Shown one piece after another: positions 1 to 64,000 of a DNA stretch of 64,000 nt. Origin of the DNA: an uncultured delta proteobacterium (GTDB lineage Bacteria; Desulfobacterota; Syntrophia; Syntrophales; UBA2185); the NCBI GenBank assembly GCA_963729715.1, contig CAVSPA010000005.1, positions 192,001-256,000 of the forward strand, written 5' to 3'. The notes below the pieces were generated by a model. It was not told the origin of the DNA. It ran no database searches and saw nothing but the letters and a program-made list of their open reading frames with translations. The position numbers and the translations under genes are program-made. Numbering within the stretch: the stretch's first letter is position 1; the number at the start of each line of letters is the position of its first letter.

Positions 1-677
1 GCAAGAAAACGTTTGATACCGCAGATGGCCACAGCCTGATCCAGCAAACTGCGGCGACAAGCTTCCTCGCAGGGGTGATGGCAGACACGCCCGCATATGC
101 CCGGCAGGGGATTGTCCTGCCTGATGATATCAAGGGCCTCGTCGAATCGGGAGGCTGCAGTGAGCGCCATATAGGCCTGAACGTTCACACCGAGGGGGCA
201 GCTTATCCTGCAGGGAGCGGGCTTGCGCTTATCCAGATCAAGCGCCCGGGAAGGGCAGTAGGCAGGCGTCCTGCGCAGGGGAGGATGACTCACACCCTGA
301 AGAGGACACACGTCCATACAGCGCCCGCATCCGGTGCACAGATCGTAATCTACATACACGGGGTCTTGAGTAATGACGGCCCGATAACCATCGGGACCAC
401 GCTTAATGGCCTCGATGCGCGCATGGGTTAAGGCGGTAACTAGGGGATGACGCGTTACCTGCAGGTACAGCGGGCGAAACTGGAAATCCAGATCCGCGGG
501 GTAATCTGTAAAGGGCGCGGCTCCCCCGGGGTGTTCGAGGAAGTGAATCGCCTTCGTGACCCAGACCAGGGGCATCCCGGATTGCGAGAGGTCCTGCGCC
601 ACCTTAAGGGCGCCATAACCGGAGCCTACCAGGAGAACTGCTTTTTTCAGGTTGCTGGTTGAGGAACTCCTATGCAT
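1..677 (-). CDS. HdrA/HdrL-like FAD/FeS oxidoreductase with GltD/NfnB-like module, N-terminal part (runs off window start)
   Basis: Not in the ORF track; hand-translated with no stop: MHRSSSTSNLKKAVLLVGSGYGALKVAQDLSQSG...DPVYVDYDLCTGCGRCMDVCP...PAPCRISCPLGVNVQAYMAL...DNPLPGICGRVCHHPCEEACRR...VAICGIKRF. An in-frame GTG at 678-680 overlaps the korC stop. Confidence 0.85.
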   Translation of the reverse strand, partial: MHRSSSTSNLKKAVLLVGSGYGALKVAQDLSQSGMPLVWVTKAIHFLEHPGGAAPFTDYPADLDFQFRPLYLQVTRHPLVTALTHARIEAIKRGPDGYRAVITQDPVYVDYDLCTGCGRCMDVCPLQGVSHPPLRRTPAYCPSRALDLDKRKPAPCRISCPLGVNVQAYMALTAASRFDEALDIIRQDNPLPGICGRVCHHPCEEACRRSLLDQAVAICGIKRFL

Positions 678-679
678 CA

Positions 680-1276
680 CTAATCCCTTGCCAGCCTGGC
701 CTGTTTTGCACGGCTCTTGAGGGTGGCCTTACCGTATTCAACGCCGCGCTCGAAGGCCCGTCCATTCATTTCCCTCGTTGGCGCCGGCACAGATGTCAGC
801 ACCGCTTTGCGCAAAGCCTCTGCGCTTACTAGATCATATATGGTAGAAAGAAATCCGAGCGTGACGATGTTCGCCATCATTTTATTGCCCAGTTCTTCGG
901 CGAAGCGGGTCGCCGGTATATTGTATGCGGTTGCGTCTGAAGAAATTTTTTTCACCTGCACAAGATCCGCTTCCAGAATCAGCATGCCGCCTTCGTGCAG
1001 ACTGCCGATATTTTTGGAATAACCTTCCTGGCTCAGACAGATCAGGACATGCGGCTCCTTTATATAAGGGAAAAGGACCTCCTCTTCGCTGATAATAACC
1101 TGGGCCGAACAGGCGCCGCCGCGTGCCTCCGGTCCGTAGGCCTGCGTCATGGTGGCAAATTTCCGGTCGTAAAGGGTAGCCGCCGTTCCAAGTATGTCGC
1201 CGGCCATGATGACCCCCTGCCCGCCGAAGCCCGTTATAAGGACGTGCTTTTCCTTATTCATGTTAGTGGATCTCAT
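680..1276 (-). CDS. korC: 2-oxoacid:ferredoxin oxidoreductase gamma subunit
   Basis: GFGGQGVI, YGPEARGG and NIVTLG motifs; ATG overlaps the korB stop (TGATG). Confidence 0.93.
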   Translation of the reverse strand: MRSTNMNKEKHVLITGFGGQGVIMAGDILGTAATLYDRKFATMTQAYGPEARGGACSAQVIISEEEVLFPYIKEPHVLICLSQEGYSKNIGSLHEGGMLILEADLVQVKKISSDATAYNIPATRFAEELGNKMMANIVTLGFLSTIYDLVSAEALRKAVLTSVPAPTREMNGRAFERGVEYGKATLKSRAKQARLARD

Positions 1277-2169
1277 CAGCCTGCCTCATTCTCAGGGACA
1301 ATCGTGCCTTCAAAATCCGGCCAGTCCCCGATCAGATTCTTGCAACTCAGCTGATAGTTATCCAAAAATGTCGGCCTTACCTTGTCCACAAATTTTCCCA
1401 CCACAATATTGCTGCCGAAGTCTATAGGCGCCTCCTTCGGGTCGATGTCGTTGCGGATAACGGAACGCTCATGATAAAACTTCAGAGTCTCCAGGGCAGT
1501 GCCTATCTTGTTACGGCGCCCGAAGGAGGTGGGGCAAGGAGTCAGTATCTCGACGAACCCGAACCCGCGCTTCTGCATTGCCTCAGTGATGGAGTTTGTG
1601 AGTCTTCGTATGTGCAAAGATGTCCAGCGTGCGACGTAAATTGCCCCGCATGCAGAAGCCAGATAACAGAAATTGAACGGTTCCTCCGGACAGCCCGTGA
1701 CGCTTGTGGTAGTCTTAGCCCCGAAAGGCGTACTGGGAGCGAGTTGCCCGCCGGTCATCCCATAGTTTAGGTTGTTCACGCAGATGACGGTGATATCAAT
1801 ATTCCGCCGGGCCGCATGGATGAAATGATTGCCCCCTATAGCAAGCAGGTCACCGTCGCCGGAGACGACGAGCACCTTCAGTTCCGGATTCGCCAGCTTC
1901 AGGCCTGTGGCGAATGGCAGGGCGCGGCCATGCGTTGTGTGAAAGGAATCCAGCCGGATATATCCGGCCATCCGCGCGGTGCAGCCGATGCCGGAAACTA
2001 TAGCAGTCTTGTCGAGGTCGTAGCCTGATTTCTGAATGGCTGCAATCACAGACCCGAAAACGGTGCCGATGCCACACCCGGCACACCATATATGGGGAAG
2101 ACGCTCACTCCGGATCAAGCCTTCCATGGGATGCTCGGGCACAGTCTTTTCTGCTTTTTTCGTCCTCAT
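1276..2169 (-). CDS. korB: 2-oxoacid:ferredoxin oxidoreductase beta subunit (TPP-binding)
   Basis: WCAGCG, SGIGC, HGRALP, GDGD...NNLNYGMTGGQ and PCPT motifs. Confidence 0.95.
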   Translation of the reverse strand: MRTKKAEKTVPEHPMEGLIRSERLPHIWCAGCGIGTVFGSVIAAIQKSGYDLDKTAIVSGIGCTARMAGYIRLDSFHTTHGRALPFATGLKLANPELKVLVVSGDGDLLAIGGNHFIHAARRNIDITVICVNNLNYGMTGGQLAPSTPFGAKTTTSVTGCPEEPFNFCYLASACGAIYVARWTSLHIRRLTNSITEAMQKRGFGFVEILTPCPTSFGRRNKIGTALETLKFYHERSVIRNDIDPKEAPIDFGSNIVVGKFVDKVRPTFLDNYQLSCKNLIGDWPDFEGTIVPENEAG

Positions 2170-3326
2170 TTCTTTCCCTTCATAGAGTCTTCAATGGCGC
2201 TTAAGATGGTTGCAGGGTGGATTATGGAACCGCCCATGTGGGCCACAAGATGAACGGGACACGCGCCTGCGGCGCACCGCTGCAATTCAAGGACCATCTG
2301 GCCTGCGTTAATTTCCGGCATAATGAGGGCGCGCACCCGGCCGGCTACTTCTCTGATAAGCGTTTCCGGAAACGGCCATATAGTTTCCAGTTTGATAAGT
2401 CCCGCGCGTATGCCTCCGCCGCGTGCATCGCGCACGGCTTGCCTGGCGGACCGCGCACTGATCCCGTAGGCAACTACAACGACATCAGCATCATCGAGGA
2501 AAATATTTTCCGTCCGGATGATCTTGTCCCTGTTGTTTACGATTTTCCCGATCAGGCGATTGACCATCTGCGCCTGTGTCTTCTCGTCCATTCCCGGATA
2601 ACCGCGCTCATCATGCGTCAGACCTGTGATATGGATCCTGTAGCCGTCGCCGCAGTTGGCCATGGGTGCGACCCCGTCCGCATCCGGATGATAGGGCAGA
2701 TAATTATCTGGAGATACCTTGGGTTTCCGCCGCCCGACGATCTCGATTTCCTCTTTCCGTGGAATGACGACACGCTCGTTCATATGACCGACCACCTCGT
2801 CCGCCATGATCATGACTGGTATGCGGTACTGCTCGCTGAGGTTGAAGGCACGGACGGTCAGGTTAAACATCTCCTGGGGACTGGAGGGAGCAAGCACAAT
2901 AACCTCGTAATGGCCGTGTGATCCCCAGCGGGCCTGCATCATGTCTCCCTGGCCGACAAGCGTCGGGAGTCCCGTAGAGGGCCCAGCCCTCTGCACATTA
3001 CAGATCACACAGGGTGTCTCCGTACAGATTCCGAGACCGATATTCTCCATCATCAGGGAGAAGCCCGGACCGGACGTGCTGGTCATGGCCTTAACTCCTC
3101 CCCAGCTTGCACCCAGGATAGCCGACATGGATGCGATCTCATCTTCCATTTGAATATATATGCCGCCGAGCTCCGGCAGCCTGCGGGACATACGTTCGCC
3201 AATCTCCGTTGCCGGGGTGATCGGATACCCTGCGAAAAATCGGCAGCCCGCAGCCAGAGCGCCCTCGCAGCAGGCATAGTCGCCGTTCATGAAATAGATC
3301 CCCGTCAATACGGCCTTGTCAGCCAT
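2166..3326 (-). CDS. korA: 2-oxoacid:ferredoxin oxidoreductase alpha subunit
   Basis: GYPITPATE, QMEDEIAS, TSGPGFSLM and QRAGPSTGLPT motifs. Confidence 0.95.
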   Translation of the reverse strand: MADKAVLTGIYFMNGDYACCEGALAAGCRFFAGYPITPATEIGERMSRRLPELGGIYIQMEDEIASMSAILGASWGGVKAMTSTSGPGFSLMMENIGLGICTETPCVICNVQRAGPSTGLPTLVGQGDMMQARWGSHGHYEVIVLAPSSPQEMFNLTVRAFNLSEQYRIPVMIMADEVVGHMNERVVIPRKEEIEIVGRRKPKVSPDNYLPYHPDADGVAPMANCGDGYRIHITGLTHDERGYPGMDEKTQAQMVNRLIGKIVNNRDKIIRTENIFLDDADVVVVAYGISARSARQAVRDARGGGIRAGLIKLETIWPFPETLIREVAGRVRALIMPEINAGQMVLELQRCAAGACPVHLVAHMGGSIIHPATILSAIEDSMKGKK

Positions 3327-3382
3327 GCACCTCTCCTCGCATAACAGATACTTTATTATACTGACATGCAGTAAGTTATTTT

Positions 3383-3682
3383 CTACTTCTTCTTTCGAGA
3401 CCGGGCGATCTTATCGCGCGCTGTTTCCGTTGTCTCTATGGAAAATATTCCAAATTCCGGACACAAGGCCTCGCAGAAGTGGCAATTAACACATTTTGAC
3501 TCGTCTATGACCGTAGGCGTATGATAGCCTTTTGCATTAAATGCTTGAGACATGGCGAGCACATCGCGTGGACAGTATGCGACGCAGAATCCGCACCCTT
3601 TGCAGCGATCCTCAACAATGATGACCTTACCTTTGCTCGCCCTGATGCTCTCCAGATCGAGGGGTTTTCTCCAGTATTTCAT
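3383..3682 (-). CDS. korD: 2x[4Fe-4S] ferredoxin-like delta subunit of the 2-oxoacid oxidoreductase
   Basis: CKGCGFCVAYCP and CVNCHFCEALCP; first gene of the kor cluster. Confidence 0.92.
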   Translation of the reverse strand: MKYWRKPLDLESIRASKGKVIIVEDRCKGCGFCVAYCPRDVLAMSQAFNAKGYHTPTVIDESKCVNCHFCEALCPEFGIFSIETTETARDKIARSRKKK

Positions 3683-3771
3683 GCGGCAACGCCTCTCTTC
3701 AGTTTCATGCCTTCACGGATTTGACAATAAAAGGGTTTATATATGAGAAATGAATGCATATGTCAATAGCG

Positions 3772-3810
3772 CATGTGTGCTTTGCGCATGTGTGCTTGCC
3801 ATGTGTGCTT
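3772..3810. repeat. Three direct copies of CATGTGTGCTT
   Basis: Exact copies at 3772, 3787 and 3800 in the divergent korD/ALDH intergenic region. Confidence 0.85.
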
Positions 3811-4047
3811 CGACTCTATGCTGTAATATCCAGAAGATACGAAGGCACAGGCGGATCACTTGTTAAATCACCCTTCGGGCGAAGGAAATGCGGGTATAAA
3901 ACCGTATGCCCTTGCTTAGCAGGAGATGTATTTTTCGTCATTTCCTGATATAATTGTTGACAATGCTTACTATGAAAATCTTGAGCACAGCAGATCACTT
4001 TGATCAATACTCTCAAGGAATTAATGTGCATCGAGAAAAGGAGGTCA

Positions 4048-5472
4048 ATGATGGATATATATGACATTTGCGTTGGAGGCGCATTTCGCAAAACAGACAA
4101 GATTCTTAAAGTCGCCAATCCGTTTAACAATGAGGTCTTTGCTGAGACATATTTGGGCCATGAAGCTGATCTGGAAGAAGCCATCTCCAAGGCTCAGTCG
4201 GTGGAAAATGTCATGAAGGGACTGAGCTCTTTCGAGCGCTTTGAGATTCTCAGGTACATTGCAAATACCCTTATCCAGAGGAAAGACCGTTTATCAAGGG
4301 TGCTTGCCCAGGAGTCTGGAAAACCTCTCATATATGCAGGCGCCGAAATTGACCGCTCCAGCCAGACTTTCCTCATCGCGGCGGAAGAATCCAAGAGGCT
4401 TCCCAGAGAATATTTGAGCCTTGACTGGACTCTCGGCGGTAAAGACAAGGAAGGGCTCGTAAAATATTTTCCCGTCGGCCTCGTGGCAGGCATCTCTCCT
4501 TTCAACTTCCCGATGAATCTGGCATCCCACAAGATCGCGCCGGCTATAGCCGCGGGTTGTCCCATCGTAGTGAAACCGGCATCGGCAACGCCGCTTTCCA
4601 CACTGGAACTCGCAAAAATCATCGACGAGACTTCCTTGCCAAAGGGGGCGCTGTCCATTATCCCGATGGATCGAGCGACAGGAATGAAGCTTGTGACAGA
4701 TGAGAGGTTTAAGCTTCTCACATTCACAGGTTCGCCGGAGGTGGGATGGAGAATGAAGAAAGATGCCGGCAAGAAAAAAGTAGTCCTCGAACTTGGCGGG
4801 AACGCCGGCGTCATTGTATGCGGAAGCGCCGATATCGACTTTGCTGTGAAAAGGTGCATTTCTGGCGGTTTTGCCTACTCGGGGCAGATCTGCATCCATG
4901 CTCAGAGGATCTTTGTGGAGAGAAGGATTTTTGATGAGTTTCTCGAGAAATTCGTAGTGAGCGCACAGAGCTTAAGGTTCGGTGACCCTCTCAAACCAGA
5001 AACACAGATCTCTGTCATGATCGATGAACCGAATGCGAAACGAGTCGAAGACTGGGTGAGAGAGGCAACAAGCGGCGGTGCAAAGACTGTCTGTGGCGGG
5101 AACAGGGAAGGTGCATTTTGTGAGCCAACAGTGCTCACAAACACAAAGAGATCGATGAAGGTCAATTGTCTCGAGGTTTTCGGCCCTGTGGTTACCATAG
5201 AACCTTATACAACCATAGAAGAGGCAGTTCATATGGTAAACGATACGAACTTCGGATTACAGGCTGGAATCTTCACTTATAAGATGAATGAAATAAACTA
5301 CGCGTTTATAAACCTGGAAGTCGGAGGCGTTATCGTCAATGACGTTCCCACATTCCGCGTGGATCACATGCCGTATGGAGGTATAAAGGACTCAGGTCTG
5401 GGAAGGGAAGGCCTCAAATATGCCATTCTCGATATGATGGAGGCGAAGATGCTGGTTACTGATACGCGATAA
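4048..5472 (+). CDS. NAD(P)-dependent aldehyde dehydrogenase
   Basis: ISPFNFP, KPAS, FTGS, ELGGNA, GQICI (catalytic Cys), EVFGPV and PYGGIKDSG; AGGAGG RBS before ATG 4048. Confidence 0.95.
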   Translation: MMDIYDICVGGAFRKTDKILKVANPFNNEVFAETYLGHEADLEEAISKAQSVENVMKGLSSFERFEILRYIANTLIQRKDRLSRVLAQESGKPLIYAGAEIDRSSQTFLIAAEESKRLPREYLSLDWTLGGKDKEGLVKYFPVGLVAGISPFNFPMNLASHKIAPAIAAGCPIVVKPASATPLSTLELAKIIDETSLPKGALSIIPMDRATGMKLVTDERFKLLTFTGSPEVGWRMKKDAGKKKVVLELGGNAGVIVCGSADIDFAVKRCISGGFAYSGQICIHAQRIFVERRIFDEFLEKFVVSAQSLRFGDPLKPETQISVMIDEPNAKRVEDWVREATSGGAKTVCGGNREGAFCEPTVLTNTKRSMKVNCLEVFGPVVTIEPYTTIEEAVHMVNDTNFGLQAGIFTYKMNEINYAFINLEVGGVIVNDVPTFRVDHMPYGGIKDSGLGREGLKYAILDMMEAKMLVTDTR

Positions 5473-5486
5473 TATATAAATGAAAC

Positions 5487-5615
5487 CCCCTCGCATCTGA
5501 GACTGAATCATCTCTGTCTGTTATTGTGAATGGGCAAAAGGGGTATGTTTGGCTCCTATTGTTTATGCCGCTTCACTCATTCGCATTGACATTCCGATGC
5601 AGTCTCACGAGGAGG
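5487..5615 (+). other. Long imperfect stem-loop (~130 nt) between convergent genes
   Basis: Nested pairings CCTCG/CGAGG, TGAGACTG/CAGTCTCA, TGTC/GACA, TGTGAATGGG/CTCATTCGCA and AAGGGGTAT/ATGCCGCTT; the G-U pairs favour the + strand. Confidence 0.6.
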
Positions 5616-5640
5616 ATTACAAGAAATCTCTGTTTCTCTC

Positions 5641-5982
5641 TTATCCTATGGCCTTGCCGCCACGTTCGCCCGTGCGGATGCGGATAACCTCGTAGAGGTC
5701 CATTACAAATATCTTCCCGTCTCCGATTTCACCCGTCCGGGCCCCCTTGATGATCGCCTGTACCGTCGGCTCCACAAAATCCTCGTTGCACGCTATCTCC
5801 AGCTTTATCTTCTTCAGCAGGCTCCCTACCTCCTTCGCACCCCGGTAGATCTCCGTCAAACCCTTCTGCCTGCCGCGTCCGAGTACATTCGATACGGTCA
5901 CCAAGTTCACCTCCACGTCCTCAAGGCTTTTCATCACCTCGTCCAGTTTGTGGGGCTGTATTATCGCGACTATATATTTCAT
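5641..5982 (-). CDS. glnK: Nitrogen regulatory protein P-II
   Basis: GRGRQKG..EIYRG T-loop and [12 protein letters not shown]; directly downstream of amtB. Confidence 0.95.
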
Positions 5983-5997
5983 GGCTAACTACCCTCC

Positions 5998-7233
5998 TTA
6001 TTCCACAACGGTGTAGGCGGCTTCACTCTGCTGGGTCAGGTCAAGGCCGATGATCTCATCCTTCTTCTCGACCCTGATGCCGACTAAAGCATCCACGAAC
6101 TTAAAGATTATCCAGGTCATGACGCCCGCAAACACAGGGGCCACGACGATAAGCAGCAGCTGGACCAAAAACTGATGAACATCCCCGAAGAACAAACCAT
6201 TTCCGCCGGCTTGGTTCACCACTTTCTCGGCAAAGAGGCCTGTAGCAATTGTCCCCCACATGCCGCCGACGCCGTGCACGCCGAAAACATCGAGCGCATC
6301 ATCATACTTGAAGAGCACCTTCACCTTGGCGATGGCGATGTAGCAGAAGACGCTGACGAGAATGCCGATGAATATGGCGTTCATGGGGCTGACAAATCCG
6401 CAGGCAGGAGTAATAGCGACAAGGCCTGCGACCGCGCCTGTTGCCGCGCCCAGGACAGTCGGGGCGCCATGCTGCTGCCATTCAATAAGTGCCCAGGTTA
6501 ATCCCGCAGCAGCTGTCGCCGTGTTGGTCGTGATAAAGGCATTTGCCGCCAGTTCGTTTGCCGCGAGAGCGCTTCCCGCGTTGAATCCGAACCAGCCAAA
6601 CCAGAGTAGCGCCGCCCCCAGCACCGTAAAGGGAAGATTGTGCGGCCGGAAAGGCTGTTCCTGGTAGCCGATCCTCTTGCCAATCAGTATTGCCATTACC
6701 AGCGCCGATACTCCGGAACTGGTATGGACGACAATGCCGCCCGCAAAATCGAGAGCGCCCAGATTCTTCAGCCAGCCTCCTGTTCCCCAGACCCAGTGAC
6801 CCAAAGGATCGTAGACAAATGTCGCCCAGAGAATCGTGAAAAGAAGGAAGGCGGAAAATTTGATCCGCTCCGCAAAGGCGCCCACAATCAATGCCGGTGT
6901 GATGACAGCAAACATGCACTGAAAAATCATAAACACCGAATGTGGAATAGTCGCGGCATAATCAGCATTCGGCTGTCCCCCTACACCCCTCAGTCCTACC
7001 CAGTCGAAGCTACCTATGATGCCATGACCCGTATCCGGACCGAATGTTAAGGAATATCCATATAAGATCCACTGCAAGCTGATGACGCATAAAATGATGA
7101 AACATTGCATCAACAGGGAAAGAACATTTTTCCGCCGCACCAGGCCGCCGTAAAAGAAGGCCAGTGCAGGCACCGTCATAAGCAAAACCAACGCTGTCGA
7201 TGCCAATACCCATGCTGTATCACCTGAATTCAT
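5998..7233 (-). CDS. amtB: Ammonium transporter
   Basis: DFAGGIVVH, LLWFGWFGFNAGS and DDALDVFGVHG; GGAGGTG RBS before ATG 7233 (MNSGDTAW). Confidence 0.97.
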   Translation of the reverse strand: MNSGDTAWVLASTALVLLMTVPALAFFYGGLVRRKNVLSLLMQCFIILCVISLQWILYGYSLTFGPDTGHGIIGSFDWVGLRGVGGQPNADYAATIPHSVFMIFQCMFAVITPALIVGAFAERIKFSAFLLFTILWATFVYDPLGHWVWGTGGWLKNLGALDFAGGIVVHTSSGVSALVMAILIGKRIGYQEQPFRPHNLPFTVLGAALLWFGWFGFNAGSALAANELAANAFITTNTATAAAGLTWALIEWQQHGAPTVLGAATGAVAGLVAITPACGFVSPMNAIFIGILVSVFCYIAIAKVKVLFKYDDALDVFGVHGVGGMWGTIATGLFAEKVVNQAGGNGLFFGDVHQFLVQLLLIVVAPVFAGVMTWIIFKFVDALVGIRVEKKDEIIGLDLTQQSEAAYTVVE

Positions 7234-7278
7234 AGTAAGCACCTCCCGATCCTTAAAATCCTTTTTAATGCCTACAAT

Positions 7279-7294
7279 AGCAATTAGGGTGCCA
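7279..7294 (-). promoter_or_regulatory. sigma54 (-24/-12) promoter of amtB-glnK
   Basis: Minus strand reads TGGCAC-CCTAA-TTGCT, the exact consensus with GG-N10-GC spacing, 45 nt upstream of the ATG. Confidence 0.85.
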
Positions 7295-7506
7295 CGCATA
7301 AAAGTCGTTGATTATATTACTTAATGTGCTATAAGAGTGGCGGCGGCCATAAATCAATATGACAATTTTGTACTATATGAACACGAGTTTTACAAAAATG
7401 TGATTCCCGTGCGCCTGTCAGCATCAGATCCTCTTTTTCGTTTGACACAGAGGCTTGAGCTTACTAATAATGACGCAAATATTTTTTCAAAAGTTGGAAT
7501 AACATC

Positions 7507-8535
7507 GTGAGGGCTGACGAAGGACTGCCATTCCTCCTGCGCTATGAAAATGTGGCGGATTACAGGAACGGCGAAGTGTGGATATTAGACAGGAGAAAAT
7601 ATCCTGCGGAAGAAGAGTTTGTCCGCTGCGCGGACTATCGAGGCGTTGCCCGGGCTATCGCAGAAATGGTAACGCAGAGCGGGGGACCTTGGCTCGCAGC
7701 CGCCTACGGAATGGTCAGTGCGGCGAGGGGAGTGCACAAGCTCTCCGGCGAAAGGGCGAAAGAAGAACTGCAGCGTGCGGCAGACGTGCTGATCTACGCA
7801 CGGCCGACCACATCGGCAAACATGAAGATACACATCATGCGAATTCTCCGGACGGCCCAAGACGCCATCGACCGGGGAGAGGACGCAGAATCTGCTACAT
7901 ATGCTCATGTGCAGAAAAATCTGGAAAACCGCTACCGCAATTCGCGCCGGATTGCAGCGTATGCCGTAGACCTGATGCCGGATGACGTTAGCATACTCAC
8001 CCAGTGTTACGCAGAAACCCTCATCGGGTTTGTGCTGCTGGTATCTCAGGAGAAGGGCAAAAAAGTATCTCTAATCTGTCCGGAGACCAGACCGTATCTC
8101 CAGGGGGCAAGATTGACGGCCAGTGTGGCCTGCGACATGGGCGTGCCGGTGACGGTAATTACCGACAACATGCCTGCATACATCCTCTCAAAGGGAATGG
8201 CGCAGGTATTTATATGTGCAGCGGACGTGATCACACTGGATGGTTTTGTGGTCAACAAGATAGGCACTTTTCAGATAGCCCTGGCGGCCCATTTTTACAA
8301 CGTACCTTTCTATGCGCTGGGGACGCCCTCCGCAGCGCATCCTGACATCTCGAAGGTGGAGGTTGAGGAGAGAGACCCCGAAGAAACAGTGCATGCCATG
8401 GGCATCCGCACGGCTAAGGATGGTGTGAAAGGATATTATCCTGCTTTTGATATCACACCTCCAGGATTGATACGCGCAGTGGTTACACCGAGAGGGGTCT
8501 TCCCCCCATCAGATTTGAAAGGATATTTTTCATAA
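7507..8535 (+). CDS. Divergent MtnA/eIF-2B-family sugar-1-phosphate isomerase
   Basis: ARPT, ETRPYLQGARLT, ITDN, NKIGTFQIA, EERDPEE and PAFDITP; TQSGGP replaces the canonical VRGAP. Confidence 0.85.
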   Translation: MRADEGLPFLLRYENVADYRNGEVWILDRRKYPAEEEFVRCADYRGVARAIAEMVTQSGGPWLAAAYGMVSAARGVHKLSGERAKEELQRAADVLIYARPTTSANMKIHIMRILRTAQDAIDRGEDAESATYAHVQKNLENRYRNSRRIAAYAVDLMPDDVSILTQCYAETLIGFVLLVSQEKGKKVSLICPETRPYLQGARLTASVACDMGVPVTVITDNMPAYILSKGMAQVFICAADVITLDGFVVNKIGTFQIALAAHFYNVPFYALGTPSAAHPDISKVEVEERDPEETVHAMGIRTAKDGVKGYYPAFDITPPGLIRAVVTPRGVFPPSDLKGYFS

Positions 8536-8557
8536 ATACGCTCTGTAAGGAGTCCCC

Positions 8558-9196
8558 ATGTTATACGAGGAAGCGCGGAAGGCACTGCATAAATGCGTCT
8601 TGAGGCTTTACCAGAAAGGTCTTGTACAGTTAAATTCGGGAAACGTGAGCATTCGTGTCTCTGACGAACATCTCGTGATCACACCGACGGGGATATCCTA
8701 TGACGGCATGTCGGAAGAGGACCTGGTTGTCATTGACCTCAAAGGCAGTTCCATCGAGGGTAAACACAAACCCTCTTCCGAAACGCCCATGCATACAACC
8801 GTCTATAAGAATATACCTGAAGTGAAGGCCATCATACATACACACTCACCTTTCGCAATGGCCTTTGCTGCAGTGGGGAGAAGCATTCCTATCATCAGCA
8901 CCGAAGGACTGACCGTACGCGGGCCGATACCGGTTGCCGATTATGCCTGTCCCGGTACGGAGGCACAGGGCTGGGCTGCAATCAAGGCCATGAAGGGACC
9001 GCCATATGTAATGGGAACACTACTTAAGAATCACGGTGTGCTCGTCACTGGAACAAACCTGTCCCATGCATATTCAATGGCCTGCCGCATCGAAATGGCG
9101 GCAAAGGTTTATTTCCTAGCCCTGCAGATAGGCGAACCCGATGTCCTCACGGACGACCAGATTAAGGAGATCAGAAGCGTATATTTAAGAAAATAG
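8558..9196 (+). CDS. Class II aldolase/adducin family protein (FucA/Ald2-like)
   Basis: SGNVS, PSSE..MH, HTHS and LKNHG metal-binding motifs. Confidence 0.92.
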   Translation: MLYEEARKALHKCVLRLYQKGLVQLNSGNVSIRVSDEHLVITPTGISYDGMSEEDLVVIDLKGSSIEGKHKPSSETPMHTTVYKNIPEVKAIIHTHSPFAMAFAAVGRSIPIISTEGLTVRGPIPVADYACPGTEAQGWAAIKAMKGPPYVMGTLLKNHGVLVTGTNLSHAYSMACRIEMAAKVYFLALQIGEPDVLTDDQIKEIRSVYLRK

Positions 9197-9232
9197 AGGA
9201 CGCAGTACCTATTCATCACGAGGTTGGCACCC

Positions 9233-10063
9233 ATGATAAATTTCTTTAAAATGAGCGGCAGCGGCAATGATTTCATCCTGATCGATAACATGGATCATTC
9301 CCTGGCCGTAGGAACATTCAAAGAATTTGTAAGAACCGTCTGCGAGCGTAAGGTATCAGTGGGCGCAGACGGATTGATCATTATCGAAGATTCCCGGCGC
9401 GCTGATTTCCGGTGGCGTTTCTTCAACGCCGACGGGAGTGAAGTGGATATGTGCGGAAACGGAGCGAGGTGTGCCGCCCGTTTCGCCTACATCAGGGGGA
9501 TCGCAAAAGAAAGAATGTCCTTCGAGACCGGAGCAGGCATCATCGACGCCGAGGTCAAAGGAGATACGGTAAAAGTAAAACTAACAGAGCCACACGGCAT
9601 AAGGGCCAATATTCCCGTTATGACCGACGGGAAATCGCTTGAAGTCAACTTTGTCAATACAGGGGTCCCTCATGCGGTTCTCTTCGTTCAGGACCTGGAC
9701 GGGTACGATGTATTTAACATGGGCCGGAAGATCCGCTACCATAAGGAATTCCAGCCCGAGGGCACGAATGCGAACTTCATGGAAGTCATAGACAGACACG
9801 TAATCAGGATCAGGACGTACGAGAGAGGCGTCGAAGACGAAACCTTAGCCTGCGGAACCGGCGCCGTCGCATCCGCCCTGATATCGTCCTCGCGGGGACT
9901 GGTAGAATCGCCGGTCGATGTAACGGTGAAAAGCGGGGAGACGCTGAAGATATATTTCCACAAGATGGATCAGGGTTTTGAGGATATTTATCTTGAAGGA
10001 AAAGCCAATGTAGTTTATGAAGGGCGCATCTGGGACGAGGCATACAAGCGCTCTCAGAAATAG
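9233..10063 (+). CDS. dapF: Diaminopimelate epimerase
   Basis: KMSGSGNDF, NADGSEVDMCGNG, TGVPH and ERGVEDETLACGTG. Confidence 0.97.
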   Translation: MINFFKMSGSGNDFILIDNMDHSLAVGTFKEFVRTVCERKVSVGADGLIIIEDSRRADFRWRFFNADGSEVDMCGNGARCAARFAYIRGIAKERMSFETGAGIIDAEVKGDTVKVKLTEPHGIRANIPVMTDGKSLEVNFVNTGVPHAVLFVQDLDGYDVFNMGRKIRYHKEFQPEGTNANFMEVIDRHVIRIRTYERGVEDETLACGTGAVASALISSSRGLVESPVDVTVKSGETLKIYFHKMDQGFEDIYLEGKANVVYEGRIWDEAYKRSQK

Positions 10064-10089
10064 ATAGAAAATACCGGAGGTGTTTCGTC

Positions 10090-11256
10090 TTGCAGATTGC
10101 CGACCGACTGAAGAAGATTCCACCTTACCTTTTTGTGGAGCTGAGAAAAAAGATTAACAAGGCGAAAGCCGAGGGCATTGACGTTATAAGTCTCGCCATC
10201 GGAGATCCGGTGGAACCAACACCGGACTCGATCATTGATGAGCTTTGCAGGAAAGCGCGGGATCCGAAAAATCACCGGTACCCGACGGATGAGGAAAAAG
10301 GCATGTTCGCTTTCCGTCAGGAGATTGCCCGGTGGTATAGTGCGAGATACGGTGTGGCTCTCGACCCGGCAAATGAAATCCTCGGTCTCATCGGCTCCAA
10401 GGAAGGCTGCCATCACTTCGTCCTGGGCTGCATTAATCCCGGTGATACCGTGCTGATGACGGACCCCGGATATCCGGCCTACCGTGCAAGCATCCTGATG
10501 GGCGGCGGTGTTCCTTATAATGTGCCGATTCTGGCAGAGAATAGATATCTCCCCGTATTCGAAGATATACCTACGGATGTGGCACGAAAGGCGCGGGGGA
10601 TCTTCCTCAACTATCCCAATAATCCTACCGGCGCCTGCGCAACAAGAGAATTCTTCAATCGCCTGGTGGACTTTGCCAGGCAGTTTGACATTGCCGTCTG
10701 CTATGACAATCCCTATGGCGAAATCCTCTTTAACGGACAGGAGCGCCTGAGTTTTCTCATGGCTGGCGGGGCCAGTGATGTAGGAGTCGAGTTAAATTCC
10801 CTTTCCAAGCTCTTTAATATGACAGGATGGCGGATCGGAATGGCAGCAGGTAACGTCGACATCCTTTCCGCCATGAGCAAGGTAAAAGAAAATACCGATT
10901 CCGGCATCTTCAATCCCATCCAGTACGCGGGGCTCCATGCACTGAAATACGAAGCAAAGAACATAGACCACATGCTCAAGATCTACGGACGGCGGCGGGA
11001 ACTGGTGCTCGAAACACTGAGGCGCATCGGGATAGTCTTTGATGCTCCCAAAGGTACATTCTATTTATGGGTGCCCGTGCCACGGGGTATGAAGTCCCTC
11101 GAATTTACAAACCTTCTCTTTGACAAGGCAGCGATTGTCGTAGCGGCTGGCACGGCATACGGCGAGTATGGTGAAGGGTATATCAGGATAGCCCTTACGG
11201 TGCCGGATGCAAGGCTCAAAGAGGCGATGGAGCGGATCGAGAAGGCATTGTCCTGA
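10090..11256 (+). CDS. dapL: LL-diaminopimelate aminotransferase
   Basis: GSKEG, NYPNNPTG and SLSKLFNMTGWRIG (PLP Lys); adjacent to dapF. Confidence 0.88.
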   Translation: MQIADRLKKIPPYLFVELRKKINKAKAEGIDVISLAIGDPVEPTPDSIIDELCRKARDPKNHRYPTDEEKGMFAFRQEIARWYSARYGVALDPANEILGLIGSKEGCHHFVLGCINPGDTVLMTDPGYPAYRASILMGGGVPYNVPILAENRYLPVFEDIPTDVARKARGIFLNYPNNPTGACATREFFNRLVDFARQFDIAVCYDNPYGEILFNGQERLSFLMAGGASDVGVELNSLSKLFNMTGWRIGMAAGNVDILSAMSKVKENTDSGIFNPIQYAGLHALKYEAKNIDHMLKIYGRRRELVLETLRRIGIVFDAPKGTFYLWVPVPRGMKSLEFTNLLFDKAAIVVAAGTAYGEYGEGYIRIALTVPDARLKEAMERIEKALS

Positions 11257-11366
11257 TACGGCCTTAACTTTTTTCCCGACCATTTTCTCGAGTTGTTATT
11301 AGCTGACTATCCATGCGTTCCAGATTTCTTTCCCCGGGCAGCCGAGTATTTATCTGGCTATTGCCA

Positions 11367-12479
11367 TCAAAAATGTCTGGCGACGAATTCCCTTATGATC
11401 CTTCCAGGAAATGTCTCCCTCGCGTGGAGGGCACCATAGGGACAAACCTCAATGCAGCAGAAGCAGCGAATGCACCGGTCATAATCAAAAGAGAGCGTCT
11501 TTTCACGCAAAGAAATCGCCCCCGCAGGACAGATTTTCCGGCACTCGGCGCACACCTGGCAGCTCAGGTTGTCGGGGACGGGTCTCTGGAGAAGGTGCTT
11601 CCTGATAAACCCGTGAAATTTTCGCGGCCCATACAAGAGAGGACTGATACTGGGGAGCCTGAAATCGTGAATTATCGGGAGGTTGCCGTCAATCTCGATA
11701 TCCGTTTCCATGATGCCCATCTCTCTTGCCGCTTTCAGGGTCGGCAGCCTGTCAGTGTCCAACCCCACCATCCTGCAGACCGTGCTGTCTAAGGCAACGG
11801 CATCACGGCTGCCCATCAAGATGCCGAGCTCTCTCGGTCTGCCGCTTTTCCCCGGACCTTCACCTTCCATGGCAAGAATCCCATCGAGAATTGTAAATGA
11901 GGGGCTGATTCTCTGATAAATCAGAACGAGCAGTTTTGCAAACATGGTGCGGTCGATGCCTGTCCTCATGTGCCATTCCGCTTTTCTGTAGCCGACAACG
12001 CAGCCGAACATGTTCTTCACTCCGAGGGTCAGGAGCATCTGACTGTGCGTCTTGAGTTTGGGAAGGTTGATGATCACATCTGCGTAAATTGCGTCCTCGG
12101 CCATCTCAATTTTATTAAACGGTTCACCGATATCGGTTCTCAGGGAGTTCTCAAATGCTCTGCAGTCCACGTCGAGCCCGGCAAGTGCGTCCCTTATGCC
12201 GCTATCCTTCATGATTTTCTCAAAAGAACCTATGGCGGGACTATCCGAAACCCGCGGGCGGGCACCATTTTGCAGAACATATTCCACTGCCGCTTTGACA
12301 ATCATGGGATGTGTCAGGACAGCATCCCTCGGCGACGCCGGTGAGAGCAGGTTCGGTTTGATGAGGACGCGGTCGCCCCTTCCGATCAGATCACCTCCGA
12401 TTGCGTCCATGGTCTCGAAGAATAGAGCTTTGACCATATCATAATCGTAGGTGGATTTTTTCAGTACTACTTTAGTCAT
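11367..12479 (-). CDS. DUF362 family protein with C-terminal 4Fe-4S dicluster
   Basis: VLIKPNL, PKLKTH, GVKNMFG and MEGEGP; CQVCAECRKICP and CIRCFCCIEVCP. Confidence 0.9.
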   Translation of the reverse strand: MTKVVLKKSTYDYDMVKALFFETMDAIGGDLIGRGDRVLIKPNLLSPASPRDAVLTHPMIVKAAVEYVLQNGARPRVSDSPAIGSFEKIMKDSGIRDALAGLDVDCRAFENSLRTDIGEPFNKIEMAEDAIYADVIINLPKLKTHSQMLLTLGVKNMFGCVVGYRKAEWHMRTGIDRTMFAKLLVLIYQRISPSFTILDGILAMEGEGPGKSGRPRELGILMGSRDAVALDSTVCRMVGLDTDRLPTLKAAREMGIMETDIEIDGNLPIIHDFRLPSISPLLYGPRKFHGFIRKHLLQRPVPDNLSCQVCAECRKICPAGAISLREKTLSFDYDRCIRCFCCIEVCPYGALHARETFPGRIIREFVARHF

Positions 12480-12652
12480 GGGTGTGTTAATTTTTCATTA
12501 CCTTGTTTTTCGTGCTGCATTCATTTCTTGACAAAAATGAAATTTCAAGTAAAAGCTTCATGCCATTAAGGGAGGATTGAAATCAAAATTATGTTGTGGT
12601 TAATCTGCATGTCGGATATAATCAACGACATAATTTTTTGATTAGTTGATAT

Positions 12653-13873
12653 ATGAAAAATTTCAGTATTAATAGATATTCATCGGGACCTGTTTATCTA
12701 AAAATCGGTGTCGCGGTAATCATACTCTTGCTTCTTTCAAACCTGCTTCTATTATACCTCTTTGTCAAAGAAAGAAATAACAATAAGAATCTCATCGGTC
12801 TTCTCGACAGAGCAGGCACGGACTTCAATCAAATCCATGAATCATTGAAGCAGAAGGATATGCAAAAGGCCTTCCGGTATCTGACGGAAGCGCAAAAGCA
12901 GGTGGTAGCGATGCTACCGGCCGTGCCCGTGCCGGCAGAAAAGGCGGCAACGGTGACAAAAGAGCAGCAGCCAGCGCCGCCGACCCAGGCTAAAGCAGCA
13001 GCCACGACCGTTGCCAGCGCACCCGCCTCTCCCCAGGATGCGCCCTATACGTTTGTCTTTGCCGATGCGGGCGAATACCTTCTCATCTGTGAAAAAGACA
13101 CGAAAATTCTTTACATCTTCCGCTTTTCAGACGGCAGGTTCTCCCTTGTAAAGCAGTACCCGTGTGTCATCGGGGCGAATAATCACGGCAAGATGAGGGA
13201 AGGTGACTTTGCAACTCCCGAAGGGGTTTACTTCTTCTTAAGATTTGCCCCGGGCAAGACACTCGCGGAGAACTATGGGTATGGAGCCTTCGTTTTAAAT
13301 TATCCAAATTTTCTGGATCGGAAAGAAAGAAAGGATGGGGGAGGCATCTGGCTGCACGGCCACAGCGCGGGTAAAGTATTGGGAGCGGATGTACCGGATA
13401 CGAAGGGTTGTATCGTGGTGAGCAATGATGCCTTGAGAGAAATGAGCGGTTACCTGAAGTGGAACGGCACTCCCATTGCAATTGTCAACAAGCTCCAGTT
13501 TACAAATCCCGAAAGTCAGAAGGAATTAGCGAGAGAACTGAGGAGCTTTATCAATTCATGGAGACTCTCATGGGAGAGCATCAACACGAAGAAATATTTG
13601 AGTTTCTATTCCTCGGCATTTGTTAACAGCGAGGGGATGAGCTTCAATGCCTTCAAGCATCACAAGGAAAAGACCAACAAAAGCAAAAAATTCATTCGAG
13701 TAAAAGTTGAAAATCTCGCGATCCTGATGCCGTCGGAATACGGCGGCAATGTTGCCGTAGCCAGATTTCAACAAAGATACACTTCCAATAATTTCAAAAG
13801 CGACAGCAAGAAAATATTTTACCTGAAAAAAGGGCAAGCCGGATGGCAAATCATAGGCGAATCTTCATATTAG
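12653..13873 (+). CDS. YkuD-family L,D-transpeptidase/carboxypeptidase with C-terminal NTF2-like domain (Csd6/Pgp2-like)
   Basis: N-terminal TM; EGDFATPEGVY, LNYPN and GIWLHG...TKGCI; C-terminal W..SWES...Y..FY domain. Confidence 0.85.
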   Translation: MKNFSINRYSSGPVYLKIGVAVIILLLLSNLLLLYLFVKERNNNKNLIGLLDRAGTDFNQIHESLKQKDMQKAFRYLTEAQKQVVAMLPAVPVPAEKAATVTKEQQPAPPTQAKAAATTVASAPASPQDAPYTFVFADAGEYLLICEKDTKILYIFRFSDGRFSLVKQYPCVIGANNHGKMREGDFATPEGVYFFLRFAPGKTLAENYGYGAFVLNYPNFLDRKERKDGGGIWLHGHSAGKVLGADVPDTKGCIVVSNDALREMSGYLKWNGTPIAIVNKLQFTNPESQKELARELRSFINSWRLSWESINTKKYLSFYSSAFVNSEGMSFNAFKHHKEKTNKSKKFIRVKVENLAILMPSEYGGNVAVARFQQRYTSNNFKSDSKKIFYLKKGQAGWQIIGESSY

Positions 13874-14766
13874 CATGCACCACAATTATCTGTCTTTTTA
13901 TTTCAACCAATTCTCTTACAATTAAGCAGGATGTTTCATCGAAGCCGAAAAAGCCCTCTTTTCAGATCCAGAGATTTTTTGGCGGCACAAACCAGGAGGT
14001 TGCCGTATATTTTATTTCCGGAGAAGAGAAAGGCCCCACCTTGCTTATCATCGCCGGAATCCATGGTGATGAATCTGGTGGCTATTTGACGGCGGAACGA
14101 TATGCGGAAGTCAAGGTAAAAAAGGGAACCTTGATTGTTGTGCCCCGTCTGAATTTACCGGCTGTCGCAAAGGGGAAACGCCAGGGCCTGAGCGGTGACA
14201 TGAACCGCCTTTTTCATCTGCCTGAAGACGCCCGCTCTACTCCTGATACCAAAGTTGTCAACCTTGCCAAATCCCTTATCGGACGCGCCGACTATGTCCT
14301 TAATCTCCATCAAGGTGAAGGCTTCTATTCCCCCAAGTGGATATCCCACAAGAGAAATCCTTTCAGATGGGGACAGTGCAATGTCATCGACGCCCCCATA
14401 TTCGATCTGCCTAACGGAGATAAGCTTGAACTCGCGAGTTTTGCAAAGAAGATAGCATCCAGTTCAAATTCCAAAATCAAGGACAAGAAATATCATTTTC
14501 AGGTCAACAACACCAATACGGCGAGCACCAAGTCTGTCCACAAGGAGCAGAGAAGATCACTCACCTACTACGCCCTTTACCAGCAACACAAAACATCTTT
14601 GGCGCTGGAATCAACAAAGAACTGCACTGTACCCCAGGCCGTCGGATTTCTGACTATCGCCATCAATTCAGTTATAGACGCGGTGGGAATTCAAGCAGAG
14701 AATCTTCCTTCCGCAGATCCTATCACAATCAGGAAGGAGTTTGCTGACAAAAAACTTAAAACGTAA
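13843..14766 (+). CDS. M14/M99-type zinc carboxypeptidase (Csd4/Pgp1-like catalytic domain)
   Basis: Signal peptide; GIHGDESGG, GDMNRLF, LNLHQGEGFY and NPFRWGQ. Confidence 0.75.
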   Translation: MANHRRIFILACTTIICLFISTNSLTIKQDVSSKPKKPSFQIQRFFGGTNQEVAVYFISGEEKGPTLLIIAGIHGDESGGYLTAERYAEVKVKKGTLIVVPRLNLPAVAKGKRQGLSGDMNRLFHLPEDARSTPDTKVVNLAKSLIGRADYVLNLHQGEGFYSPKWISHKRNPFRWGQCNVIDAPIFDLPNGDKLELASFAKKIASSSNSKIKDKKYHFQVNNTNTASTKSVHKEQRRSLTYYALYQQHKTSLALESTKNCTVPQAVGFLTIAINSVIDAVGIQAENLPSADPITIRKEFADKKLKT

Positions 14767-15051
14767 TATTTGTCCGCCAAGCTCTGACATTACCCGGACG
14801 GATTGTTAAGCTCGTGTAATCAGTGCATGGGAGGCCTTCTTCGAAATTCTCGAGGACTTCCTTTTATCATTGACATGGCAATATCTTTATCCTATATTTA
14901 GTCCCCATTAAGAGAACAAGAGAAGTCAGGCAGTTAATCGGCCTTGCAACACACATGAGAATATCCTATCTGCTATTTGAGCCCATATCGCCAAAACGAA
15001 TAATGATAAATCCAAAAAGAATTGAAGAAGGCGTAATCAAAGGAACCCTTC

Positions 15052-16407
15052 ATGAAGAATGAACTGTCTTACGATGAGTTGATGCTTAAGCTCAACAAAC
15101 TCGAAAAAATAAACTCCGACCACAGACGGCTTGAAGAAGTCTATCGCTCGGTAGTGGAGTCTACGAGCGATTCCATATATATGGTGGGTAAAGATTGCCG
15201 ATATCTCTTCATGAACAATCAGCATTTGTCCAGGCTCGGCTTGCCGGCCGAACAGATCATAGGTAAATGCTACAGCGAGTTTCACACCCCGGAGCAGGAT
15301 AAAGTATTTGCGGAAGCGGTTAACAAGGTATTTTCAACCGGCAAGTCCATCCAGCACGAGCACAGGAGTGAGAGGGACAAGAGATATTTCCTCCGGACAT
15401 TCAGCCCTGTAAGAGATCACGGCCCCAATGGAGAGATAACATGCATCGCCATCATTTCCACAGACATAACCGAGCACAAGCTGGCTGAAGAGACAATCAG
15501 GGAAAGCGAGCGAAAATATAGGACGATTATTGAAAACATTGAAGACGGCTATCACGAGCTTGATTTTTCCGGCAATATCGTTTTCTTTAATGATGCCCTC
15601 TTAAGAATGCTGGGATATTCGCGTGATGAATTTGCGAGAATGAATTACCGCGATCTCACTGATGAGGAAACGGCCAGTCAGGTGATGCAGGTCTGTGATG
15701 AAGTCTACAAAACGGGAAAACCATCCAGAGGCATTGAGATCGAGGTAATGAAGAAAGACGGAACCATGAGGGTGGTTGAGATATCCGTGTCGCTGATCAT
15801 GGATGCAAAAGGTCATGAAGTGGGGTTCCGGAATGTCATCCGCGACGTAACTGAACGTAAGAAGTCAGAAGAAACGATCAGGCGATTGGCTTATCATGAC
15901 CCCCTTACAGGCTTACCCAACCGTCTCTTGTTCACGGACCGTCTTAACATGGCAATAACCAGGGCCAAACGTAATAAGCAATACTTGGCCGTGATGATGC
16001 TCGACCTTGATTACTTCAAAGACATCAATGACACACTGGGCCATTATATGGGAGATAAGCTGTTACAGGCTGTGGGTTCTCGTCTGACGGAACTCTTGCG
16101 AAAAGGTGACACCATAGCACGGATGGGCGGTGATGAGTTTCTGGTTTTATTGCCGGAAATTAATAATGTGGGAGTTACTACGACGATAGCGCAGAAGATC
16201 GTTGAATCCTTCCAGAGTCCCTTTATAATTGATGACCGTAAACTTCGTATTACGACGAGCATAGGAATTGCAATTTACCCGGACGTTTCGGATGACGTCG
16301 AGACCCTCATCAAGCACGCGGATATTGCAATGTATCGTGCTAAGGGATCGGGCAGGAACAACTATCAATTGTTTATTCCGGAAATGATCGTTAGAGCCAT
16401 ATCGTAG
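15052..16407 (+). CDS. PAS-PAS diguanylate cyclase
   Basis: Two PAS/PAC domains; HDPLTGLPNR, DLDYFK and GGDEF. Confidence 0.95.
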   Translation: MKNELSYDELMLKLNKLEKINSDHRRLEEVYRSVVESTSDSIYMVGKDCRYLFMNNQHLSRLGLPAEQIIGKCYSEFHTPEQDKVFAEAVNKVFSTGKSIQHEHRSERDKRYFLRTFSPVRDHGPNGEITCIAIISTDITEHKLAEETIRESERKYRTIIENIEDGYHELDFSGNIVFFNDALLRMLGYSRDEFARMNYRDLTDEETASQVMQVCDEVYKTGKPSRGIEIEVMKKDGTMRVVEISVSLIMDAKGHEVGFRNVIRDVTERKKSEETIRRLAYHDPLTGLPNRLLFTDRLNMAITRAKRNKQYLAVMMLDLDYFKDINDTLGHYMGDKLLQAVGSRLTELLRKGDTIARMGGDEFLVLLPEINNVGVTTTIAQKIVESFQSPFIIDDRKLRITTSIGIAIYPDVSDDVETLIKHADIAMYRAKGSGRNNYQLFIPEMIVRAIS

Positions 16408-16572
16408 CTTTTAGATATATTCCGCCCATCCTGCAAGAACATCCTTCCGCAGGAAGAAAGATTCTTTAGTTCATTCCTAAAAGTAATTTTTTCTTACGCG
16501 CGGCGAGGTATGGGCAGGGCATCTGGATTCTGGGGCGAGTCTCTCGCCCTTGTCGATGCGAAAGAGTAAGAA

Positions 16573-17178
16573 ATGAAATCTCTCGATAACAGAATCGACA
16601 AGGTTATACAACTTCCGGAGCCTGCACGTGACGGAGGAATATCAGTACAAGCAGCACTGGCAAGGCGTGAGTCGGTGCGTCATTTTACATCCACACCTCT
16701 CGCGCTTTCTCAAATTTCTCAGATTTTATGGGCAGCACAAGGAATCACCCGCGATTGGGGAGGCAGGACTGCCCCTTCTGCGGGGGCGCTGTATCCTCTG
16801 GAATTATATTTGGCTTTACGGGACGGCTTCTTTCACTATAGCCCCCGCACCCATCAATTAGAGCATGTTTCCGACCACGATTTTATTGACGCTCTGGCAT
16901 CAGTTGCCCTTGGCCAGCAGTGCATAAGGGAATCATCTGCCGTCGTCGTGATTGCAGCTGTCTACGAGAGAATGGAACAAAAATATGGAAGACGAGGAGA
17001 GCGCTACGCAAAAGTTGAGGCAGGACATGCGGCGCAAAATATCCTCCTTCAGGCAGTGTCACAGGGGATTGGGGCTGTGCCCGTCGGCGCATTTCATGAT
17101 GACGATGTTAGAAGGTTCCTGAGCCTCCCTGCGGATCATGAACCTCTGTACCTGATCCCTCTGGGATACATAAAATAA
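16573..17178 (+). CDS. SagB/ThcOx-like nitroreductase family protein
   Basis: RRESVR, RTAPSAGALYP and EAGHAAQN. Confidence 0.92.
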   Translation: MKSLDNRIDKVIQLPEPARDGGISVQAALARRESVRHFTSTPLALSQISQILWAAQGITRDWGGRTAPSAGALYPLELYLALRDGFFHYSPRTHQLEHVSDHDFIDALASVALGQQCIRESSAVVVIAAVYERMEQKYGRRGERYAKVEAGHAAQNILLQAVSQGIGAVPVGAFHDDDVRRFLSLPADHEPLYLIPLGYIK

Positions 17179-17222
17179 AGAGAATATCCCGAGGAAGGAA
17201 CGACTTTTACGGAGCGCAGAAA

Positions 17223-18497
17223 ATGCCACTGAAAGTGGATGCGATAGGCAAGAAGATAGGCCCTCTCAGAAAAGATTATACCTGGAAAGATGTAATTCTA
17301 TATGCCTTGGGTATTGGGGCCGGTTTTCATGAGATTGACTACACGTACGAAAAAAGACTCAAGGTCATTCCCACCTTTTCCATTGCTATGATATTCGATT
17401 TCTTCCGGGAAGTGGCGACTGCCTCAGATATTAATATTGCCGGTGTCCTCCACGGCGGGCAGGATATTATTTTTCACAAACCTATCCCGCCTTCAGGAAC
17501 CATGACGACGGAAGGGATGATCACCAATTACTATGACAAAGGAATGAAAGGCGCACTGGTTGTGGCCAAAAGCGAGACATCTCATTCGGCCGGAGAAAAA
17601 CTTTTCACGAGCATCATTACGCTGTTTGGCAGACTCGATGGAGGTTTCGGAGGCAAGAATGCACCGCATGATGTCCTGGATTTCCCGGACAGAGAGCCGG
17701 ACTTCATTGTAGAGGCGCTCCCGTCGCCGGATCAGCCGCTCTTATACAGGCTCTCCGGTGACACATTCGGACTTCATGTAGATGCGCAATTCGCAAAGAT
17801 GGTAGGTTTCGAAAAACCGATTATGCACGGCCTCTGCACATACGGTTTCGCTTGTCGCGCCCTGATGGCAAGCCTCACGCCAGGCAAACCGGAAAATGTC
17901 CGTCGTCTTGCCTGCCGTTTTTTGCAAGCCCTCTATCCCGGTGAGCCCATCAAGACTTTGGTCTGGAAAACCAAAGAAGGCATGGCAGTCTGGCGGACGA
18001 TAAATGCCAGAACCGGAGATGTCGTAATCGACAGGGGCGTATTTGAATATGGTGAAATACCCTCGGCAGGAGAGGGGACGCGGGAACACGAGCATATGAC
18101 TCATCTAACGGGGGATAATGCCCCAACCTCCGGGACAAAGGAGGAAAGGCCGGCCATGGACGCCGAGACAGGAGGACTTTCAATGGTAAAAGCTATTTTT
18201 AAAAAAATGCCCAGTGTCTTCAATGCCGATGCAGCACAAGGTGTGGATGTTGTATTCCAGTTCAGCATATCGGGGGAGGGAGGAGGCGACTGGTATGCAG
18301 AGGTTAAAGGAGGGGCTTGCAAGGTGGAAGCCGGTGTACATACAAATCCCACCTCCACCATAAAGATGGATGCGGCAGATTTTGTCGACATGATAAACGG
18401 GAAATTGCCCGCTATGCAGGCCTTCACATCCGGCAAGCTCAAAATCGGTGGAGACATTATGAAGTCACAGCTCATTATGAGGCTGTTCAAGTTTTGA
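17223..18497 (+). CDS. Double-hotdog (R)-enoyl-CoA hydratase 2 (MaoC-like) fused to an SCP2 domain
   Basis: LYALGIG, LHGGQ, LYRLSGDTFGLH and PIMHGLCTYG; C-terminal AFTSGKLKIGGD of SCP2. Confidence 0.9.
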   Translation: MPLKVDAIGKKIGPLRKDYTWKDVILYALGIGAGFHEIDYTYEKRLKVIPTFSIAMIFDFFREVATASDINIAGVLHGGQDIIFHKPIPPSGTMTTEGMITNYYDKGMKGALVVAKSETSHSAGEKLFTSIITLFGRLDGGFGGKNAPHDVLDFPDREPDFIVEALPSPDQPLLYRLSGDTFGLHVDAQFAKMVGFEKPIMHGLCTYGFACRALMASLTPGKPENVRRLACRFLQALYPGEPIKTLVWKTKEGMAVWRTINARTGDVVIDRGVFEYGEIPSAGEGTREHEHMTHLTGDNAPTSGTKEERPAMDAETGGLSMVKAIFKKMPSVFNADAAQGVDVVFQFSISGEGGGDWYAEVKGGACKVEAGVHTNPTSTIKMDAADFVDMINGKLPAMQAFTSGKLKIGGDIMKSQLIMRLFKF

Positions 18498-18725
18498 GAG
18501 GATTAGCAGCAGTTTGCGGGGGATTAGTTCATTCCCCGGAAGGTTCAAGGCTGCCGATGATGCGCGAAAGAAATTAGAAATCGCCAATGCCTGAAGTGCC
18601 CCTGCGGGAGCAATTTTTTCTCTTGCGGTTGCCGAAAAATGCGAACATTGATATATGGTAGCCCGTCAAGGCCCGATCGGCTGATGGGTTACAACAAAAC
18701 ACTAAATCTCATGAGGTGAAAAAAG

Positions 18726-19907
18726 ATGCCTGGTCCGCTTTCCAACTTGAAAATTCTCGATTTTACGACCCTTCTCCCCGGTCCTTACGCTACAATGGCT
18801 CTGGCAGATATGGGAGCCGATATCTTGAAGGTTGTTTCCGGGTCAAGACCTGATGTAGTTGCCTACATACCACCCGTTGTTCCGGGCACAAAAATGTCCG
18901 CTGCCTTTGCCTACCTCGGACGGGGCAAACGCTGCATGACGCTCAATCTGAAGGACAGCCGGGCCACAAAAATCATACATCAGTTAATTGCGGACTACGA
19001 CATCCTGATTGAGCAGTTTCGTCCCGGGGTCATGGCAAAATTCTCTCTGGACTACCAGAGCCTGAAGAAAGTAAAACCCTCCCTCATCTATTGTTCGTTG
19101 ACCGGCTACGGCCAGACAGGCTCTCTTCGCGATAGAGCGGGTCACGACATAAACTATCTGTCCCGCTCAGGTCTCATGTCCTATTCAGGGAAAAAAGATA
19201 CGGGACCGAGTCTGACAGGCATGCAGATCGCCGATGTCGCCTCGGGTTCAAACAATGCAGTTATCGGAATTCTTGCCGCAGTCGTTCACCGCGATAGAAC
19301 TGGCGATGGCCAGCACATCGACATTTCGATGACGGACGGTATGATAGCATTCAATGCTATGTTCGGGGCCGGTTTCCTGGTCGACGGCCGGGACCTCGCA
19401 CGCGAAAATACACTTCTCAACGGCGGCTCTCTCTATGACTTCTATGAGACTAAGGATGGCCAATATATCAGTTTCGGCGGTCTCGAACCTCAATTCTTCG
19501 CTGCATTCTGTGAAACCATCAATATGCCGGATCTGATTCCCGGGGGCGTCCAACCGAAGGACGGCATAAACGTCAAAAAGCGCGTCAGGGAAATATTCAA
19601 GACGAAGACAAGGGACGAGTGGACGGAGCTGTTCAAAAAAGTTGACGCCTGTTGCGAACCCGTCCTTTCCCTCACGGAAGCCTTAAACGATCCTTATGCG
19701 ATAGAACGGGGCATGGTGGTCGAAGTCTATCTTCCTGACGGAAAAAAGGTAAGGCAACTCGCGAGTCCCATTAAATTCTCCGAAACAATCCCGGAATACG
19801 GAAATGCGGGCACACCTCCCGGCGTTCACACGAAGGAGGTTCTTCTTGCCCTGGGTTATAGAGAAGAAGAGATAGAAACCTTCGAAAAAGCAGGCCTATT
19901 CAATTGA
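18726..19907 (+). CDS. CaiB/BaiF family III CoA-transferase, alpha-methylacyl-CoA racemase-like
   Basis: LPGPYATMALADMGA, EQFRPGVM, TGYGQTG and AGHDINY. Confidence 0.92.
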   Translation: MPGPLSNLKILDFTTLLPGPYATMALADMGADILKVVSGSRPDVVAYIPPVVPGTKMSAAFAYLGRGKRCMTLNLKDSRATKIIHQLIADYDILIEQFRPGVMAKFSLDYQSLKKVKPSLIYCSLTGYGQTGSLRDRAGHDINYLSRSGLMSYSGKKDTGPSLTGMQIADVASGSNNAVIGILAAVVHRDRTGDGQHIDISMTDGMIAFNAMFGAGFLVDGRDLARENTLLNGGSLYDFYETKDGQYISFGGLEPQFFAAFCETINMPDLIPGGVQPKDGINVKKRVREIFKTKTRDEWTELFKKVDACCEPVLSLTEALNDPYAIERGMVVEVYLPDGKKVRQLASPIKFSETIPEYGNAGTPPGVHTKEVLLALGYREEEIETFEKAGLFN

Positions 19908-20394
19908 TATCTGTCATCTTCGTATAGTCATTATCTGAGCCTGCGGATGCATGTCTATTACACGATTATCTTTCGAGGAAAGCAGGTGTGATCCTGCTAT
20001 GCCTTGAAGATATCTCCTGCCGTTGGCATAATGATTAAATCTCTCCCAACTCTCTTTCAATTACCCTTGGAAAAATTGCCAAGACGCACGGAAAGCATGT
20101 CCCTGCCACATATTGTAATGGAATTCTATTGTTGTCCAGGCGAAGGCCAAGGTGACGGAGCGTGTGCCCAAAGGGACCATCTTTATGAACTTTCATTTCA
20201 AGGAAGTATCTGTTAACTCATTAACAAACCCTGCGCTCAACCCGGTCTGTAAAATTCCTGAACACAAGGTCTGTGCCGTTAAAGTAGAAACAGTGTAGGT
20301 AGAAGAACAATATTTATTATCGCCCCGCCAGGCGGCGGGGCAACTTCAATATTACAGAAAAGCAAGATATTTCATAATGGAGGAGCAAGGTATT

Positions 20395-21633
20395 ATGAGT
20401 GATGAAAATCTGGAAGGTAAAAGATGGTTTATTGCAATTGCGGCGATCGTAATGCAACTGTGTCTTGGAACGGTCTATGCCTGGTCCGTCTTCAAGAAAC
20501 CACTCATGGCCTCACACGGCTGGGGTGAAACATCCGTTCAGGTGACGTTCATGATCTGTATCGGCATGATCGGTATTGCCGCTGCATTTGGGGGTACTCT
20601 TGTGGACAAGAAGGGGCCAAAATTTGTGGCCACCGTCGGCGGTGTCCTCTTCGGCACCGGAACGCTTCTTTCCGGTTTGGCCGACCAGATCGGAAGCATC
20701 TGGCTCCTCTATCTGGGCTTTGGCTTAATCGCCGGTCTCGGCAACGGCTTCGGTTACATAACTCCCATTGCCACACTGATCCGCTGGTTTCCGGATAAGC
20801 GTGGTCTAGTGACGGGGCTCGCAGTGATGGGATTCGGCGCCGGCGCCTTCTTCATGGGTAAGATTGCTCCTCCCATGGTCATTTCCATGGGTGTGACAAA
20901 CACCTTTTACATTTGGGGTGTCATCTTCCTGGTTCTGTGCACAGGAGCTGCCCAATTGTTCAAGAACCCACCCAAGGGCTGGCTGCCCGCAGGTTTCACG
21001 CCGAAGGCATCTGCTGTTTCTGCCGCCGATTCTTATACCTTTGGTGAAGCCATCAAAACCCCGCAGTGGTGGATGCTCTGGGGAATGCTCTTCCTCAATG
21101 TAACAGCAGGTATTGGTCTGATCTCGCAACTCTCGCCTCTGGCCCAGGACGTTATCAAGAAGGGCGATCCGATGATCACGGCGGCGGCGCTTGCCCTGGC
21201 GGGAGGATCGATCCTCGCCTATGCCTCCATCTTTAACGGTCTGGGAAGACTCTTCTGGGCGTGGACATCCGATGCCATTGGAAGACAGAATGTTTTCATA
21301 ACAATGTTTATCAGTCAGGCAATTCTGTATTTCATTCTGCCGCAGATCAGCAGTCAGCTTATTTTCACCATATTCGCATGTTATCTTTTGGCCTGTTACG
21401 GCGGCGGCTTCGCTACCATGCCGGCATTTGCCGCAGACTCCTTCGGGCCCGGGTACATCGGTAAGGTGTACGGTATCATGCTGACGGCGTGGGGCGCGGC
21501 CGGTATTGTCGGACCGCTGGTGTTTGCCGAAATCAAATCTATTGCAGTCTATGTGGCTGGCGGACTTCTGGCGGTCGGTTTTCTTCTTGCATTGAGCTAC
21601 AAGAGACCGGCACCGAAAGTCGCAAAGGCATAA
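20395..21633 (+). CDS. MFS transporter, oxalate/formate antiporter (OFA) family
   Basis: About 12 TMs; YAWSVF, WFPDKRGLVTGL, FNGLGR and YGGGFA. Confidence 0.9.
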   Translation: MSDENLEGKRWFIAIAAIVMQLCLGTVYAWSVFKKPLMASHGWGETSVQVTFMICIGMIGIAAAFGGTLVDKKGPKFVATVGGVLFGTGTLLSGLADQIGSIWLLYLGFGLIAGLGNGFGYITPIATLIRWFPDKRGLVTGLAVMGFGAGAFFMGKIAPPMVISMGVTNTFYIWGVIFLVLCTGAAQLFKNPPKGWLPAGFTPKASAVSAADSYTFGEAIKTPQWWMLWGMLFLNVTAGIGLISQLSPLAQDVIKKGDPMITAAALALAGGSILAYASIFNGLGRLFWAWTSDAIGRQNVFITMFISQAILYFILPQISSQLIFTIFACYLLACYGGGFATMPAFAADSFGPGYIGKVYGIMLTAWGAAGIVGPLVFAEIKSIAVYVAGGLLAVGFLLALSYKRPAPKVAKA

Positions 21634-21871
21634 CAATTTATCTCCTGAAATCAGAGGCGGATTTCCTTTCATCCAATCGGTCAACCACCTGTTGTTTGCG
21701 GGAAAGCCGTGTTCGAGTAAAGATACTCCATCTTTTCCTTGTGTTTCAACTCTTCGCCTGCCATTTTAGTCAAAAGATCTTTGACATCACCAGGAGGATA
21801 GGAGTCTGCTAGGCTCTTATAAAAATTATGCGAGTTAAGCTCTTTATATTAAAGGATCAAAGATTGAGACA

Positions 21872-22981
21872 TCACTTCGTCATATTGCTGAAGACCGCCC
21901 GCACCCTTCGATTCTTCTGCCTGCCTTCCTTCGTTGCATTGCTCGCAACAGGCTTATCGGGACCGTAGCCCACGGCCTTTAGGCGGGAACTGTCAATACC
22001 AAACTTCTTGACAAGGTATTCTTTTATGCTGTCAGCACGTCGCAGGGATAGCTTAACATTAGCTGCTTCTCTACCGACATTGTCTGTATATCCTTCAATC
22101 ACGGCGGTCGCATTCGGATTTTCCTTCATGAAGTCGGCAACCTTCTTTATTTCATTATTGTATTTTCGCTTCACGATAGCCTTGCCCGTATCGAACTGAA
22201 CCATGAGCTCAATGGAAACTCCTTTAGCTGCCGGTGCTTCTCTCTGAACACCAGTTTCCTTCATGATCTTCCGCTTGCTGGTCAGGAATATTCTTTTCAC
22301 AAAATTGGTCATTTCGGCATCGCCTGCAAGGTTGTCGCCCTTTACAAAAAACCCGCATTCTCCGGCCTGTGCGATCTGCTCAAGGAGCTTAGCTCCGTTT
22401 TTGTCGTCGCCTATCAGGACAGTGTAGATACATAGATTACTGCCATATAGGCTTTTCACGCTCGCGGCGGCCTTCACGGGCGCATTATCCATATCTTCTC
22501 CGTCAGTGAATATTACGAGAGCGATTTTCCCCTGAACAGCTTTCAGGTCGCTGCCTGCCGCCATGATCGCAACATCGAGCGGGCTGTATCCGAACGGGGA
22601 GCTTAAATCTTTTATAACCGCGTCAAGTTTCTCTACATCGTACTTTACAATTCCATACGGTAATTTTGTGACATCAAAATCTGCATAGTTCTGGCCAAAT
22701 GTCCTCAACGCGGCGCTAAGACTGAGATCGGGAATAGTCCTGTTGAAGTTGCTGACCAAGTTTTTTTCAATGATCAATTTCTCGAGGAAGGTATACGGGT
22801 TTCCCATCGAACTGGACTTGTCGAAAATTATGTAGAAATTATTTGCGTTCTGAACATACTGCCCCGACTTCAGCTTCATGCTGAGGTCCTGACTGCCTGC
22901 AAGGACCGGCACCGCGAAAAGGACAAAAGCCAAAAGGGGAAAAACCATTAAACAAACTATTCTTATCCGCTTTTTTGCCAT
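21872..22981 (-). CDS. OmpA C-terminal domain protein with N-terminal vWA domain
   Basis: Signal peptide; DKSSSM and FTDG (MIDAS); FDTGKA, IEGYTDNVG and NRRV. Confidence 0.88.
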   Translation of the reverse strand: MAKKRIRIVCLMVFPLLAFVLFAVPVLAGSQDLSMKLKSGQYVQNANNFYIIFDKSSSMGNPYTFLEKLIIEKNLVSNFNRTIPDLSLSAALRTFGQNYADFDVTKLPYGIVKYDVEKLDAVIKDLSSPFGYSPLDVAIMAAGSDLKAVQGKIALVIFTDGEDMDNAPVKAAASVKSLYGSNLCIYTVLIGDDKNGAKLLEQIAQAGECGFFVKGDNLAGDAEMTNFVKRIFLTSKRKIMKETGVQREAPAAKGVSIELMVQFDTGKAIVKRKYNNEIKKVADFMKENPNATAVIEGYTDNVGREAANVKLSLRRADSIKEYLVKKFGIDSSRLKAVGYGPDKPVASNATKEGRQKNRRVRAVFSNMTK

Positions 22982-23114
22982 CTGATAACCTCCTGCATTA
23001 CTATTGTTAATTAAAGCCAAGAATATTTGTTATTACTCCTGGTCGCTACTCTTGCCGAGAAAATGGTGCTGTCCAACCTGCACTCAGAAGAAAATGATCG
23101 AAGAACCAAATTCT

Positions 23115-23696
23115 CTATTTGCCGGAACGCACCGGAAGTGCCCGGAAGAAGGTGTCGTGTGACTGGTATCGCCAGTTCCGCCGGTGGCCGATGTTGAAAT
23201 TGAAGTAGGAGGCACCGGAACCGCGTGTTTCGGATGCCCACATCCATGTACATGTGAGATGAATTAGTTCCGTTAAATGGACGTTATACCCACAGTCAGA
23301 CTTATAAGTTTCAGCCAGATCATACAATTCCGCCAATTCATCCTGCGTCGGTAACCGCCAGTCCGTAAAATCGCCCCCACGATAATTCTTGCAATAGTTA
23401 TTGGCACCCTGCCAGTTGATATCCGCCCCATTGTCATTCGCCGCCCATGTCAGGCCGGTCTTGGTGTCCAACACAGTTCCGTCGCCTTTTGCAATAAACC
23501 GAGCGTCGTTATTATCTTGTGCCTGTAATTGTCCAGAAAAGACACAGACAAACAGAAAAGTGGCAAATGTGAGTCTTATGAGCAACGATCGCATTATATT
23601 TATTGAAAGCGAGATTTTTTCAATTCGTGTGTATTGCGCGAGAAGACGCAAATCTTTTTCATAATACAACTCCCCCTTTAAAAGTGCTTGGCTCAC
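23115..23696 (-). CDS. DUF1566 (Lcl-type) domain secreted protein; true start may be 23594
   Basis: GDGTVLDTKTGLTW, A..YC, DWRLPT..EL and WASE. Confidence 0.85.
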   Translation of the reverse strand: MSQALLKGELYYEKDLRLLAQYTRIEKISLSINIMRSLLIRLTFATFLFVCVFSGQLQAQDNNDARFIAKGDGTVLDTKTGLTWAANDNGADINWQGANNYCKNYRGGDFTDWRLPTQDELAELYDLAETYKSDCGYNVHLTELIHLTCTWMWASETRGSGASYFNFNIGHRRNWRYQSHDTFFRALPVRSGK

Positions 23697-23767
23697 TTTT
23701 CGAAAATAGCCAATTAAATCCTTTTCCCCTAAAAGTGAGCCCTGGACAAGCCACTTTTACCGGCGTA

Positions 23768-24340
23768 TTATTTAGTGCCTGCCATCGTAATTACTACAAA
23801 ATGATCCCTGCGGTTTTTCGCCCAGGCCGCCTCATTATGCCCTGGATCCAGCGGTTTTTCCTTCCCATAACTGACTGTTTTGATCCTTTTCTTTCCTATG
23901 CCCAGGTCGACAAGATAATTCATCGCGGCATTTGCCCGTCTATTCCCAAGGGCTAGATTGTATTCGGCGGTGCCTCTTTCGTCGCAATTACCTTCGATTC
24001 TGACCTTGTATTTTCCATTCTTCTTCAGCCAGTCGGCTATCTTATTAAGCGATACCCGTTCGCCCGCTTTGAGATCGTATTTGTCAAAATCGAAATGTAC
24101 GTCTGAAAATTCCATTCCACCTTCGGCGACTGCTTCCTTCTTGGACTGCTGCTCCGTCGACTGCTGAGGTGTAGCCATTACAGCCTTCTTCGCCTGATCC
24201 GGCGATTCACCCGGCTTTGCCGCTTGTGCCTGAACCGTCGGCGGTTCGGCAGATGTCTGTTTGATGGCCGACTTTGAACACCCCCAAAGCACGAATCCCG
24301 CAATAGTAAAAACAATCAGCGCCACAAAAAACCTTTTCAT
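23768..24340 (-). CDS. pal: Peptidoglycan-associated lipoprotein (copy 1)
   Basis: Lipobox LWGC; FDFDKY, EGNCDERGTAEYNLALG, SYGKEKP and AWAKNRR. Confidence 0.93.
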   Translation of the reverse strand: MKRFFVALIVFTIAGFVLWGCSKSAIKQTSAEPPTVQAQAAKPGESPDQAKKAVMATPQQSTEQQSKKEAVAEGGMEFSDVHFDFDKYDLKAGERVSLNKIADWLKKNGKYKVRIEGNCDERGTAEYNLALGNRRANAAMNYLVDLGIGKKRIKTVSYGKEKPLDPGHNEAAWAKNRRDHFVVITMAGTK

Positions 24341-24407
24341 ATATGACCTCCTTGTAGTAAAGTTATTTCTGAAATAGTCTATTTAGAGGAAATTGTCAAT
24401 TGATTTT

Positions 24408-24453
24408 TGCTTAAATGATTGGTATATAAATTCATACACAAATGATTGGCATA
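24408..24453. promoter_or_regulatory. Two copies of a putative MarR operator in the pal1/marR1 divergent promoter
   Basis: TGCTTAAATGATTGGTATA (24408-24426) and TACACAAATGATTGGCATA (24435-24453). Confidence 0.65.
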
Positions 24454-24465
24454 TAAATATCTTTA

Positions 24466-24987
24466 ATGAGGAGACTTATGACAGCAAAATCGACATTAAT
24501 GTCAGATATTATGGATGACATCAGGCGAGTCTTCAAGGCCGTAAACGACCAATCGAAAAGGGCGGAACACGAAACCGGCATTACGGGCCCTCAGCTCTGG
24601 ACGATTAAAGTCATCACCGAGTCGTCCCCCACAAATCTTAAGGACCTTGCAAGCAGGATGTTTGTACACCCTGCCACGGTTGTCGGAATAATTGATCGGC
24701 TCGAAGCGAAGGGACTGGTGACAAGAACACGGTCAAAAGGCGATCGGCGCAATGTCGCGATCGATCTGACCAATTCCGCGCGGAGACTTGTTGCCGGATC
24801 CCCGGAGGTGGCTCAGGGGTTATTGCTAAAGGGGCTTAGGAGTTTATCTGCAAGTGAATTGGATAATTTGGCTGATTGCCTCAGAAAGCTGGTGAAAATC
24901 CTCCATGCGCAGAAACTTCCCCCTCAGCTTATGGTTTCCCCAGACGTCAATCTTCCGAGAAGAAGACGGAATAAGGATACAAACTAA
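24466..24987 (+). CDS. MarR family transcriptional regulator (copy 1)
   Basis: GITGPQLW, HPATVVGIIDRLE, DRR and LT wHTH pattern. Confidence 0.93.
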   Translation: MRRLMTAKSTLMSDIMDDIRRVFKAVNDQSKRAEHETGITGPQLWTIKVITESSPTNLKDLASRMFVHPATVVGIIDRLEAKGLVTRTRSKGDRRNVAIDLTNSARRLVAGSPEVAQGLLLKGLRSLSASELDNLADCLRKLVKILHAQKLPPQLMVSPDVNLPRRRRNKDTN

Positions 24988-25282
24988 ATACATGTTATAT
25001 CAAAAATGGGGCAAATCTCAGATTCTATTTGACAGTGGTTGTGAACGTTACATAGATAATGAAGTATCATATGGAGGAATCTAATTTATTACCAATATTG
25101 TCTCGCCAGATTTACTCCTGCACTCGCTGAAAGGCTTCTCTCATTAAGGAAGTGCGACCTTTAATTATTTTCAAGATCAATCTATCTCCAGATTCCCTAG
25201 AGATCAAAATATATCGTCGACTTTAATGGTTGTATAATTGAGCGTGGAGGTATGTCGGAAACGGTCTCAGTCTTTATCGTTC

Positions 25283-26725
25283 TCAATTCGTATCATTTGA
25301 GTTATTTCGGTTTCTTTTTTGATCTCTTCCTTTTTTCAGTTTTTCCGCAATCGTCATTACTGTTCCGATGAGGCTCTTTTCCCTGCGTTTAAACAGGGCC
25401 TTGACACTTACCACTTCTTTGCCGAGTTCAACTTCTACGGAAGCAGATTTTTTTAGGGCCAGGATCTGGGAAGGATAGACACTCCTGTGTCCTGTGATCA
25501 AAAAACTGATCACGCAAGAGATGGCGGCGTAGGGGGCGATGCTCGCCCCGAAAAGTTCAATGGCCAATATGCTTGCTGCAATGGGCGTGTTGGCCGCACC
25601 TGCCAGGACACTGACAAGGCCGATTGCAGAAAAAGTCGCCACATCCAACCCAAAAATTTGACCGAAGAGATTTCCAGAGCTCGATCCAACAAAAAATATG
25701 GGCGTTACGATACCTCCGCTTCCCCCGAAAGCGAGAGAAATGCTCGTGAAAAGGCTTTTGATGATAAATGAATACCAGTGAATGGATTCTCCATTTAGTG
25801 CAGATTGAATGGTCCCCAGACCGAGACCGAGATAGTCTTTTGAAAATGCAAAAGTCAACCCAACCAGGATGAAGCCGCCTATGATACCCTTCAGCGGGGC
25901 CCACACCTTGAATCTTTCCGCTGCTTTTTCCCCTGCCTTCAGGGCGCCGACGAGAAAAGCTGAACAAAAACCAAAGAAGATTCCGGCGATGACGACCTGC
26001 ACAAAAAATATCTCTTTCACAGCGGGCACGCAATTCAGTGCGTGATAGAAATAGGTTATTCCGAGACTTGATGAAATATAGTAACTCACAATCCCGGCAA
26101 CGAAGGACGGCAATAGGACATCATACAGCAGACTTCCCACAAAAAGAACTTCGACCCCGAATATGGCGCCGGCTATAGGTGTTCCGAAAACTGATGCAAA
26201 TCCCGCACTGATGCCGCAAATGACAAGTTTTTTTCGATCACTATCTGCAAATCTTAGCAAGTCGGCAACAATGGATGCAAGCCCCGCGCCGATTTGCGCA
26301 CAGGGTCCTTCCTTTCCTACAGAACCTCCCGAGGCTAGCGTGATGATTGTTGCAACAAGCTTAACAGGAACTACCGCTGCTTTTATTTTGCCGGACCGCT
26401 TGTGAATGGCCTCAATAACCTTTTCCGTACCGTGCCCTTTTGCGTCCGGAGCCAGGTATTTTGTAAGAACAACACTGATGAATAAGGCCAAGGGCATCAG
26501 GAGAAAATAGTATGTATACCGACTGCTGAAAGCAATACTCCAGTTCAGGATTTTCAGAAACACCATTGTGGACAGGCCGACAATGATTCCAATGCCCGTT
26601 GCAAGCACAACCCATTTGAGTACGCTGAGGAAAAGAATGGACTGCTCAACCAAACTCCCTTTCATTTGATTGAAGTGTTCTTTACGATTGGGTCTATTTT
26701 CCATCCGTTGAGGGGTATCAGGCAT
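25283..26725 (-). CDS. ClC chloride channel/antiporter family protein; start may be 26665
   Basis: GHGTE, GSVGKEGP, GISAGFASVFGTP, GGIVTP and AANTP. Confidence 0.93.
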   Translation of the reverse strand: MPDTPQRMENRPNRKEHFNQMKGSLVEQSILFLSVLKWVVLATGIGIIVGLSTMVFLKILNWSIAFSSRYTYYFLLMPLALFISVVLTKYLAPDAKGHGTEKVIEAIHKRSGKIKAAVVPVKLVATIITLASGGSVGKEGPCAQIGAGLASIVADLLRFADSDRKKLVICGISAGFASVFGTPIAGAIFGVEVLFVGSLLYDVLLPSFVAGIVSYYISSSLGITYFYHALNCVPAVKEIFFVQVVIAGIFFGFCSAFLVGALKAGEKAAERFKVWAPLKGIIGGFILVGLTFAFSKDYLGLGLGTIQSALNGESIHWYSFIIKSLFTSISLAFGGSGGIVTPIFFVGSSSGNLFGQIFGLDVATFSAIGLVSVLAGAANTPIAASILAIELFGASIAPYAAISCVISFLITGHRSVYPSQILALKKSASVEVELGKEVVSVKALFKRREKSLIGTVMTIAEKLKKGRDQKRNRNNSNDTN

Positions 26726-26769
26726 ATATTTTTAGAATAAACATATTCCTGGACTTGTCAATTGATTCT

Positions 26770-26790
26770 TGCACAAATGATTGTCGTATA
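26770..26790. promoter_or_regulatory. Putative MarR operator upstream of clc
   Basis: TTGTCAATTGATTCT-TGCACAAATGATTGTCGTATA; same flanking context as at 24393 and 32772. Confidence 0.55.
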
Positions 26791-26859
26791 AATTTCATAA
26801 AGAGGGAATTTCACACAGAGGATTTCTGATAAAATGAATAGATTTTAATAAAATCCGTC

Positions 26860-27330
26860 TTATTGGATCTTTTCTCTCGCCTCATAAAGACATTTGTTTT
26901 CCAAAATTAGATAACTCACGGTATCTGACGATTCAAATCTGAGGATGCACTGTTCCAACCACCGAACCTTGTCATAATGAAATCCTTCTTTTCCATCAAT
27001 TACAACGAACCATTCATTGTCGGCCTCGGCTATGTACGCCAGATGACCGCTGTCAGGGCTGAATGTGAGCGACCCATCGATGATATTATTATAGTTTATG
27101 CCCTCTTTTCCATCATAGGCCACAAAGCACTTCTTGCCGGACTTGTGGATATACGCAACATGTTTCCCGTCAGGACTTAATGCGAGGGATCGTTGATCCT
27201 GAGGCGCGATATCAACGTGACCTATGTATTTCATTGTGAGAACCTTGTTCGCTGCGTTTCCCTCAGCACTGAGTGCGCTGCAGACCAGGAAAAATAAGCA
27301 AAGCACAATTAATAGCGATTTCCTTGGCAT
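26860..27330 (-). CDS. Secreted protein with two WD40/TolB-like blade repeats
   Basis: Signal peptide; LSPDGKHVAY...DGKEG and FSPDSGHLAY...DGKEG; GGAGG RBS. Confidence 0.7.
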   Translation of the reverse strand: MPRKSLLIVLCLFFLVCSALSAEGNAANKVLTMKYIGHVDIAPQDQRSLALSPDGKHVAYIHKSGKKCFVAYDGKEGINYNNIIDGSLTFSPDSGHLAYIAEADNEWFVVIDGKEGFHYDKVRWLEQCILRFESSDTVSYLILENKCLYEAREKIQ

Positions 27331-27624
27331 AAGCACCTCCTGTCTCAATCCGTTACAGTAAAGAAATTTGTAATTAAGCCGGTGTTCTGTTCCTATTCAT
27401 TCAACGATCGATATACCTGTATTGCATAAATAGGGGCGTTATCGAGTGAGCAACTTTACAAAGGAGGTTTTACATCTCAACCCAATCGAAATACGCCCTT
27501 ATTGATTTATGTAGCAATCATTAGTATATAAATCAAGCAAAAAAAGACTTGATCGAAAGGTTGCTTTTCTAAATGGGCTTTTCCTTATTTATGAGAAAAT
27601 AACATGGTTTTACCAATTGATTTT

Positions 27625-27643
27625 TATACAAATAATTGGTATA
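27625..27643. promoter_or_regulatory. Putative MarR operator overlapping a sigma70-like promoter upstream of the SHOCT/P-II-like/STAS genes
   Basis: TATACAAAT-A-ATTGGTATA, a near-perfect palindrome, lying between TTGATT and TATATA with a 17-nt spacer. Confidence 0.7.
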
Positions 27644-27834
27644 TAAATATTACAAATTCGTGAATGCCGAGCGAGGCCGGCAGCGGGTTGGATACTCTTT
27701 CCCTTGTGCTGGTAGTTGCCAATGGCATCGAACCCGGAGGTCACACGAAGCTGCTGGAGAAACAATTCGAAATGAAAGAGTAGCTGGGCAGTTAAAGAAG
27801 GCGTTCGATGCCATGGAATGAGGAGGTCACGAGG

Positions 27835-28152
27835 ATGAAAAAATGCTTTGAATTATCGCTAATAATAACCGGCTTGCTTGTGTCCTGCGGTGAAGGTTAC
27901 TATGGCCCTCACGGTCACGGCGGGTGGGGTCCGATGATGCATTACGGATTTGGATATGGAGGGATGTTTATGTGGATAATATTCCTGATCGTAATTGGAT
28001 TGCTGATCTATTTCATTCTTCAGTCCCAGAAAACGAAGGGCCAGACACCGACACTGCATGAAAGTCCCCTGGATATCCTGAAGAGACGCTACGCAAAAGG
28101 AGAAATTGTAAGGGAAGAATATGAGAGAATGAAAAAAGGCCTTGAAGGATAG
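27835..28152 (+). CDS. SHOCT-domain membrane lipoprotein with His/Met/Gly-rich N-terminus
   Basis: LLVSC lipobox; HGHGGWGPMMHYG; one TM; PLDILKRRYAKGEIVREEY. Confidence 0.85.
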   Translation: MKKCFELSLIITGLLVSCGEGYYGPHGHGGWGPMMHYGFGYGGMFMWIIFLIVIGLLIYFILQSQKTKGQTPTLHESPLDILKRRYAKGEIVREEYERMKKGLEG

Positions 28153-28238
28153 ACCTATTGATCTTTCTATGTCCTTTGTTGCATTTCATCTTAATGAGGG
28201 TCGTGGCCTGCAGGGATATGTAAAGAGAGGAGAACATT

Positions 28239-28541
28239 ATGAAGATGGTCATCGGTATCGTTAGAGCAACATGTCTTGGAAGGGCGGTGAAAGAGTTAGA
28301 GAAAATTAACGTCCGCTGTATGACAATCTCCGCGGTCAAAGGGATCGGTGAACAGGTAACATTAAATAAGCCGTATGCTATTCATAATATGATACAAATT
28401 ATCGTACCTGATGAGAAAGTTGATGAAGTTAACAATGTGATCGTGAATTTTACCCGAACCGGTATGGCAGGTGATGGTATTGTTGCCGTGAGCCCGATAG
28501 ATTACATGATAAAAATAAAGTCGAAGGAACGGTTGGAATAG
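28239..28541 (+). CDS. Non-canonical P-II family protein (short T-loop)
   Basis: MK.VIGIVR, VKGIG and RTGMAGDGIV. Confidence 0.85.
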   Translation: MKMVIGIVRATCLGRAVKELEKINVRCMTISAVKGIGEQVTLNKPYAIHNMIQIIVPDEKVDEVNNVIVNFTRTGMAGDGIVAVSPIDYMIKIKSKERLE

Positions 28542-28587
28542 TGGCAGGTAGCTCAATGCCTGCCAGTATTTACTCGTTTGATACTTA

Positions 28588-28968
28588 TTGCTCAAGGACA
28601 CTTTCATGTTGGAAATCATACAGGATATGCCGGATAACGTCGTGGCTGTCAGGGCAAGCGGAAAAGTTTCCGGCAAGGATTACGATGACGTCCTCATCCC
28701 TGCTGTCGAAGGTGGCATTAAGAGACATGGGAAGGTCCGCGTGTTCTATCAATTGACCCGTGATTTCTCAGGCTTCACAGCCGAAGCCATGTTCGATGAT
28801 GCCAAGCTTGGCATACGTCACCTAACCGAATTCGAAAAGATAGCAGTAGTTACCGACGCGGACTGGACATCGAGGACTGTTCAATTCTTCTCGCTTTTTA
28901 TACCCTGCCCGGTCAAAATCTTTGGCAACAATGACATGTCTGAGGCGAAGGCTTGGCTAATCGAGTAA
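28588..28968 (+). CDS. STAS/SEC14 (SpoIIAA-like) domain protein
   Basis: ASGKVSGKDY, DDAKLG, KIAVVTD and EAKAWL. Confidence 0.85.
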   Translation: MLKDTFMLEIIQDMPDNVVAVRASGKVSGKDYDDVLIPAVEGGIKRHGKVRVFYQLTRDFSGFTAEAMFDDAKLGIRHLTEFEKIAVVTDADWTSRTVQFFSLFIPCPVKIFGNNDMSEAKAWLIE

Positions 28969-29086
28969 CTTTTTACAAGATAGCCCGAAGATCGGAGGGA
29001 AAGAGAGTGTCAAGAAAGTAGTTGGTATTGAAGTTCCTTTTATATTTAACACCGTATCTAAATTATGCGCATGGGAGTTACGGCAA

Positions 29087-29923
29087 TTGAATAAATTTAT
29101 TCTTTTTATTATGATACTTTGTTCTTTCTTTTACACAGGATGCGCGACAACTGTTGACCTGCAAGATACTCGGCGGATGTTTGGCGAGGAAATTGGCGCC
29201 CTGCATGAAGAGAATGCCGGCATACATAAGGATATGGAAAAGAACGATCAGGCAATAGCGGATATACATAAGAGGATTGCCGACATTGCGGCGGACGTAA
29301 CCGAAATCAGAGAAGACATGGAGAATTTGAAGGGAGATCGTGAGATACTCGGAAAAGGTGAGTCTGACTTAAAAGCGGAGTTTCTTCGTAAGAACAAGGA
29401 ATTGACTGATATAAGGAACCAATTTGATCAACTGTCTGTCCACATGAGGGCCATAGAGAAACTTCTTGAGATTGGGAGTGGCGCCAATCAAGCTCCGAAG
29501 GGCGAGAAAGTCATCAGCGACGATTCAAAAAGTGCATTGCCCGGAAAGACGGAAACGGAATTGGCTTATGACTCGGCTTATGAAGCCTTCAAGGAAGAAA
29601 AGTATGAGAAGGCTCGAGAAAGATTTCAAATCTTTCTGAAGCAATATCCAAACACCGAGTATTCTGACAGCGCTCAATTCTGGATTGGCGAGTGTTACTA
29701 TTTTGAAAGGAAATACGAACAAGCGATCTTGGAATACGAGAAAGTGATAAAGAACCATCCACAGGGCAACAAGGTGCCGCATGCCTTGCTGAAACAGGGG
29801 TTTGCTTTTCTGAATCTGGGCGATAAGTCAAGCGCAAAACTCCTCCTGGAGCAGGTTGTCAATAACTATCCGGACACCAGTCAGGCGCGGATGGCTAGGG
29901 CGAAGCTGGCGGAGATTAAATAG
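29087..29923 (+). CDS. cpoB: Tol-Pal system TPR lipoprotein CpoB/YbgF-like
   Basis: TGC lipobox, coiled coil, TPRs (AQFWIGECYY, ALLKQG). Confidence 0.85.
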   Translation: MNKFILFIMILCSFFYTGCATTVDLQDTRRMFGEEIGALHEENAGIHKDMEKNDQAIADIHKRIADIAADVTEIREDMENLKGDREILGKGESDLKAEFLRKNKELTDIRNQFDQLSVHMRAIEKLLEIGSGANQAPKGEKVISDDSKSALPGKTETELAYDSAYEAFKEEKYEKARERFQIFLKQYPNTEYSDSAQFWIGECYYFERKYEQAILEYEKVIKNHPQGNKVPHALLKQGFAFLNLGDKSSAKLLLEQVVNNYPDTSQARMARAKLAEIK

Positions 29924-30257
29924 CTTGCGAAGCTCGGAACAGTCACGACGGATATACTGGAGTTCGCCGCCAAAGCGATGGCTCTTACGGAAGTATCTCT
30001 TCTCTATGAGCATGAGTACGGCGTTGCTGAGTAAATACTTTCAAGGGTATTATCACCGAAAGTTGCGGCCCCAGAGGAACATAAAGCTTATTAATTAAGG
30101 ACTTCAAAACGATTGCGCGAAAGAAATTTATCGACAAAATTGAAATAACAATTTTGATACTGATACAAAAAGAATTGGCTGCACTATGGCAGTTCTCGGT
30201 CTTGCCGAGGAAAGTCATGGCCATTCATCACTGAAAGTGCGGGCCAGTTTTAGATTC

Positions 30258-31388
30258 TTATTGGCTGATGGCAATACTAATTTCTATCCTGCGGTTCAGC
30301 GCCCTGCCTGACGCAGTACTGTTTGCGGCGACAGGCTGGGACGGGCCAAGACCTTTTGCGACGATACGATCAGTGGATATATTGTGAAAATCTACCAGAT
30401 AGTCCTTCACTTTTCGAGCACGTTTCTCCGTCAGGACCCTCTGTGTTTCCGCCTTGCCAACGTTATCGGAATAGCAGCGGATAGTGACCGCCCCGGCTTG
30501 GTATTTTTCCAGGTAGCTTGCCACTTCATCCAGTGTGGACCTTCCCTTGGTGTGAATTTCGTTCTTGGTTGAGAATATGTTACCGGCTGCTATGTTGATC
30601 AGAATCTCCTTGTCGATCGATTTCACCGTGGCAACGCGAATTTTTACCGCATCAGCAAGCATCGCCTTAGTCTTATCCAACGTCGCCATTTTTTGCTGGA
30701 GTGTCTGAAGTTCGGCTTCCTCTTTCGCCTTCTGTGAGACCAACTGCTGGCCTTTCAAATTCGCTTCGGTCACCTCTTTCTGCTTGACGGCCTCGAGATC
30801 TGCGACTTTCTTTCTTGCTTCTTCCAGCTCCTTCATCTTTTTGCTTTCCAAGATGGCAGCCTCCTGCCTCGCCTGTTCCAATGTTTTCTGTTGGGCCTCC
30901 GCCTCGGCCTTGATTTTTCTCGCCTGTTCCGCTTCGGCTGATTTCCTGTTCAAGACATCCAGCGCCCCCTGATAATCGGCCAAGTCCTTCTCCGTATTCT
31001 TCAATTCTGTCGTCACCACTGTCTTTCTGGCTTTTGCCTCAGCGATCTGGCCTGTGATCCTGGCCATTGTAGCTAGGTACTCGATCTCCTGGGTCTTGGC
31101 TTCGTCGGATATGATGAGCTTCATGCTCCGCGACAAGAGGGAGCGTGAGCGGGCATATTCACTTTCTGCCTGTGCAAGCCAGGATCTGGCCTGAGTCAAA
31201 TCAGCCAGGGCATTTTTTTCCGCTCCGGCCTGACGCGCATTTTCAATGGCCGCCTTCGCCTCCTCGATACCCGTCGCAGGAGAACCGGTCGCGCAGACCG
31301 AAATAGGATTGAAGACAGTTATCCCCCAAATAGCCAAAATGAAGAGGCAATAAACCGCTTGCTTTCTGTAGTTCATGGATTCCTCCAC
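30258..31388 (-). CDS. DUF4398 + coiled-coil + OmpA C-terminal domain protein
   Basis: Signal peptide; A..AGAE..A; long helical region; YSDNVG, GLGPSQPVAAN and NRRIEI. Confidence 0.85.
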   Translation of the reverse strand: MEESMNYRKQAVYCLFILAIWGITVFNPISVCATGSPATGIEEAKAAIENARQAGAEKNALADLTQARSWLAQAESEYARSRSLLSRSMKLIISDEAKTQEIEYLATMARITGQIAEAKARKTVVTTELKNTEKDLADYQGALDVLNRKSAEAEQARKIKAEAEAQQKTLEQARQEAAILESKKMKELEEARKKVADLEAVKQKEVTEANLKGQQLVSQKAKEEAELQTLQQKMATLDKTKAMLADAVKIRVATVKSIDKEILINIAAGNIFSTKNEIHTKGRSTLDEVASYLEKYQAGAVTIRCYSDNVGKAETQRVLTEKRARKVKDYLVDFHNISTDRIVAKGLGPSQPVAANSTASGRALNRRIEISIAISQ

Positions 31389-31391
31389 CTC

Positions 31392-31787
31392 TTACTTAGC
31401 TTTTTCTAAGCGTTGAATCTCGGCTTTGACTTTTTGCAATTCAATTTGAGTCGCCGACAACTTTTCTTGTTCAATCTTCAATTCCGACGATGCCTTGGCG
31501 GACTCTGCGAGGGCCCGAGCCATGTGTGATGCTTGCGAAAACTGGACATCGTCTTTTGCCGAATGGGCACGTTCTGCCTTGTTTAGGAATTCTATGGCTT
31601 CTTTCAGCTTATCCGATGCGTATTTATCGGCCTTTGCAGTTTGTGCTGCCTGGATCGCTGTCTTGGCGTCTATAAATTCCTGTTCATGGGCCGGACTTAA
31701 ACCCTGACCATGGACGGTTCCCGCAAGAGTGAAGATGACGAGAACACCACAAATGATTTGAAATAAATTGAATGTCTTGCTGAACAT
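31392..31787 (-). CDS. DUF4398 domain secreted protein
   Basis: AIQAAQTAKADKYA..L..A; GGAGG RBS before ATG 31787; usual partner of the OmpA gene downstream. Confidence 0.8.
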   Translation of the reverse strand: MFSKTFNLFQIICGVLVIFTLAGTVHGQGLSPAHEQEFIDAKTAIQAAQTAKADKYASDKLKEAIEFLNKAERAHSAKDDVQFSQASHMARALAESAKASSELKIEQEKLSATQIELQKVKAEIQRLEKAK

Positions 31788-31854
31788 GATACCATCCTCC
31801 CATGTAACGTATCTTCCTCTACGCCAAGCGCTACCCTTTGTCCTTATCCGCGCC

Positions 31855-31941
31855 CGCTGACGGTTCGCAGGAGGAGTCTCTCCTCTCGCTCCAGAGGAGC
31901 CCAAGGATTGCTCTCCCTGCGAAAACCGTCACACCCCAGCG
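31855..31941. other. Branched stem-loop in the leader of the DUF4398-OmpA genes
   Basis: TGACGGTT/AACCGTCA, CGCAGG/CCTGCG and inner CTCCTCT/AGAGGAG stems. Confidence 0.6.
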
Positions 31942-32136
31942 TCTGTGGAAGGGGATTCCGTATGCTTTCGGTATATCTACCGTCGCTTTTTCTTCAATAC
32001 AAATCCTGGCACTATGCATTTTGCGAGGATTGCAAGATGGGCCCTCCTGTCACTATGACCCTCTTCCGGATCCCAAGGAAACTTTGTGGAAAGGAAGAGA
32101 CGTCCTTTCAGCGGCTATATCACTCCCCTCATAAAA

Positions 32137-32718
32137 CTATTTTGGTTGTGCCAACAGTTGCGTTACGACGAAATGATCTCTCCTGTTTTTTGCCCAGGCT
32201 TCTTCGTTATGTCGAGAATCTAAGGGCTTATCCTTGCCATAGCTGATTGTTTTTATCCTTCTCTTCTCAATACCCAGCTCGACGAGATATTTCATGGCCT
32301 CATCAGCTCGTCTCTGCCCCAAAGCCAGGTTGTATTCTTCCGTTCCTCTTTCATCACAGTTACCCTCGATACGGACATTGTAGGCGACATTATTGGCAAG
32401 CCAGGCTGCCTTCTTTTTTAGCAATTTCCGAGCTTCGGGCTTCAGATTGTAATTATCAAAATCAAAATGAATGTCTTTAGATATACTCGACGCCTGCGCC
32501 GTCATTTCCCCTCCCGTCATTGTGGCTGGTGCTTCTTTTGCGGCAGGACTTTTAGTTGCCTCACTTGCCTTTGCTTCTTGTGCACCAGGCTGTTTTTCAG
32601 CTGCCACATTTTGCTTCGCCACAGATTCCTCCTTCACTATCTCCTTATTGGCACATCCAACGAAAGCGATGAAAAAAAGCGGCAAACTGAACATTAAGAT
32701 GATCAACGATTTTTTCAT
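32137..32718 (-). CDS. pal: Peptidoglycan-associated lipoprotein (copy 2)
   Basis: FVGC lipobox; FDFDNY, EGNCDERGTEEYNLALG, SYGKDKP and AWAKNRR. Confidence 0.93.
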   Translation of the reverse strand: MKKSLIILMFSLPLFFIAFVGCANKEIVKEESVAKQNVAAEKQPGAQEAKASEATKSPAAKEAPATMTGGEMTAQASSISKDIHFDFDNYNLKPEARKLLKKKAAWLANNVAYNVRIEGNCDERGTEEYNLALGQRRADEAMKYLVELGIEKRRIKTISYGKDKPLDSRHNEEAWAKNRRDHFVVTQLLAQPK

Positions 32719-32786
32719 AAGCAACACTCCTTTCGTACTTTTTTGATTTCTTATAGTACACAAAAATACATTTGTCAATTGATTTA

Positions 32787-32805
32787 TGCACAAATAATTT
32801 GTATA
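32787..32805. promoter_or_regulatory. Putative MarR operator in the pal2/marR2 divergent promoter
   Basis: TGCACAAAT-A-ATTTGTATA preceded by TTGTCAATTGATT. Confidence 0.7.
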
Positions 32806-32851
32806 TCAATTAAAAATATGATAACTATATTCTCGGAAACCAACAAAAGGA

Positions 32852-33382
32852 GTGAAAATGACAAATAAATCCCTGAAAGTATCAATAATCATTGACAACA
32901 TTCGTAGAGTATTCAAGGCAGTTAATGAACAATCGAAGAAAGCTGAGCATGAAACCGGTATAACAGGACCTCAACTTTGGGCTATCAAAATTATCGGTGA
33001 CTTATCTCCTGTCCGGGTGTCTGACCTTGCGAGACATATGTACCTTCATCCGGCTACGGTAGTCGGAATACTCGACCGCCTTGAATCAGGGAAACTTGTA
33101 AAAAGAGTACGTTCAAAAGACGACAAACGGGTCGTAAGAGTAAGACTAACGGATGACGGCAAGAAGCTTATTGCCAAGGCTCCGCAGGTAGCTCAGGGGT
33201 TGCTCGTTGCCGGACTCGAAGTATTGCCCGCTAAAAGACTCCAGGAACTGGATTCCGCTCTCGAAGAGCTTGTGCACATCTTAGGAGCGCAGCAGCTACC
33301 CCCGCAATTGATCCTCTCGCCGGAGGTGAATGTACCGCGGCTGAAGGCAACAGATAATAAGAAGGGATATGACCGAACATGA
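32852..33382 (+). CDS. MarR family transcriptional regulator (copy 2)
   Basis: Paralog of 24466-24987: IRRVFKAVN, HETGITGPQLW, HPATVVGI and LPPQL. Confidence 0.93.
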   Translation: MKMTNKSLKVSIIIDNIRRVFKAVNEQSKKAEHETGITGPQLWAIKIIGDLSPVRVSDLARHMYLHPATVVGILDRLESGKLVKRVRSKDDKRVVRVRLTDDGKKLIAKAPQVAQGLLVAGLEVLPAKRLQELDSALEELVHILGAQQLPPQLILSPEVNVPRLKATDNKKGYDRT

Positions 33383-33896
33383 TGAATAAAATGATTCTTG
33401 GGGTATTAATTTCGATCAGCATACTGATGTTATTTTCTGAGGCATATCTCGACATTCGTAGTTTGTTCCATTTGTTTTCTTAATAAAAATGGAACTAATT
33501 TGTCGTGATCTGGACAATATAGCCAAAATATTTGACAACGCCAAATCTCTGCTCGCATAGAGTTTTTCTCCCGGCCACAACCCTTATTTTGCGTGATTTC
33601 ATAGCAGTGATCAGGTACTTACCCCTCTTTCAAAATAATTATCAAACAAGACCATATCTCAGTACATGCTGACATTCTGTCAATTTTTTCCTTGACACAA
33701 AACCCTCTTTCTGATAGTCGAGCGTCACATATGTTCAAACGGACATATTCTTCAATCAGGCATAGTCCCCTTTATCTGATGGCCGCACTGTAATTTCAAG
33801 CACTTCATATGACGAGGGACCGTATCAGCTACGTTACTGATATATGCCAAAATCAAAATAAAAAAGGATTTCTTTGGAAAGGAGGCGTGGCAAACG

Positions 33897-35678
33897 ATGA
33901 CGATGGTCAATATTAACATAAATGGCCAGAAAGTCAGTGCACCAGCCGGCAGTACCATTCTTAAGGCCGCAAAGCAGGCAGGCATTGACATCCCTACGCT
34001 CTGTGACCATCCTGCTTTGATTCCAGTCGGTGCTTGCCGAATATGCGTTGTGGAGGTTAAAGGACAGCGCACCCTGATCACGGCATGTACTTTCCCTATC
34101 TCTGAGGGAATGGAAATACAAACAGAATCACCAGAGGTAATTAAAGCGCGAAAATTAGTCCTTGATCTGCTATTTTCAGAAAGAAACCATGTCTGTCCGA
34201 TCTGTGAGACATCCGGAAACTGCGAATTACAGGACATGGGGTACCGCTATGGTCTCAATCACTGGACTTACCCAGCATTCACAAAGCCCTTCCCCATAGA
34301 TGCCACACACAAGTTCCTGTTCATGGAACATAACCGCTGTATCTTGTGTGGAAGGTGTGAGCGCGGATGCAGTGACGTCGTGGCCAACCACACTCTCGGC
34401 TTGCGAAATCGCGGCAATCAATCCATGATCCACTGCGACGCAAATATGCCCTGGGGTGAGTCTACATGTATCTCTTGCGGCACTTGCCTGCAGTTATGTC
34501 CAACTGGCGCCATATCCGATAAGCGAAGCGCCTTCATGGGCCGTGACATTCAGACGGAACATACAAAAAGTACTTGCAGCCAGTGCAGTATCGGATGCGG
34601 TATGGAAATAGTCACCCGCGGCGGCAACGTCCTTAAAATCAAGAGCGACTGGGACGCGGAAGTCAACGGTGGGCGGCTTTGCGAATACGGCCGCTTCGAT
34701 CCTTTGTACGATGTACGTAAGCGGATAACCAGCCCCATGCTCCGGCTGAGGGGCAAGCTCGAGCCCGTGAGCTGGGATGAAGCCCTGCAAGCTGTTACTG
34801 AGCGCGTCGGCAAGGCGAGTGCTAAGGATTTAGGGGTGCTTGCTTCGACATACTCTACGAATGAAGCGCTTTATCTGCTTGCCAAGTTATTCCGCCAAGA
34901 ACTGAAAGCAACGAATGTTGGCGTACTGAACGACGTTGCACCGAAGCTGTCCGAAAAGCAAGGCTCGCTTGCTGACATCATTGTAAGCGATGTCATTCTG
35001 GTGGTCGGTTGTGATCCGCTCAAGGATCAGCCGGTTTCCTCTTTCTTTGTCAAGCGCTCCGTTGACAAGGGTGCACGGCTCATTGTGGTGGACAGTAAGG
35101 ACAATGGACTGGCGCCATTCTCCTATATGAATCTCGGGATGGCCGAGATAAGCAAGGCTATCGAAATAGCGGAGCGTGCCGCACATACGGTCGTGCTGTA
35201 TGGCGCAGGTGTCACGGACAAGGCTGCCGCAGCTCTGAAGAAACTCCAGGGGAAGGCTTCCTTCGTGGCAATAGAAAATGGCGTCAATACGCGGGCGGCA
35301 GCGGCCTTGGGTCTGAATAATGGGTTTAAGCCGTCCGGCGTCAAAGTGCTCTTCGCATTGGTCGGTGAGCAAAAGATGGGCGGGGAAGACATCACCAAAA
35401 ATGTTGATAAGAAGGCGTTTGTCATAGCGCAGGCCAGTTTCGTATCTCCTCTCACAGAACGGGCCGATGTCGTTCTGCCTATGGCCGTATGGTCAGAAAG
35501 GTCTGGAAGCCTGACGAATACCGAAGGGCGCGTGCTGAAAGTCAACAAAGCAACAGAACCTAAGGGAGAAGCCAAACCTGACTGGGAGGTTCTCTCTTTA
35601 CTGGCAAACAAACTGGGAAAGAAGCTTGGCACTTCGTTGAATGAGATTTCAGCTCGGGCAACCCAGGAACTCAAGTGA
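33897..35678 (+). CDS. HoxU/NuoG-like FeS subunit with a degenerate molybdopterin-oxidoreductase-like C-terminus
   Basis: PTLC...ACRICVV (2Fe-2S); HVCPIC...C; CILCGRC; CISCGTC..CP; CSQCSIGC...C; ADVVLP..E..GSLTN.EGR. Confidence 0.88.
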   Translation: MTMVNININGQKVSAPAGSTILKAAKQAGIDIPTLCDHPALIPVGACRICVVEVKGQRTLITACTFPISEGMEIQTESPEVIKARKLVLDLLFSERNHVCPICETSGNCELQDMGYRYGLNHWTYPAFTKPFPIDATHKFLFMEHNRCILCGRCERGCSDVVANHTLGLRNRGNQSMIHCDANMPWGESTCISCGTCLQLCPTGAISDKRSAFMGRDIQTEHTKSTCSQCSIGCGMEIVTRGGNVLKIKSDWDAEVNGGRLCEYGRFDPLYDVRKRITSPMLRLRGKLEPVSWDEALQAVTERVGKASAKDLGVLASTYSTNEALYLLAKLFRQELKATNVGVLNDVAPKLSEKQGSLADIIVSDVILVVGCDPLKDQPVSSFFVKRSVDKGARLIVVDSKDNGLAPFSYMNLGMAEISKAIEIAERAAHTVVLYGAGVTDKAAAALKKLQGKASFVAIENGVNTRAAAALGLNNGFKPSGVKVLFALVGEQKMGGEDITKNVDKKAFVIAQASFVSPLTERADVVLPMAVWSERSGSLTNTEGRVLKVNKATEPKGEAKPDWEVLSLLANKLGKKLGTSLNEISARATQELK

Positions 35679-35692
35679 AAGGAGAATCGACG

Positions 35693-36238
35693 ATGGCAAA
35701 AGTTAAGATTGCCACTGACTGGCTGGCTGGCTGTGCAGGATGTCACATGTCGATATTGGACATTGATGAGCGCATTGTGAAGCTGTTGGAAGCGGTGGAA
35801 ATTACATCCAGTCCCGTAACGGACTTGAAACATCCGCCGAAGGAAGGTGTGACTGTTGGTATACTTGAAGGAGCAATCTGCAATACACATAATGTGGAAG
35901 TGGCGAAGGTTATGCGCGAACGCTGCCAGATTCTGATAGCCCTTGGGGATTGTGCTACTTTTGGAAATGTCCCGGCTATGCGCAATTTGTGCGGCACAGC
36001 TGAGGCATTGAAGCGCGCGTATTTGGACACGGAAAGCGTCGTGGACGGACTCATTCCTGACTCACCGGAGCTTGGAAAGCCGCTTGAAATGGTTACAGGC
36101 GTTGATAAGGTGGTGAAGGTCGATCTCTTTATACCTGGCTGCCCTCCGAGCGCTGATGCTATCTTTCATGCATTATCGGAACTGCTCGCAGGACACGTGC
36201 CAGTAAGTTTCCCACCCCCATTATTCAAATATGATTAG
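35693..36238 (+). CDS. hoxY: [NiFe]-hydrogenase small subunit, HoxY-like
   Basis: WLAGCAGCHMS, GDCA and IPGCPP; short single-cluster form. Confidence 0.9.
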   Translation: MAKVKIATDWLAGCAGCHMSILDIDERIVKLLEAVEITSSPVTDLKHPPKEGVTVGILEGAICNTHNVEVAKVMRERCQILIALGDCATFGNVPAMRNLCGTAEALKRAYLDTESVVDGLIPDSPELGKPLEMVTGVDKVVKVDLFIPGCPPSADAIFHALSELLAGHVPVSFPPPLFKYD

Positions 36239-36250
36239 AGGAGAGTAGCT

Positions 36251-37681
36251 ATGGGTGCTAGAAAAATAACTATTGAACCTATAACACGTATCGAGGGTCA
36301 TGGGCGGGTCACTATTCACCTGAATGAAAAGGGCGAGGTGGACCAGACTTTCTTCCACGTTGATGAATTCCGCGGTTTGGAGAAATTCACCGAAGGCCGC
36401 CCATACTTTGAGATGCCGGCGATTACCCAGCGCATTTGCGGTATCTGCCCGGTAAGCCACCACTTGGCCGCAGCCAAGGCCTGCGACGGTGTTGCCCGTG
36501 TGGAATTGCCGCGGCCCGCCAAACTGCTGCGCGAGTTGATGCATATGGGCCAATATATACAATCGCACGGCATGCACTTTTTCCATCTGGCGGCGCCTGA
36601 TTTAGTTTTAGGTTTTGACGCTGATCCGGCCATAAGGAATGTTGTCGGGATTATCCAAGCAGATCCGGAACTGGCGCTGAAGGCAGTGAACCTACGACGT
36701 TACGGACAGCAGGTCATCGAGAGATTGGGTGGGAAACGTATCCATCCAACTTTCGCCGTCCCCGGCGGCGTTAATGCGCCGCTGTCCCCAAAAGATCGTG
36801 ATGCGATGCTTGCTGAATTTGACACGATGGTAGGAATCGCCAAGGTGGCCGTCAGCATCGGCAAGGGCTGGATTGGGGCCAACAAGCCGCTGGTTGACGC
36901 CTTCGCGTCTTTCCCTTCCAACTACATGGGTCTCGTGGATATGGAAGGTGGCCTGCAACTTTACGACGGTGAAATCCGGGTAAAGGATGCGGAGGGCAAC
37001 TTTGTGGCGCAGTTCGAACCGGCTAATTACCTGTCACACGTGGGAGAGCATGTGGAGCCCTGGTCATTCCTCAAGTTCCCCTTCTACCGCAAGTTAGGCT
37101 GGCCGGATGGAACCTATCGGGTGGGACCGCTGGGTAGATTGAATGTTGTGGATAAAATAGGAACGCCTCTTGCCAACGAAGAGCTTAAACTCTTCAAGCA
37201 GATAAACGGCGGCAGGCCTGTTGAAGGCTCTCTCTATTACCACTATGCGAGGTTGATCGAACTTGTCTACGCTCTGGAGCGTCTGGCTCAGTTGCTCGAT
37301 GATCCGGATATCATGTCCAACGATATCCGTACCTATCCCTCCACAGCCCAGATTCCCGGCCAGGGGGTTGGTGTCATCGAAGCCCCGCGGGGGACCCTCT
37401 TCCATGATTACAGTACGGATGAGAACGGCAAATTGACCCGGGTGAATCTTATTGTAGCAACCGGCAACAATAACTGGGCCATGCACACAGCATCGGGGCT
37501 CGTTGCGAGGGCTTTCGTAGATGGCAATAAGCTCACAGAAGGGATGTTGAACAGGGTGGAAGCGGCTATACGCTGCTACGATCCCTGCCTGTCCTGTGCG
37601 ACACATGCATTTGGGAAGATGCCGCTGGAAGTCACGCTTATAGCCGCGGACGGCACAGTCCTGGATCGCATGTCCCGGTAA
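36251..37681 (+). CDS. hoxH: [NiFe]-hydrogenase large subunit, group 3d-like
   Basis: TRIEGHG; L1 RICGICPVSH; EAPRGTL; L2 DPCLSCATH followed by a cleavable AFGKMPL tail. Confidence 0.93.
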   Translation: MGARKITIEPITRIEGHGRVTIHLNEKGEVDQTFFHVDEFRGLEKFTEGRPYFEMPAITQRICGICPVSHHLAAAKACDGVARVELPRPAKLLRELMHMGQYIQSHGMHFFHLAAPDLVLGFDADPAIRNVVGIIQADPELALKAVNLRRYGQQVIERLGGKRIHPTFAVPGGVNAPLSPKDRDAMLAEFDTMVGIAKVAVSIGKGWIGANKPLVDAFASFPSNYMGLVDMEGGLQLYDGEIRVKDAEGNFVAQFEPANYLSHVGEHVEPWSFLKFPFYRKLGWPDGTYRVGPLGRLNVVDKIGTPLANEELKLFKQINGGRPVEGSLYYHYARLIELVYALERLAQLLDDPDIMSNDIRTYPSTAQIPGQGVGVIEAPRGTLFHDYSTDENGKLTRVNLIVATGNNNWAMHTASGLVARAFVDGNKLTEGMLNRVEAAIRCYDPCLSCATHAFGKMPLEVTLIAADGTVLDRMSR

Positions 37682-37712
37682 TATAGAAATCTGATCTCGA
37701 CGAGTCTAACGC

Positions 37713-37753
37713 AAGCGGGTAAACGCAGGTAGTTTACCCGCTTTAACTTTTTT
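37713..37753 (+). terminator. Intrinsic terminator or RNA-stabilising hairpin after hoxH
   Basis: Perfect 12-bp stem AAGCGGGTAAAC/GTTTACCCGCTT followed by TAACTTTTTT. Confidence 0.7.
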
Positions 37754-37770
37754 GGCGTGCTGGGGACCTG

Positions 37771-38274
37771 ATGCCTCGTACTCTGGTTATTGGTATTGGC
37801 AATATAGACCGCGCCGATGATGGCATTGCATATTATGTGGTAAATGCCCTGCGGCGGCGCCTGGGCCAGGGGATGCTACATGAAGACGAGACCGGGTTGG
37901 AGGACCTGGGAGCACAGATCGATTCCGTATTTCTGGTGCAACTCGCACCGGAGTTGATGGATGTAATAATCCCTTACGATGAGATCATATTTGTAGATGC
38001 ACACGTTTATGAGAACGTAGATAGTCTCTATTGCGCCCCTGTATTTCCGGAGTTTGCTTCCGCTACATTCACGCATCATCTGACACCTGCGATGCTTCTC
38101 GCACTGCTCAAGTCACTCTACCATCGAGAACCTGCGGGGCATATTGTTTCTATCCGCGGCTATGATTTTGATTTCCATCGCAGCCTCTCTGCCGATACCG
38201 AGACGCTCGTGGAGAAGGCAGTGGATCGTATCCTGCAATCGCATGGGCCCATCCATGATGAATCCTGCGCTTAA
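37771..38274 (+). CDS. Hydrogenase maturation protease
   Basis: GIGN..RADDG, QLAPE, FVDAH and THH. Confidence 0.9.
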   Translation: MPRTLVIGIGNIDRADDGIAYYVVNALRRRLGQGMLHEDETGLEDLGAQIDSVFLVQLAPELMDVIIPYDEIIFVDAHVYENVDSLYCAPVFPEFASATFTHHLTPAMLLALLKSLYHREPAGHIVSIRGYDFDFHRSLSADTETLVEKAVDRILQSHGPIHDESCA

Positions 38275-38429
38275 TTTAATTTATAATTACGCTACACGGA
38301 CATATTCTCCAAAATTTTAAACGCCTGCAAAGCGCCTGCCCTTCCGGAACCCAACTTTGATGGATTTTTTAGAATTAATATGTTAACTTAAAAAATAGGT
38401 TTGCCGGAAATCTCTCGTAGAGAAAGCTC

Positions 38430-39341
38430 ATGCGGAAATTCATCCATAAGCAAATCTTTTCAGGACTGCATTTAATGAATATGAGAAGATTCGCTACGTG
38501 CCTGTGTCTCTTTGTTGTCGCATTTTCTTTCTTTTTTGACGGACAACTATCTGCTGCACCCCGTATCAAACTGAAAGCCCAGTCTGCTATTCTGATTAAC
38601 GACAGCAGCGGCAAGGTCCTCTATACAAAAAATCCGGACAGGCCCATGCAACCCGCTTCGCTGACCAAAATCCTTTCCCTGTACCTTGTACATGAGGCAA
38701 TCGCTCAGGGGAAAATTCATCCTGCAGACAGGGTGAAAATAAGTGTAAATGCCCAGATTACAGGTGGATCGAGTATGTACCTTGTCGATGAAACTGAGGT
38801 TGTGCTTGACGACCTCATAAAAGGTATGGCTGTTGTCTCTGCAAATGATGCCAGCATTGCCGTGGCTGAACATCTTGGCGGCAACATAGACATCTTTGTG
38901 AGGATGATGAATGCCAAGGCAAAGGCCCTCAATATGAAACGCAGTCATTTCGTGAATCCTAATGGGCTTCCGGCCAGCGGGCAGGTCACTACTGCCCGGG
39001 ACATTCTCAAACTCTCGCGCGCTTATATAAGAGATTTCCCGGAGGCTTTACAAATCCATTCCATGCAGGAATATACATTCGCCAACATTACCCAGCGCAA
39101 CAGCAACACTCTGCTTGGGCAGTGTGAGGATGTGGACGGATTGAAAACAGGCTTTGTCCGGGCTGCCGGATTTCACCTCGTTGCCACAGCTAAGAGGGGA
39201 GAAACAAGACTCATTGCTGTGGTGATGGGCGAGAAAAATCCCAGAATCAGAACGCTGGATACGACAAGACTCTTGGAACAGGGTTTCCGCATGATTGCCA
39301 GGAAAGGAAAGGCTTCCGCATCGACAAGAAGTCGCTCGTAG
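38430..39341 (+). CDS. D-alanyl-D-alanine carboxypeptidase (S11)
   Basis: PASLTK, SANDA, NPNGL and LKTG. Confidence 0.93.
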   Translation: MRKFIHKQIFSGLHLMNMRRFATCLCLFVVAFSFFFDGQLSAAPRIKLKAQSAILINDSSGKVLYTKNPDRPMQPASLTKILSLYLVHEAIAQGKIHPADRVKISVNAQITGGSSMYLVDETEVVLDDLIKGMAVVSANDASIAVAEHLGGNIDIFVRMMNAKAKALNMKRSHFVNPNGLPASGQVTTARDILKLSRAYIRDFPEALQIHSMQEYTFANITQRNSNTLLGQCEDVDGLKTGFVRAAGFHLVATAKRGETRLIAVVMGEKNPRIRTLDTTRLLEQGFRMIARKGKASASTRSRS

Positions 39342-39530
39342 CGTCGTCAGCTCTCAATCAGCAAGTCTATTTTAGGGAAGACGCCTGCAGTCGAGCTTCA
39401 ATCGGTCCATTGATTTAATTTGACGAACTCCATTCAATAAGGTTAGATTCACTGAATCAATCCACTATGGAAATTTCGTGACTTGAGAAATCATCACCAG
39501 GTATTTTCTAAATGTTAAGGAGGTGAAAAT

Positions 39531-40094
39531 ATGAAAAAAAAGGAGACCGACTACTTCTCTGCCTTGTACGAGGTGGCCAGGGTTATCAATGCTTCTTTGG
39601 ACCCGTCCACTGTTCTTGATAAGATTGTCCAGTGCGTAACACGCGCCATGAACGTCAAGGCGTGCAGCATCAGACTCTTGGATTCAAGGAAGAAACAGCT
39701 TGTTCTTGGCGCTGCGCACGGGCTCTCCAAAGATTACCTTCATAAAGGGCCTATCCTGATAAAGGAAAGCGGACTGGATCAGAAGGTACTTGCAAATGAG
39801 ACCGTGTGGTTGAAGAATGTTCAGACTGACAAGGATTTCCAGTACGGAGCGAAGGCAAAAGCCGAAGGCATTAAGTCGGTATTTGCAGTTCCACTGTCGC
39901 TCCGAAAAAATGCCATCGGCGTCCTTCGGGTATACTCGCAAAGCGTCCATAAATTTGATGACCAAGAAGTTAAGTATTTGGAGGCAGTTGCCAATCTAAG
40001 CGCTATCGCCCTGGACAATGCGAGACATCACAAAACATTGCAATTACAATGTGATTTGATGGCTGCACACAAATATCGCATTGACGACAATTGA
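39531..40094 (+). CDS. Stand-alone GAF domain protein
   Basis: SIRLLD, SVFAVPL...IGVLRVY and F...EV..L..VA..AIALDNAR; AGGAGG RBS. Confidence 0.88.
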   Translation: MKKKETDYFSALYEVARVINASLDPSTVLDKIVQCVTRAMNVKACSIRLLDSRKKQLVLGAAHGLSKDYLHKGPILIKESGLDQKVLANETVWLKNVQTDKDFQYGAKAKAEGIKSVFAVPLSLRKNAIGVLRVYSQSVHKFDDQEVKYLEAVANLSAIALDNARHHKTLQLQCDLMAAHKYRIDDN

Positions 40095-40106
40095 AAGGAG
40101 AACCCC

Positions 40107-41117
40107 ATGATTCGCCTTGGCATAAATGGTTTTGGACGAATAGGCCGGCAGGTGCTGAAAGCCGTGATGGAAAGGCATCCCCGGGCCCTCTCCGTTGTTG
40201 CTATCAACGATCTGTTTGACGTGGAAACCAACGCCCATCTCTTCAAATATGATACAAATTACGGACGGTATCCGGGAGAGGTCAAGACTAAGAAGGATAG
40301 CTTTATTATTGATGGTCGTCTGATCAGGAGCTTAGCATTTCGCGACCCATCCGCCATTCCGTGGGATGATCTGGACATCGATATAGTTATCGAGAGCACA
40401 GGTCTGTTTCTGACCGGTCCCAAAGCAGCGGCCCACATCGACGCGGGGGCAAAGAAGGTCATCATCACTGCCCCCGCAAAGGAAGAAGACATTACAGTGG
40501 TCATGGGCGTCAACCATAAAGACTACAGACCCCGCAAGCATCATATAATATCCAATGCGTCATGCACGACCAATTGCCTAGCCCCGCCCGTTTTTGCTGT
40601 CCATGAAACCTTCGGTATCAAGAAAGGTATGATGACGACCATTCACTCATATACAAATGACCAGCGTATTCTCGATCTTGCTCACAGAGATCTGCGGCGG
40701 GCCCGTGCGGCAGGGCAAAATATCATACCGACCACGACTGGCGCCGCAAGAGCGCTGTCACTTGTGATTCCCGACCTCGCCGGTCTCTTCGACGGATACT
40801 CACTTCGCGTACCCACGCCAACTGTGTCGGTCGTCGATTTCGTTGCGGAACTCCGGAGCAAGACGACGACGGAAGAGCTAAGGACAGTCCTCGAAACCTC
40901 TTGCAGGAAACAGTTCAAGGGTATCATGACATGCGAGAAATCAGGTTTAGTCTCCACGGACTTCAAGGGAAACTCCCACTCCTCTATAATAGATATGGAG
41001 TTCACACAGGTTCTTCAGGGCAACATGGCCAAAGTCGTTGCGTGGTACGACAATGAATGGGGTTATTCCTGCCGAGTGGCAGACCTGGCCAATTACATCG
41101 CGCAAAAAGGGCTGTGA
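40107..41117 (+). CDS. gap: Type I glyceraldehyde-3-phosphate dehydrogenase
   Basis: [19 protein letters not shown] and WYDNEWGY. Confidence 0.97.
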
Positions 41118-41123
41118 GCAAAG

Positions 41124-42452
41124 ATGAAACACGGCCGGATTCTGGTGATAGATGATGATGCAGTTGCCTGTGAATTCTTACAGGAAGCGCTTTCACGTGA
41201 AGGCTACAAAGTAGATACTTTTACATCCGGGAAAGAGGCCCTGAAAAAAGAGCTGTCTCACTACGATCTCCTCATGTCGGATATCAGAATGCCAGAAATC
41301 GACGGGCTTCAGTTTCTCCGGCATGTGCGCGAGAAATGGCCGGACCTGCCCGTTATCCTGATGACCGCCTACGGATCACTGGAAACCACCATGGAGGCGC
41401 TCAGACTGGGTGCATGGGATTATATCAGCAAACCCTTTTCTCCTGAAGCCATTCGCGCCATGGTGCAAAAAGTTCTCGAAGTGCGGGAACTGCGACAGCG
41501 GCGCATGCAAGGGCAGCCGAAAATGTCGGGAGAACCGCAATTCATCGGATCCTCCGCTACCATGGTCGAATTTTATAAGCAGATCGTGCGCATAGCAGAT
41601 GCGGATGCAAGCGTGTTGATCGAAGGCGAAAGCGGCACAGGAAAAGAACTTGCAACGAGAGCCCTTCATCAGTTGAGCACGCGACGGGAAAAGCCGTTTA
41701 TCGTCGTTCATTGCGGCGCTATTCCCGATACCCTTCTCGATTCAGAATTGTTCGGCTACGAAAAAGGGGCATATACGGGAGCAGACCACAAACACGAAGG
41801 ACTTCTTGCATCCGCTCATAGTGGAACAATCTTCCTCGATGAAATTACGGAAATGTCGCCCTCTCTCCAGGGAAAACTCTTGCGCTTTATGCAGAATGGA
41901 GAAGTCCGCAAGCTTGGTGGTCATGAAGTACGGCACTTCAGCGTCCGTGTAGTGGCAGCTACGAACAGAAATATCGATGAGGAGGTAAAAAAGAGCACGT
42001 TCCGCTCAGATCTTCTCTATCGATTCGTAGTGCGTCTGCATATGCCTCCTTTACGGGAACATAAAGAGGATCTGCCGCAGTTAATAGAATCCCTGCTGAA
42101 AAAGATTGGATACCCGTCCGTCCGCATTTCTGATGAGGCTATGGAACTCTTTATGGCATATGACTGGCCGGGCAATGTCCGTGAGCTGCAAAATGTCTTG
42201 GAGCAGACACTGCTTCTTTCGCCCTTCGTGGTGGTCCTGCCCGAGCACCTTCCGGAAAGATTCCGTCTAAAACGTGATGAGACGCTTCCTCTCTTGCCGC
42301 CTCTCGAAGAAGCGGAAAGAAAGCAGATCATCCAGGCGCTGCAGACCACTTCATGGAACCAGAGCCAGGCGGCTCAACTTTTAGGAATTGACCGAAAGAC
42401 GCTGCGGACAAAAATTCAGCGCTATGGTTTATTGAGAGATGGCGCATCGTGA
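41124..42452 (+). CDS. sigma54-dependent response regulator (NtrC/ZraR family)
   Basis: REC domain (DDD, DIRMP); GESGTGKE, ELFGYEKGAYTGA, FLDEI and WPGNVREL; Fis HTH. Confidence 0.95.
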   Translation: MKHGRILVIDDDAVACEFLQEALSREGYKVDTFTSGKEALKKELSHYDLLMSDIRMPEIDGLQFLRHVREKWPDLPVILMTAYGSLETTMEALRLGAWDYISKPFSPEAIRAMVQKVLEVRELRQRRMQGQPKMSGEPQFIGSSATMVEFYKQIVRIADADASVLIEGESGTGKELATRALHQLSTRREKPFIVVHCGAIPDTLLDSELFGYEKGAYTGADHKHEGLLASAHSGTIFLDEITEMSPSLQGKLLRFMQNGEVRKLGGHEVRHFSVRVVAATNRNIDEEVKKSTFRSDLLYRFVVRLHMPPLREHKEDLPQLIESLLKKIGYPSVRISDEAMELFMAYDWPGNVRELQNVLEQTLLLSPFVVVLPEHLPERFRLKRDETLPLLPPLEEAERKQIIQALQTTSWNQSQAAQLLGIDRKTLRTKIQRYGLLRDGAS

Positions 42453-43957
42453 GGCTGTTCTGCAGACGTCACATTCTCGACAATCGGAAAGTACAGAATA
42501 ATTTGCGTGCCCTCGGAAGGACTGCTCTTTATCTCAATCTTGCCGCCGTGGACCTTGACGATATCCTGTACAATAGCAAGTCCCAGACCGCGCAGACCTT
42601 CATCCATATGGGTGCTGAAGAAAGGCTCACAGACCCTCGTCAATAATTCAGGCGGAATACCTGGACCATTGTCTTGGACAGTGATAGCCACAGCATTTTC
42701 TTGCGGGACAGCTCTGGCTGTAACGGAAATCTTCCCCCCTCCGGACATTGCCTCCAGTGCATTCTGAATGAGATTAAACAGGGCTGTCTGAACGCGATAT
42801 CTGTCAACGAAGAGAATGGGTATTTTTTCATCCACATCCACATGGAGTTGAATGCCCGATTTTTGTATAAGCGGTTCGACGAGGGGGAGCGTTTCGTTCA
42901 AGAGTTCAGGTACGCTTACTGCCTCAAAATGCGGCTCCGGAAGACGCGTGGCATGACGTACATTCTGGATGACCGTATTGAGCCTTTGCGTCTGCTGAAC
43001 GATGAGCTCCAGCTTCCTGCCCGCGTCCGGCGGCCATGCATCATGCTCCAGTAGGAGTTTGGCCAGACCCGCAATCGAGTGCAGGGGAGTGCCCAGGTCA
43101 TGGGCCAAGGTCGCCGTCAAGTGACCCAGGGCTGTGAGCTGTTGCAGCTGGTTTACCTGTCGCTGAAGTTGAACCACATTGTGCGTCGCTTCCTGCACCC
43201 TCTCCTCCAGGTTCCTTTGGAGCTCCTGATTCCGCGCCAGCACCCTTTCAATCTCCTCGGCCATTACGTTAAAATGATTTGCTAAATGTCCCCATTCATC
43301 CAGTCTTGCAATGGGCATCCTCTTGACGTATTTGCCTGCACGGAAGTCATCAATAGTATCAATGATAACGCCCAGTGGCCTGCCGATTAGCCATCTGTAG
43401 CTTAATGCCAGGACAAACAGGATGGCGAACAGAAGGCCCATCGTACTGAACAATAGGAGGCGTTTTGCGCGGGCTAGGATTTCAAATCTGGTTTGCGAAA
43501 AAACAATCACACCGACAAAGACCTGCGTATCTTTTTCTGATAGAAATGGATACAGCAGACCCAGGGCTGGCCCGCCGTCAGTATTCAATTCAACATGCTG
43601 TGTTTTTGATTTTTCCATGGCCGCCCCTATGACATTTTCAGGCCATTCATAGGGAACCCGCCCGGCACCCACAATATATTCCACTTCACCATTTACGATG
43701 GAAAAAAGATCAATACGGGCCAGTCTGTCATCTGATTTTACGTGGTCTTCCAATGCATCATCGAGGGCGGATAAACCTTTCCCGGACGGAAAATGCTGGT
43801 AGTACGTACTGACCGTTTCCGCGAGGTCATAAAGCCGTTTGACTTGCTGTTCAATGAGAATAACATTCAGCACCCTTAACTGGATCCAGCCCCAGATGGT
43901 CATGGTGACGGCCAGACCCAAAACGGTCAAGACAATCAGGCGTGTCCGGACAGTCAT
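42422..43957 (-). CDS. Membrane sensor histidine kinase with HAMP domain
   Basis: Two TMs; HAMP; AHDLGTPL, NLIQNA, DNGPG and GLGL. Confidence 0.93.
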   Translation of the reverse strand: MTVRTRLIVLTVLGLAVTMTIWGWIQLRVLNVILIEQQVKRLYDLAETVSTYYQHFPSGKGLSALDDALEDHVKSDDRLARIDLFSIVNGEVEYIVGAGRVPYEWPENVIGAAMEKSKTQHVELNTDGGPALGLLYPFLSEKDTQVFVGVIVFSQTRFEILARAKRLLLFSTMGLLFAILFVLALSYRWLIGRPLGVIIDTIDDFRAGKYVKRMPIARLDEWGHLANHFNVMAEEIERVLARNQELQRNLEERVQEATHNVVQLQRQVNQLQQLTALGHLTATLAHDLGTPLHSIAGLAKLLLEHDAWPPDAGRKLELIVQQTQRLNTVIQNVRHATRLPEPHFEAVSVPELLNETLPLVEPLIQKSGIQLHVDVDEKIPILFVDRYRVQTALFNLIQNALEAMSGGGKISVTARAVPQENAVAITVQDNGPGIPPELLTRVCEPFFSTHMDEGLRGLGLAIVQDIVKVHGGKIEIKSSPSEGTQIILYFPIVENVTSAEQPHDAPSLNKP

Positions 43958-44160
43958 ATTGGACGCCCTGTATATCGAGCTCTCGATAAAATTTTTTAGT
44001 GTAGTCAAGACAAGCACCCTGCAAGATGGATTACGAACCCTTAACCCTCATACCAGAAAAAAATGCAAAACTCAATTGTTCCATTAAATGCAAAAATGGC
44101 ACGGAGATTATATCTCGATGCCACTGCGTTGCAGACAACTTACAATGTTCCCAACGGATA

Positions 44161-44574
44161 TTATTTCTGGGAAGGAGTTTCAGCGGGTGATGGTCTTGTT
44201 TCTTTCAAGGGAGAAGGCTTTCTTATTATCTTTCTCACAACAACGGGCGTAACTCTGGTGGCTATATTCTTGCCGTCCTTCTTCAGGTAGTTCACTTTCA
44301 CTTTATCGCCGACTTTGATTTTCTCAACGGCTTTATCCAATGCAAATTCCATTATCTCCGTATTTCCCCTGACTGTGCGCTCAACCGATATCATTGTATC
44401 TGAGATATCCTTAACGACTCCCGTAATACTCACCTTTGTTTCCTTAGGCGGTTTCATAGTAACTGCTTTAGAAGGATCGGCTTTTGCGGGCGCTGGGGAA
44501 GGTTCGTCAACAGCGAAGACGGCAGCGCTGAAAATAAAAAGAATGCCTGCCGCTAATAACATCAGACGTTTCAT
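44161..44574 (-). CDS. Small secreted protein, probable OB-fold
   Basis: AGGAGG RBS; signal peptide ending AVFA; beta-rich ITGVVKDI...IKVGDKVKVNY. Confidence 0.8.
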   Translation of the reverse strand: MKRLMLLAAGILFIFSAAVFAVDEPSPAPAKADPSKAVTMKPPKETKVSITGVVKDISDTMISVERTVRGNTEIMEFALDKAVEKIKVGDKVKVNYLKKDGKNIATRVTPVVVRKIIRKPSPLKETRPSPAETPSQK

Positions 44575-44657
44575 TCCAGGCAACCTCCTTCTTATATTCC
44601 TCAAAATATCAATTCCCCGCATTCATTAATGGATTATTATATCAAACTAAATCTTAG

Positions 44658-44673
44658 TGCAATCTGTATACCA
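44658..44673 (-). promoter_or_regulatory. sigma54 promoter upstream of the secreted-protein and kinase genes
   Basis: Minus strand reads TGGTAT-ACAGA-TTGCA with GG-N10-GC spacing. Confidence 0.7.
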
Positions 44674-44844
44674 CATGAAGCTCCGTTATGAGATATTAAA
44701 CTAACTATATACAATTACGTCAGATTAAATTAATGTCTCCGGTCCGGATAGGAAGTACATGATAAAAGATTGGAGAATTAAACCCCAGTTATTGAGTAAT
44801 TTTTCATCAATTGCCCTACAAATACCCTATGAAGAAACATAAGA

Positions 44845-45786
44845 CTATGATTTTCTTGTAATCATTTTCAAGGCTGCAGGCATGATGTCTGCAACTATGG
44901 GTAAGCAGCACGGCTGTTCTCCATCGCAATCAACGAGCACGCGTTCGGGAGAGGATGCACTTATCGTTTTACCTGTCAGAATCGATACGTCTTTGATATC
45001 TTTGATTCTGCCATTATATAACTTAGGAAGATGCCTGAAGACCTCGGCGAGAGTCAAGTTTCCGATCACCGTTATGTGAAACAGACCATCATCTACAGCG
45101 GCACCCGGAGCCACACACATGCCACCGCCGTGATATTGACCGTTAGCCACAGCGATGTTCCAGGCAATGACATTCCTCCTATAGGAGTTGTCAATCTCAA
45201 TATCTATATTTTTCTTGCCGTAGAGGAAGATGGAAATGAGGGTTGCCCATATAAAAGAAATGAAGGGGCCGAATGCCTTGCTGCTTTTGTTGATCCTCTC
45301 GTCGACTTCGCCTCCCAGGCCGAAACTGACGATATTATGGAAATAACGGGTAACCGGAAGTCCGTGGTCATTCTGGTGCCGAAGCCGCCCCACGTCAATG
45401 ACCTTCATATATCCTTCTTTAATCGTGTCGAGTGATTGTTCAATCCCTGCGGGGATAGGCACAGTCCTAATGAAATCACATCCCGTTCCGCTCGGCACAA
45501 GCCCCAGCAGAGCGTCATCCCGAATCGGTCCGCTTTCATCCATGAATCCATTTATTACCTCATTAAGGGTGCCGTCCCCGCCTACACAGATGATCAGGTC
45601 TGCCCCTTCCATGAGCTTCATTCTGGCGATCCTCGCGGCATCTCCCGGTTTTGCGGTCAGATGCGACGTAAAATAACCGAGACGCTCACGCGCCATGGCC
45701 TGAATGCGCGGCCACTGCCTGCCTGTCAAGCCGTTACCTGCATGGGGATTAACGATGAAGACCATTCTCTTGGAAGCCAAAATCAT
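44845..45786 (-). CDS. Diacylglycerol/lipid kinase family protein (YegS/DgkB-like)
   Basis: NPHAG, GGDGTLNEVING, PSGTGCDF, NGQYHGGG and DGE. Confidence 0.93.
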   Translation of the reverse strand: MILASKRMVFIVNPHAGNGLTGRQWPRIQAMARERLGYFTSHLTAKPGDAARIARMKLMEGADLIICVGGDGTLNEVINGFMDESGPIRDDALLGLVPSGTGCDFIRTVPIPAGIEQSLDTIKEGYMKVIDVGRLRHQNDHGLPVTRYFHNIVSFGLGGEVDERINKSSKAFGPFISFIWATLISIFLYGKKNIDIEIDNSYRRNVIAWNIAVANGQYHGGGMCVAPGAAVDDGLFHITVIGNLTLAEVFRHLPKLYNGRIKDIKDVSILTGKTISASSPERVLVDCDGEQPCCLPIVADIMPAALKMITRKS

Positions 45787-45865
45787 AACCTGCTGTCCCG
45801 GATGATAATAGGCAGCCCCGCAACGGAGAGGAAACTCTATAAAATATCTTTCTGCAATTTTTTCA

Positions 45866-46942
45866 TTACTTTCTTATGCGCCTGTACACCCAGCAGTGCA
45901 AAAAGAAAAAGAGGGTAACCAGTCCGCCCTGTCGTATCATCTTTCTTGCAATTTTTCTCACGTCTTTCTGCCGATCCACTTTTTTGTCGGCGAGATACAT
46001 GCCGAGTAAACCGCGATTAATCATGTGATGGAAGCGTGCGTTGGGCAGGCGGGAGATGCTTTGGTCTGCCTGCTTATAGAAATGCATCAGCCTTGCAGTC
46101 ATTTCCTTGCTGTTGGGATAGTAGGAACAGAAATTCAAATCCCCGCCGGCGCGGTCCTCCTCCTGATCGATCAGATAATCAAGCAGTATATGTAATCCCT
46201 GCACCCACGGGAAATATGCATCTTTGATGCGCCCCGCCAGTTCCGCCGAACAATCTTCCCGAAAAGCATGGGCAACGAGGCAGAAGATGCCGAGTGTGGA
46301 GCCGGCGCACGCCGCAAATTCATACCAGCTCATCTCCGGCAAATGGCCCTTGTACCTGTCAAACCATGCTGCGAGACGGGGTACACGTTCTTCAATCCTA
46401 ACATGCTTGCGGACCTGCAGTTCACAATAATAGCCGGCAAGTTCGTGAAGCGCCGGTGCAATCAGATGATATGTCGGCAATTTCTTGAGGACTTCCTGAC
46501 AGGTCGCAACAAGGGAGAGCAGGTAGCCTCCATCATCCTGTTCATTTCGGAAACGGTAATACGCCCCACCGGATGCGCCAGGAGTCAGAGCATGAGGCAT
46601 TGATTCGTGAAGGGCACGAAAATCGTTTGGATCAAGGGATGTACTGCGATCACATAGATTGTCAAGATAGTCGCTGATGGTCTGATATGCGACAATGAAT
46701 CGTACAACTTCATGGTAGCGATCCCCCGCTAATAAGGCGTAAATCGACCCGCCTTCACAGTGGAATGTCTTTGTCTCAATGCTCATGAGGGCCTGTTTGC
46801 GGAGCTCCGGATCAGGAATCTCTGCGGCCCTTTTTTTCCACTCCCCCAGATGACGATGGACATCAGGACGCACCCGGACAATAATTTTTGTTGTCATCGT
46901 CCACAGGAAGGGCAAATTGTTCACCAAATGACGCTCCTCCAT
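45866..46942 (-). CDS. Class IB terpene synthase, tetraprenyl-beta-curcumene synthase (YtpB/DUF2600) family
   Basis: K.FHCEGG, YQTISDYLDNLCD, WYEFAAC.GSTLG and LHILLDYLIDQEED. Confidence 0.9.
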   Translation of the reverse strand: MEERHLVNNLPFLWTMTTKIIVRVRPDVHRHLGEWKKRAAEIPDPELRKQALMSIETKTFHCEGGSIYALLAGDRYHEVVRFIVAYQTISDYLDNLCDRSTSLDPNDFRALHESMPHALTPGASGGAYYRFRNEQDDGGYLLSLVATCQEVLKKLPTYHLIAPALHELAGYYCELQVRKHVRIEERVPRLAAWFDRYKGHLPEMSWYEFAACAGSTLGIFCLVAHAFREDCSAELAGRIKDAYFPWVQGLHILLDYLIDQEEDRAGGDLNFCSYYPNSKEMTARLMHFYKQADQSISRLPNARFHHMINRGLLGMYLADKKVDRQKDVRKIARKMIRQGGLVTLFFFLHCWVYRRIRK

Positions 46943-47115
46943 TTTGACCGCTTGCTCTTATAGAAACAACTTCGCAAAGAGTCTCTCCATCGCTCGAAAG
47001 CCCGAGGCGAGCCTCAGGAAACACACACGCTTGCGCTTCATAACACAAGGTATATTTTTACACAAGCGCGAGGTGCGTAAGTTTCAGGATTTGCCTTGAC
47101 CCCTTATTTCTTTTC

Positions 47116-48591
47116 ATGTTACCGCTCGCAAGACACAATTCCATACTATACCCTACCCGAGAGGATGGGACATCAGGACAAGCGCTGACGACAAAATATA
47201 ACGGGCAGTCATTGGAAACACAAAAATTTATACATCAGGAAGGAAGTGTAATAGTCATTGGCGGCGGCGCAAGCGGCATGATGGCCGCAGGGAGGGCCGC
47301 GGAAATGGGTGCGCATGTCACCCTCCTCGAAAAATCCGGAAACCTTGGCCAGAAGATACTCGTGAGCGGGAAGACGCGCTGCAACCTGACAAATGCCAAG
47401 GATCTAGATCATTTCATTTCCATGTATGGTCAAAACGGCCGATTTCTCTACAGGGCCTTTCATAACTTCTTTCGCGAAGATCTCATCGCCTTCTTGAGTC
47501 GCTATCGTGTGGAAACGAAGATTGAGAGAGGTGGGAGGGTCTTTCCGGTTTCTGACAGGGCAGAAGATGTTGTCAACGCTTTCGAGAAATATCTCTCTGA
47601 TTACGGTGTGGAGATATACAGGCACACGCGGGTCACAGGCATCGAGACCCGTAACAAACAGGTAACAGGTGTGATGACTGCAGACGGCAAATTTCAGGCG
47701 GGCACCGTCATCCTGGCTGCGGGCGGTTCGACCTATCCCGCAACCGGTTCTACGGGGGACGGCTATACGATGGCTGCCGCCCTCGGACACACCATAACTA
47801 AACTCCGTCCCTCATTAGTACCCCTTGTTGTCAAGGAGGTACCTCTCGCAAAATCCTTGCAGGGGGTGAGCCTCAGGAATGTCCGTCTCACGGCGTTTCA
47901 GTGCCGGGCCGATCAAATTGATCCGTCGCTTGTGCCAGATCGTGACACGGGCCGCGGCTCAGCAAACAGGCGACCACACCCGCCCGTTATCGAAAGCCGC
48001 ATGGGAGAGATGATGATAACCCATTTCGGCATCGGGGGGCCAATTACACTGCTCATGAGCCTGGCCATTGTCGATGCCCTAAGGCGGGGACCGGTGAGTA
48101 TTTCCATAGATCTCAAGGCGGCCCTTGACAGGAGAGAACTCCGTAAGCGCCTCCAGCGTGATTTCGACCGCTTCAGCAAAAAAGCATTCCGCAATATCAT
48201 GTCAGGACTCGTTCCTGCCAAAATGGTCGATCCCCTTGTTTTAATGACAGGCATCCCGCCGGATAAGCCAGGTTGCCAGCTGAACGCTCAAGAACGTGAG
48301 AGGCTCCTCGAGCAGATGAAGTCTCTTCGCTTCAATATCAAACAGCCTCTACCCATGTCATCGGCCATTGTGACTGCCGGAGGCATATCGCTGAAAGAAA
48401 TTGATCCGCAAACGATGGCGTCGCGCAAGCTAAATGGCCTCTATTTCTGCGGCGAAGTGATAGACATTGACGCCGATACCGGAGGCTACAATCTCCAGGC
48501 CGCCTTTTCAACAGGCTACCTCGCCGGTGAAGAGGCCGCAGCCTATGTTAATTTGAGGTTACCCTCCATCGATCGGCATACGGATATTTAG
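47116..48591 (+). CDS. BaiN/HI0933-family flavoprotein; true start probably further downstream
   Basis: GGGASGMMAA, KILVSGKTRCNLTN, YPATGSTGDG and TGGYNLQAAFSTG. Confidence 0.92.
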   Translation: MLPLARHNSILYPTREDGTSGQALTTKYNGQSLETQKFIHQEGSVIVIGGGASGMMAAGRAAEMGAHVTLLEKSGNLGQKILVSGKTRCNLTNAKDLDHFISMYGQNGRFLYRAFHNFFREDLIAFLSRYRVETKIERGGRVFPVSDRAEDVVNAFEKYLSDYGVEIYRHTRVTGIETRNKQVTGVMTADGKFQAGTVILAAGGSTYPATGSTGDGYTMAAALGHTITKLRPSLVPLVVKEVPLAKSLQGVSLRNVRLTAFQCRADQIDPSLVPDRDTGRGSANRRPHPPVIESRMGEMMITHFGIGGPITLLMSLAIVDALRRGPVSISIDLKAALDRRELRKRLQRDFDRFSKKAFRNIMSGLVPAKMVDPLVLMTGIPPDKPGCQLNAQERERLLEQMKSLRFNIKQPLPMSSAIVTAGGISLKEIDPQTMASRKLNGLYFCGEVIDIDADTGGYNLQAAFSTGYLAGEEAAAYVNLRLPSIDRHTDI

Positions 48592-48596
48592 AATTA

Positions 48597-49064
48597 TTAT
48601 TCCTCTTTCTCTGGCGCTTTCTCCTGCGCCTTTTCCTTCACTTTCTTCTTCTCCGGCTTTTGCTCCTTTTCCGGCTTCTGTTCCTTTTCCTGCTTCGGCT
48701 CCTTTACCTGCTCCTGTACCTTTTCCTTCTTTTTCTTTTTTTCTTTCCCCTCCGGAGGGGTTTCCTTCGATGACTTCCCTTTTTTTCCTGCCCGCTCTTT
48801 CGGCGCGGCCAGGGAAGCCGCCTTTTCAGCCGCTTTTTCCGCCTTCATTTTTGCCAGTTCTTCTGTCCTTCTTTCATTAGCGGCGATCGCTGTCAGTCTG
48901 TCATTCATGGCCCTAATATTAGCCCGCAGTTTCTTAACGAGCGCGTCTTTATCGATCCGGGGGGATTCGATCCCCTTTTTAGCAAGGAAAGACAGGCGTT
49001 CCTCCAGCCCTCGTTCGAAATACGCCTTTTGCCTCTCTTGCGCCTCTTTATTTCTCAACCCCAT
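48597..49064 (-). CDS. Hypothetical Lys/Glu-rich protein with KEQKPE repeats
   Basis: GGAGGAG RBS; helical N-terminus and low-complexity tail. Confidence 0.75.
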   Translation of the reverse strand: MGLRNKEAQERQKAYFERGLEERLSFLAKKGIESPRIDKDALVKKLRANIRAMNDRLTAIAANERRTEELAKMKAEKAAEKAASLAAPKERAGKKGKSSKETPPEGKEKKKKKEKVQEQVKEPKQEKEQKPEKEQKPEKKKVKEKAQEKAPEKEE

Positions 49065-49825
49065 ATCTTCTCCTCCCTTTGCGATTCACTTATTTTTTAC
49101 CGGCAGCCAACAGATCGTACAGCATTTTCTCTTTGCTGCCGTCAGATGATTGCTACAGATATATGTATCAGGAAACAAGACTAAAAACCATCATATTTCT
49201 CTATATGGCAACTGCGATGGGGGACGTCTTCTTTTGGATTCGCCGCGCATTGATGAACAAAGCAGATAAGAGAAAGTATCTAAAAGTCGCATATCTTGTG
49301 CGTCGCCCAGAAGGAGGGCAGCCATTACTTGCCCAAATTTATCAGATCCTGATTTACACAAGATTATATTATCGGATATTCTCACTGACAGGAATTCAAT
49401 CCATTACAGATTCTTATATTCAGAGTGTTTTTGAATAATCAACCTTTCAAGTTCATCGAAAAAAGTCAATTGATGGTCATTTCTTTCAGACGCATTCTCT
49501 TCAGCAATTTTTGACGGTTCATATTTGGACCAATCCAATTCCGTTTGTATATGTTTATCGCTATCGGTAACCGGTAGCAATAGATAGACGAAACAATTTT
49601 CTCTTATCCAGCCCATGCAATCTTAGCCATGACACCTTCTGCTAACAAAAATGCACCATTTCATGCCGCCTTCCTCTCAATATTTCTAAGCGTTGCCAAT
49701 CCCTCACCGGTCTTATATTCGCACGCATTATTCATGCTCGTTCTTGCAGGGATGCCGGATTAAGCGGGTCACATCTTCGAGGTGTCAGTATAAGAATTAC
49801 AATAATCGGCACCGACAGAGGAGTC

Positions 49826-51178
49826 TTACAGCAAATTCAGTATTTCACTGAGACTCGGGTGGGGGATAATCCAGTTTTTCAGTTCCTTCTTCCCCATGCG
49901 GTTTGCGACGGCCAGGCTCACGGATGCGATCAGCTCGCCCGCGTCGTCTCCGACGATCGTTACTCCCATTAGGCTGTCGCCGCAGAAGACCGCCTTTACG
50001 AACCCGTTCCCTTTGAGTTCTGTCCTCGCCATGATATTTGCCCCATATTCAACCCTCTTTATTTCCACCTTTAAGCCCAGTTCTCTTGCCTGCTTTTCCG
50101 TGAGCCCCACGCGCGCCACGTTCGGGTGCGTGTATACCACGGAAGGCACTGCGTCATCCCTGTATGTAATCGAGCGGTCGCCATAGAGGTAACTTGCAAC
50201 CGCTCTGCCCTGCTGCATAGCCCTGTGCGCAAGCATGATACCTCCGGTCACATCGCCGACGGCATAGATGCCCTGCACGTTGGTCATCTGGCGGTCATCG
50301 ACAGAGATCCCCTTCTGATCGTACAAAATACCGCATCGATTCAATTCTTCCGAGTGTAAGAGCGGTTTCCTGCCTGTACACATAAGGACGCAATCGGCGG
50401 TCAATTCAAGTGGCTTTGCATTTTGATTCGCTTTCAGCAAAACGCCGTTTGATGTCTCCTCGATTGCCTCCATCCGTGTTGACGTGTGAATGGCAACACC
50501 GAGGTGGATGAGGTCATGCCTTATCAAATCGTCGGCCTCTCTATCCTCATGGGGGAGGAGTCCATCCAAGAGTTCAATGATGGTCACTTTGACTCCGAGC
50601 TCAGCGAGGAATGTGGCAATTTCAATCCCAATGAAGCTCCCCCCGACAATGATGACGGCTTTCGGCAGAGTCTCCAGCACGAGAAAGCCATCGGATGTCA
50701 AGATTCTGTGAGACGTCTCGAAACCACGCGGCAGGAGGGATTCCGAACCCCAGGCAATAATGATATTATCGGCAGTCAGATGATGTCTCTCTCCCGCAGG
50801 TGACATAAATTCCACCTCCCGGGAAGAAATAAGATGCCCCTCTCCGGCCTTCAGGTCCACGCCTGCATCCTCAAGAGATTGCTGAGCGCCCTTGGCGGAA
50901 AGAGTGACCATCTGCCGCTGATGGCGTTTGATCGCGGCGAAATCCACCCCGGCCTCGCCTGTGGAAATACCGAGACGCTTCATTCTTTTGAGGTTCATGT
51001 ACTGCCTGCTGCACGCCAGTAGCGCCTTTGTGGGAATGCAGCCCCGGTGGGTGCATGTGCCGCCCCATTGATTTTTTTCTATGACGGCAACCCTGGCTCC
51101 CCATCTCGCAGCGTGTTCAGCCGCGGCATGGCCTCCGGGACCCGCTCCGATGATGATAAGATCATATGTCTCAGACAC
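49826..51178 (-). CDS. lpdA: Dihydrolipoamide dehydrogenase
   Basis: GAGPGG, GGTCTHRGCIPTK, GGSFIGIE and HPSLSE. Confidence 0.93.
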   Translation of the reverse strand: MSETYDLIIIGAGPGGHAAAEHAARWGARVAVIEKNQWGGTCTHRGCIPTKALLACSRQYMNLKRMKRLGISTGEAGVDFAAIKRHQRQMVTLSAKGAQQSLEDAGVDLKAGEGHLISSREVEFMSPAGERHHLTADNIIIAWGSESLLPRGFETSHRILTSDGFLVLETLPKAVIIVGGSFIGIEIATFLAELGVKVTIIELLDGLLPHEDREADDLIRHDLIHLGVAIHTSTRMEAIEETSNGVLLKANQNAKPLELTADCVLMCTGRKPLLHSEELNRCGILYDQKGISVDDRQMTNVQGIYAVGDVTGGIMLAHRAMQQGRAVASYLYGDRSITYRDDAVPSVVYTHPNVARVGLTEKQARELGLKVEIKRVEYGANIMARTELKGNGFVKAVFCGDSLMGVTIVGDDAGELIASVSLAVANRMGKKELKNWIIPHPSLSEILNLL

Positions 51179-51201
51179 GATGCTGCCTTTCCCGATTCAG
51201 T

Positions 51202-52056
51202 TTAAGAGATCATCATTGCTGCATGGTAGGAACTGCGCACGAGGGGGCCTGCTTCCACGCGCTTCACCCCCAGTTCCTGCGCCATCTCTTTCATGGCTTC
51301 AAATTCATCCGGGTGGTAGTACTTCATGACAGGCCAGTGATTGCGCGACGGCTGCTGGTACTGGCCGATAGTCACCGTTTCGCAATGAACACGAGCCAGA
51401 TCGTGAAGCAAAACCATGATGTCATTCCAGCTCTCTCCGAAGCCTACCATGAATCCTGATTTGACGGCTATTCCCTTCTTGCCGTATTTGCTTGTCCGAT
51501 GGAGCAGATCGAGAGACAGATGATAATTGCCCTGCGGTCTGATGCGGTTGAAAAAAGTGGGAACGCATTCCATGTTGTGGTTTATCACGGAGGGTCTGCT
51601 CCTGACTATGCATTCGAGGGCTCCCCAATTGCCGCTGAGGTCCGGAATAAGGACTTCCACCCTGCATCCCGGCACCTCCTGATATAGCCTGTCCACGCAG
51701 CGGGCAAACATCCCTGCCCCTCCGTCTGCGAGGTCGTCCCTTGTGACAGATGTGATAACGATATACCTAAGCCCCAGCTCTTTTACCGCCTCGGTGAGTC
51801 GTTCCGGTTCCATTTCATCCAATCCTGCAGGCGTCCCGTGCCGGACATTGCAGTAGAGACAGTTTCTCGTGCAGATGTTCCCGAGAATTAAAAAAGTGGC
51901 CGTACCGGAATGAAAACATTCTGTGACATTGGGGCAATGCGCCTCCTGACAGATGGAATGGAGATTAAACTGCGACAGAACCCCTTTCACATGCTGGAAT
52001 TCATGCGAGGCAGGGAGTTTTACTTTTAACCATTCAGGCTTCCTTTTTATCTGCAT
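51202..52056 (-). CDS. lipA: Lipoyl synthase
   Basis: CQEAHCPNVTEC, CTRNCLYC and VRSSY. Confidence 0.96.
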   Translation of the reverse strand: MQIKRKPEWLKVKLPASHEFQHVKGVLSQFNLHSICQEAHCPNVTECFHSGTATFLILGNICTRNCLYCNVRHGTPAGLDEMEPERLTEAVKELGLRYIVITSVTRDDLADGGAGMFARCVDRLYQEVPGCRVEVLIPDLSGNWGALECIVRSRPSVINHNMECVPTFFNRIRPQGNYHLSLDLLHRTSKYGKKGIAVKSGFMVGFGESWNDIMVLLHDLARVHCETVTIGQYQQPSRNHWPVMKYYHPDEFEAMKEMAQELGVKRVEAGPLVRSSYHAAMMIS

Positions 52057-52444
52057 TCACACCCTGAGCCCTTTTCTTGGCCTTGGAGATACTGAAAAAA
52101 CCGAAGATGAGAAACATGACCCCCATGATGAGATGCGGAAATGCAGCATCAATCCTACCCTCGCGGATAAATGTCATCACTGCCTGCACCATATTTATAA
52201 GACCGAAAACGAGGAAGATCATAGGCGCGATATAGTTGACGAGTTTGCGTGCGTCTACGGGAAGTTTGGGAAGTCCCGGCACCTGCGCCCGGGCTGGAGC
52301 CGAATCAGTCTTGCCCGGCTGCGCTTGAGCCGGCTTCTCTTCCATGGCATCCTTTTCCTTCCCCGCAAGGGCCCAGATGATTCTGTCTCTTTCTCTCGGA
52401 TTCTTGACGGTCTTGAGTTTTCTGATGAGTTTATCCCTGTCCAT
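52034..52444 (-). CDS. Hypothetical two-TM membrane protein within the gcv cluster
   Basis: Co-oriented ORF between gcvPB and lipA with two hydrophobic helices. Confidence 0.7.
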   Translation of the reverse strand: MDRDKLIRKLKTVKNPRERDRIIWALAGKEKDAMEEKPAQAQPGKTDSAPARAQVPGLPKLPVDARKLVNYIAPMIFLVFGLINMVQAVMTFIREGRIDAAFPHLIMGVMFLIFGFFSISKAKKRAQGVNADKKEA

Positions 52445-52491
52445 TTCTTTCTTCCTTCCCTTATTATATCAACGTATGTCCAGTCCCTCGC

Positions 52492-53934
52492 TTAAGTTTT
52501 TCCCCAGCATACATCAGGCTCCCTGGCCGCCTTCACATCATCGAGACGCCTCACGGCAGTTGTAAGGGGCGCTGATTTTACCAGCTCAGGATTTTCTTTC
52601 GCTTCCCCGGCAATAGCAATCATGGTATCGCAGAAGGCGTCAAGGGTCTCCTTGCTTTCCGTCTCGTTGGGTTCGATCATAATTGCCTCGGGCACGATGA
52701 GGGGAAAATATATCGTCGGCGGATGATAGCCGTAATCGAGGAGACGCTTGGCAATATCCGAGGTGTGGACACCGCCCTCTTTGACCTGCCTATTTCCCGA
52801 GAAGACGCACTCATGCATGCATATCCGGTCATAGGGTAGGTCATAAAAGGCCCTTAATCGCTCCTTAATGTAATTGGCGTTGAGGACAGCGGTTTCACTT
52901 GCCTTCTTCAAGCCCTTCGGCCCGAGAGACCTGATATATGTGTAGGCCTTTACCATCACGTTAAAATTTCCATAAAATGTCCTTACCCGACCGATGCTAT
53001 CCGGAAAGTCATACTTCCAATCGTACCTTCTCCCTTTTCTTATGATACGAGGCAAGGGAAGATGCCGAACCAGATCTTTCCTGACTCCTACGGGCCCGCT
53101 CCCGGGACCGCCGCAGCCATGTGGCGTCGAGAACGTCTTGTGAAGATTGAGCTGAATTACATCAATGCCGAGGTCGCCAGGTTTTGTGACTCCCATAAAG
53201 GCGTTGGCATTGGCGCCGTCGCAGTATAATATCCCTCCCCTTCTGTGAACAATCTCAGAAACCTTTTCAATATTTCTCTCAAAGAGGCCCAGGGTGTTGG
53301 GGTTTGTAATCATCAACCCAGCTACATCCTTCGTCATCAGTTCCCGAAGATGGGCGATATCGACGCCTCCCTCGGCATTTGACCGCACGGTAACGACATG
53401 ATAGCCGCACAATGCGCTCGAAGCAGGGTTTGTTCCGTGGGCCGTATCGGGTATCAGAATTTTTGAGCGCTTCTGTCCTCTTCTCTCGAAATATTTCTTG
53501 ATGACCATGACGCCGGTGAGTTCCCCATGCGCCCCTGCGGCGGGCTGAAGGGCAAAATCGGCCATGCCGAATATCTCGCTCAAATATTGTCTGAGTTCGT
53601 ACATGATCTGTAATGATCCCTGGGAGAATTTAACCGGAGAATAGGGATGGAGGTTTGTAAATCCCGTCAGACGAGAGACCTCCTCATTGATCTTGGGATT
53701 GTACTTCATGGTGCACGAGCCGAGAGGATAGAAGCCCACATCAACACCGAAATTCCGTTTCGATAATTGTGTATAATGGCGGATGAGATCCACCTCCGCC
53801 ACTTCCGGGAGGTCAACATCATCCCTGAGCAGGCTCTTGTTAATAATATCTGTAATCGCCACCTCGGGCACATCCGCTTCCGGAATACTTGTGGCTATTC
53901 TTCCCGGCCTGCTCTTTTCAAATATAAGTTCCAT
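52492..53934 (-). CDS. gcvPB: Glycine dehydrogenase subunit 2
   Basis: [20 protein letters not shown] and [15 protein letters not shown]. Confidence 0.97.
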
Positions 53935-53957
53935 GAATTACCTCCGGCTTCTATATA

Positions 53958-55283
53958 TCAAGCAACAAGGGAAACTATTCTGTCGATGTCGTCTCTCGTA
54001 AGCATCTCCGTGGCGCAGAAGAGGAGGGCGTTTCCAAGTTCAGGATAATCTTTTTCGAGGTCATATCCGCCTGTGATACCTGCAGCCTCGAGTTTCCGAT
54101 TGGCCATCTTCGGATCGGGACAGCGAATGACGAATTCATTGTAAACAGGGGCGGTGAAGACCGCCTCCCAGCCTGCGAGCTCCGAGAGCTTACGCTTCAG
54201 ATAATGAGTTTTCCGAATGTTGAGCTCCGCTAATTTTTTTAGGTTCTTCCCGAGACTGACGAGATAGACTGCAGCGGCCAGGGCACAGAGAGCTTCATTG
54301 GAACAGATATTCGACGTAGCCCTTTCCCGCCTGATGTGCTGTTCCCGTGTTTGCAGTGTCAGGACGAAACCTCGCTTGCCCTCTTTGTCAACCGTGGCTC
54401 CGGCAAGCCGGCCGGGGATCTTCCTTAAGAATTTGTCCGTACTCGCAAAAATCCCAAGATAGGGGCCTCCGTAGTTCATGGGGTTTCCGAAACCCTGCCC
54501 TTCTCCCACCACGAAATCCGCTCCCATTTCACCCGCCGGCTTAAGAATACCTAAAGACGTTGCTTCTGTGAATGCTGAGACAAGGAGCGCTCCCTTTGCA
54601 TGCACCGTGGGCTCGATTGCGGCAATATCTTCGATGACGCCAAAAAAGTTGGGACTCTGAACCAGGACCGCTGCCGTCCGATCGTCCACAGCACTGGATA
54701 GCGCGTCCCTATTAAGCTGACCCGATTTGCCATAAGGAATTTCCACGACCTCGTATCCATTCGCCCAAGCATATGTATCGACAACCTGCCGGTACTCAGG
54801 ATGGACGGAACTGACAATGACAATTTTCTCCCTGCTCAAGGTCTTGGCAGCGAGCACCATTGCTTCCGCCATGGCCGAGGCGCCGTCATACATGGAGGCA
54901 TTGGCAACCTGCATGCCCGTAACCTTCGCTATCATGGTCTGATATTCATAGATGGCCTGGAGTATTCCCTGGCTGATCTCCGCCTGGTAAGGGGTATAAG
55001 CCGTGTAGAACTCGGAGCGCGAAATGACATGGCCCACAACTGCCGGGATATAATGGTTGTAAACCCCTGCCCCCATGAGGGTAATCGGAGGAACGGCGTT
55101 TCGGTTACTAATGCCCTGCATCAGTGCCGCGACCTCTTGCTCGGAGAGTCCGAGAGGCAGGTCGAGTAGCCCCTTTAATTTATATTTTTCGGGAATATCG
55201 GAAAACAGTTCCTCAACTATTTTGATGCCGATAATGTCCGTCATCTGTCTTTGATCTTCCTGGGTGTGTGGAACATAGTCCAT
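53958..55283 (-). CDS. gcvPA: Glycine dehydrogenase subunit 1
   Basis: EFYTAYTPYQAEISQG, NASMYDG and REQHIRRERATSNICSN. Confidence 0.97.
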   Translation of the reverse strand: MDYVPHTQEDQRQMTDIIGIKIVEELFSDIPEKYKLKGLLDLPLGLSEQEVAALMQGISNRNAVPPITLMGAGVYNHYIPAVVGHVISRSEFYTAYTPYQAEISQGILQAIYEYQTMIAKVTGMQVANASMYDGASAMAEAMVLAAKTLSREKIVIVSSVHPEYRQVVDTYAWANGYEVVEIPYGKSGQLNRDALSSAVDDRTAAVLVQSPNFFGVIEDIAAIEPTVHAKGALLVSAFTEATSLGILKPAGEMGADFVVGEGQGFGNPMNYGGPYLGIFASTDKFLRKIPGRLAGATVDKEGKRGFVLTLQTREQHIRRERATSNICSNEALCALAAAVYLVSLGKNLKKLAELNIRKTHYLKRKLSELAGWEAVFTAPVYNEFVIRCPDPKMANRKLEAAGITGGYDLEKDYPELGNALLFCATEMLTRDDIDRIVSLVA

Positions 55284-55391
55284 TGCGCGATCCTTTCTCC
55301 GGCCTGCTTCGAGTAGCCTGATGTCGCGGGGTTTCGATGAAGCAATCCTTAAGATGGGATTGCCGCACCTGGGCCGCAAGCAAATGGCGGA

Positions 55392-55790
55392 TTAGTGCTT
55401 CTCTTCTTTGATCATCTCAGTGTAGCGGGCTGCATCCATAAGGTTATTCAATTCTGCAGGATCATCCATCTTAAGTTTAGCTATCCAGCCTTTTCCAAAG
55501 GCATCCTGATTTACAAGTTCCGGATGCTCCTCCAGTTCCTTATTTACTTCCATGATTTCGCCGCTCACGGGCGAGAAGACGTCAGAAACAGACTTTACGG
55601 ATTCCACCACCGCCACCGGTTCCATTTGCTTGACTTTCTTGCCTATTACCGGGAGCTCCACAAAGACGACATCCGTAAGTAGCTCCTGAGCGTGATCCGT
55701 AATGCCCATCCTGATCGTTCCGTCTCCTTCATCCATTGCCCATTCATGTTCCTTTGAATACTTCCTGTCTGCTGGATTTGGCTTTGACAT
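55392..55790 (-). CDS. gcvH: Glycine cleavage H protein
   Basis: HEW, GITDHAQ and VESVK (lipoyl Lys). Confidence 0.97.
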   Translation of the reverse strand: MSKPNPADRKYSKEHEWAMDEGDGTIRMGITDHAQELLTDVVFVELPVIGKKVKQMEPVAVVESVKSVSDVFSPVSGEIMEVNKELEEHPELVNQDAFGKGWIAKLKMDDPAELNNLMDAARYTEMIKEEKH

Positions 55791-55854
55791 TGTTCTCCCC
55801 CTTCAGTCTATCCTTCTATGTCTTCAACACAGTTTGCCGCATATTCCGAGAACA

Positions 55855-56949
55855 TCATTTCTGCCTCCTGTAAAAAGGCAATTCCACAATCCGCGCTCTC
55901 GCATGGTGATCGCGGATCTCAATGAAAATATCTGTGCCCGGCCTGCTGTATGGCACCGGCACAAAAGCCAGTCCCACCGCCTTCTGCAAGGTAGGAGTAT
56001 ATGTCCCCGATGTCACAACGCCCACTTCGGTCGCATCCTTGAAGACCTTGTACCCGTGTCTTGCTATTCCTCTATCTTCCATCTTGAAGCCGACGAGTTT
56101 TTTCGCTAAGCCCTTTTCTTTCAGCCGCTTCAAAGCAGAACTCCCGGCAAAATTTTTCTCCAGATTTGTTACCCACCCGTAAACGACCTCCAGTGGCGTA
56201 ATCGTCTCGTCCATATCGTTTCCGTATAACATCATCCCCGCTTCGAGTCGCAGGGTGTCCCGTGCGCCCAATCCGACGGGTTTAAGCCCGCGGCCCGTCC
56301 CGATCTCGAGGAGTTTGTCCCAGATTTCTCCTATCCTCCGACTCTCCGTATAGATCTCGAAGCCTTCCTCACCGGTGTAACCGCTGCGTGACACGAGAGC
56401 GGGTATTTTCATAACCTGCGTGTCCTTGGCATGGTAGAAAGTCAAAGGTGCCAGATCATCTGATGCAATGTTCTGGAGAATCTCCTGTGACAGGGGTCCC
56501 TGCAGGTCTATCTTGCCTGTTCGATCGCTATTGTCAATAACCTCCACGCTGGATAAACCCCGTGCTTTTCTCTGCGTCTCTATCCACGAGAGATCCTTAT
56601 CCTTCGTCCCGGCGTTTGTGACGAGCAGATAACGATCCCCCCCGAGACGATACACAGTTACATCATCGATGATGCCGCCGTTTTCATTCGTCATGACGCT
56701 CAGTTTTATCTGTCCTATGGCCTGTCCCTCTATATTTCTGCTCAGTACCCATTGCAGGAGATCAAAAGCCTGAGGTCCTTTGACCTCAATCTCTCCCATA
56801 TGGCAGATGTCAAATAGTCCCGCCTTCGTCCTGGTTGCATGGTGCTCTTCAATCACATTGCTGTATTGAACAGGCATGGCCCAGCCGCCGAAATCAATTA
56901 TTTTTGCGCCGAGCGCGACGTGATGGTCATAGAGTGGGGTTTTCTTCAT
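55855..56949 (-). CDS. gcvT: Glycine cleavage aminomethyltransferase
   Basis: KTPLY, FGGW.MP, FDICHMG, GYTGEEG.E and GARDTLRLEAG. Confidence 0.97.
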   Translation of the reverse strand: MKKTPLYDHHVALGAKIIDFGGWAMPVQYSNVIEEHHATRTKAGLFDICHMGEIEVKGPQAFDLLQWVLSRNIEGQAIGQIKLSVMTNENGGIIDDVTVYRLGGDRYLLVTNAGTKDKDLSWIETQRKARGLSSVEVIDNSDRTGKIDLQGPLSQEILQNIASDDLAPLTFYHAKDTQVMKIPALVSRSGYTGEEGFEIYTESRRIGEIWDKLLEIGTGRGLKPVGLGARDTLRLEAGMMLYGNDMDETITPLEVVYGWVTNLEKNFAGSSALKRLKEKGLAKKLVGFKMEDRGIARHGYKVFKDATEVGVVTSGTYTPTLQKAVGLAFVPVPYSRPGTDIFIEIRDHHARARIVELPFYRRQK

Positions 56950-57348
56950 TGACGGTTCTCCCCCGGGCGGCGGAAAGGATTGCAGAGCGCAGGCCCCGTC
57001 CGTCAAGCCGGTGCAATGAAAGAGCGTGTTTATGATTTAATGCCAGTACTTGCAGTAAATGAGGGACCAGATTATTAGAATAAAAAATACGAAGAAAAAT
57101 ACCTGTTCTCGTGAAAACCGTAAATCTTACAACGATATTCTTGCGATACTTGCAGATTGTCCATTTCGGTTCACTTAGGATACTGTTGGCGGATGAGAGA
57201 GTAGCTTTTCCTATATGCTTCCCGGCTCGCGCAATGGCAGAACAAGTAACATAGGCCACGCTGTATTTCAAGACATAAAAAAAATTGCCACGCTTCCTTT
57301 TATGCGCGGGAGGAATAGACTGTGAAACACGTATAAGAAAGGGCAATA

Positions 57349-57948
57349 TCAGATATTTCGGGAAATCCCGTTACCTGTAACTGTTTTCATCTTTTCAAAA
57401 GTCCTTTCGAAGAACTCTTGTTTTTGTTTCGGAATGTAAAGTGGGCCTTCGCAATCGATGATCAACTTGCCTGCAAGGTGGTCAATCTCATGTTGAGCGA
57501 CGCGGGCAACGTAATCTGTATAGCGCCTGTTGATTTTTCGCCCGCTTATATCAAACGCCTTGACTTTGATCTCCGGGAATCTGCTGACTTCGACCTGTAT
57601 TTCCGGGCATGAGAGACATCCCTCAGTCATGGTCACCATCTCACCACGGGCTTGAGTAATACGGGGGTTGATCAACAGCTCGTAATCGTCCTCGCTTTTT
57701 GACCAGCCCTTTTCATTGAATGCTTTGTTTCTGAAGATAATTATTTTTTTGCTTATGCCTATCTGCGGAGCCGCCAAACCTGCAGCTTCATCCATGGACA
57801 GGAAGGCATCGGCAAGGGTCCTAATCTCTTTTTTTCTTTCTTCATCGAAAGGAACCCGAATATCCTCACATAGCCTCCTCAGGACAAGGGTTTCCTCTTC
57901 ATTAATCTTGTCATTCTTCCACAGTGTGAGAACTCTTACATCTGACAT
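57349..57948 (-). CDS. def: Peptide deformylase
   Basis: AGLAAPQIG, EGCLS and QHEIDH. Confidence 0.93.
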   Translation of the reverse strand: MSDVRVLTLWKNDKINEEETLVLRRLCEDIRVPFDEERKKEIRTLADAFLSMDEAAGLAAPQIGISKKIIIFRNKAFNEKGWSKSEDDYELLINPRITQARGEMVTMTEGCLSCPEIQVEVSRFPEIKVKAFDISGRKINRRYTDYVARVAQHEIDHLAGKLIIDCEGPLYIPKQKQEFFERTFEKMKTVTGNGISRNI

Positions 57949-58114
57949 CGCTTTCCTCGTCGCAAGTCATTCAAGTTTTATATAGCACCCCGCATCCATT
58001 TTTTCAAGTCTCTTGCAATTTTCAAATACCCTTGATAATTTTACGTATGTCTGTTAGCTTTCTTTCCTTAGACGGACGGGGAAACCCATTGAAAATAACA
58101 ACGAGTGCGCAACC

Positions 58115-59353
58115 TTGATAAACGCCATCGTAACAAGAAAGGCAAAACAGGAATTTGCCAGACTGATGAAATTTGAAAACGGAGGGTCACCGGTCACGGA
58201 TTCCGGCAGCTTAAAGAAACTGCCTCTTCTGTATATTCACATCCCCTTCTGCGAGAAGCTATGTCCCTACTGTTCCTTCCACCGTGTCGTCTTTGACAGC
58301 GCCCTTTGTCGCGATTATTTCAGGGCCTTAAGGAAGGAAATCATGCTCTATAAAGGCAAGGGCTATGATTTCAGCGGCATCTACGTGGGAGGAGGAACAC
58401 CGACCATTCTCGTAGAAGAGCTCGAAGAGACGCTGAAGCTCACGCGGCAATGTTTCTCCATTCAGCAGATATCCGTAGAGACAAACCCGAACCATCTGAC
58501 AGATGAAACTATCTCCGCCCTCAAGCGCACCGGCATAAACCGGCTTTCCGTCGGAGTCCAAAGCTTTGACGATCAACTGCTTCGGGATATGGATAGATAT
58601 GACAAGTACGGAAGCAGCGAGTCCATAATTAACCGGCTGTCGCAGACCCTAGGGCAGTTTGATACCCTCAATGCAGACATGATTTTCAATTTTCCTTCCC
58701 AGACCATGACCATGCTGGAGAAGGATCTCGACATTCTTACGGATATAGGGATAGACCAGATCACATACTACCCCCTCATGGTTTCAGATTCTACCCGTCA
58801 TGCCGTCGGTGAAAGGTTCGGGTATGTCGACTACGCAAAAGAGGAAAAATTTTACCATCGGATTACGGAACGGCTAATACCGGCATACCGCCACTCATCC
58901 GCGTGGTGCTTTTCAAAAAATGCCGCCATGATAGATGAGTACATTGTCGATTATGATGAATACGCCGGTATCGGGAGCGGGTCTATCGGCTATTTGAACG
59001 GTATATGCTATGCAAACACCTTCAATATTGTGGAATACATCTCGCAGGTCAACCGCGGTGAAATACCTATTATGGCCTCGCGATCCTTCCAGCTCAAGGA
59101 TCAGCTGCAATATGATTTCCTCATGAAGCTCTTCGGCATGAATATGGATATACCGGCATCGCAGGCGAAGTACGGCGGGATTTTTTATCGGGTTCTCTGG
59201 TTTAATATTCTTGCTTTTGTCCTTGCAGGTGCTTTACAGTATCGCTCATCCCGTCTTCGCCTGACAAAGCGGGGATGTTATCTCTGGGTAATCATGATGA
59301 GGGAATTTTTTATCGCTGTTAATAACTTTCGTGATTTTTGCCGGTCAAGATAG
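58115..59353 (+). CDS. menK: HemN-like class C radical SAM enzyme, probably menaquinone methyltransferase (MenK/MqnK-like)
   Basis: LYIHIPFCEKLCPYCSF, GGGTP, QITYYPLM, GIGSG and C-terminal MMREFF..VN..RD. Confidence 0.7.
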   Translation: MINAIVTRKAKQEFARLMKFENGGSPVTDSGSLKKLPLLYIHIPFCEKLCPYCSFHRVVFDSALCRDYFRALRKEIMLYKGKGYDFSGIYVGGGTPTILVEELEETLKLTRQCFSIQQISVETNPNHLTDETISALKRTGINRLSVGVQSFDDQLLRDMDRYDKYGSSESIINRLSQTLGQFDTLNADMIFNFPSQTMTMLEKDLDILTDIGIDQITYYPLMVSDSTRHAVGERFGYVDYAKEEKFYHRITERLIPAYRHSSAWCFSKNAAMIDEYIVDYDEYAGIGSGSIGYLNGICYANTFNIVEYISQVNRGEIPIMASRSFQLKDQLQYDFLMKLFGMNMDIPASQAKYGGIFYRVLWFNILAFVLAGALQYRSSRLRLTKRGCYLWVIMMREFFIAVNNFRDFCRSR

Positions 59354-59394
59354 TATTATAACCAGAAGACATCATATTTTTTCCGCATCGTCAC

Positions 59395-60825
59395 ATGACA
59401 AAACAAAAACTTGATGACCACAGAATGACATTATTGAGGGGCCTCCCCAAGATCGACGAGATAATACTCTCTCTCGAAAAAAAGGAGACACTTGCAGGAA
59501 CCCCGAAGTATGTCGTGAAGTCTATCTGCCGATCTGTCGTGGAAGAACTGAGGCAGGAGATCCTGAATACAAAGAAGGATGCAAAGGGAATGCGCCTGCC
59601 CACGGCGGGAGAGGTCAAAGATAAAGTCATGCAAATCATAGATGGGCTTCATCAGTACAGACTTCGCAAAGTAATAAATGCAACAGGCGTAATTTTGCAC
59701 ACCAACCTCGGCAGAGCGCCCTTGTGCGCCGATGCGCTGCAGAGACTCATGGAAATAGCCGGAGGATATTCGAATCTCGAATATGACCTTGCGAAGGGGG
59801 AGAGAGGCCTCCGTTATGACCATGTGCAGAAGATCCTCTGCGAGCTATCCGGTGCGGAAGATGCTTTAGTCGTCAATAACAATGCCGCTGCCGTTCTCCT
59901 TGCCCTCAACACCCTTGCGGAGGGGAAGCATGTTATTGTGTCGAGGGGAGAACTTGTGGAAATCGGAGGTGAATTCCGCATCCCGGATGTCATGGAAAAA
60001 AGCGGGGCATGTCTTTATGAAGTGGGAACGACCAACCGGACCCGCCTTAAGGACTATGAAAAAGCCATCGGCCCGGAAACGGCGCTCATCCTGAAGGTCC
60101 ACACGAGTAATTTCAGGATTATCGGCTTTACGGAAGATACGGATCTCGCCACACTCGTCGCCCTCGGAAAAAACTGCGGCATACCTGTGATATATGATCT
60201 CGGCAGCGGTTGTTTCGCAGAGCTGGACCGCTACGGCCTGGAGAGAGAACCCACGGTCCGCGATGTGCTGACAACGGGCGTCGGCGTCGTCACCTTCAGC
60301 GGCGACAAACTTTTAGGAGGCCCCCAGGCGGGCGTCATTCTCGGACAGAAAGACATTCTTGAGAAGATCAAGAAGAATCCCCTCAATAGGGCGCTTCGCA
60401 TCGACAAGTTGACCCTGGCCGCTTTAGAGGCGACATTGATGCAGTATCTGCAGCCCGAAATTGCCGTAAAGCGTCTCCGGGTTCTTATGGCATTGACGGA
60501 AGAACTCGCGGATGTCACCAAGCGATCCAGGAAACTTCTCTCCATGTTGAGAAAAGAACATTTTGCAGGACTCACCATCTCCGTGAAAAAAGGATTTTCC
60601 ATGTCAGGAGGAGGTTCCCTTCCCGCCCAAGAGATTCCCACAATGCTCCTCAGTATCGTTTCTACGCACATGTCGCCAAGCAGCCTTGAGGAACGTTTAA
60701 GGAGACTCGATGTTCCGATAATAGCGCGCATTGCAGAAGACGAGGTTCTCTTTGACATGAGAACCATACAGGAGGAAGAATTCCTATATCTAAGGGACGG
60801 GCTGAAAAAAATCACCTCATCATGA
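59395..60825 (+). CDS. selA: L-seryl-tRNA(Sec) selenium transferase
   Basis: INATGVILHTNLGRA, VNNNAAA, SRGELVEIGG and FSGDKLLGGPQAG. Confidence 0.97.
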   Translation: MTKQKLDDHRMTLLRGLPKIDEIILSLEKKETLAGTPKYVVKSICRSVVEELRQEILNTKKDAKGMRLPTAGEVKDKVMQIIDGLHQYRLRKVINATGVILHTNLGRAPLCADALQRLMEIAGGYSNLEYDLAKGERGLRYDHVQKILCELSGAEDALVVNNNAAAVLLALNTLAEGKHVIVSRGELVEIGGEFRIPDVMEKSGACLYEVGTTNRTRLKDYEKAIGPETALILKVHTSNFRIIGFTEDTDLATLVALGKNCGIPVIYDLGSGCFAELDRYGLEREPTVRDVLTTGVGVVTFSGDKLLGGPQAGVILGQKDILEKIKKNPLNRALRIDKLTLAALEATLMQYLQPEIAVKRLRVLMALTEELADVTKRSRKLLSMLRKEHFAGLTISVKKGFSMSGGGSLPAQEIPTMLLSIVSTHMSPSSLEERLRRLDVPIIARIAEDEVLFDMRTIQEEEFLYLRDGLKKITSS

Positions 60826-61811
60826 AAGATGAACCGATGGATTCTCAGGAACAAAAAAGCGATGAATTCATCGTTGCTTCTCATGAAGCGGGGTTGAGGC
60901 TTGACATCTATCTCTCCCTTAAGGATTTGGGTTTATCCCGCTCACAAGTGAAGAAGTCCGTAGATGACGGACTTGTCCGGGTGAACAGATTCCACAGCAA
61001 GGTGAGTTATAGGTTGCGGCCCGGAGATATTGTGGAGATCGATAAACGGGAACCAGTAGCCTGCCGTGCTTTACCGCAAGACCTTCCCCTGTCCATCGTT
61101 TACGAAGATCAGCATATCCTGGTGATTGACAAACCGGCAGGCATGGTTGTCCATCCGGCGGCAGGCTACTTTCAGGATACAATTGTGAATGCCGTCCTTC
61201 ACCATTGCCGGAACCTTTCCGGCATCGGCGGCGTCTTGCGACCGGGGATCGTCCATCGCCTCGACAAAGGAACTTCGGGATTGCTGATTGTGGCCAAATC
61301 TGATGAGGCGCACCAAGGTCTGGCCGGTCAGTTCAAGCGGCACGAAGTTGAAAAAACTTACATAGCCCTCGTCTACGGTAATCCCAAGGAAGATGAAGGC
61401 GCGATAGACTTGCCTGTGGGGAGGCATCCGGTTGATCGGAAGAAGATGTCTACGAGAAGCCGACACAGCAAAGAGGCGCTTACGACCTGGAAGGTGCATG
61501 AACGGTTCGGTGTCGCGACAATGTTGGATGTGAATATCATGACCGGAAGAACGCACCAGATCAGGGTTCACCTCTCCGCGCTCGGTCTTCCTGTGATAGG
61601 CGACAGCGTATACGGCAACCACAGGCGGGCCGACGCCGTTCACGACACCTTTGTGAGATCAAAGCTGAAAACAATGAAACGGCAGGCCCTCCATGCGGCA
61701 AAGATCGGGTTTGTCCATCCCGTTACCCGTGAGGATATGATGTTTTCATCTCCCCTGCCTGATGACATGGCGGCCCTCACGGATTTTCTCAGGAGACATT
61801 TGCAGGTATAA
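60822..61811 (+). CDS. rluD: RluA-family pseudouridine synthase with S4 domain
   Basis: S4 RLD; KPAGMVVHP, HRLDKGTSG and TGRTHQIRVH. Confidence 0.92.
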   Translation: MKDEPMDSQEQKSDEFIVASHEAGLRLDIYLSLKDLGLSRSQVKKSVDDGLVRVNRFHSKVSYRLRPGDIVEIDKREPVACRALPQDLPLSIVYEDQHILVIDKPAGMVVHPAAGYFQDTIVNAVLHHCRNLSGIGGVLRPGIVHRLDKGTSGLLIVAKSDEAHQGLAGQFKRHEVEKTYIALVYGNPKEDEGAIDLPVGRHPVDRKKMSTRSRHSKEALTTWKVHERFGVATMLDVNIMTGRTHQIRVHLSALGLPVIGDSVYGNHRRADAVHDTFVRSKLKTMKRQALHAAKIGFVHPVTREDMMFSSPLPDDMAALTDFLRRHLQV

Positions 61812-61814
61812 TCA

Positions 61815-62528
61815 ATGCATCTTAGGAGTATTACCATCAATCAGTCAAAATATCCTACCTACGACTATTACCCTTTCAATCTGCCCGTCTTTCAGAAGAC
61901 AAAGCGCATAACCTTAAATGCTCCCGTCACGTTTTTTGCGGGTGAAAACGGATCGGGAAAATCAACCTTGTTACAGGCGCTCTCCCGTTCATGCGGCATT
62001 CACATATGGCAAGAGACAGAAAGAACCAGCTATAATAATAATCCATATCAGAATAGATTCTGCGACAGCCTGACAATTGAATGGTCAAACGGCAAGGTGC
62101 CGGGCTCCTTCTTCGGTTCCGACATCTTTCATCACTTTACCGAAATCCTCGACGAATGGGCAGCGGCGGATCCCAGCCAGCTTGAGTATTTCGGCGGCAA
62201 ATCCCTGATCACCCAGTCTCACGGCGAGTCCCTCATGTCGTTTTTCAGGTCACGTTATCAAATCAAAGGCCTCTATCTGTTGGACGAGCCGGAGACGGCG
62301 CTCTCTCCCCGCAGTCAGCTCGTACTCCTTGAATTATTGACGCAGACGAGCGCCATGGATCATGCCCAATTCATTATTGCCACCCATTCCCCGATACTGC
62401 TTGCGTGTCCTCACGCTTTGATATACAGTTTTGATCACAGTCCTGCAAGACAAGTACTGTATGAAGAAACGGAGCACTATAAGATTTACCGTGCATTTCT
62501 CGAAAATAGGACCAATTACTTGAAGTAG
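61815..62528 (+). CDS. Stand-alone ABC/SMC-like ATPase (COG3910-type)
   Basis: GENGSGKS, QSHGE, LLDEPE.ALS and ATHSP. Confidence 0.88.
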   Translation: MHLRSITINQSKYPTYDYYPFNLPVFQKTKRITLNAPVTFFAGENGSGKSTLLQALSRSCGIHIWQETERTSYNNNPYQNRFCDSLTIEWSNGKVPGSFFGSDIFHHFTEILDEWAAADPSQLEYFGGKSLITQSHGESLMSFFRSRYQIKGLYLLDEPETALSPRSQLVLLELLTQTSAMDHAQFIIATHSPILLACPHALIYSFDHSPARQVLYEETEHYKIYRAFLENRTNYLK

Positions 62529-62574
62529 CCGGCCGAAAATATCATCATGTAATCCTCATCGGAAGAGTGCAAAC

Positions 62575-63294
62575 ATGAAAGATCAAGAAAAGACAAAAGA
62601 AGCGCTGATAAGAGAGAATAATGATTTGCGTGACCGCATCGCGGAACTGGAAAAATCGGACGCCGAGCGCGCGCAGGCAGAGGAGGCCCTCTCCAAGAGT
62701 CTGGAAAATTTGAAAAAGGCAACAGGCTTTATCATTGATGTCATAGTCATGGTTGTGGAAACACGGGACCCATATATGTCCGGACATCAGAAAAGGGTTG
62801 CCGACCTTGCCCGCTCTATTGCCGCGGAAATGAATTTATCGGAGGAGATCATTGACGGCATCGGTATGGCCGGCTTAATCCACGATGTGGGAAAGATATC
62901 CATACCGGCGGAAATCCTCGGACAACCCCGTCAACTCACTGACGTCGAATATAGTCTTGTGAAAACTCACCCTGAGATCGCCTATAAAATATTAAAGGAG
63001 ATAAATTTTTACAGGCCTGTTGCCCTGATCGTCTATCAGCATCATGAACGGATAAACGGCACCGGCTACCCGCAAGGCATCAAGGGAGAAGATATCCTTC
63101 CAGAGGCGAAGATCCTGGGAGTGGCCGATGTTGTCGAAGCTATATGCAGGCACCGGCCTTACAGGGCTGCATCGGGGATAGATAAGGCTTTGAAGGAAAT
63201 CTCCCAATACAGCGGTGTTCTCTATGACCCGGAAGTGGTTGAGGCCTGCACAAAGCTCTTCAGCGAAAAAGGGTTCAGATTTAAATCCCGTTAG
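62575..63294 (+). CDS. HD-GYP domain phosphodiesterase
   Basis: RDPY..GH, HDVGKI, HHERINGTGYP and HRPYR. Confidence 0.92.
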   Translation: MKDQEKTKEALIRENNDLRDRIAELEKSDAERAQAEEALSKSLENLKKATGFIIDVIVMVVETRDPYMSGHQKRVADLARSIAAEMNLSEEIIDGIGMAGLIHDVGKISIPAEILGQPRQLTDVEYSLVKTHPEIAYKILKEINFYRPVALIVYQHHERINGTGYPQGIKGEDILPEAKILGVADVVEAICRHRPYRAASGIDKALKEISQYSGVLYDPEVVEACTKLFSEKGFRFKSR

Positions 63295-63374
63295 AATTGA
63301 TAGATAGACGGATTAAAGGACGCGGCAAAGATGTTGCCTTTGCCGCGAAACTCACCATTGCAACCAATAAGCTA

Positions 63375-64000
63375 ATGTTTATTTTTTCAAAAAAAGGCCC
63401 CGTAGAGTATTTGGAAGCTGCGGCGCTCACGGCTTGCAATTTCGTGACCCATGCCTTTTGCACCCGGCGCGGAGGCGTCAGCGAGGGCAATTTTGTCAGC
63501 CTCAATTTCAGTCCGAAAGAGGGAGACAGCAAGGAGAACGTCCGCAGCAACTGGAATATTCTTGCCCACGCATTCAATCTCGAGGTGACGCAGTTTTTTG
63601 TAGTCAATCAGGTCCACGGGGAGAACATTCTCACTATTGATCGTCCTCTTGCGGACTTCATCGTTCCGGAACCGCCTCAATTCGATGCCATCATGACGGA
63701 TCAGCCGGGAGTTGCCATCGGCATAAAGACGGCGGATTGTGTGCCTGTTTTCTTTGTGGACAGGGTCAAGCGAATTATTGGAGTCGCCCATGCAGGTTGG
63801 CGGGGAACCGCTCTTGCTATTGCCGCAAAGTTAGTGGACGCGCTGATTGCAGGATTCGGCTGCCGTACAGAAGACCTTATCGCTGCAGTTGGTCCTGCTA
63901 TCGGACCATGCTGCTATCAGGTGGATAAGCCGGTTTTTGACGCCATGAAAACACACAAAGGCCGGGAGCCTTTCCTGTCCCCCGGCGGGGAGCGGGAAAA
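63375..64000 (+). CDS. pgeF: Peptidoglycan editing factor PgeF/YfiH (runs off window end)
   Basis: Not in the ORF track; hand-translated MFIFSKKGPVEYL...HAFCTRRGGVS...SLN...QVHG...TADCVP...HAGWRG...GPAIGPCCY. Confidence 0.9.
   Translation, partial: MFIFSKKGPVEYLEAAALTACNFVTHAFCTRRGGVSEGNFVSLNFSPKEGDSKENVRSNWNILAHAFNLEVTQFFVVNQVHGENILTIDRPLADFIVPEPPQFDAIMTDQPGVAIGIKTADCVPVFFVDRVKRIIGVAHAGWRGTALAIAAKLVDALIAGFGCRTEDLIAAVGPAIGPCCYQVDKPVFDAMKTHKGREPFLSPGGERE

Follow-up and report, generated by a model that had tools for sequence, protein, structure and literature searches.

The nearest characterised relatives of the regulators described here are CosR (Vibrio cholerae, V. parahaemolyticus) and EctR/EctR1 (Methylomicrobium alcaliphilum), MarR-type repressors of compatible-solute genes. 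In the available text of a 2018 survey, ectR is found next to ect genes in Alpha-, Beta- and Gammaproteobacteria only (PMC5924519), and the available text of a 2026 paper adds Planctomycetota to the ectR hosts (PMC13342039). Unlike these, the family that we present occurs in Syntrophales, Geobacteraceae and Nitrospirota. Two of its members, MarR1 and MarR2, are encoded in a 64,000-nt stretch of a Syntrophales genome (the window, to which all coordinates refer). The explanation that we find best, and towards which we lean with modest confidence, is a salt-released repressor regulon in which MarR1 and MarR2 would control their own genes together with Pal-like lipoprotein and ClC genes. The features are the following, where the operator sites carry no strand.

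21872..23582, minus strand: Lcl-domain and vWA-OmpA genes, 3' of pal1; possible read-through members
23768..24340, minus strand: pal1, extra Pal-like lipoprotein, lipobox LWGC, divergent from marR1; TIGR02802 above cut-off
24403..24431: putative operator copy 1 (two 14-bp units), 25.3 bits with a relatives-only matrix; spans the predicted marR1 promoter; the TTGACA -35 of pal1 begins 3 bp outside
24430..24458: putative operator copy 2, 24.3 bits; tandem repeat of copy 1 at 27 bp, immediately 5' of the marR1 ribosome-binding site; a single copy at this place in relative G008
24478..24987, plus strand: marR1, 169-aa MarR regulator (PF01047), sister to CosR/EctR by the tree
25283..26725, minus strand: clc, ClC-family anion transporter (PF00654; motifs GHGTE, GKEGP, GIVTP); homologues begin near 26665
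26765..26793: putative operator copy 3, 22.2 bits; 3 bp outside a TTGACA-16-TATTCT (promoter scan) directed toward clc; matching site in relative G008
26860..27330, minus strand: secreted-looking protein with short repeats; no Pfam match, weak match to NF045725
27505..27533: putative operator copy 4, 23.0 bits; 5' of the minus-strand secreted-protein gene, TTGATT on either flank; retained in G008
27620..27648: putative operator copy 5, 33.4 bits, the genome's top site; over the predicted SHOCT/P-II-like/SpoIIAA-like promoter; retained in G008
27835..28968, plus strand: SHOCT lipoprotein, P-II-like and SpoIIAA-like genes (at 4, 2 and 2 of 78 relative loci, respectively); likely a single transcript from copy 5
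29087..29923, plus strand: extra cpoB/ybgF copy; TIGR02795 above cut-off
30258..31787, minus strand: DUF4398 and DUF4398-OmpA genes, 3' of pal2; order kept in relative G001; DUF4398-OmpA at 2/78 loci
32137..32718, minus strand: pal2, extra Pal-like lipoprotein, lipobox FVGC, divergent from marR2; TIGR02802 above cut-off
32782..32810: putative operator copy 6, 30.8 bits; spans the predicted marR2 promoter; 3 bp outside the TTGACA-17-TATAAG of pal2
32858..33382, plus strand: marR2, 174 aa, without cysteine (PF01047); marR1 paralogue at 60% identity

The two divergent pal/marR pairs reported by the first-pass annotation are present where it placed them. Pal1 and Pal2 score 137 bits each with TIGR02802 (cut-off 125), and both carry a lipobox and an OmpA-C peptidoglycan-binding domain. 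The MarRs score 57.5 and 46.9 bits with PF01047 (cut-off 24.6); in a structure model their order of helices and strands fits MarR, and the structural matches are to the MarR family. The labels given to the neighbouring genes agree with Pfam and NCBIfam, the VWA domain being below its Pfam cut-off (21.3 vs 23.8). The near-identical recognition regions noted for the two MarRs are indeed shared, but the HPATVVG.DRLE helix is family-wide, with most positions at least 90% conserved among 23 homologues. The description of the locus as an island is weak: its GC content of 45.6% (48.7% for the genome) is equally low in 11% of 317 windows of the same size. The window contains no tRNA, and no integrase is recognised in its ORF list. 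The two cassettes are not a recent duplication, because the MarRs are 60% and the Pals 48% identical and the two MarRs fall on different branches of the tree.

From their sequences, we would file the family of the window MarRs as a sister clade of CosR/EctR, a clade of its own that is neither CosR nor EctR. In a careful tree, which includes no true OhrR sequence, the family has support 99/98, CosR/EctR 99/97, and the two are joined against seven other MarRs with 99/97. A quick tree of 60 rows nests CosR/EctR among family members with unstarred support. On a profile of the family, CosR-like proteins (28-37% identical; 24-37% for CosR/EctR as a whole) score 86-96 bits, OhrR 60.5-61 bits, and E. 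coli MarR, SlyA and MprA 26-35 bits; alphaproteobacterial EctR, at 57-60 bits, does no better than OhrR, and an uncharacterised structure, 4xrf, reaches 76 bits. Common to CosR/EctR and the family are a TGPQL motif in helix 2, an AP.xxQ motif, a conserved C-terminal tail and a divergent target gene. A search of 72,556 plasmid records with MarR2 (E<=0.01) gives 10 matches, all MarRs, from Vibrio (7), Aeromonas (1) and Methylosinus (2). Among the four plasmid homologues whose surroundings were inspected, one is divergent from a BCCT transporter gene (L194), one is separated from a BCCT gene by a short ORF (L193), one adjoins ectAB-proVWX (L209), and one overlaps a chloride-channel gene (L208). 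A ClC gene adjoins EctR in Sphingobium as well as the Methylosinus homologue.

The window includes six copies of a palindrome. Five had been described, as a 19-bp element; all five are found at the places given, with 2, 1, 3, 0 and 0 mismatches to the proposed consensus, and four are preceded by CAATTGATT as reported, but the copy at 27505-27533 was overlooked, and the actual length is 29 bp, with a nearly invariant ATT at +/-12 to 14. The arrangement proposed for it, between separate -35-like TTGATT and -10-like TATA elements, does not hold, as the TTGATT extends into the site at its left edge and the TATA is part of its right half. The 29-bp site is likely composed of two 14-bp palindromes (ATTTGTRYACAAAT) with a period of 15 bp. 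The core of the unit, TTTGT-RY-ACAAA, is a 12-bp palindrome of the type TT..AA; in length and form it matches TTTGA-NN-TCTAA, the CosR consensus given in the available text of PMC8070244, from which it differs at the inner positions. CosR/EctR upstream regions score poorly on the matrix of the 29-bp pair (best 9.2 bits), and a strongly conserved tandem pair over the regulator's own promoter sets this family apart from them.

With the relatives-only matrix, 10 sites of the 3.76-Mb genome score above 20 bits, while three shuffles made in 50-nt windows each yield no site above 15 bits, so the copies are not a product of chance. A matrix from the six window sites alone reaches at least 10 bits in 42/77 of the relatives' upstream regions, compared to 1/1540 dinucleotide shuffles. 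De novo palindrome search of 69 dereplicated upstream regions without window sites returns the same motif with 26.8 bits of information (11.2 and 11.3 bits for two shuffled control sets, run with fewer seeds). Sites above 15 bits appear at 26/30 family loci versus 0/23 loci of other MarRs, and a Pal, LysM or ClC gene is within ~1.5 kb at 24/30 versus 1/23; counts over relative loci, here and below, overstate independence since the loci are related. The motif follows the MarR subfamily in Syntrophales, Geobacteraceae and Nitrospirota, and it also occurs without marR on the other side: in three genomes it precedes a second pal, and in three uspA. By this distribution, the six palindromes are very likely the operator of MarR1 and MarR2, as the first-pass annotation had supposed.

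The extra copies could instead be relics of duplicated and decayed marR cassettes, in which case there would be local autoregulation and no wider regulon. Real cases of this kind exist. The site at C6:4426 has a truncated pal start on one side and a truncated marR on the other, in a region that shares 85% identity with cassette 2 across 268 bp; for the sites on contigs C10 and C4, the match to the cassette promoter extends over 62 and 47 bp. Copy 3 may also descend from a marR cassette, because relatives have clc divergent from marR, and most relatives have one or two strong sites per genome. However, G008 keeps copies 3, 4 and 5, most of the changes sparing the conserved ATT/AAT triplets, there are independent sites 5' of uspA and of a second pal, and an intact gene that follows a relic site would still be under its control. 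We consider purely local autoregulation very unlikely. Passive promoter duplication, named earlier as a possible refutation, is not the whole story, as sites recur at promoters without an adjacent marR.

For the wider regulon, the family's targets differ from those of CosR/EctR, and include Pal-like/LysM lipoproteins, ClC, Usp and trehalose/glucosylglycerate-type enzymes. A ClC transporter adjoins the regulator in 40/78 relative loci, and a Pal-like or LysM lipoprotein gene is present in 41/78, which backs the theme of envelope and ion homeostasis that had been put forward. Two distant ClC types have been recruited, one 23-32% identical to the window ClC (11 loci) and the other 48-82% (28 loci); the window clc is the sole ClC found in its genome. 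Enzymes of trehalose/glucosylglycerate type (otsA/treT/gpgS/mpgP/MGS-like) occur in 23/78 loci, 33 loci being shorter than 11 kb, and Usp and MscS in 9/78 each. In one case (P0123) the regulator is fused to a trehalose-phosphate phosphatase (TIGR00685 above cut-off), and in another (L163) otsA and marR are overlapping ORFs of one strand, and clc is divergent. The secreted-looking protein gene is directly 3' of marR in three relatives (G001, G015, G021). The Lcl gene recurs at 1/78 loci, and two of the proposed members, cpoB and full-length vWA-OmpA, at 0/78. The window cpoB is probably a bystander, at most a distal read-through gene; it has three further homologues in the genome, one of them within the canonical tol-pal operon on contig C14. 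The annotated recurring neighbour clusters of family loci include no ect or BCCT genes (ectoine/betaine synthesis/uptake). This genome seems to retain only the envelope and ClC arm; an otsA-family gene is absent from it, and gpgS, treT and mpgP have no match at E<1e-15.

Compatible-solute enzymes, Usp and MscS as neighbours, together with the kinship to CosR/EctR, indicate salt or osmotic stress and not the aromatic or fatty acids or Cu suggested as inducers, and such a role for the regulon is in our judgement probable. Many MarRs bind ligands, and a small molecule, acid, or general or stationary-phase stress might release the repressor in place of salt. The Usp, ClC, MscS, BON-domain and trehalose genes suit general or acid stress too, and the cue of the EctR/CosR regulators is itself described as unresolved in the available text of PMC5924519 and PMC13342039. 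A non-salt cue is nevertheless unlikely: the divergent targets in the relatives include no recurrent efflux pump or catabolic gene, the closest relatives control compatible-solute systems, and the modelling of CosR did not find a ligand pocket, as far as the available part of that preprint goes (bioRxiv 10.1101/845297).

In the salt-released regulon that we favour, MarR1 and MarR2 would at low salt hold down their own genes and those for the Pal-like lipoprotein and ClC, and a rising ionic strength of the cytoplasm would weaken DNA binding, take the repressor off and turn the genes on. One dimer may occupy each 14-bp unit, so that a pair takes two dimers or a tetramer, and the bound repressor would block RNA polymerase at both back-to-back promoters. 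The output would be added tethering of outer membrane to peptidoglycan, by Pal-like or LysM lipoproteins, and chloride movement via ClC, with trehalose or glucosylglycerate synthesis in relatives. That the regulator represses its targets is a reasonably probable part of this reading. In three distant loci (L081, L092, L103) the site is over the -10 of the leftward promoter, which in two cases belongs to pal; this placement is a repressing one.

The target -35 (TTGAC/TTGnCA) is exactly 3 bp outside the site, 18 bp from its centre, in 29/60 loci, for a background of 0.4% per position. This spacing is also the place of an activator, so activation of the targets is possible, and the same operator and regulator might repress the regulator's own promoter and activate the divergent gene, be it pal, clc, lysM or uspA, from just upstream of its -35, a dual action such as that of lambda CI at PR/PRM. 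At the uspA sites in L143 and L144 the gap is again 3 bp, with another linker (TAG and CTG vs CAA) and without an inward marR-type -35, thus the spacing persists outside the cassette. On the other hand, the promoters of the targets are close to consensus as they stand (TTGACA-17-TATAAA in L140-L142) and should have no need of an activator, the site covers the target -10 in the three distant loci, and CosR and EctR1 are published as repressors in the available literature. We rate dual action as rather unlikely. A more specific version, in which a tetramer on the two 14-bp units senses chloride or ionic strength and shuts off the promoter of its own gene while switching on those of Pal/LysM, ClC and Usp from 3 bp outside their -35, is more doubtful still; if it were true, chloride would be the long-sought cue of CosR/EctR as a whole, marked by the repeated independent pairing with ClC (two types, Methylosinus, Sphingobium).

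Our literature search found no earlier description of the clade, the operator or the target set. All three appear to be new, with the regulatory logic of an ordinary MarR. If the salt-released repressor is correct, anaerobic syntrophs and metal reducers would answer salt with added outer-membrane tethers and a ClC transporter; to our knowledge, a salt-response role is rarely assigned to bacterial ClCs. The sister clade offers a direct test of whether binding depends on salt or chloride: its operator is sharp, with 10 sites in the genome and a constant period between the two units, a ClC partner recurs, and there are cultured hosts in Geomonas, Geomesophilobacter and Pelotalea records.

Three other systems can be compared. 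PA3458 of Pseudomonas aeruginosa is a MarR-type osmoadaptation regulator, a tetramer in solution, divergent from an osmoprotectant-related operon and with a partly palindromic motif (TT at 1-2, AA at 11-12), according to the available text of PMC8070244. Compared by description, it has >300 loose sites versus 10 sharp sites here. The OhrR-ohrA system (Bacillus subtilis, Agrobacterium) has in common with ours the MarR fold, an AT-rich operator and the 15-bp period, also seen in the ohrA operator (PMC2651793), and TACAATT-AATTGTA (PMC5201249) is akin to the alternative register TACAAAT-N-ATTTGTA of our sites. OhrR is the best named match of the family profile among solved structures (61 bits), and some homologues carry the automatic label "organic hydroperoxide resistance regulator". 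Yet the window MarRs have another recognition helix and are far below the cut-off for OhrR (NF052638, 42-44 bits vs 200), the N-terminal sensing cysteine is absent from both (5/81 family ORFs have a Cys in the 37 residues before GPQLW), and no ohr gene is among the annotated recurring neighbours, all of which makes a peroxide sensor of OhrR type extremely unlikely. Finally, the window and the tol-pal operon (tolQRAB-pal-cpoB) both include Pal and CpoB families. The window, however, has no tol genes, the tol-pal operon being on C14, and its Pals are extra copies, for which a LysM lipoprotein is the replacement in many relatives.

Both divergent pal/marR pairs of the window and their open reading frames are found where the first-pass annotation placed them, and its gene-family labels hold. 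All five copies of the palindromic operator that it reported are present, and we find one more at 27505. The six aligned copies are symmetric to +/-14 bp and partly to +/-17 bp. A 35-bp matrix built from them gives nine positions above 31 bits in the source genome, followed by 18.9 and then by values of at most 13.9, and across its 3.76 Mb just 7-9 positions match the window copies' leave-one-out scores. With a matrix built from relatives only, exactly 10 genome sites score above 20 bits; the next best has 15.1, and nothing exceeds 15 bits in three shuffles of the genome.

Genome sites above 20 bits with the relatives-only matrix
Window, before marR1: copies 1 and 2
Window, before clc: copy 3
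Window, 27505: copy 4
Window, before the SHOCT genes: copy 5
Window, at marR2: copy 6
Contig C6, 4426: operator within a relic pal/marR cassette
Contig C3, 163639: operator within a lysM/marR cassette
Contig C4, 673368: orphan operator
Contig C10, 105495: orphan operator

So sharp a set of few sites does not bear out the worry that the motif is common in AT-rich intergenic DNA. An FNR/CRP box has the form TTGAT-N4-ATCAA; inspection of the alignment rejects this identity, as the TTGAT and ATCAA arms in the window are 25 bp apart.

The module is patchily distributed: MarR2 has homologues in 23 of 61 related genomes and, across the phylum, in 16 of 301. Among GTDB species a scan identifies 235 relatives, of which we keep the best 78 loci, from Syntrophales/Syntrophaceae, Geobacteraceae, Nitrospirota and other deltaproteobacteria. 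A matrix trained on nothing but the six window copies reaches at least 10 bits in 42 of 77 upstream regions of relatives, versus 1 of 1540 shuffles. A de novo palindrome search in 69 dereplicated upstream regions returns aTTTnTATACAAATnATTTGTATAnAAAt with 26.8 bits, while its shuffled controls, run with 30 seeds versus 80 for the real data, give 11.2 and 11.3 bits. The motif is conserved beside orthologous marR genes: a site above 15 bits is present at 26 of 30 loci of the MarR1/MarR2 family versus none of 23 control loci of other MarRs. Together, the shuffles and the control MarR loci rule out a chance or AT-rich artefact. In a pattern search of the 61 genomes, all 0-1-mismatch matches among those listed are in regulator-bearing genomes. 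Pattern searches in 10 distant genomes find mostly marR-adjacent sites; since the few 2-mismatch matches are indistinguishable from chance, a large regulon in those 10 is not supported.

Each half of the site is itself a 14-bp palindrome, ATTTGTRYACAAAT. Of 83 pairs, 59 show a unit-to-unit spacing of 15 bp, partly by construction, as the pair model was the source of the unit. The two-unit structure is independently supported by lone good units with a dead partner (loci L068, L075, L077, L079 and L095 of relatives) and by weak third units in phase (L056, L062 and L103). From this layout, each unit likely binds one dimer. In Syntrophales the site overlaps a TTGATT-17-TATA(T/A) promoter toward marR. 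In 29 of 60 loci, and at window copies 1, 3 and 6, a gap of 3 bp separates the site from the start of the divergent gene's TTGAC hexamer. The placement shifts elsewhere, with the site just downstream of the marR -10 (L020, L021) or covering the leftward gene's -10 (L081, L092, L103), so the palindrome is more than a promoter look-alike. The fixed 3-bp gap between site and target -35 would suit a regulator that activates its divergent targets, a reading we consider unlikely; near-consensus target promoters and the site lying over the target -10 in some lineages favour repression.

The genes next to the site in relatives outline the predicted regulon, and the majority of them are oriented away from the operator.

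Neighbours within 6 kb of the 78 loci, 45 of which are at least 11 kb long (number of loci)
ClC: 40
Pal: 31
LysM lipoprotein: 10
Pal or LysM: 41
otsA-like: 11
mpgP-like: 9
gpgS-like: 8
treT-like: 8
MGS-like: 8
At least one of these five solute enzymes: 23
Usp: 9
MscS: 9

For gpgS, treT and otsA the label is that of the top NCBIfam match, which scores under the equivalog cut-off. Sites lacking a marR on the far side lie before a second pal (L140-L142) and before uspA (L143-L145); the gpgS of L144 is outside the reach of its site because it is convergent with uspA. The related genome G008 retains four of the window's sites. One protein (P0123, 442 aa) fuses MarR to trehalose-6-phosphate phosphatase, and in a related genome family the operator separates clc from a divergent marR-otsA pair (L162-L164 and L166 are listed for fusion and arrangement together); the source genome holds no otsA-family gene. 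Two members proposed in the first-pass annotation lack support from relatives, as neither cpoB nor a full-length vWA-OmpA gene is found at any of the 78 relative loci, and others from its gene set rarely recur (Lcl 1, SpoIIAA-like 2, P-II-like 2 and SHOCT 4 of 78). The neighbouring ClCs form two identity bands. The window ClC (25283-26725), the sole ClC found in the source genome, carries the motifs GHGTE/GKEGP/GIVTP, and GHGTE, GYGIE or GYGTE is present in 24 of 38 full-length neighbour ClCs; the usual ClC signatures are GSGIP/GREGP/GxFxP, and from these residues its ion selectivity may differ.

The source genome also has a canonical tol-pal operon on contig C14, identified partly by reading open reading frames, at least four pal-like genes, and four cpoB/ybgF-like genes (C4:381229, C4:448112, C14:24005 and window 29087), one C4 copy having an N-terminal tandem peptide repeat. 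A [NiFe]-hydrogenase-type cluster (33897-38274) follows marR2 in the window with no operator copy before it; NCBIfam names its NuoG/HoxU-like subunit, and the maturation protease and both the small and the large subunit were read from sequence.

Outside the window, C3:163051-164201 (L030) is a cassette in which lysM and marR diverge from the operator, as in 9 of 10 same-genus relatives. Its LysM lipoprotein is intact and its marR has a 2-bp insertion, the cassette being otherwise 87% identical in DNA to the relative G003. Either this marR has recently become a pseudogene or the assembly is wrong here; given the insertion, the window MarRs would act in trans at the C3 site. Relic cassettes are found on C6 and probably on C4 and C10. 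At C6:4310-4577 only the gene starts of a third pal/marR cassette survive, with an intact operator, adjoining mscS and, by labels read from sequence, a CBS-domain peptidase-like and a usp-like gene. Of the orphan operators C10:105495 and C4:673368, one has a TTGACA promoter directed into an IS3-like transposase, with mscL and a vWA-OmpA paralogue nearby, and the other lies between an integrase-like frame and a solute-symporter-like gene, the labels being read from sequence. Two or three regulator copies per locus or genome, often each with its own site, are also seen in Nitrospirota, in Geobacteraceae and elsewhere in the phylum (L058, L070, L077 and the L181-type loci of G181 and G290); duplication is a habit of the family. 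Recent tandem duplication of the window cassette is rejected, as a nucleotide search of the genome with either cassette does not return the other. A mobile island is unsupported (no tRNA, GC only mildly low), and no RNA holder is listed for window positions 23600-33400.

Among 1.84 billion representatives, 45 match in a profile search at E<=1e-30, followed by a tier of more distant MarRs. One of these, P0190, matches 22 plasmid records, six distinct ones of which we examined. In these six the MarR is divergent from ectA (L195, L196, L210), adjoins ectAB-proVWX (L209) or lies near an opposite-strand BCCT gene (L193, L194); the BCCT layout matches that described for CosR (bioRxiv 10.1101/845297). 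At E<=0.01 MarR2 itself matches only 10 plasmid records, of which eight come from Vibrio/Aeromonas and two from Methylosinus. A Methylosinus plasmid marR (L208) overlaps a chloride-channel gene, and one follows EctR on a Sphingobium plasmid (L195); by these alphaproteobacterial cases the MarR-ClC pairing reaches beyond the clade. The family profile scores CosR-like proteins at 86-96 bits, Methylosinus at 88, the best solved structure (uncharacterised) at 76, OhrR at 60.5-61, alphaproteobacterial EctR at 57-60 and E. coli MarR/SlyA/MprA at 26-35. In a careful 29-row tree, with four long-branch outgroup rows left out and true OhrR absent, the family (99/98) sits beside CosR/EctR (99/97), and the pair separates from seven other MarRs with 99/97; a 60-row quick tree is weakly resolved. 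An OhrR identity is rejected: both window proteins lack the N-terminal peroxide-sensing cysteine, they score 42-44 bits on the OhrR model NF052638 (cut-off 200), and no ohr gene is seen among the recurring neighbours that were annotated. A search for true OhrR in 201 genomes obtained only two non-OhrR MarRs, and a plasmid search for labelled OhrR had none usable among the 40 matches listed. A fold search and a protein atlas return generic MarR matches only.

Past the usual MarR fold, MarR2 ends in a conserved tail at residues 144-158, AQxLPPQLILSPEVN, which CosR/EctR echo as A.xID.APxL. The single-chain structure model has low confidence over residues 151-174, a stretch that takes in the conserved PPQLILSPEVN; the tail is a candidate element for sensing or for contacts within a tetramer. 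PMC8070244 gives the CosR consensus TTTGA-NN-TCTAA and a tetrameric PA3458. A Vibrio cosR-bcct spacer, one anecdotal locus, has a consensus match followed by two weaker unit-like words with a 15-bp period, and our pair matrix scores at most 9.2 bits on CosR/EctR-type upstream regions.

CosR/EctR repress at low salt, with ionic strength as the proposed cue, according to PMC5924519, PMC7876524 and PMC13342039. By analogy, two dimers would bind the unit pair and block both back-to-back promoters, and the regulator would let go as cytoplasmic salt rises, supplying additional envelope tethers and ClC. The site, its structure, the clade link and the gene set have direct computational support. A literature search, covering mostly papers outside subscription, finds no description of clade, operator or regulon; the regulon is real, probably undescribed and of a known kind. 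The first-pass annotation had proposed a ligand-inducible MarR-Pal system; the regulators' nearest characterised relatives, CosR and EctR, favour instead a salt-stress switch, and the name that would fit best is a CosR/EctR-sister salt-stress switch.
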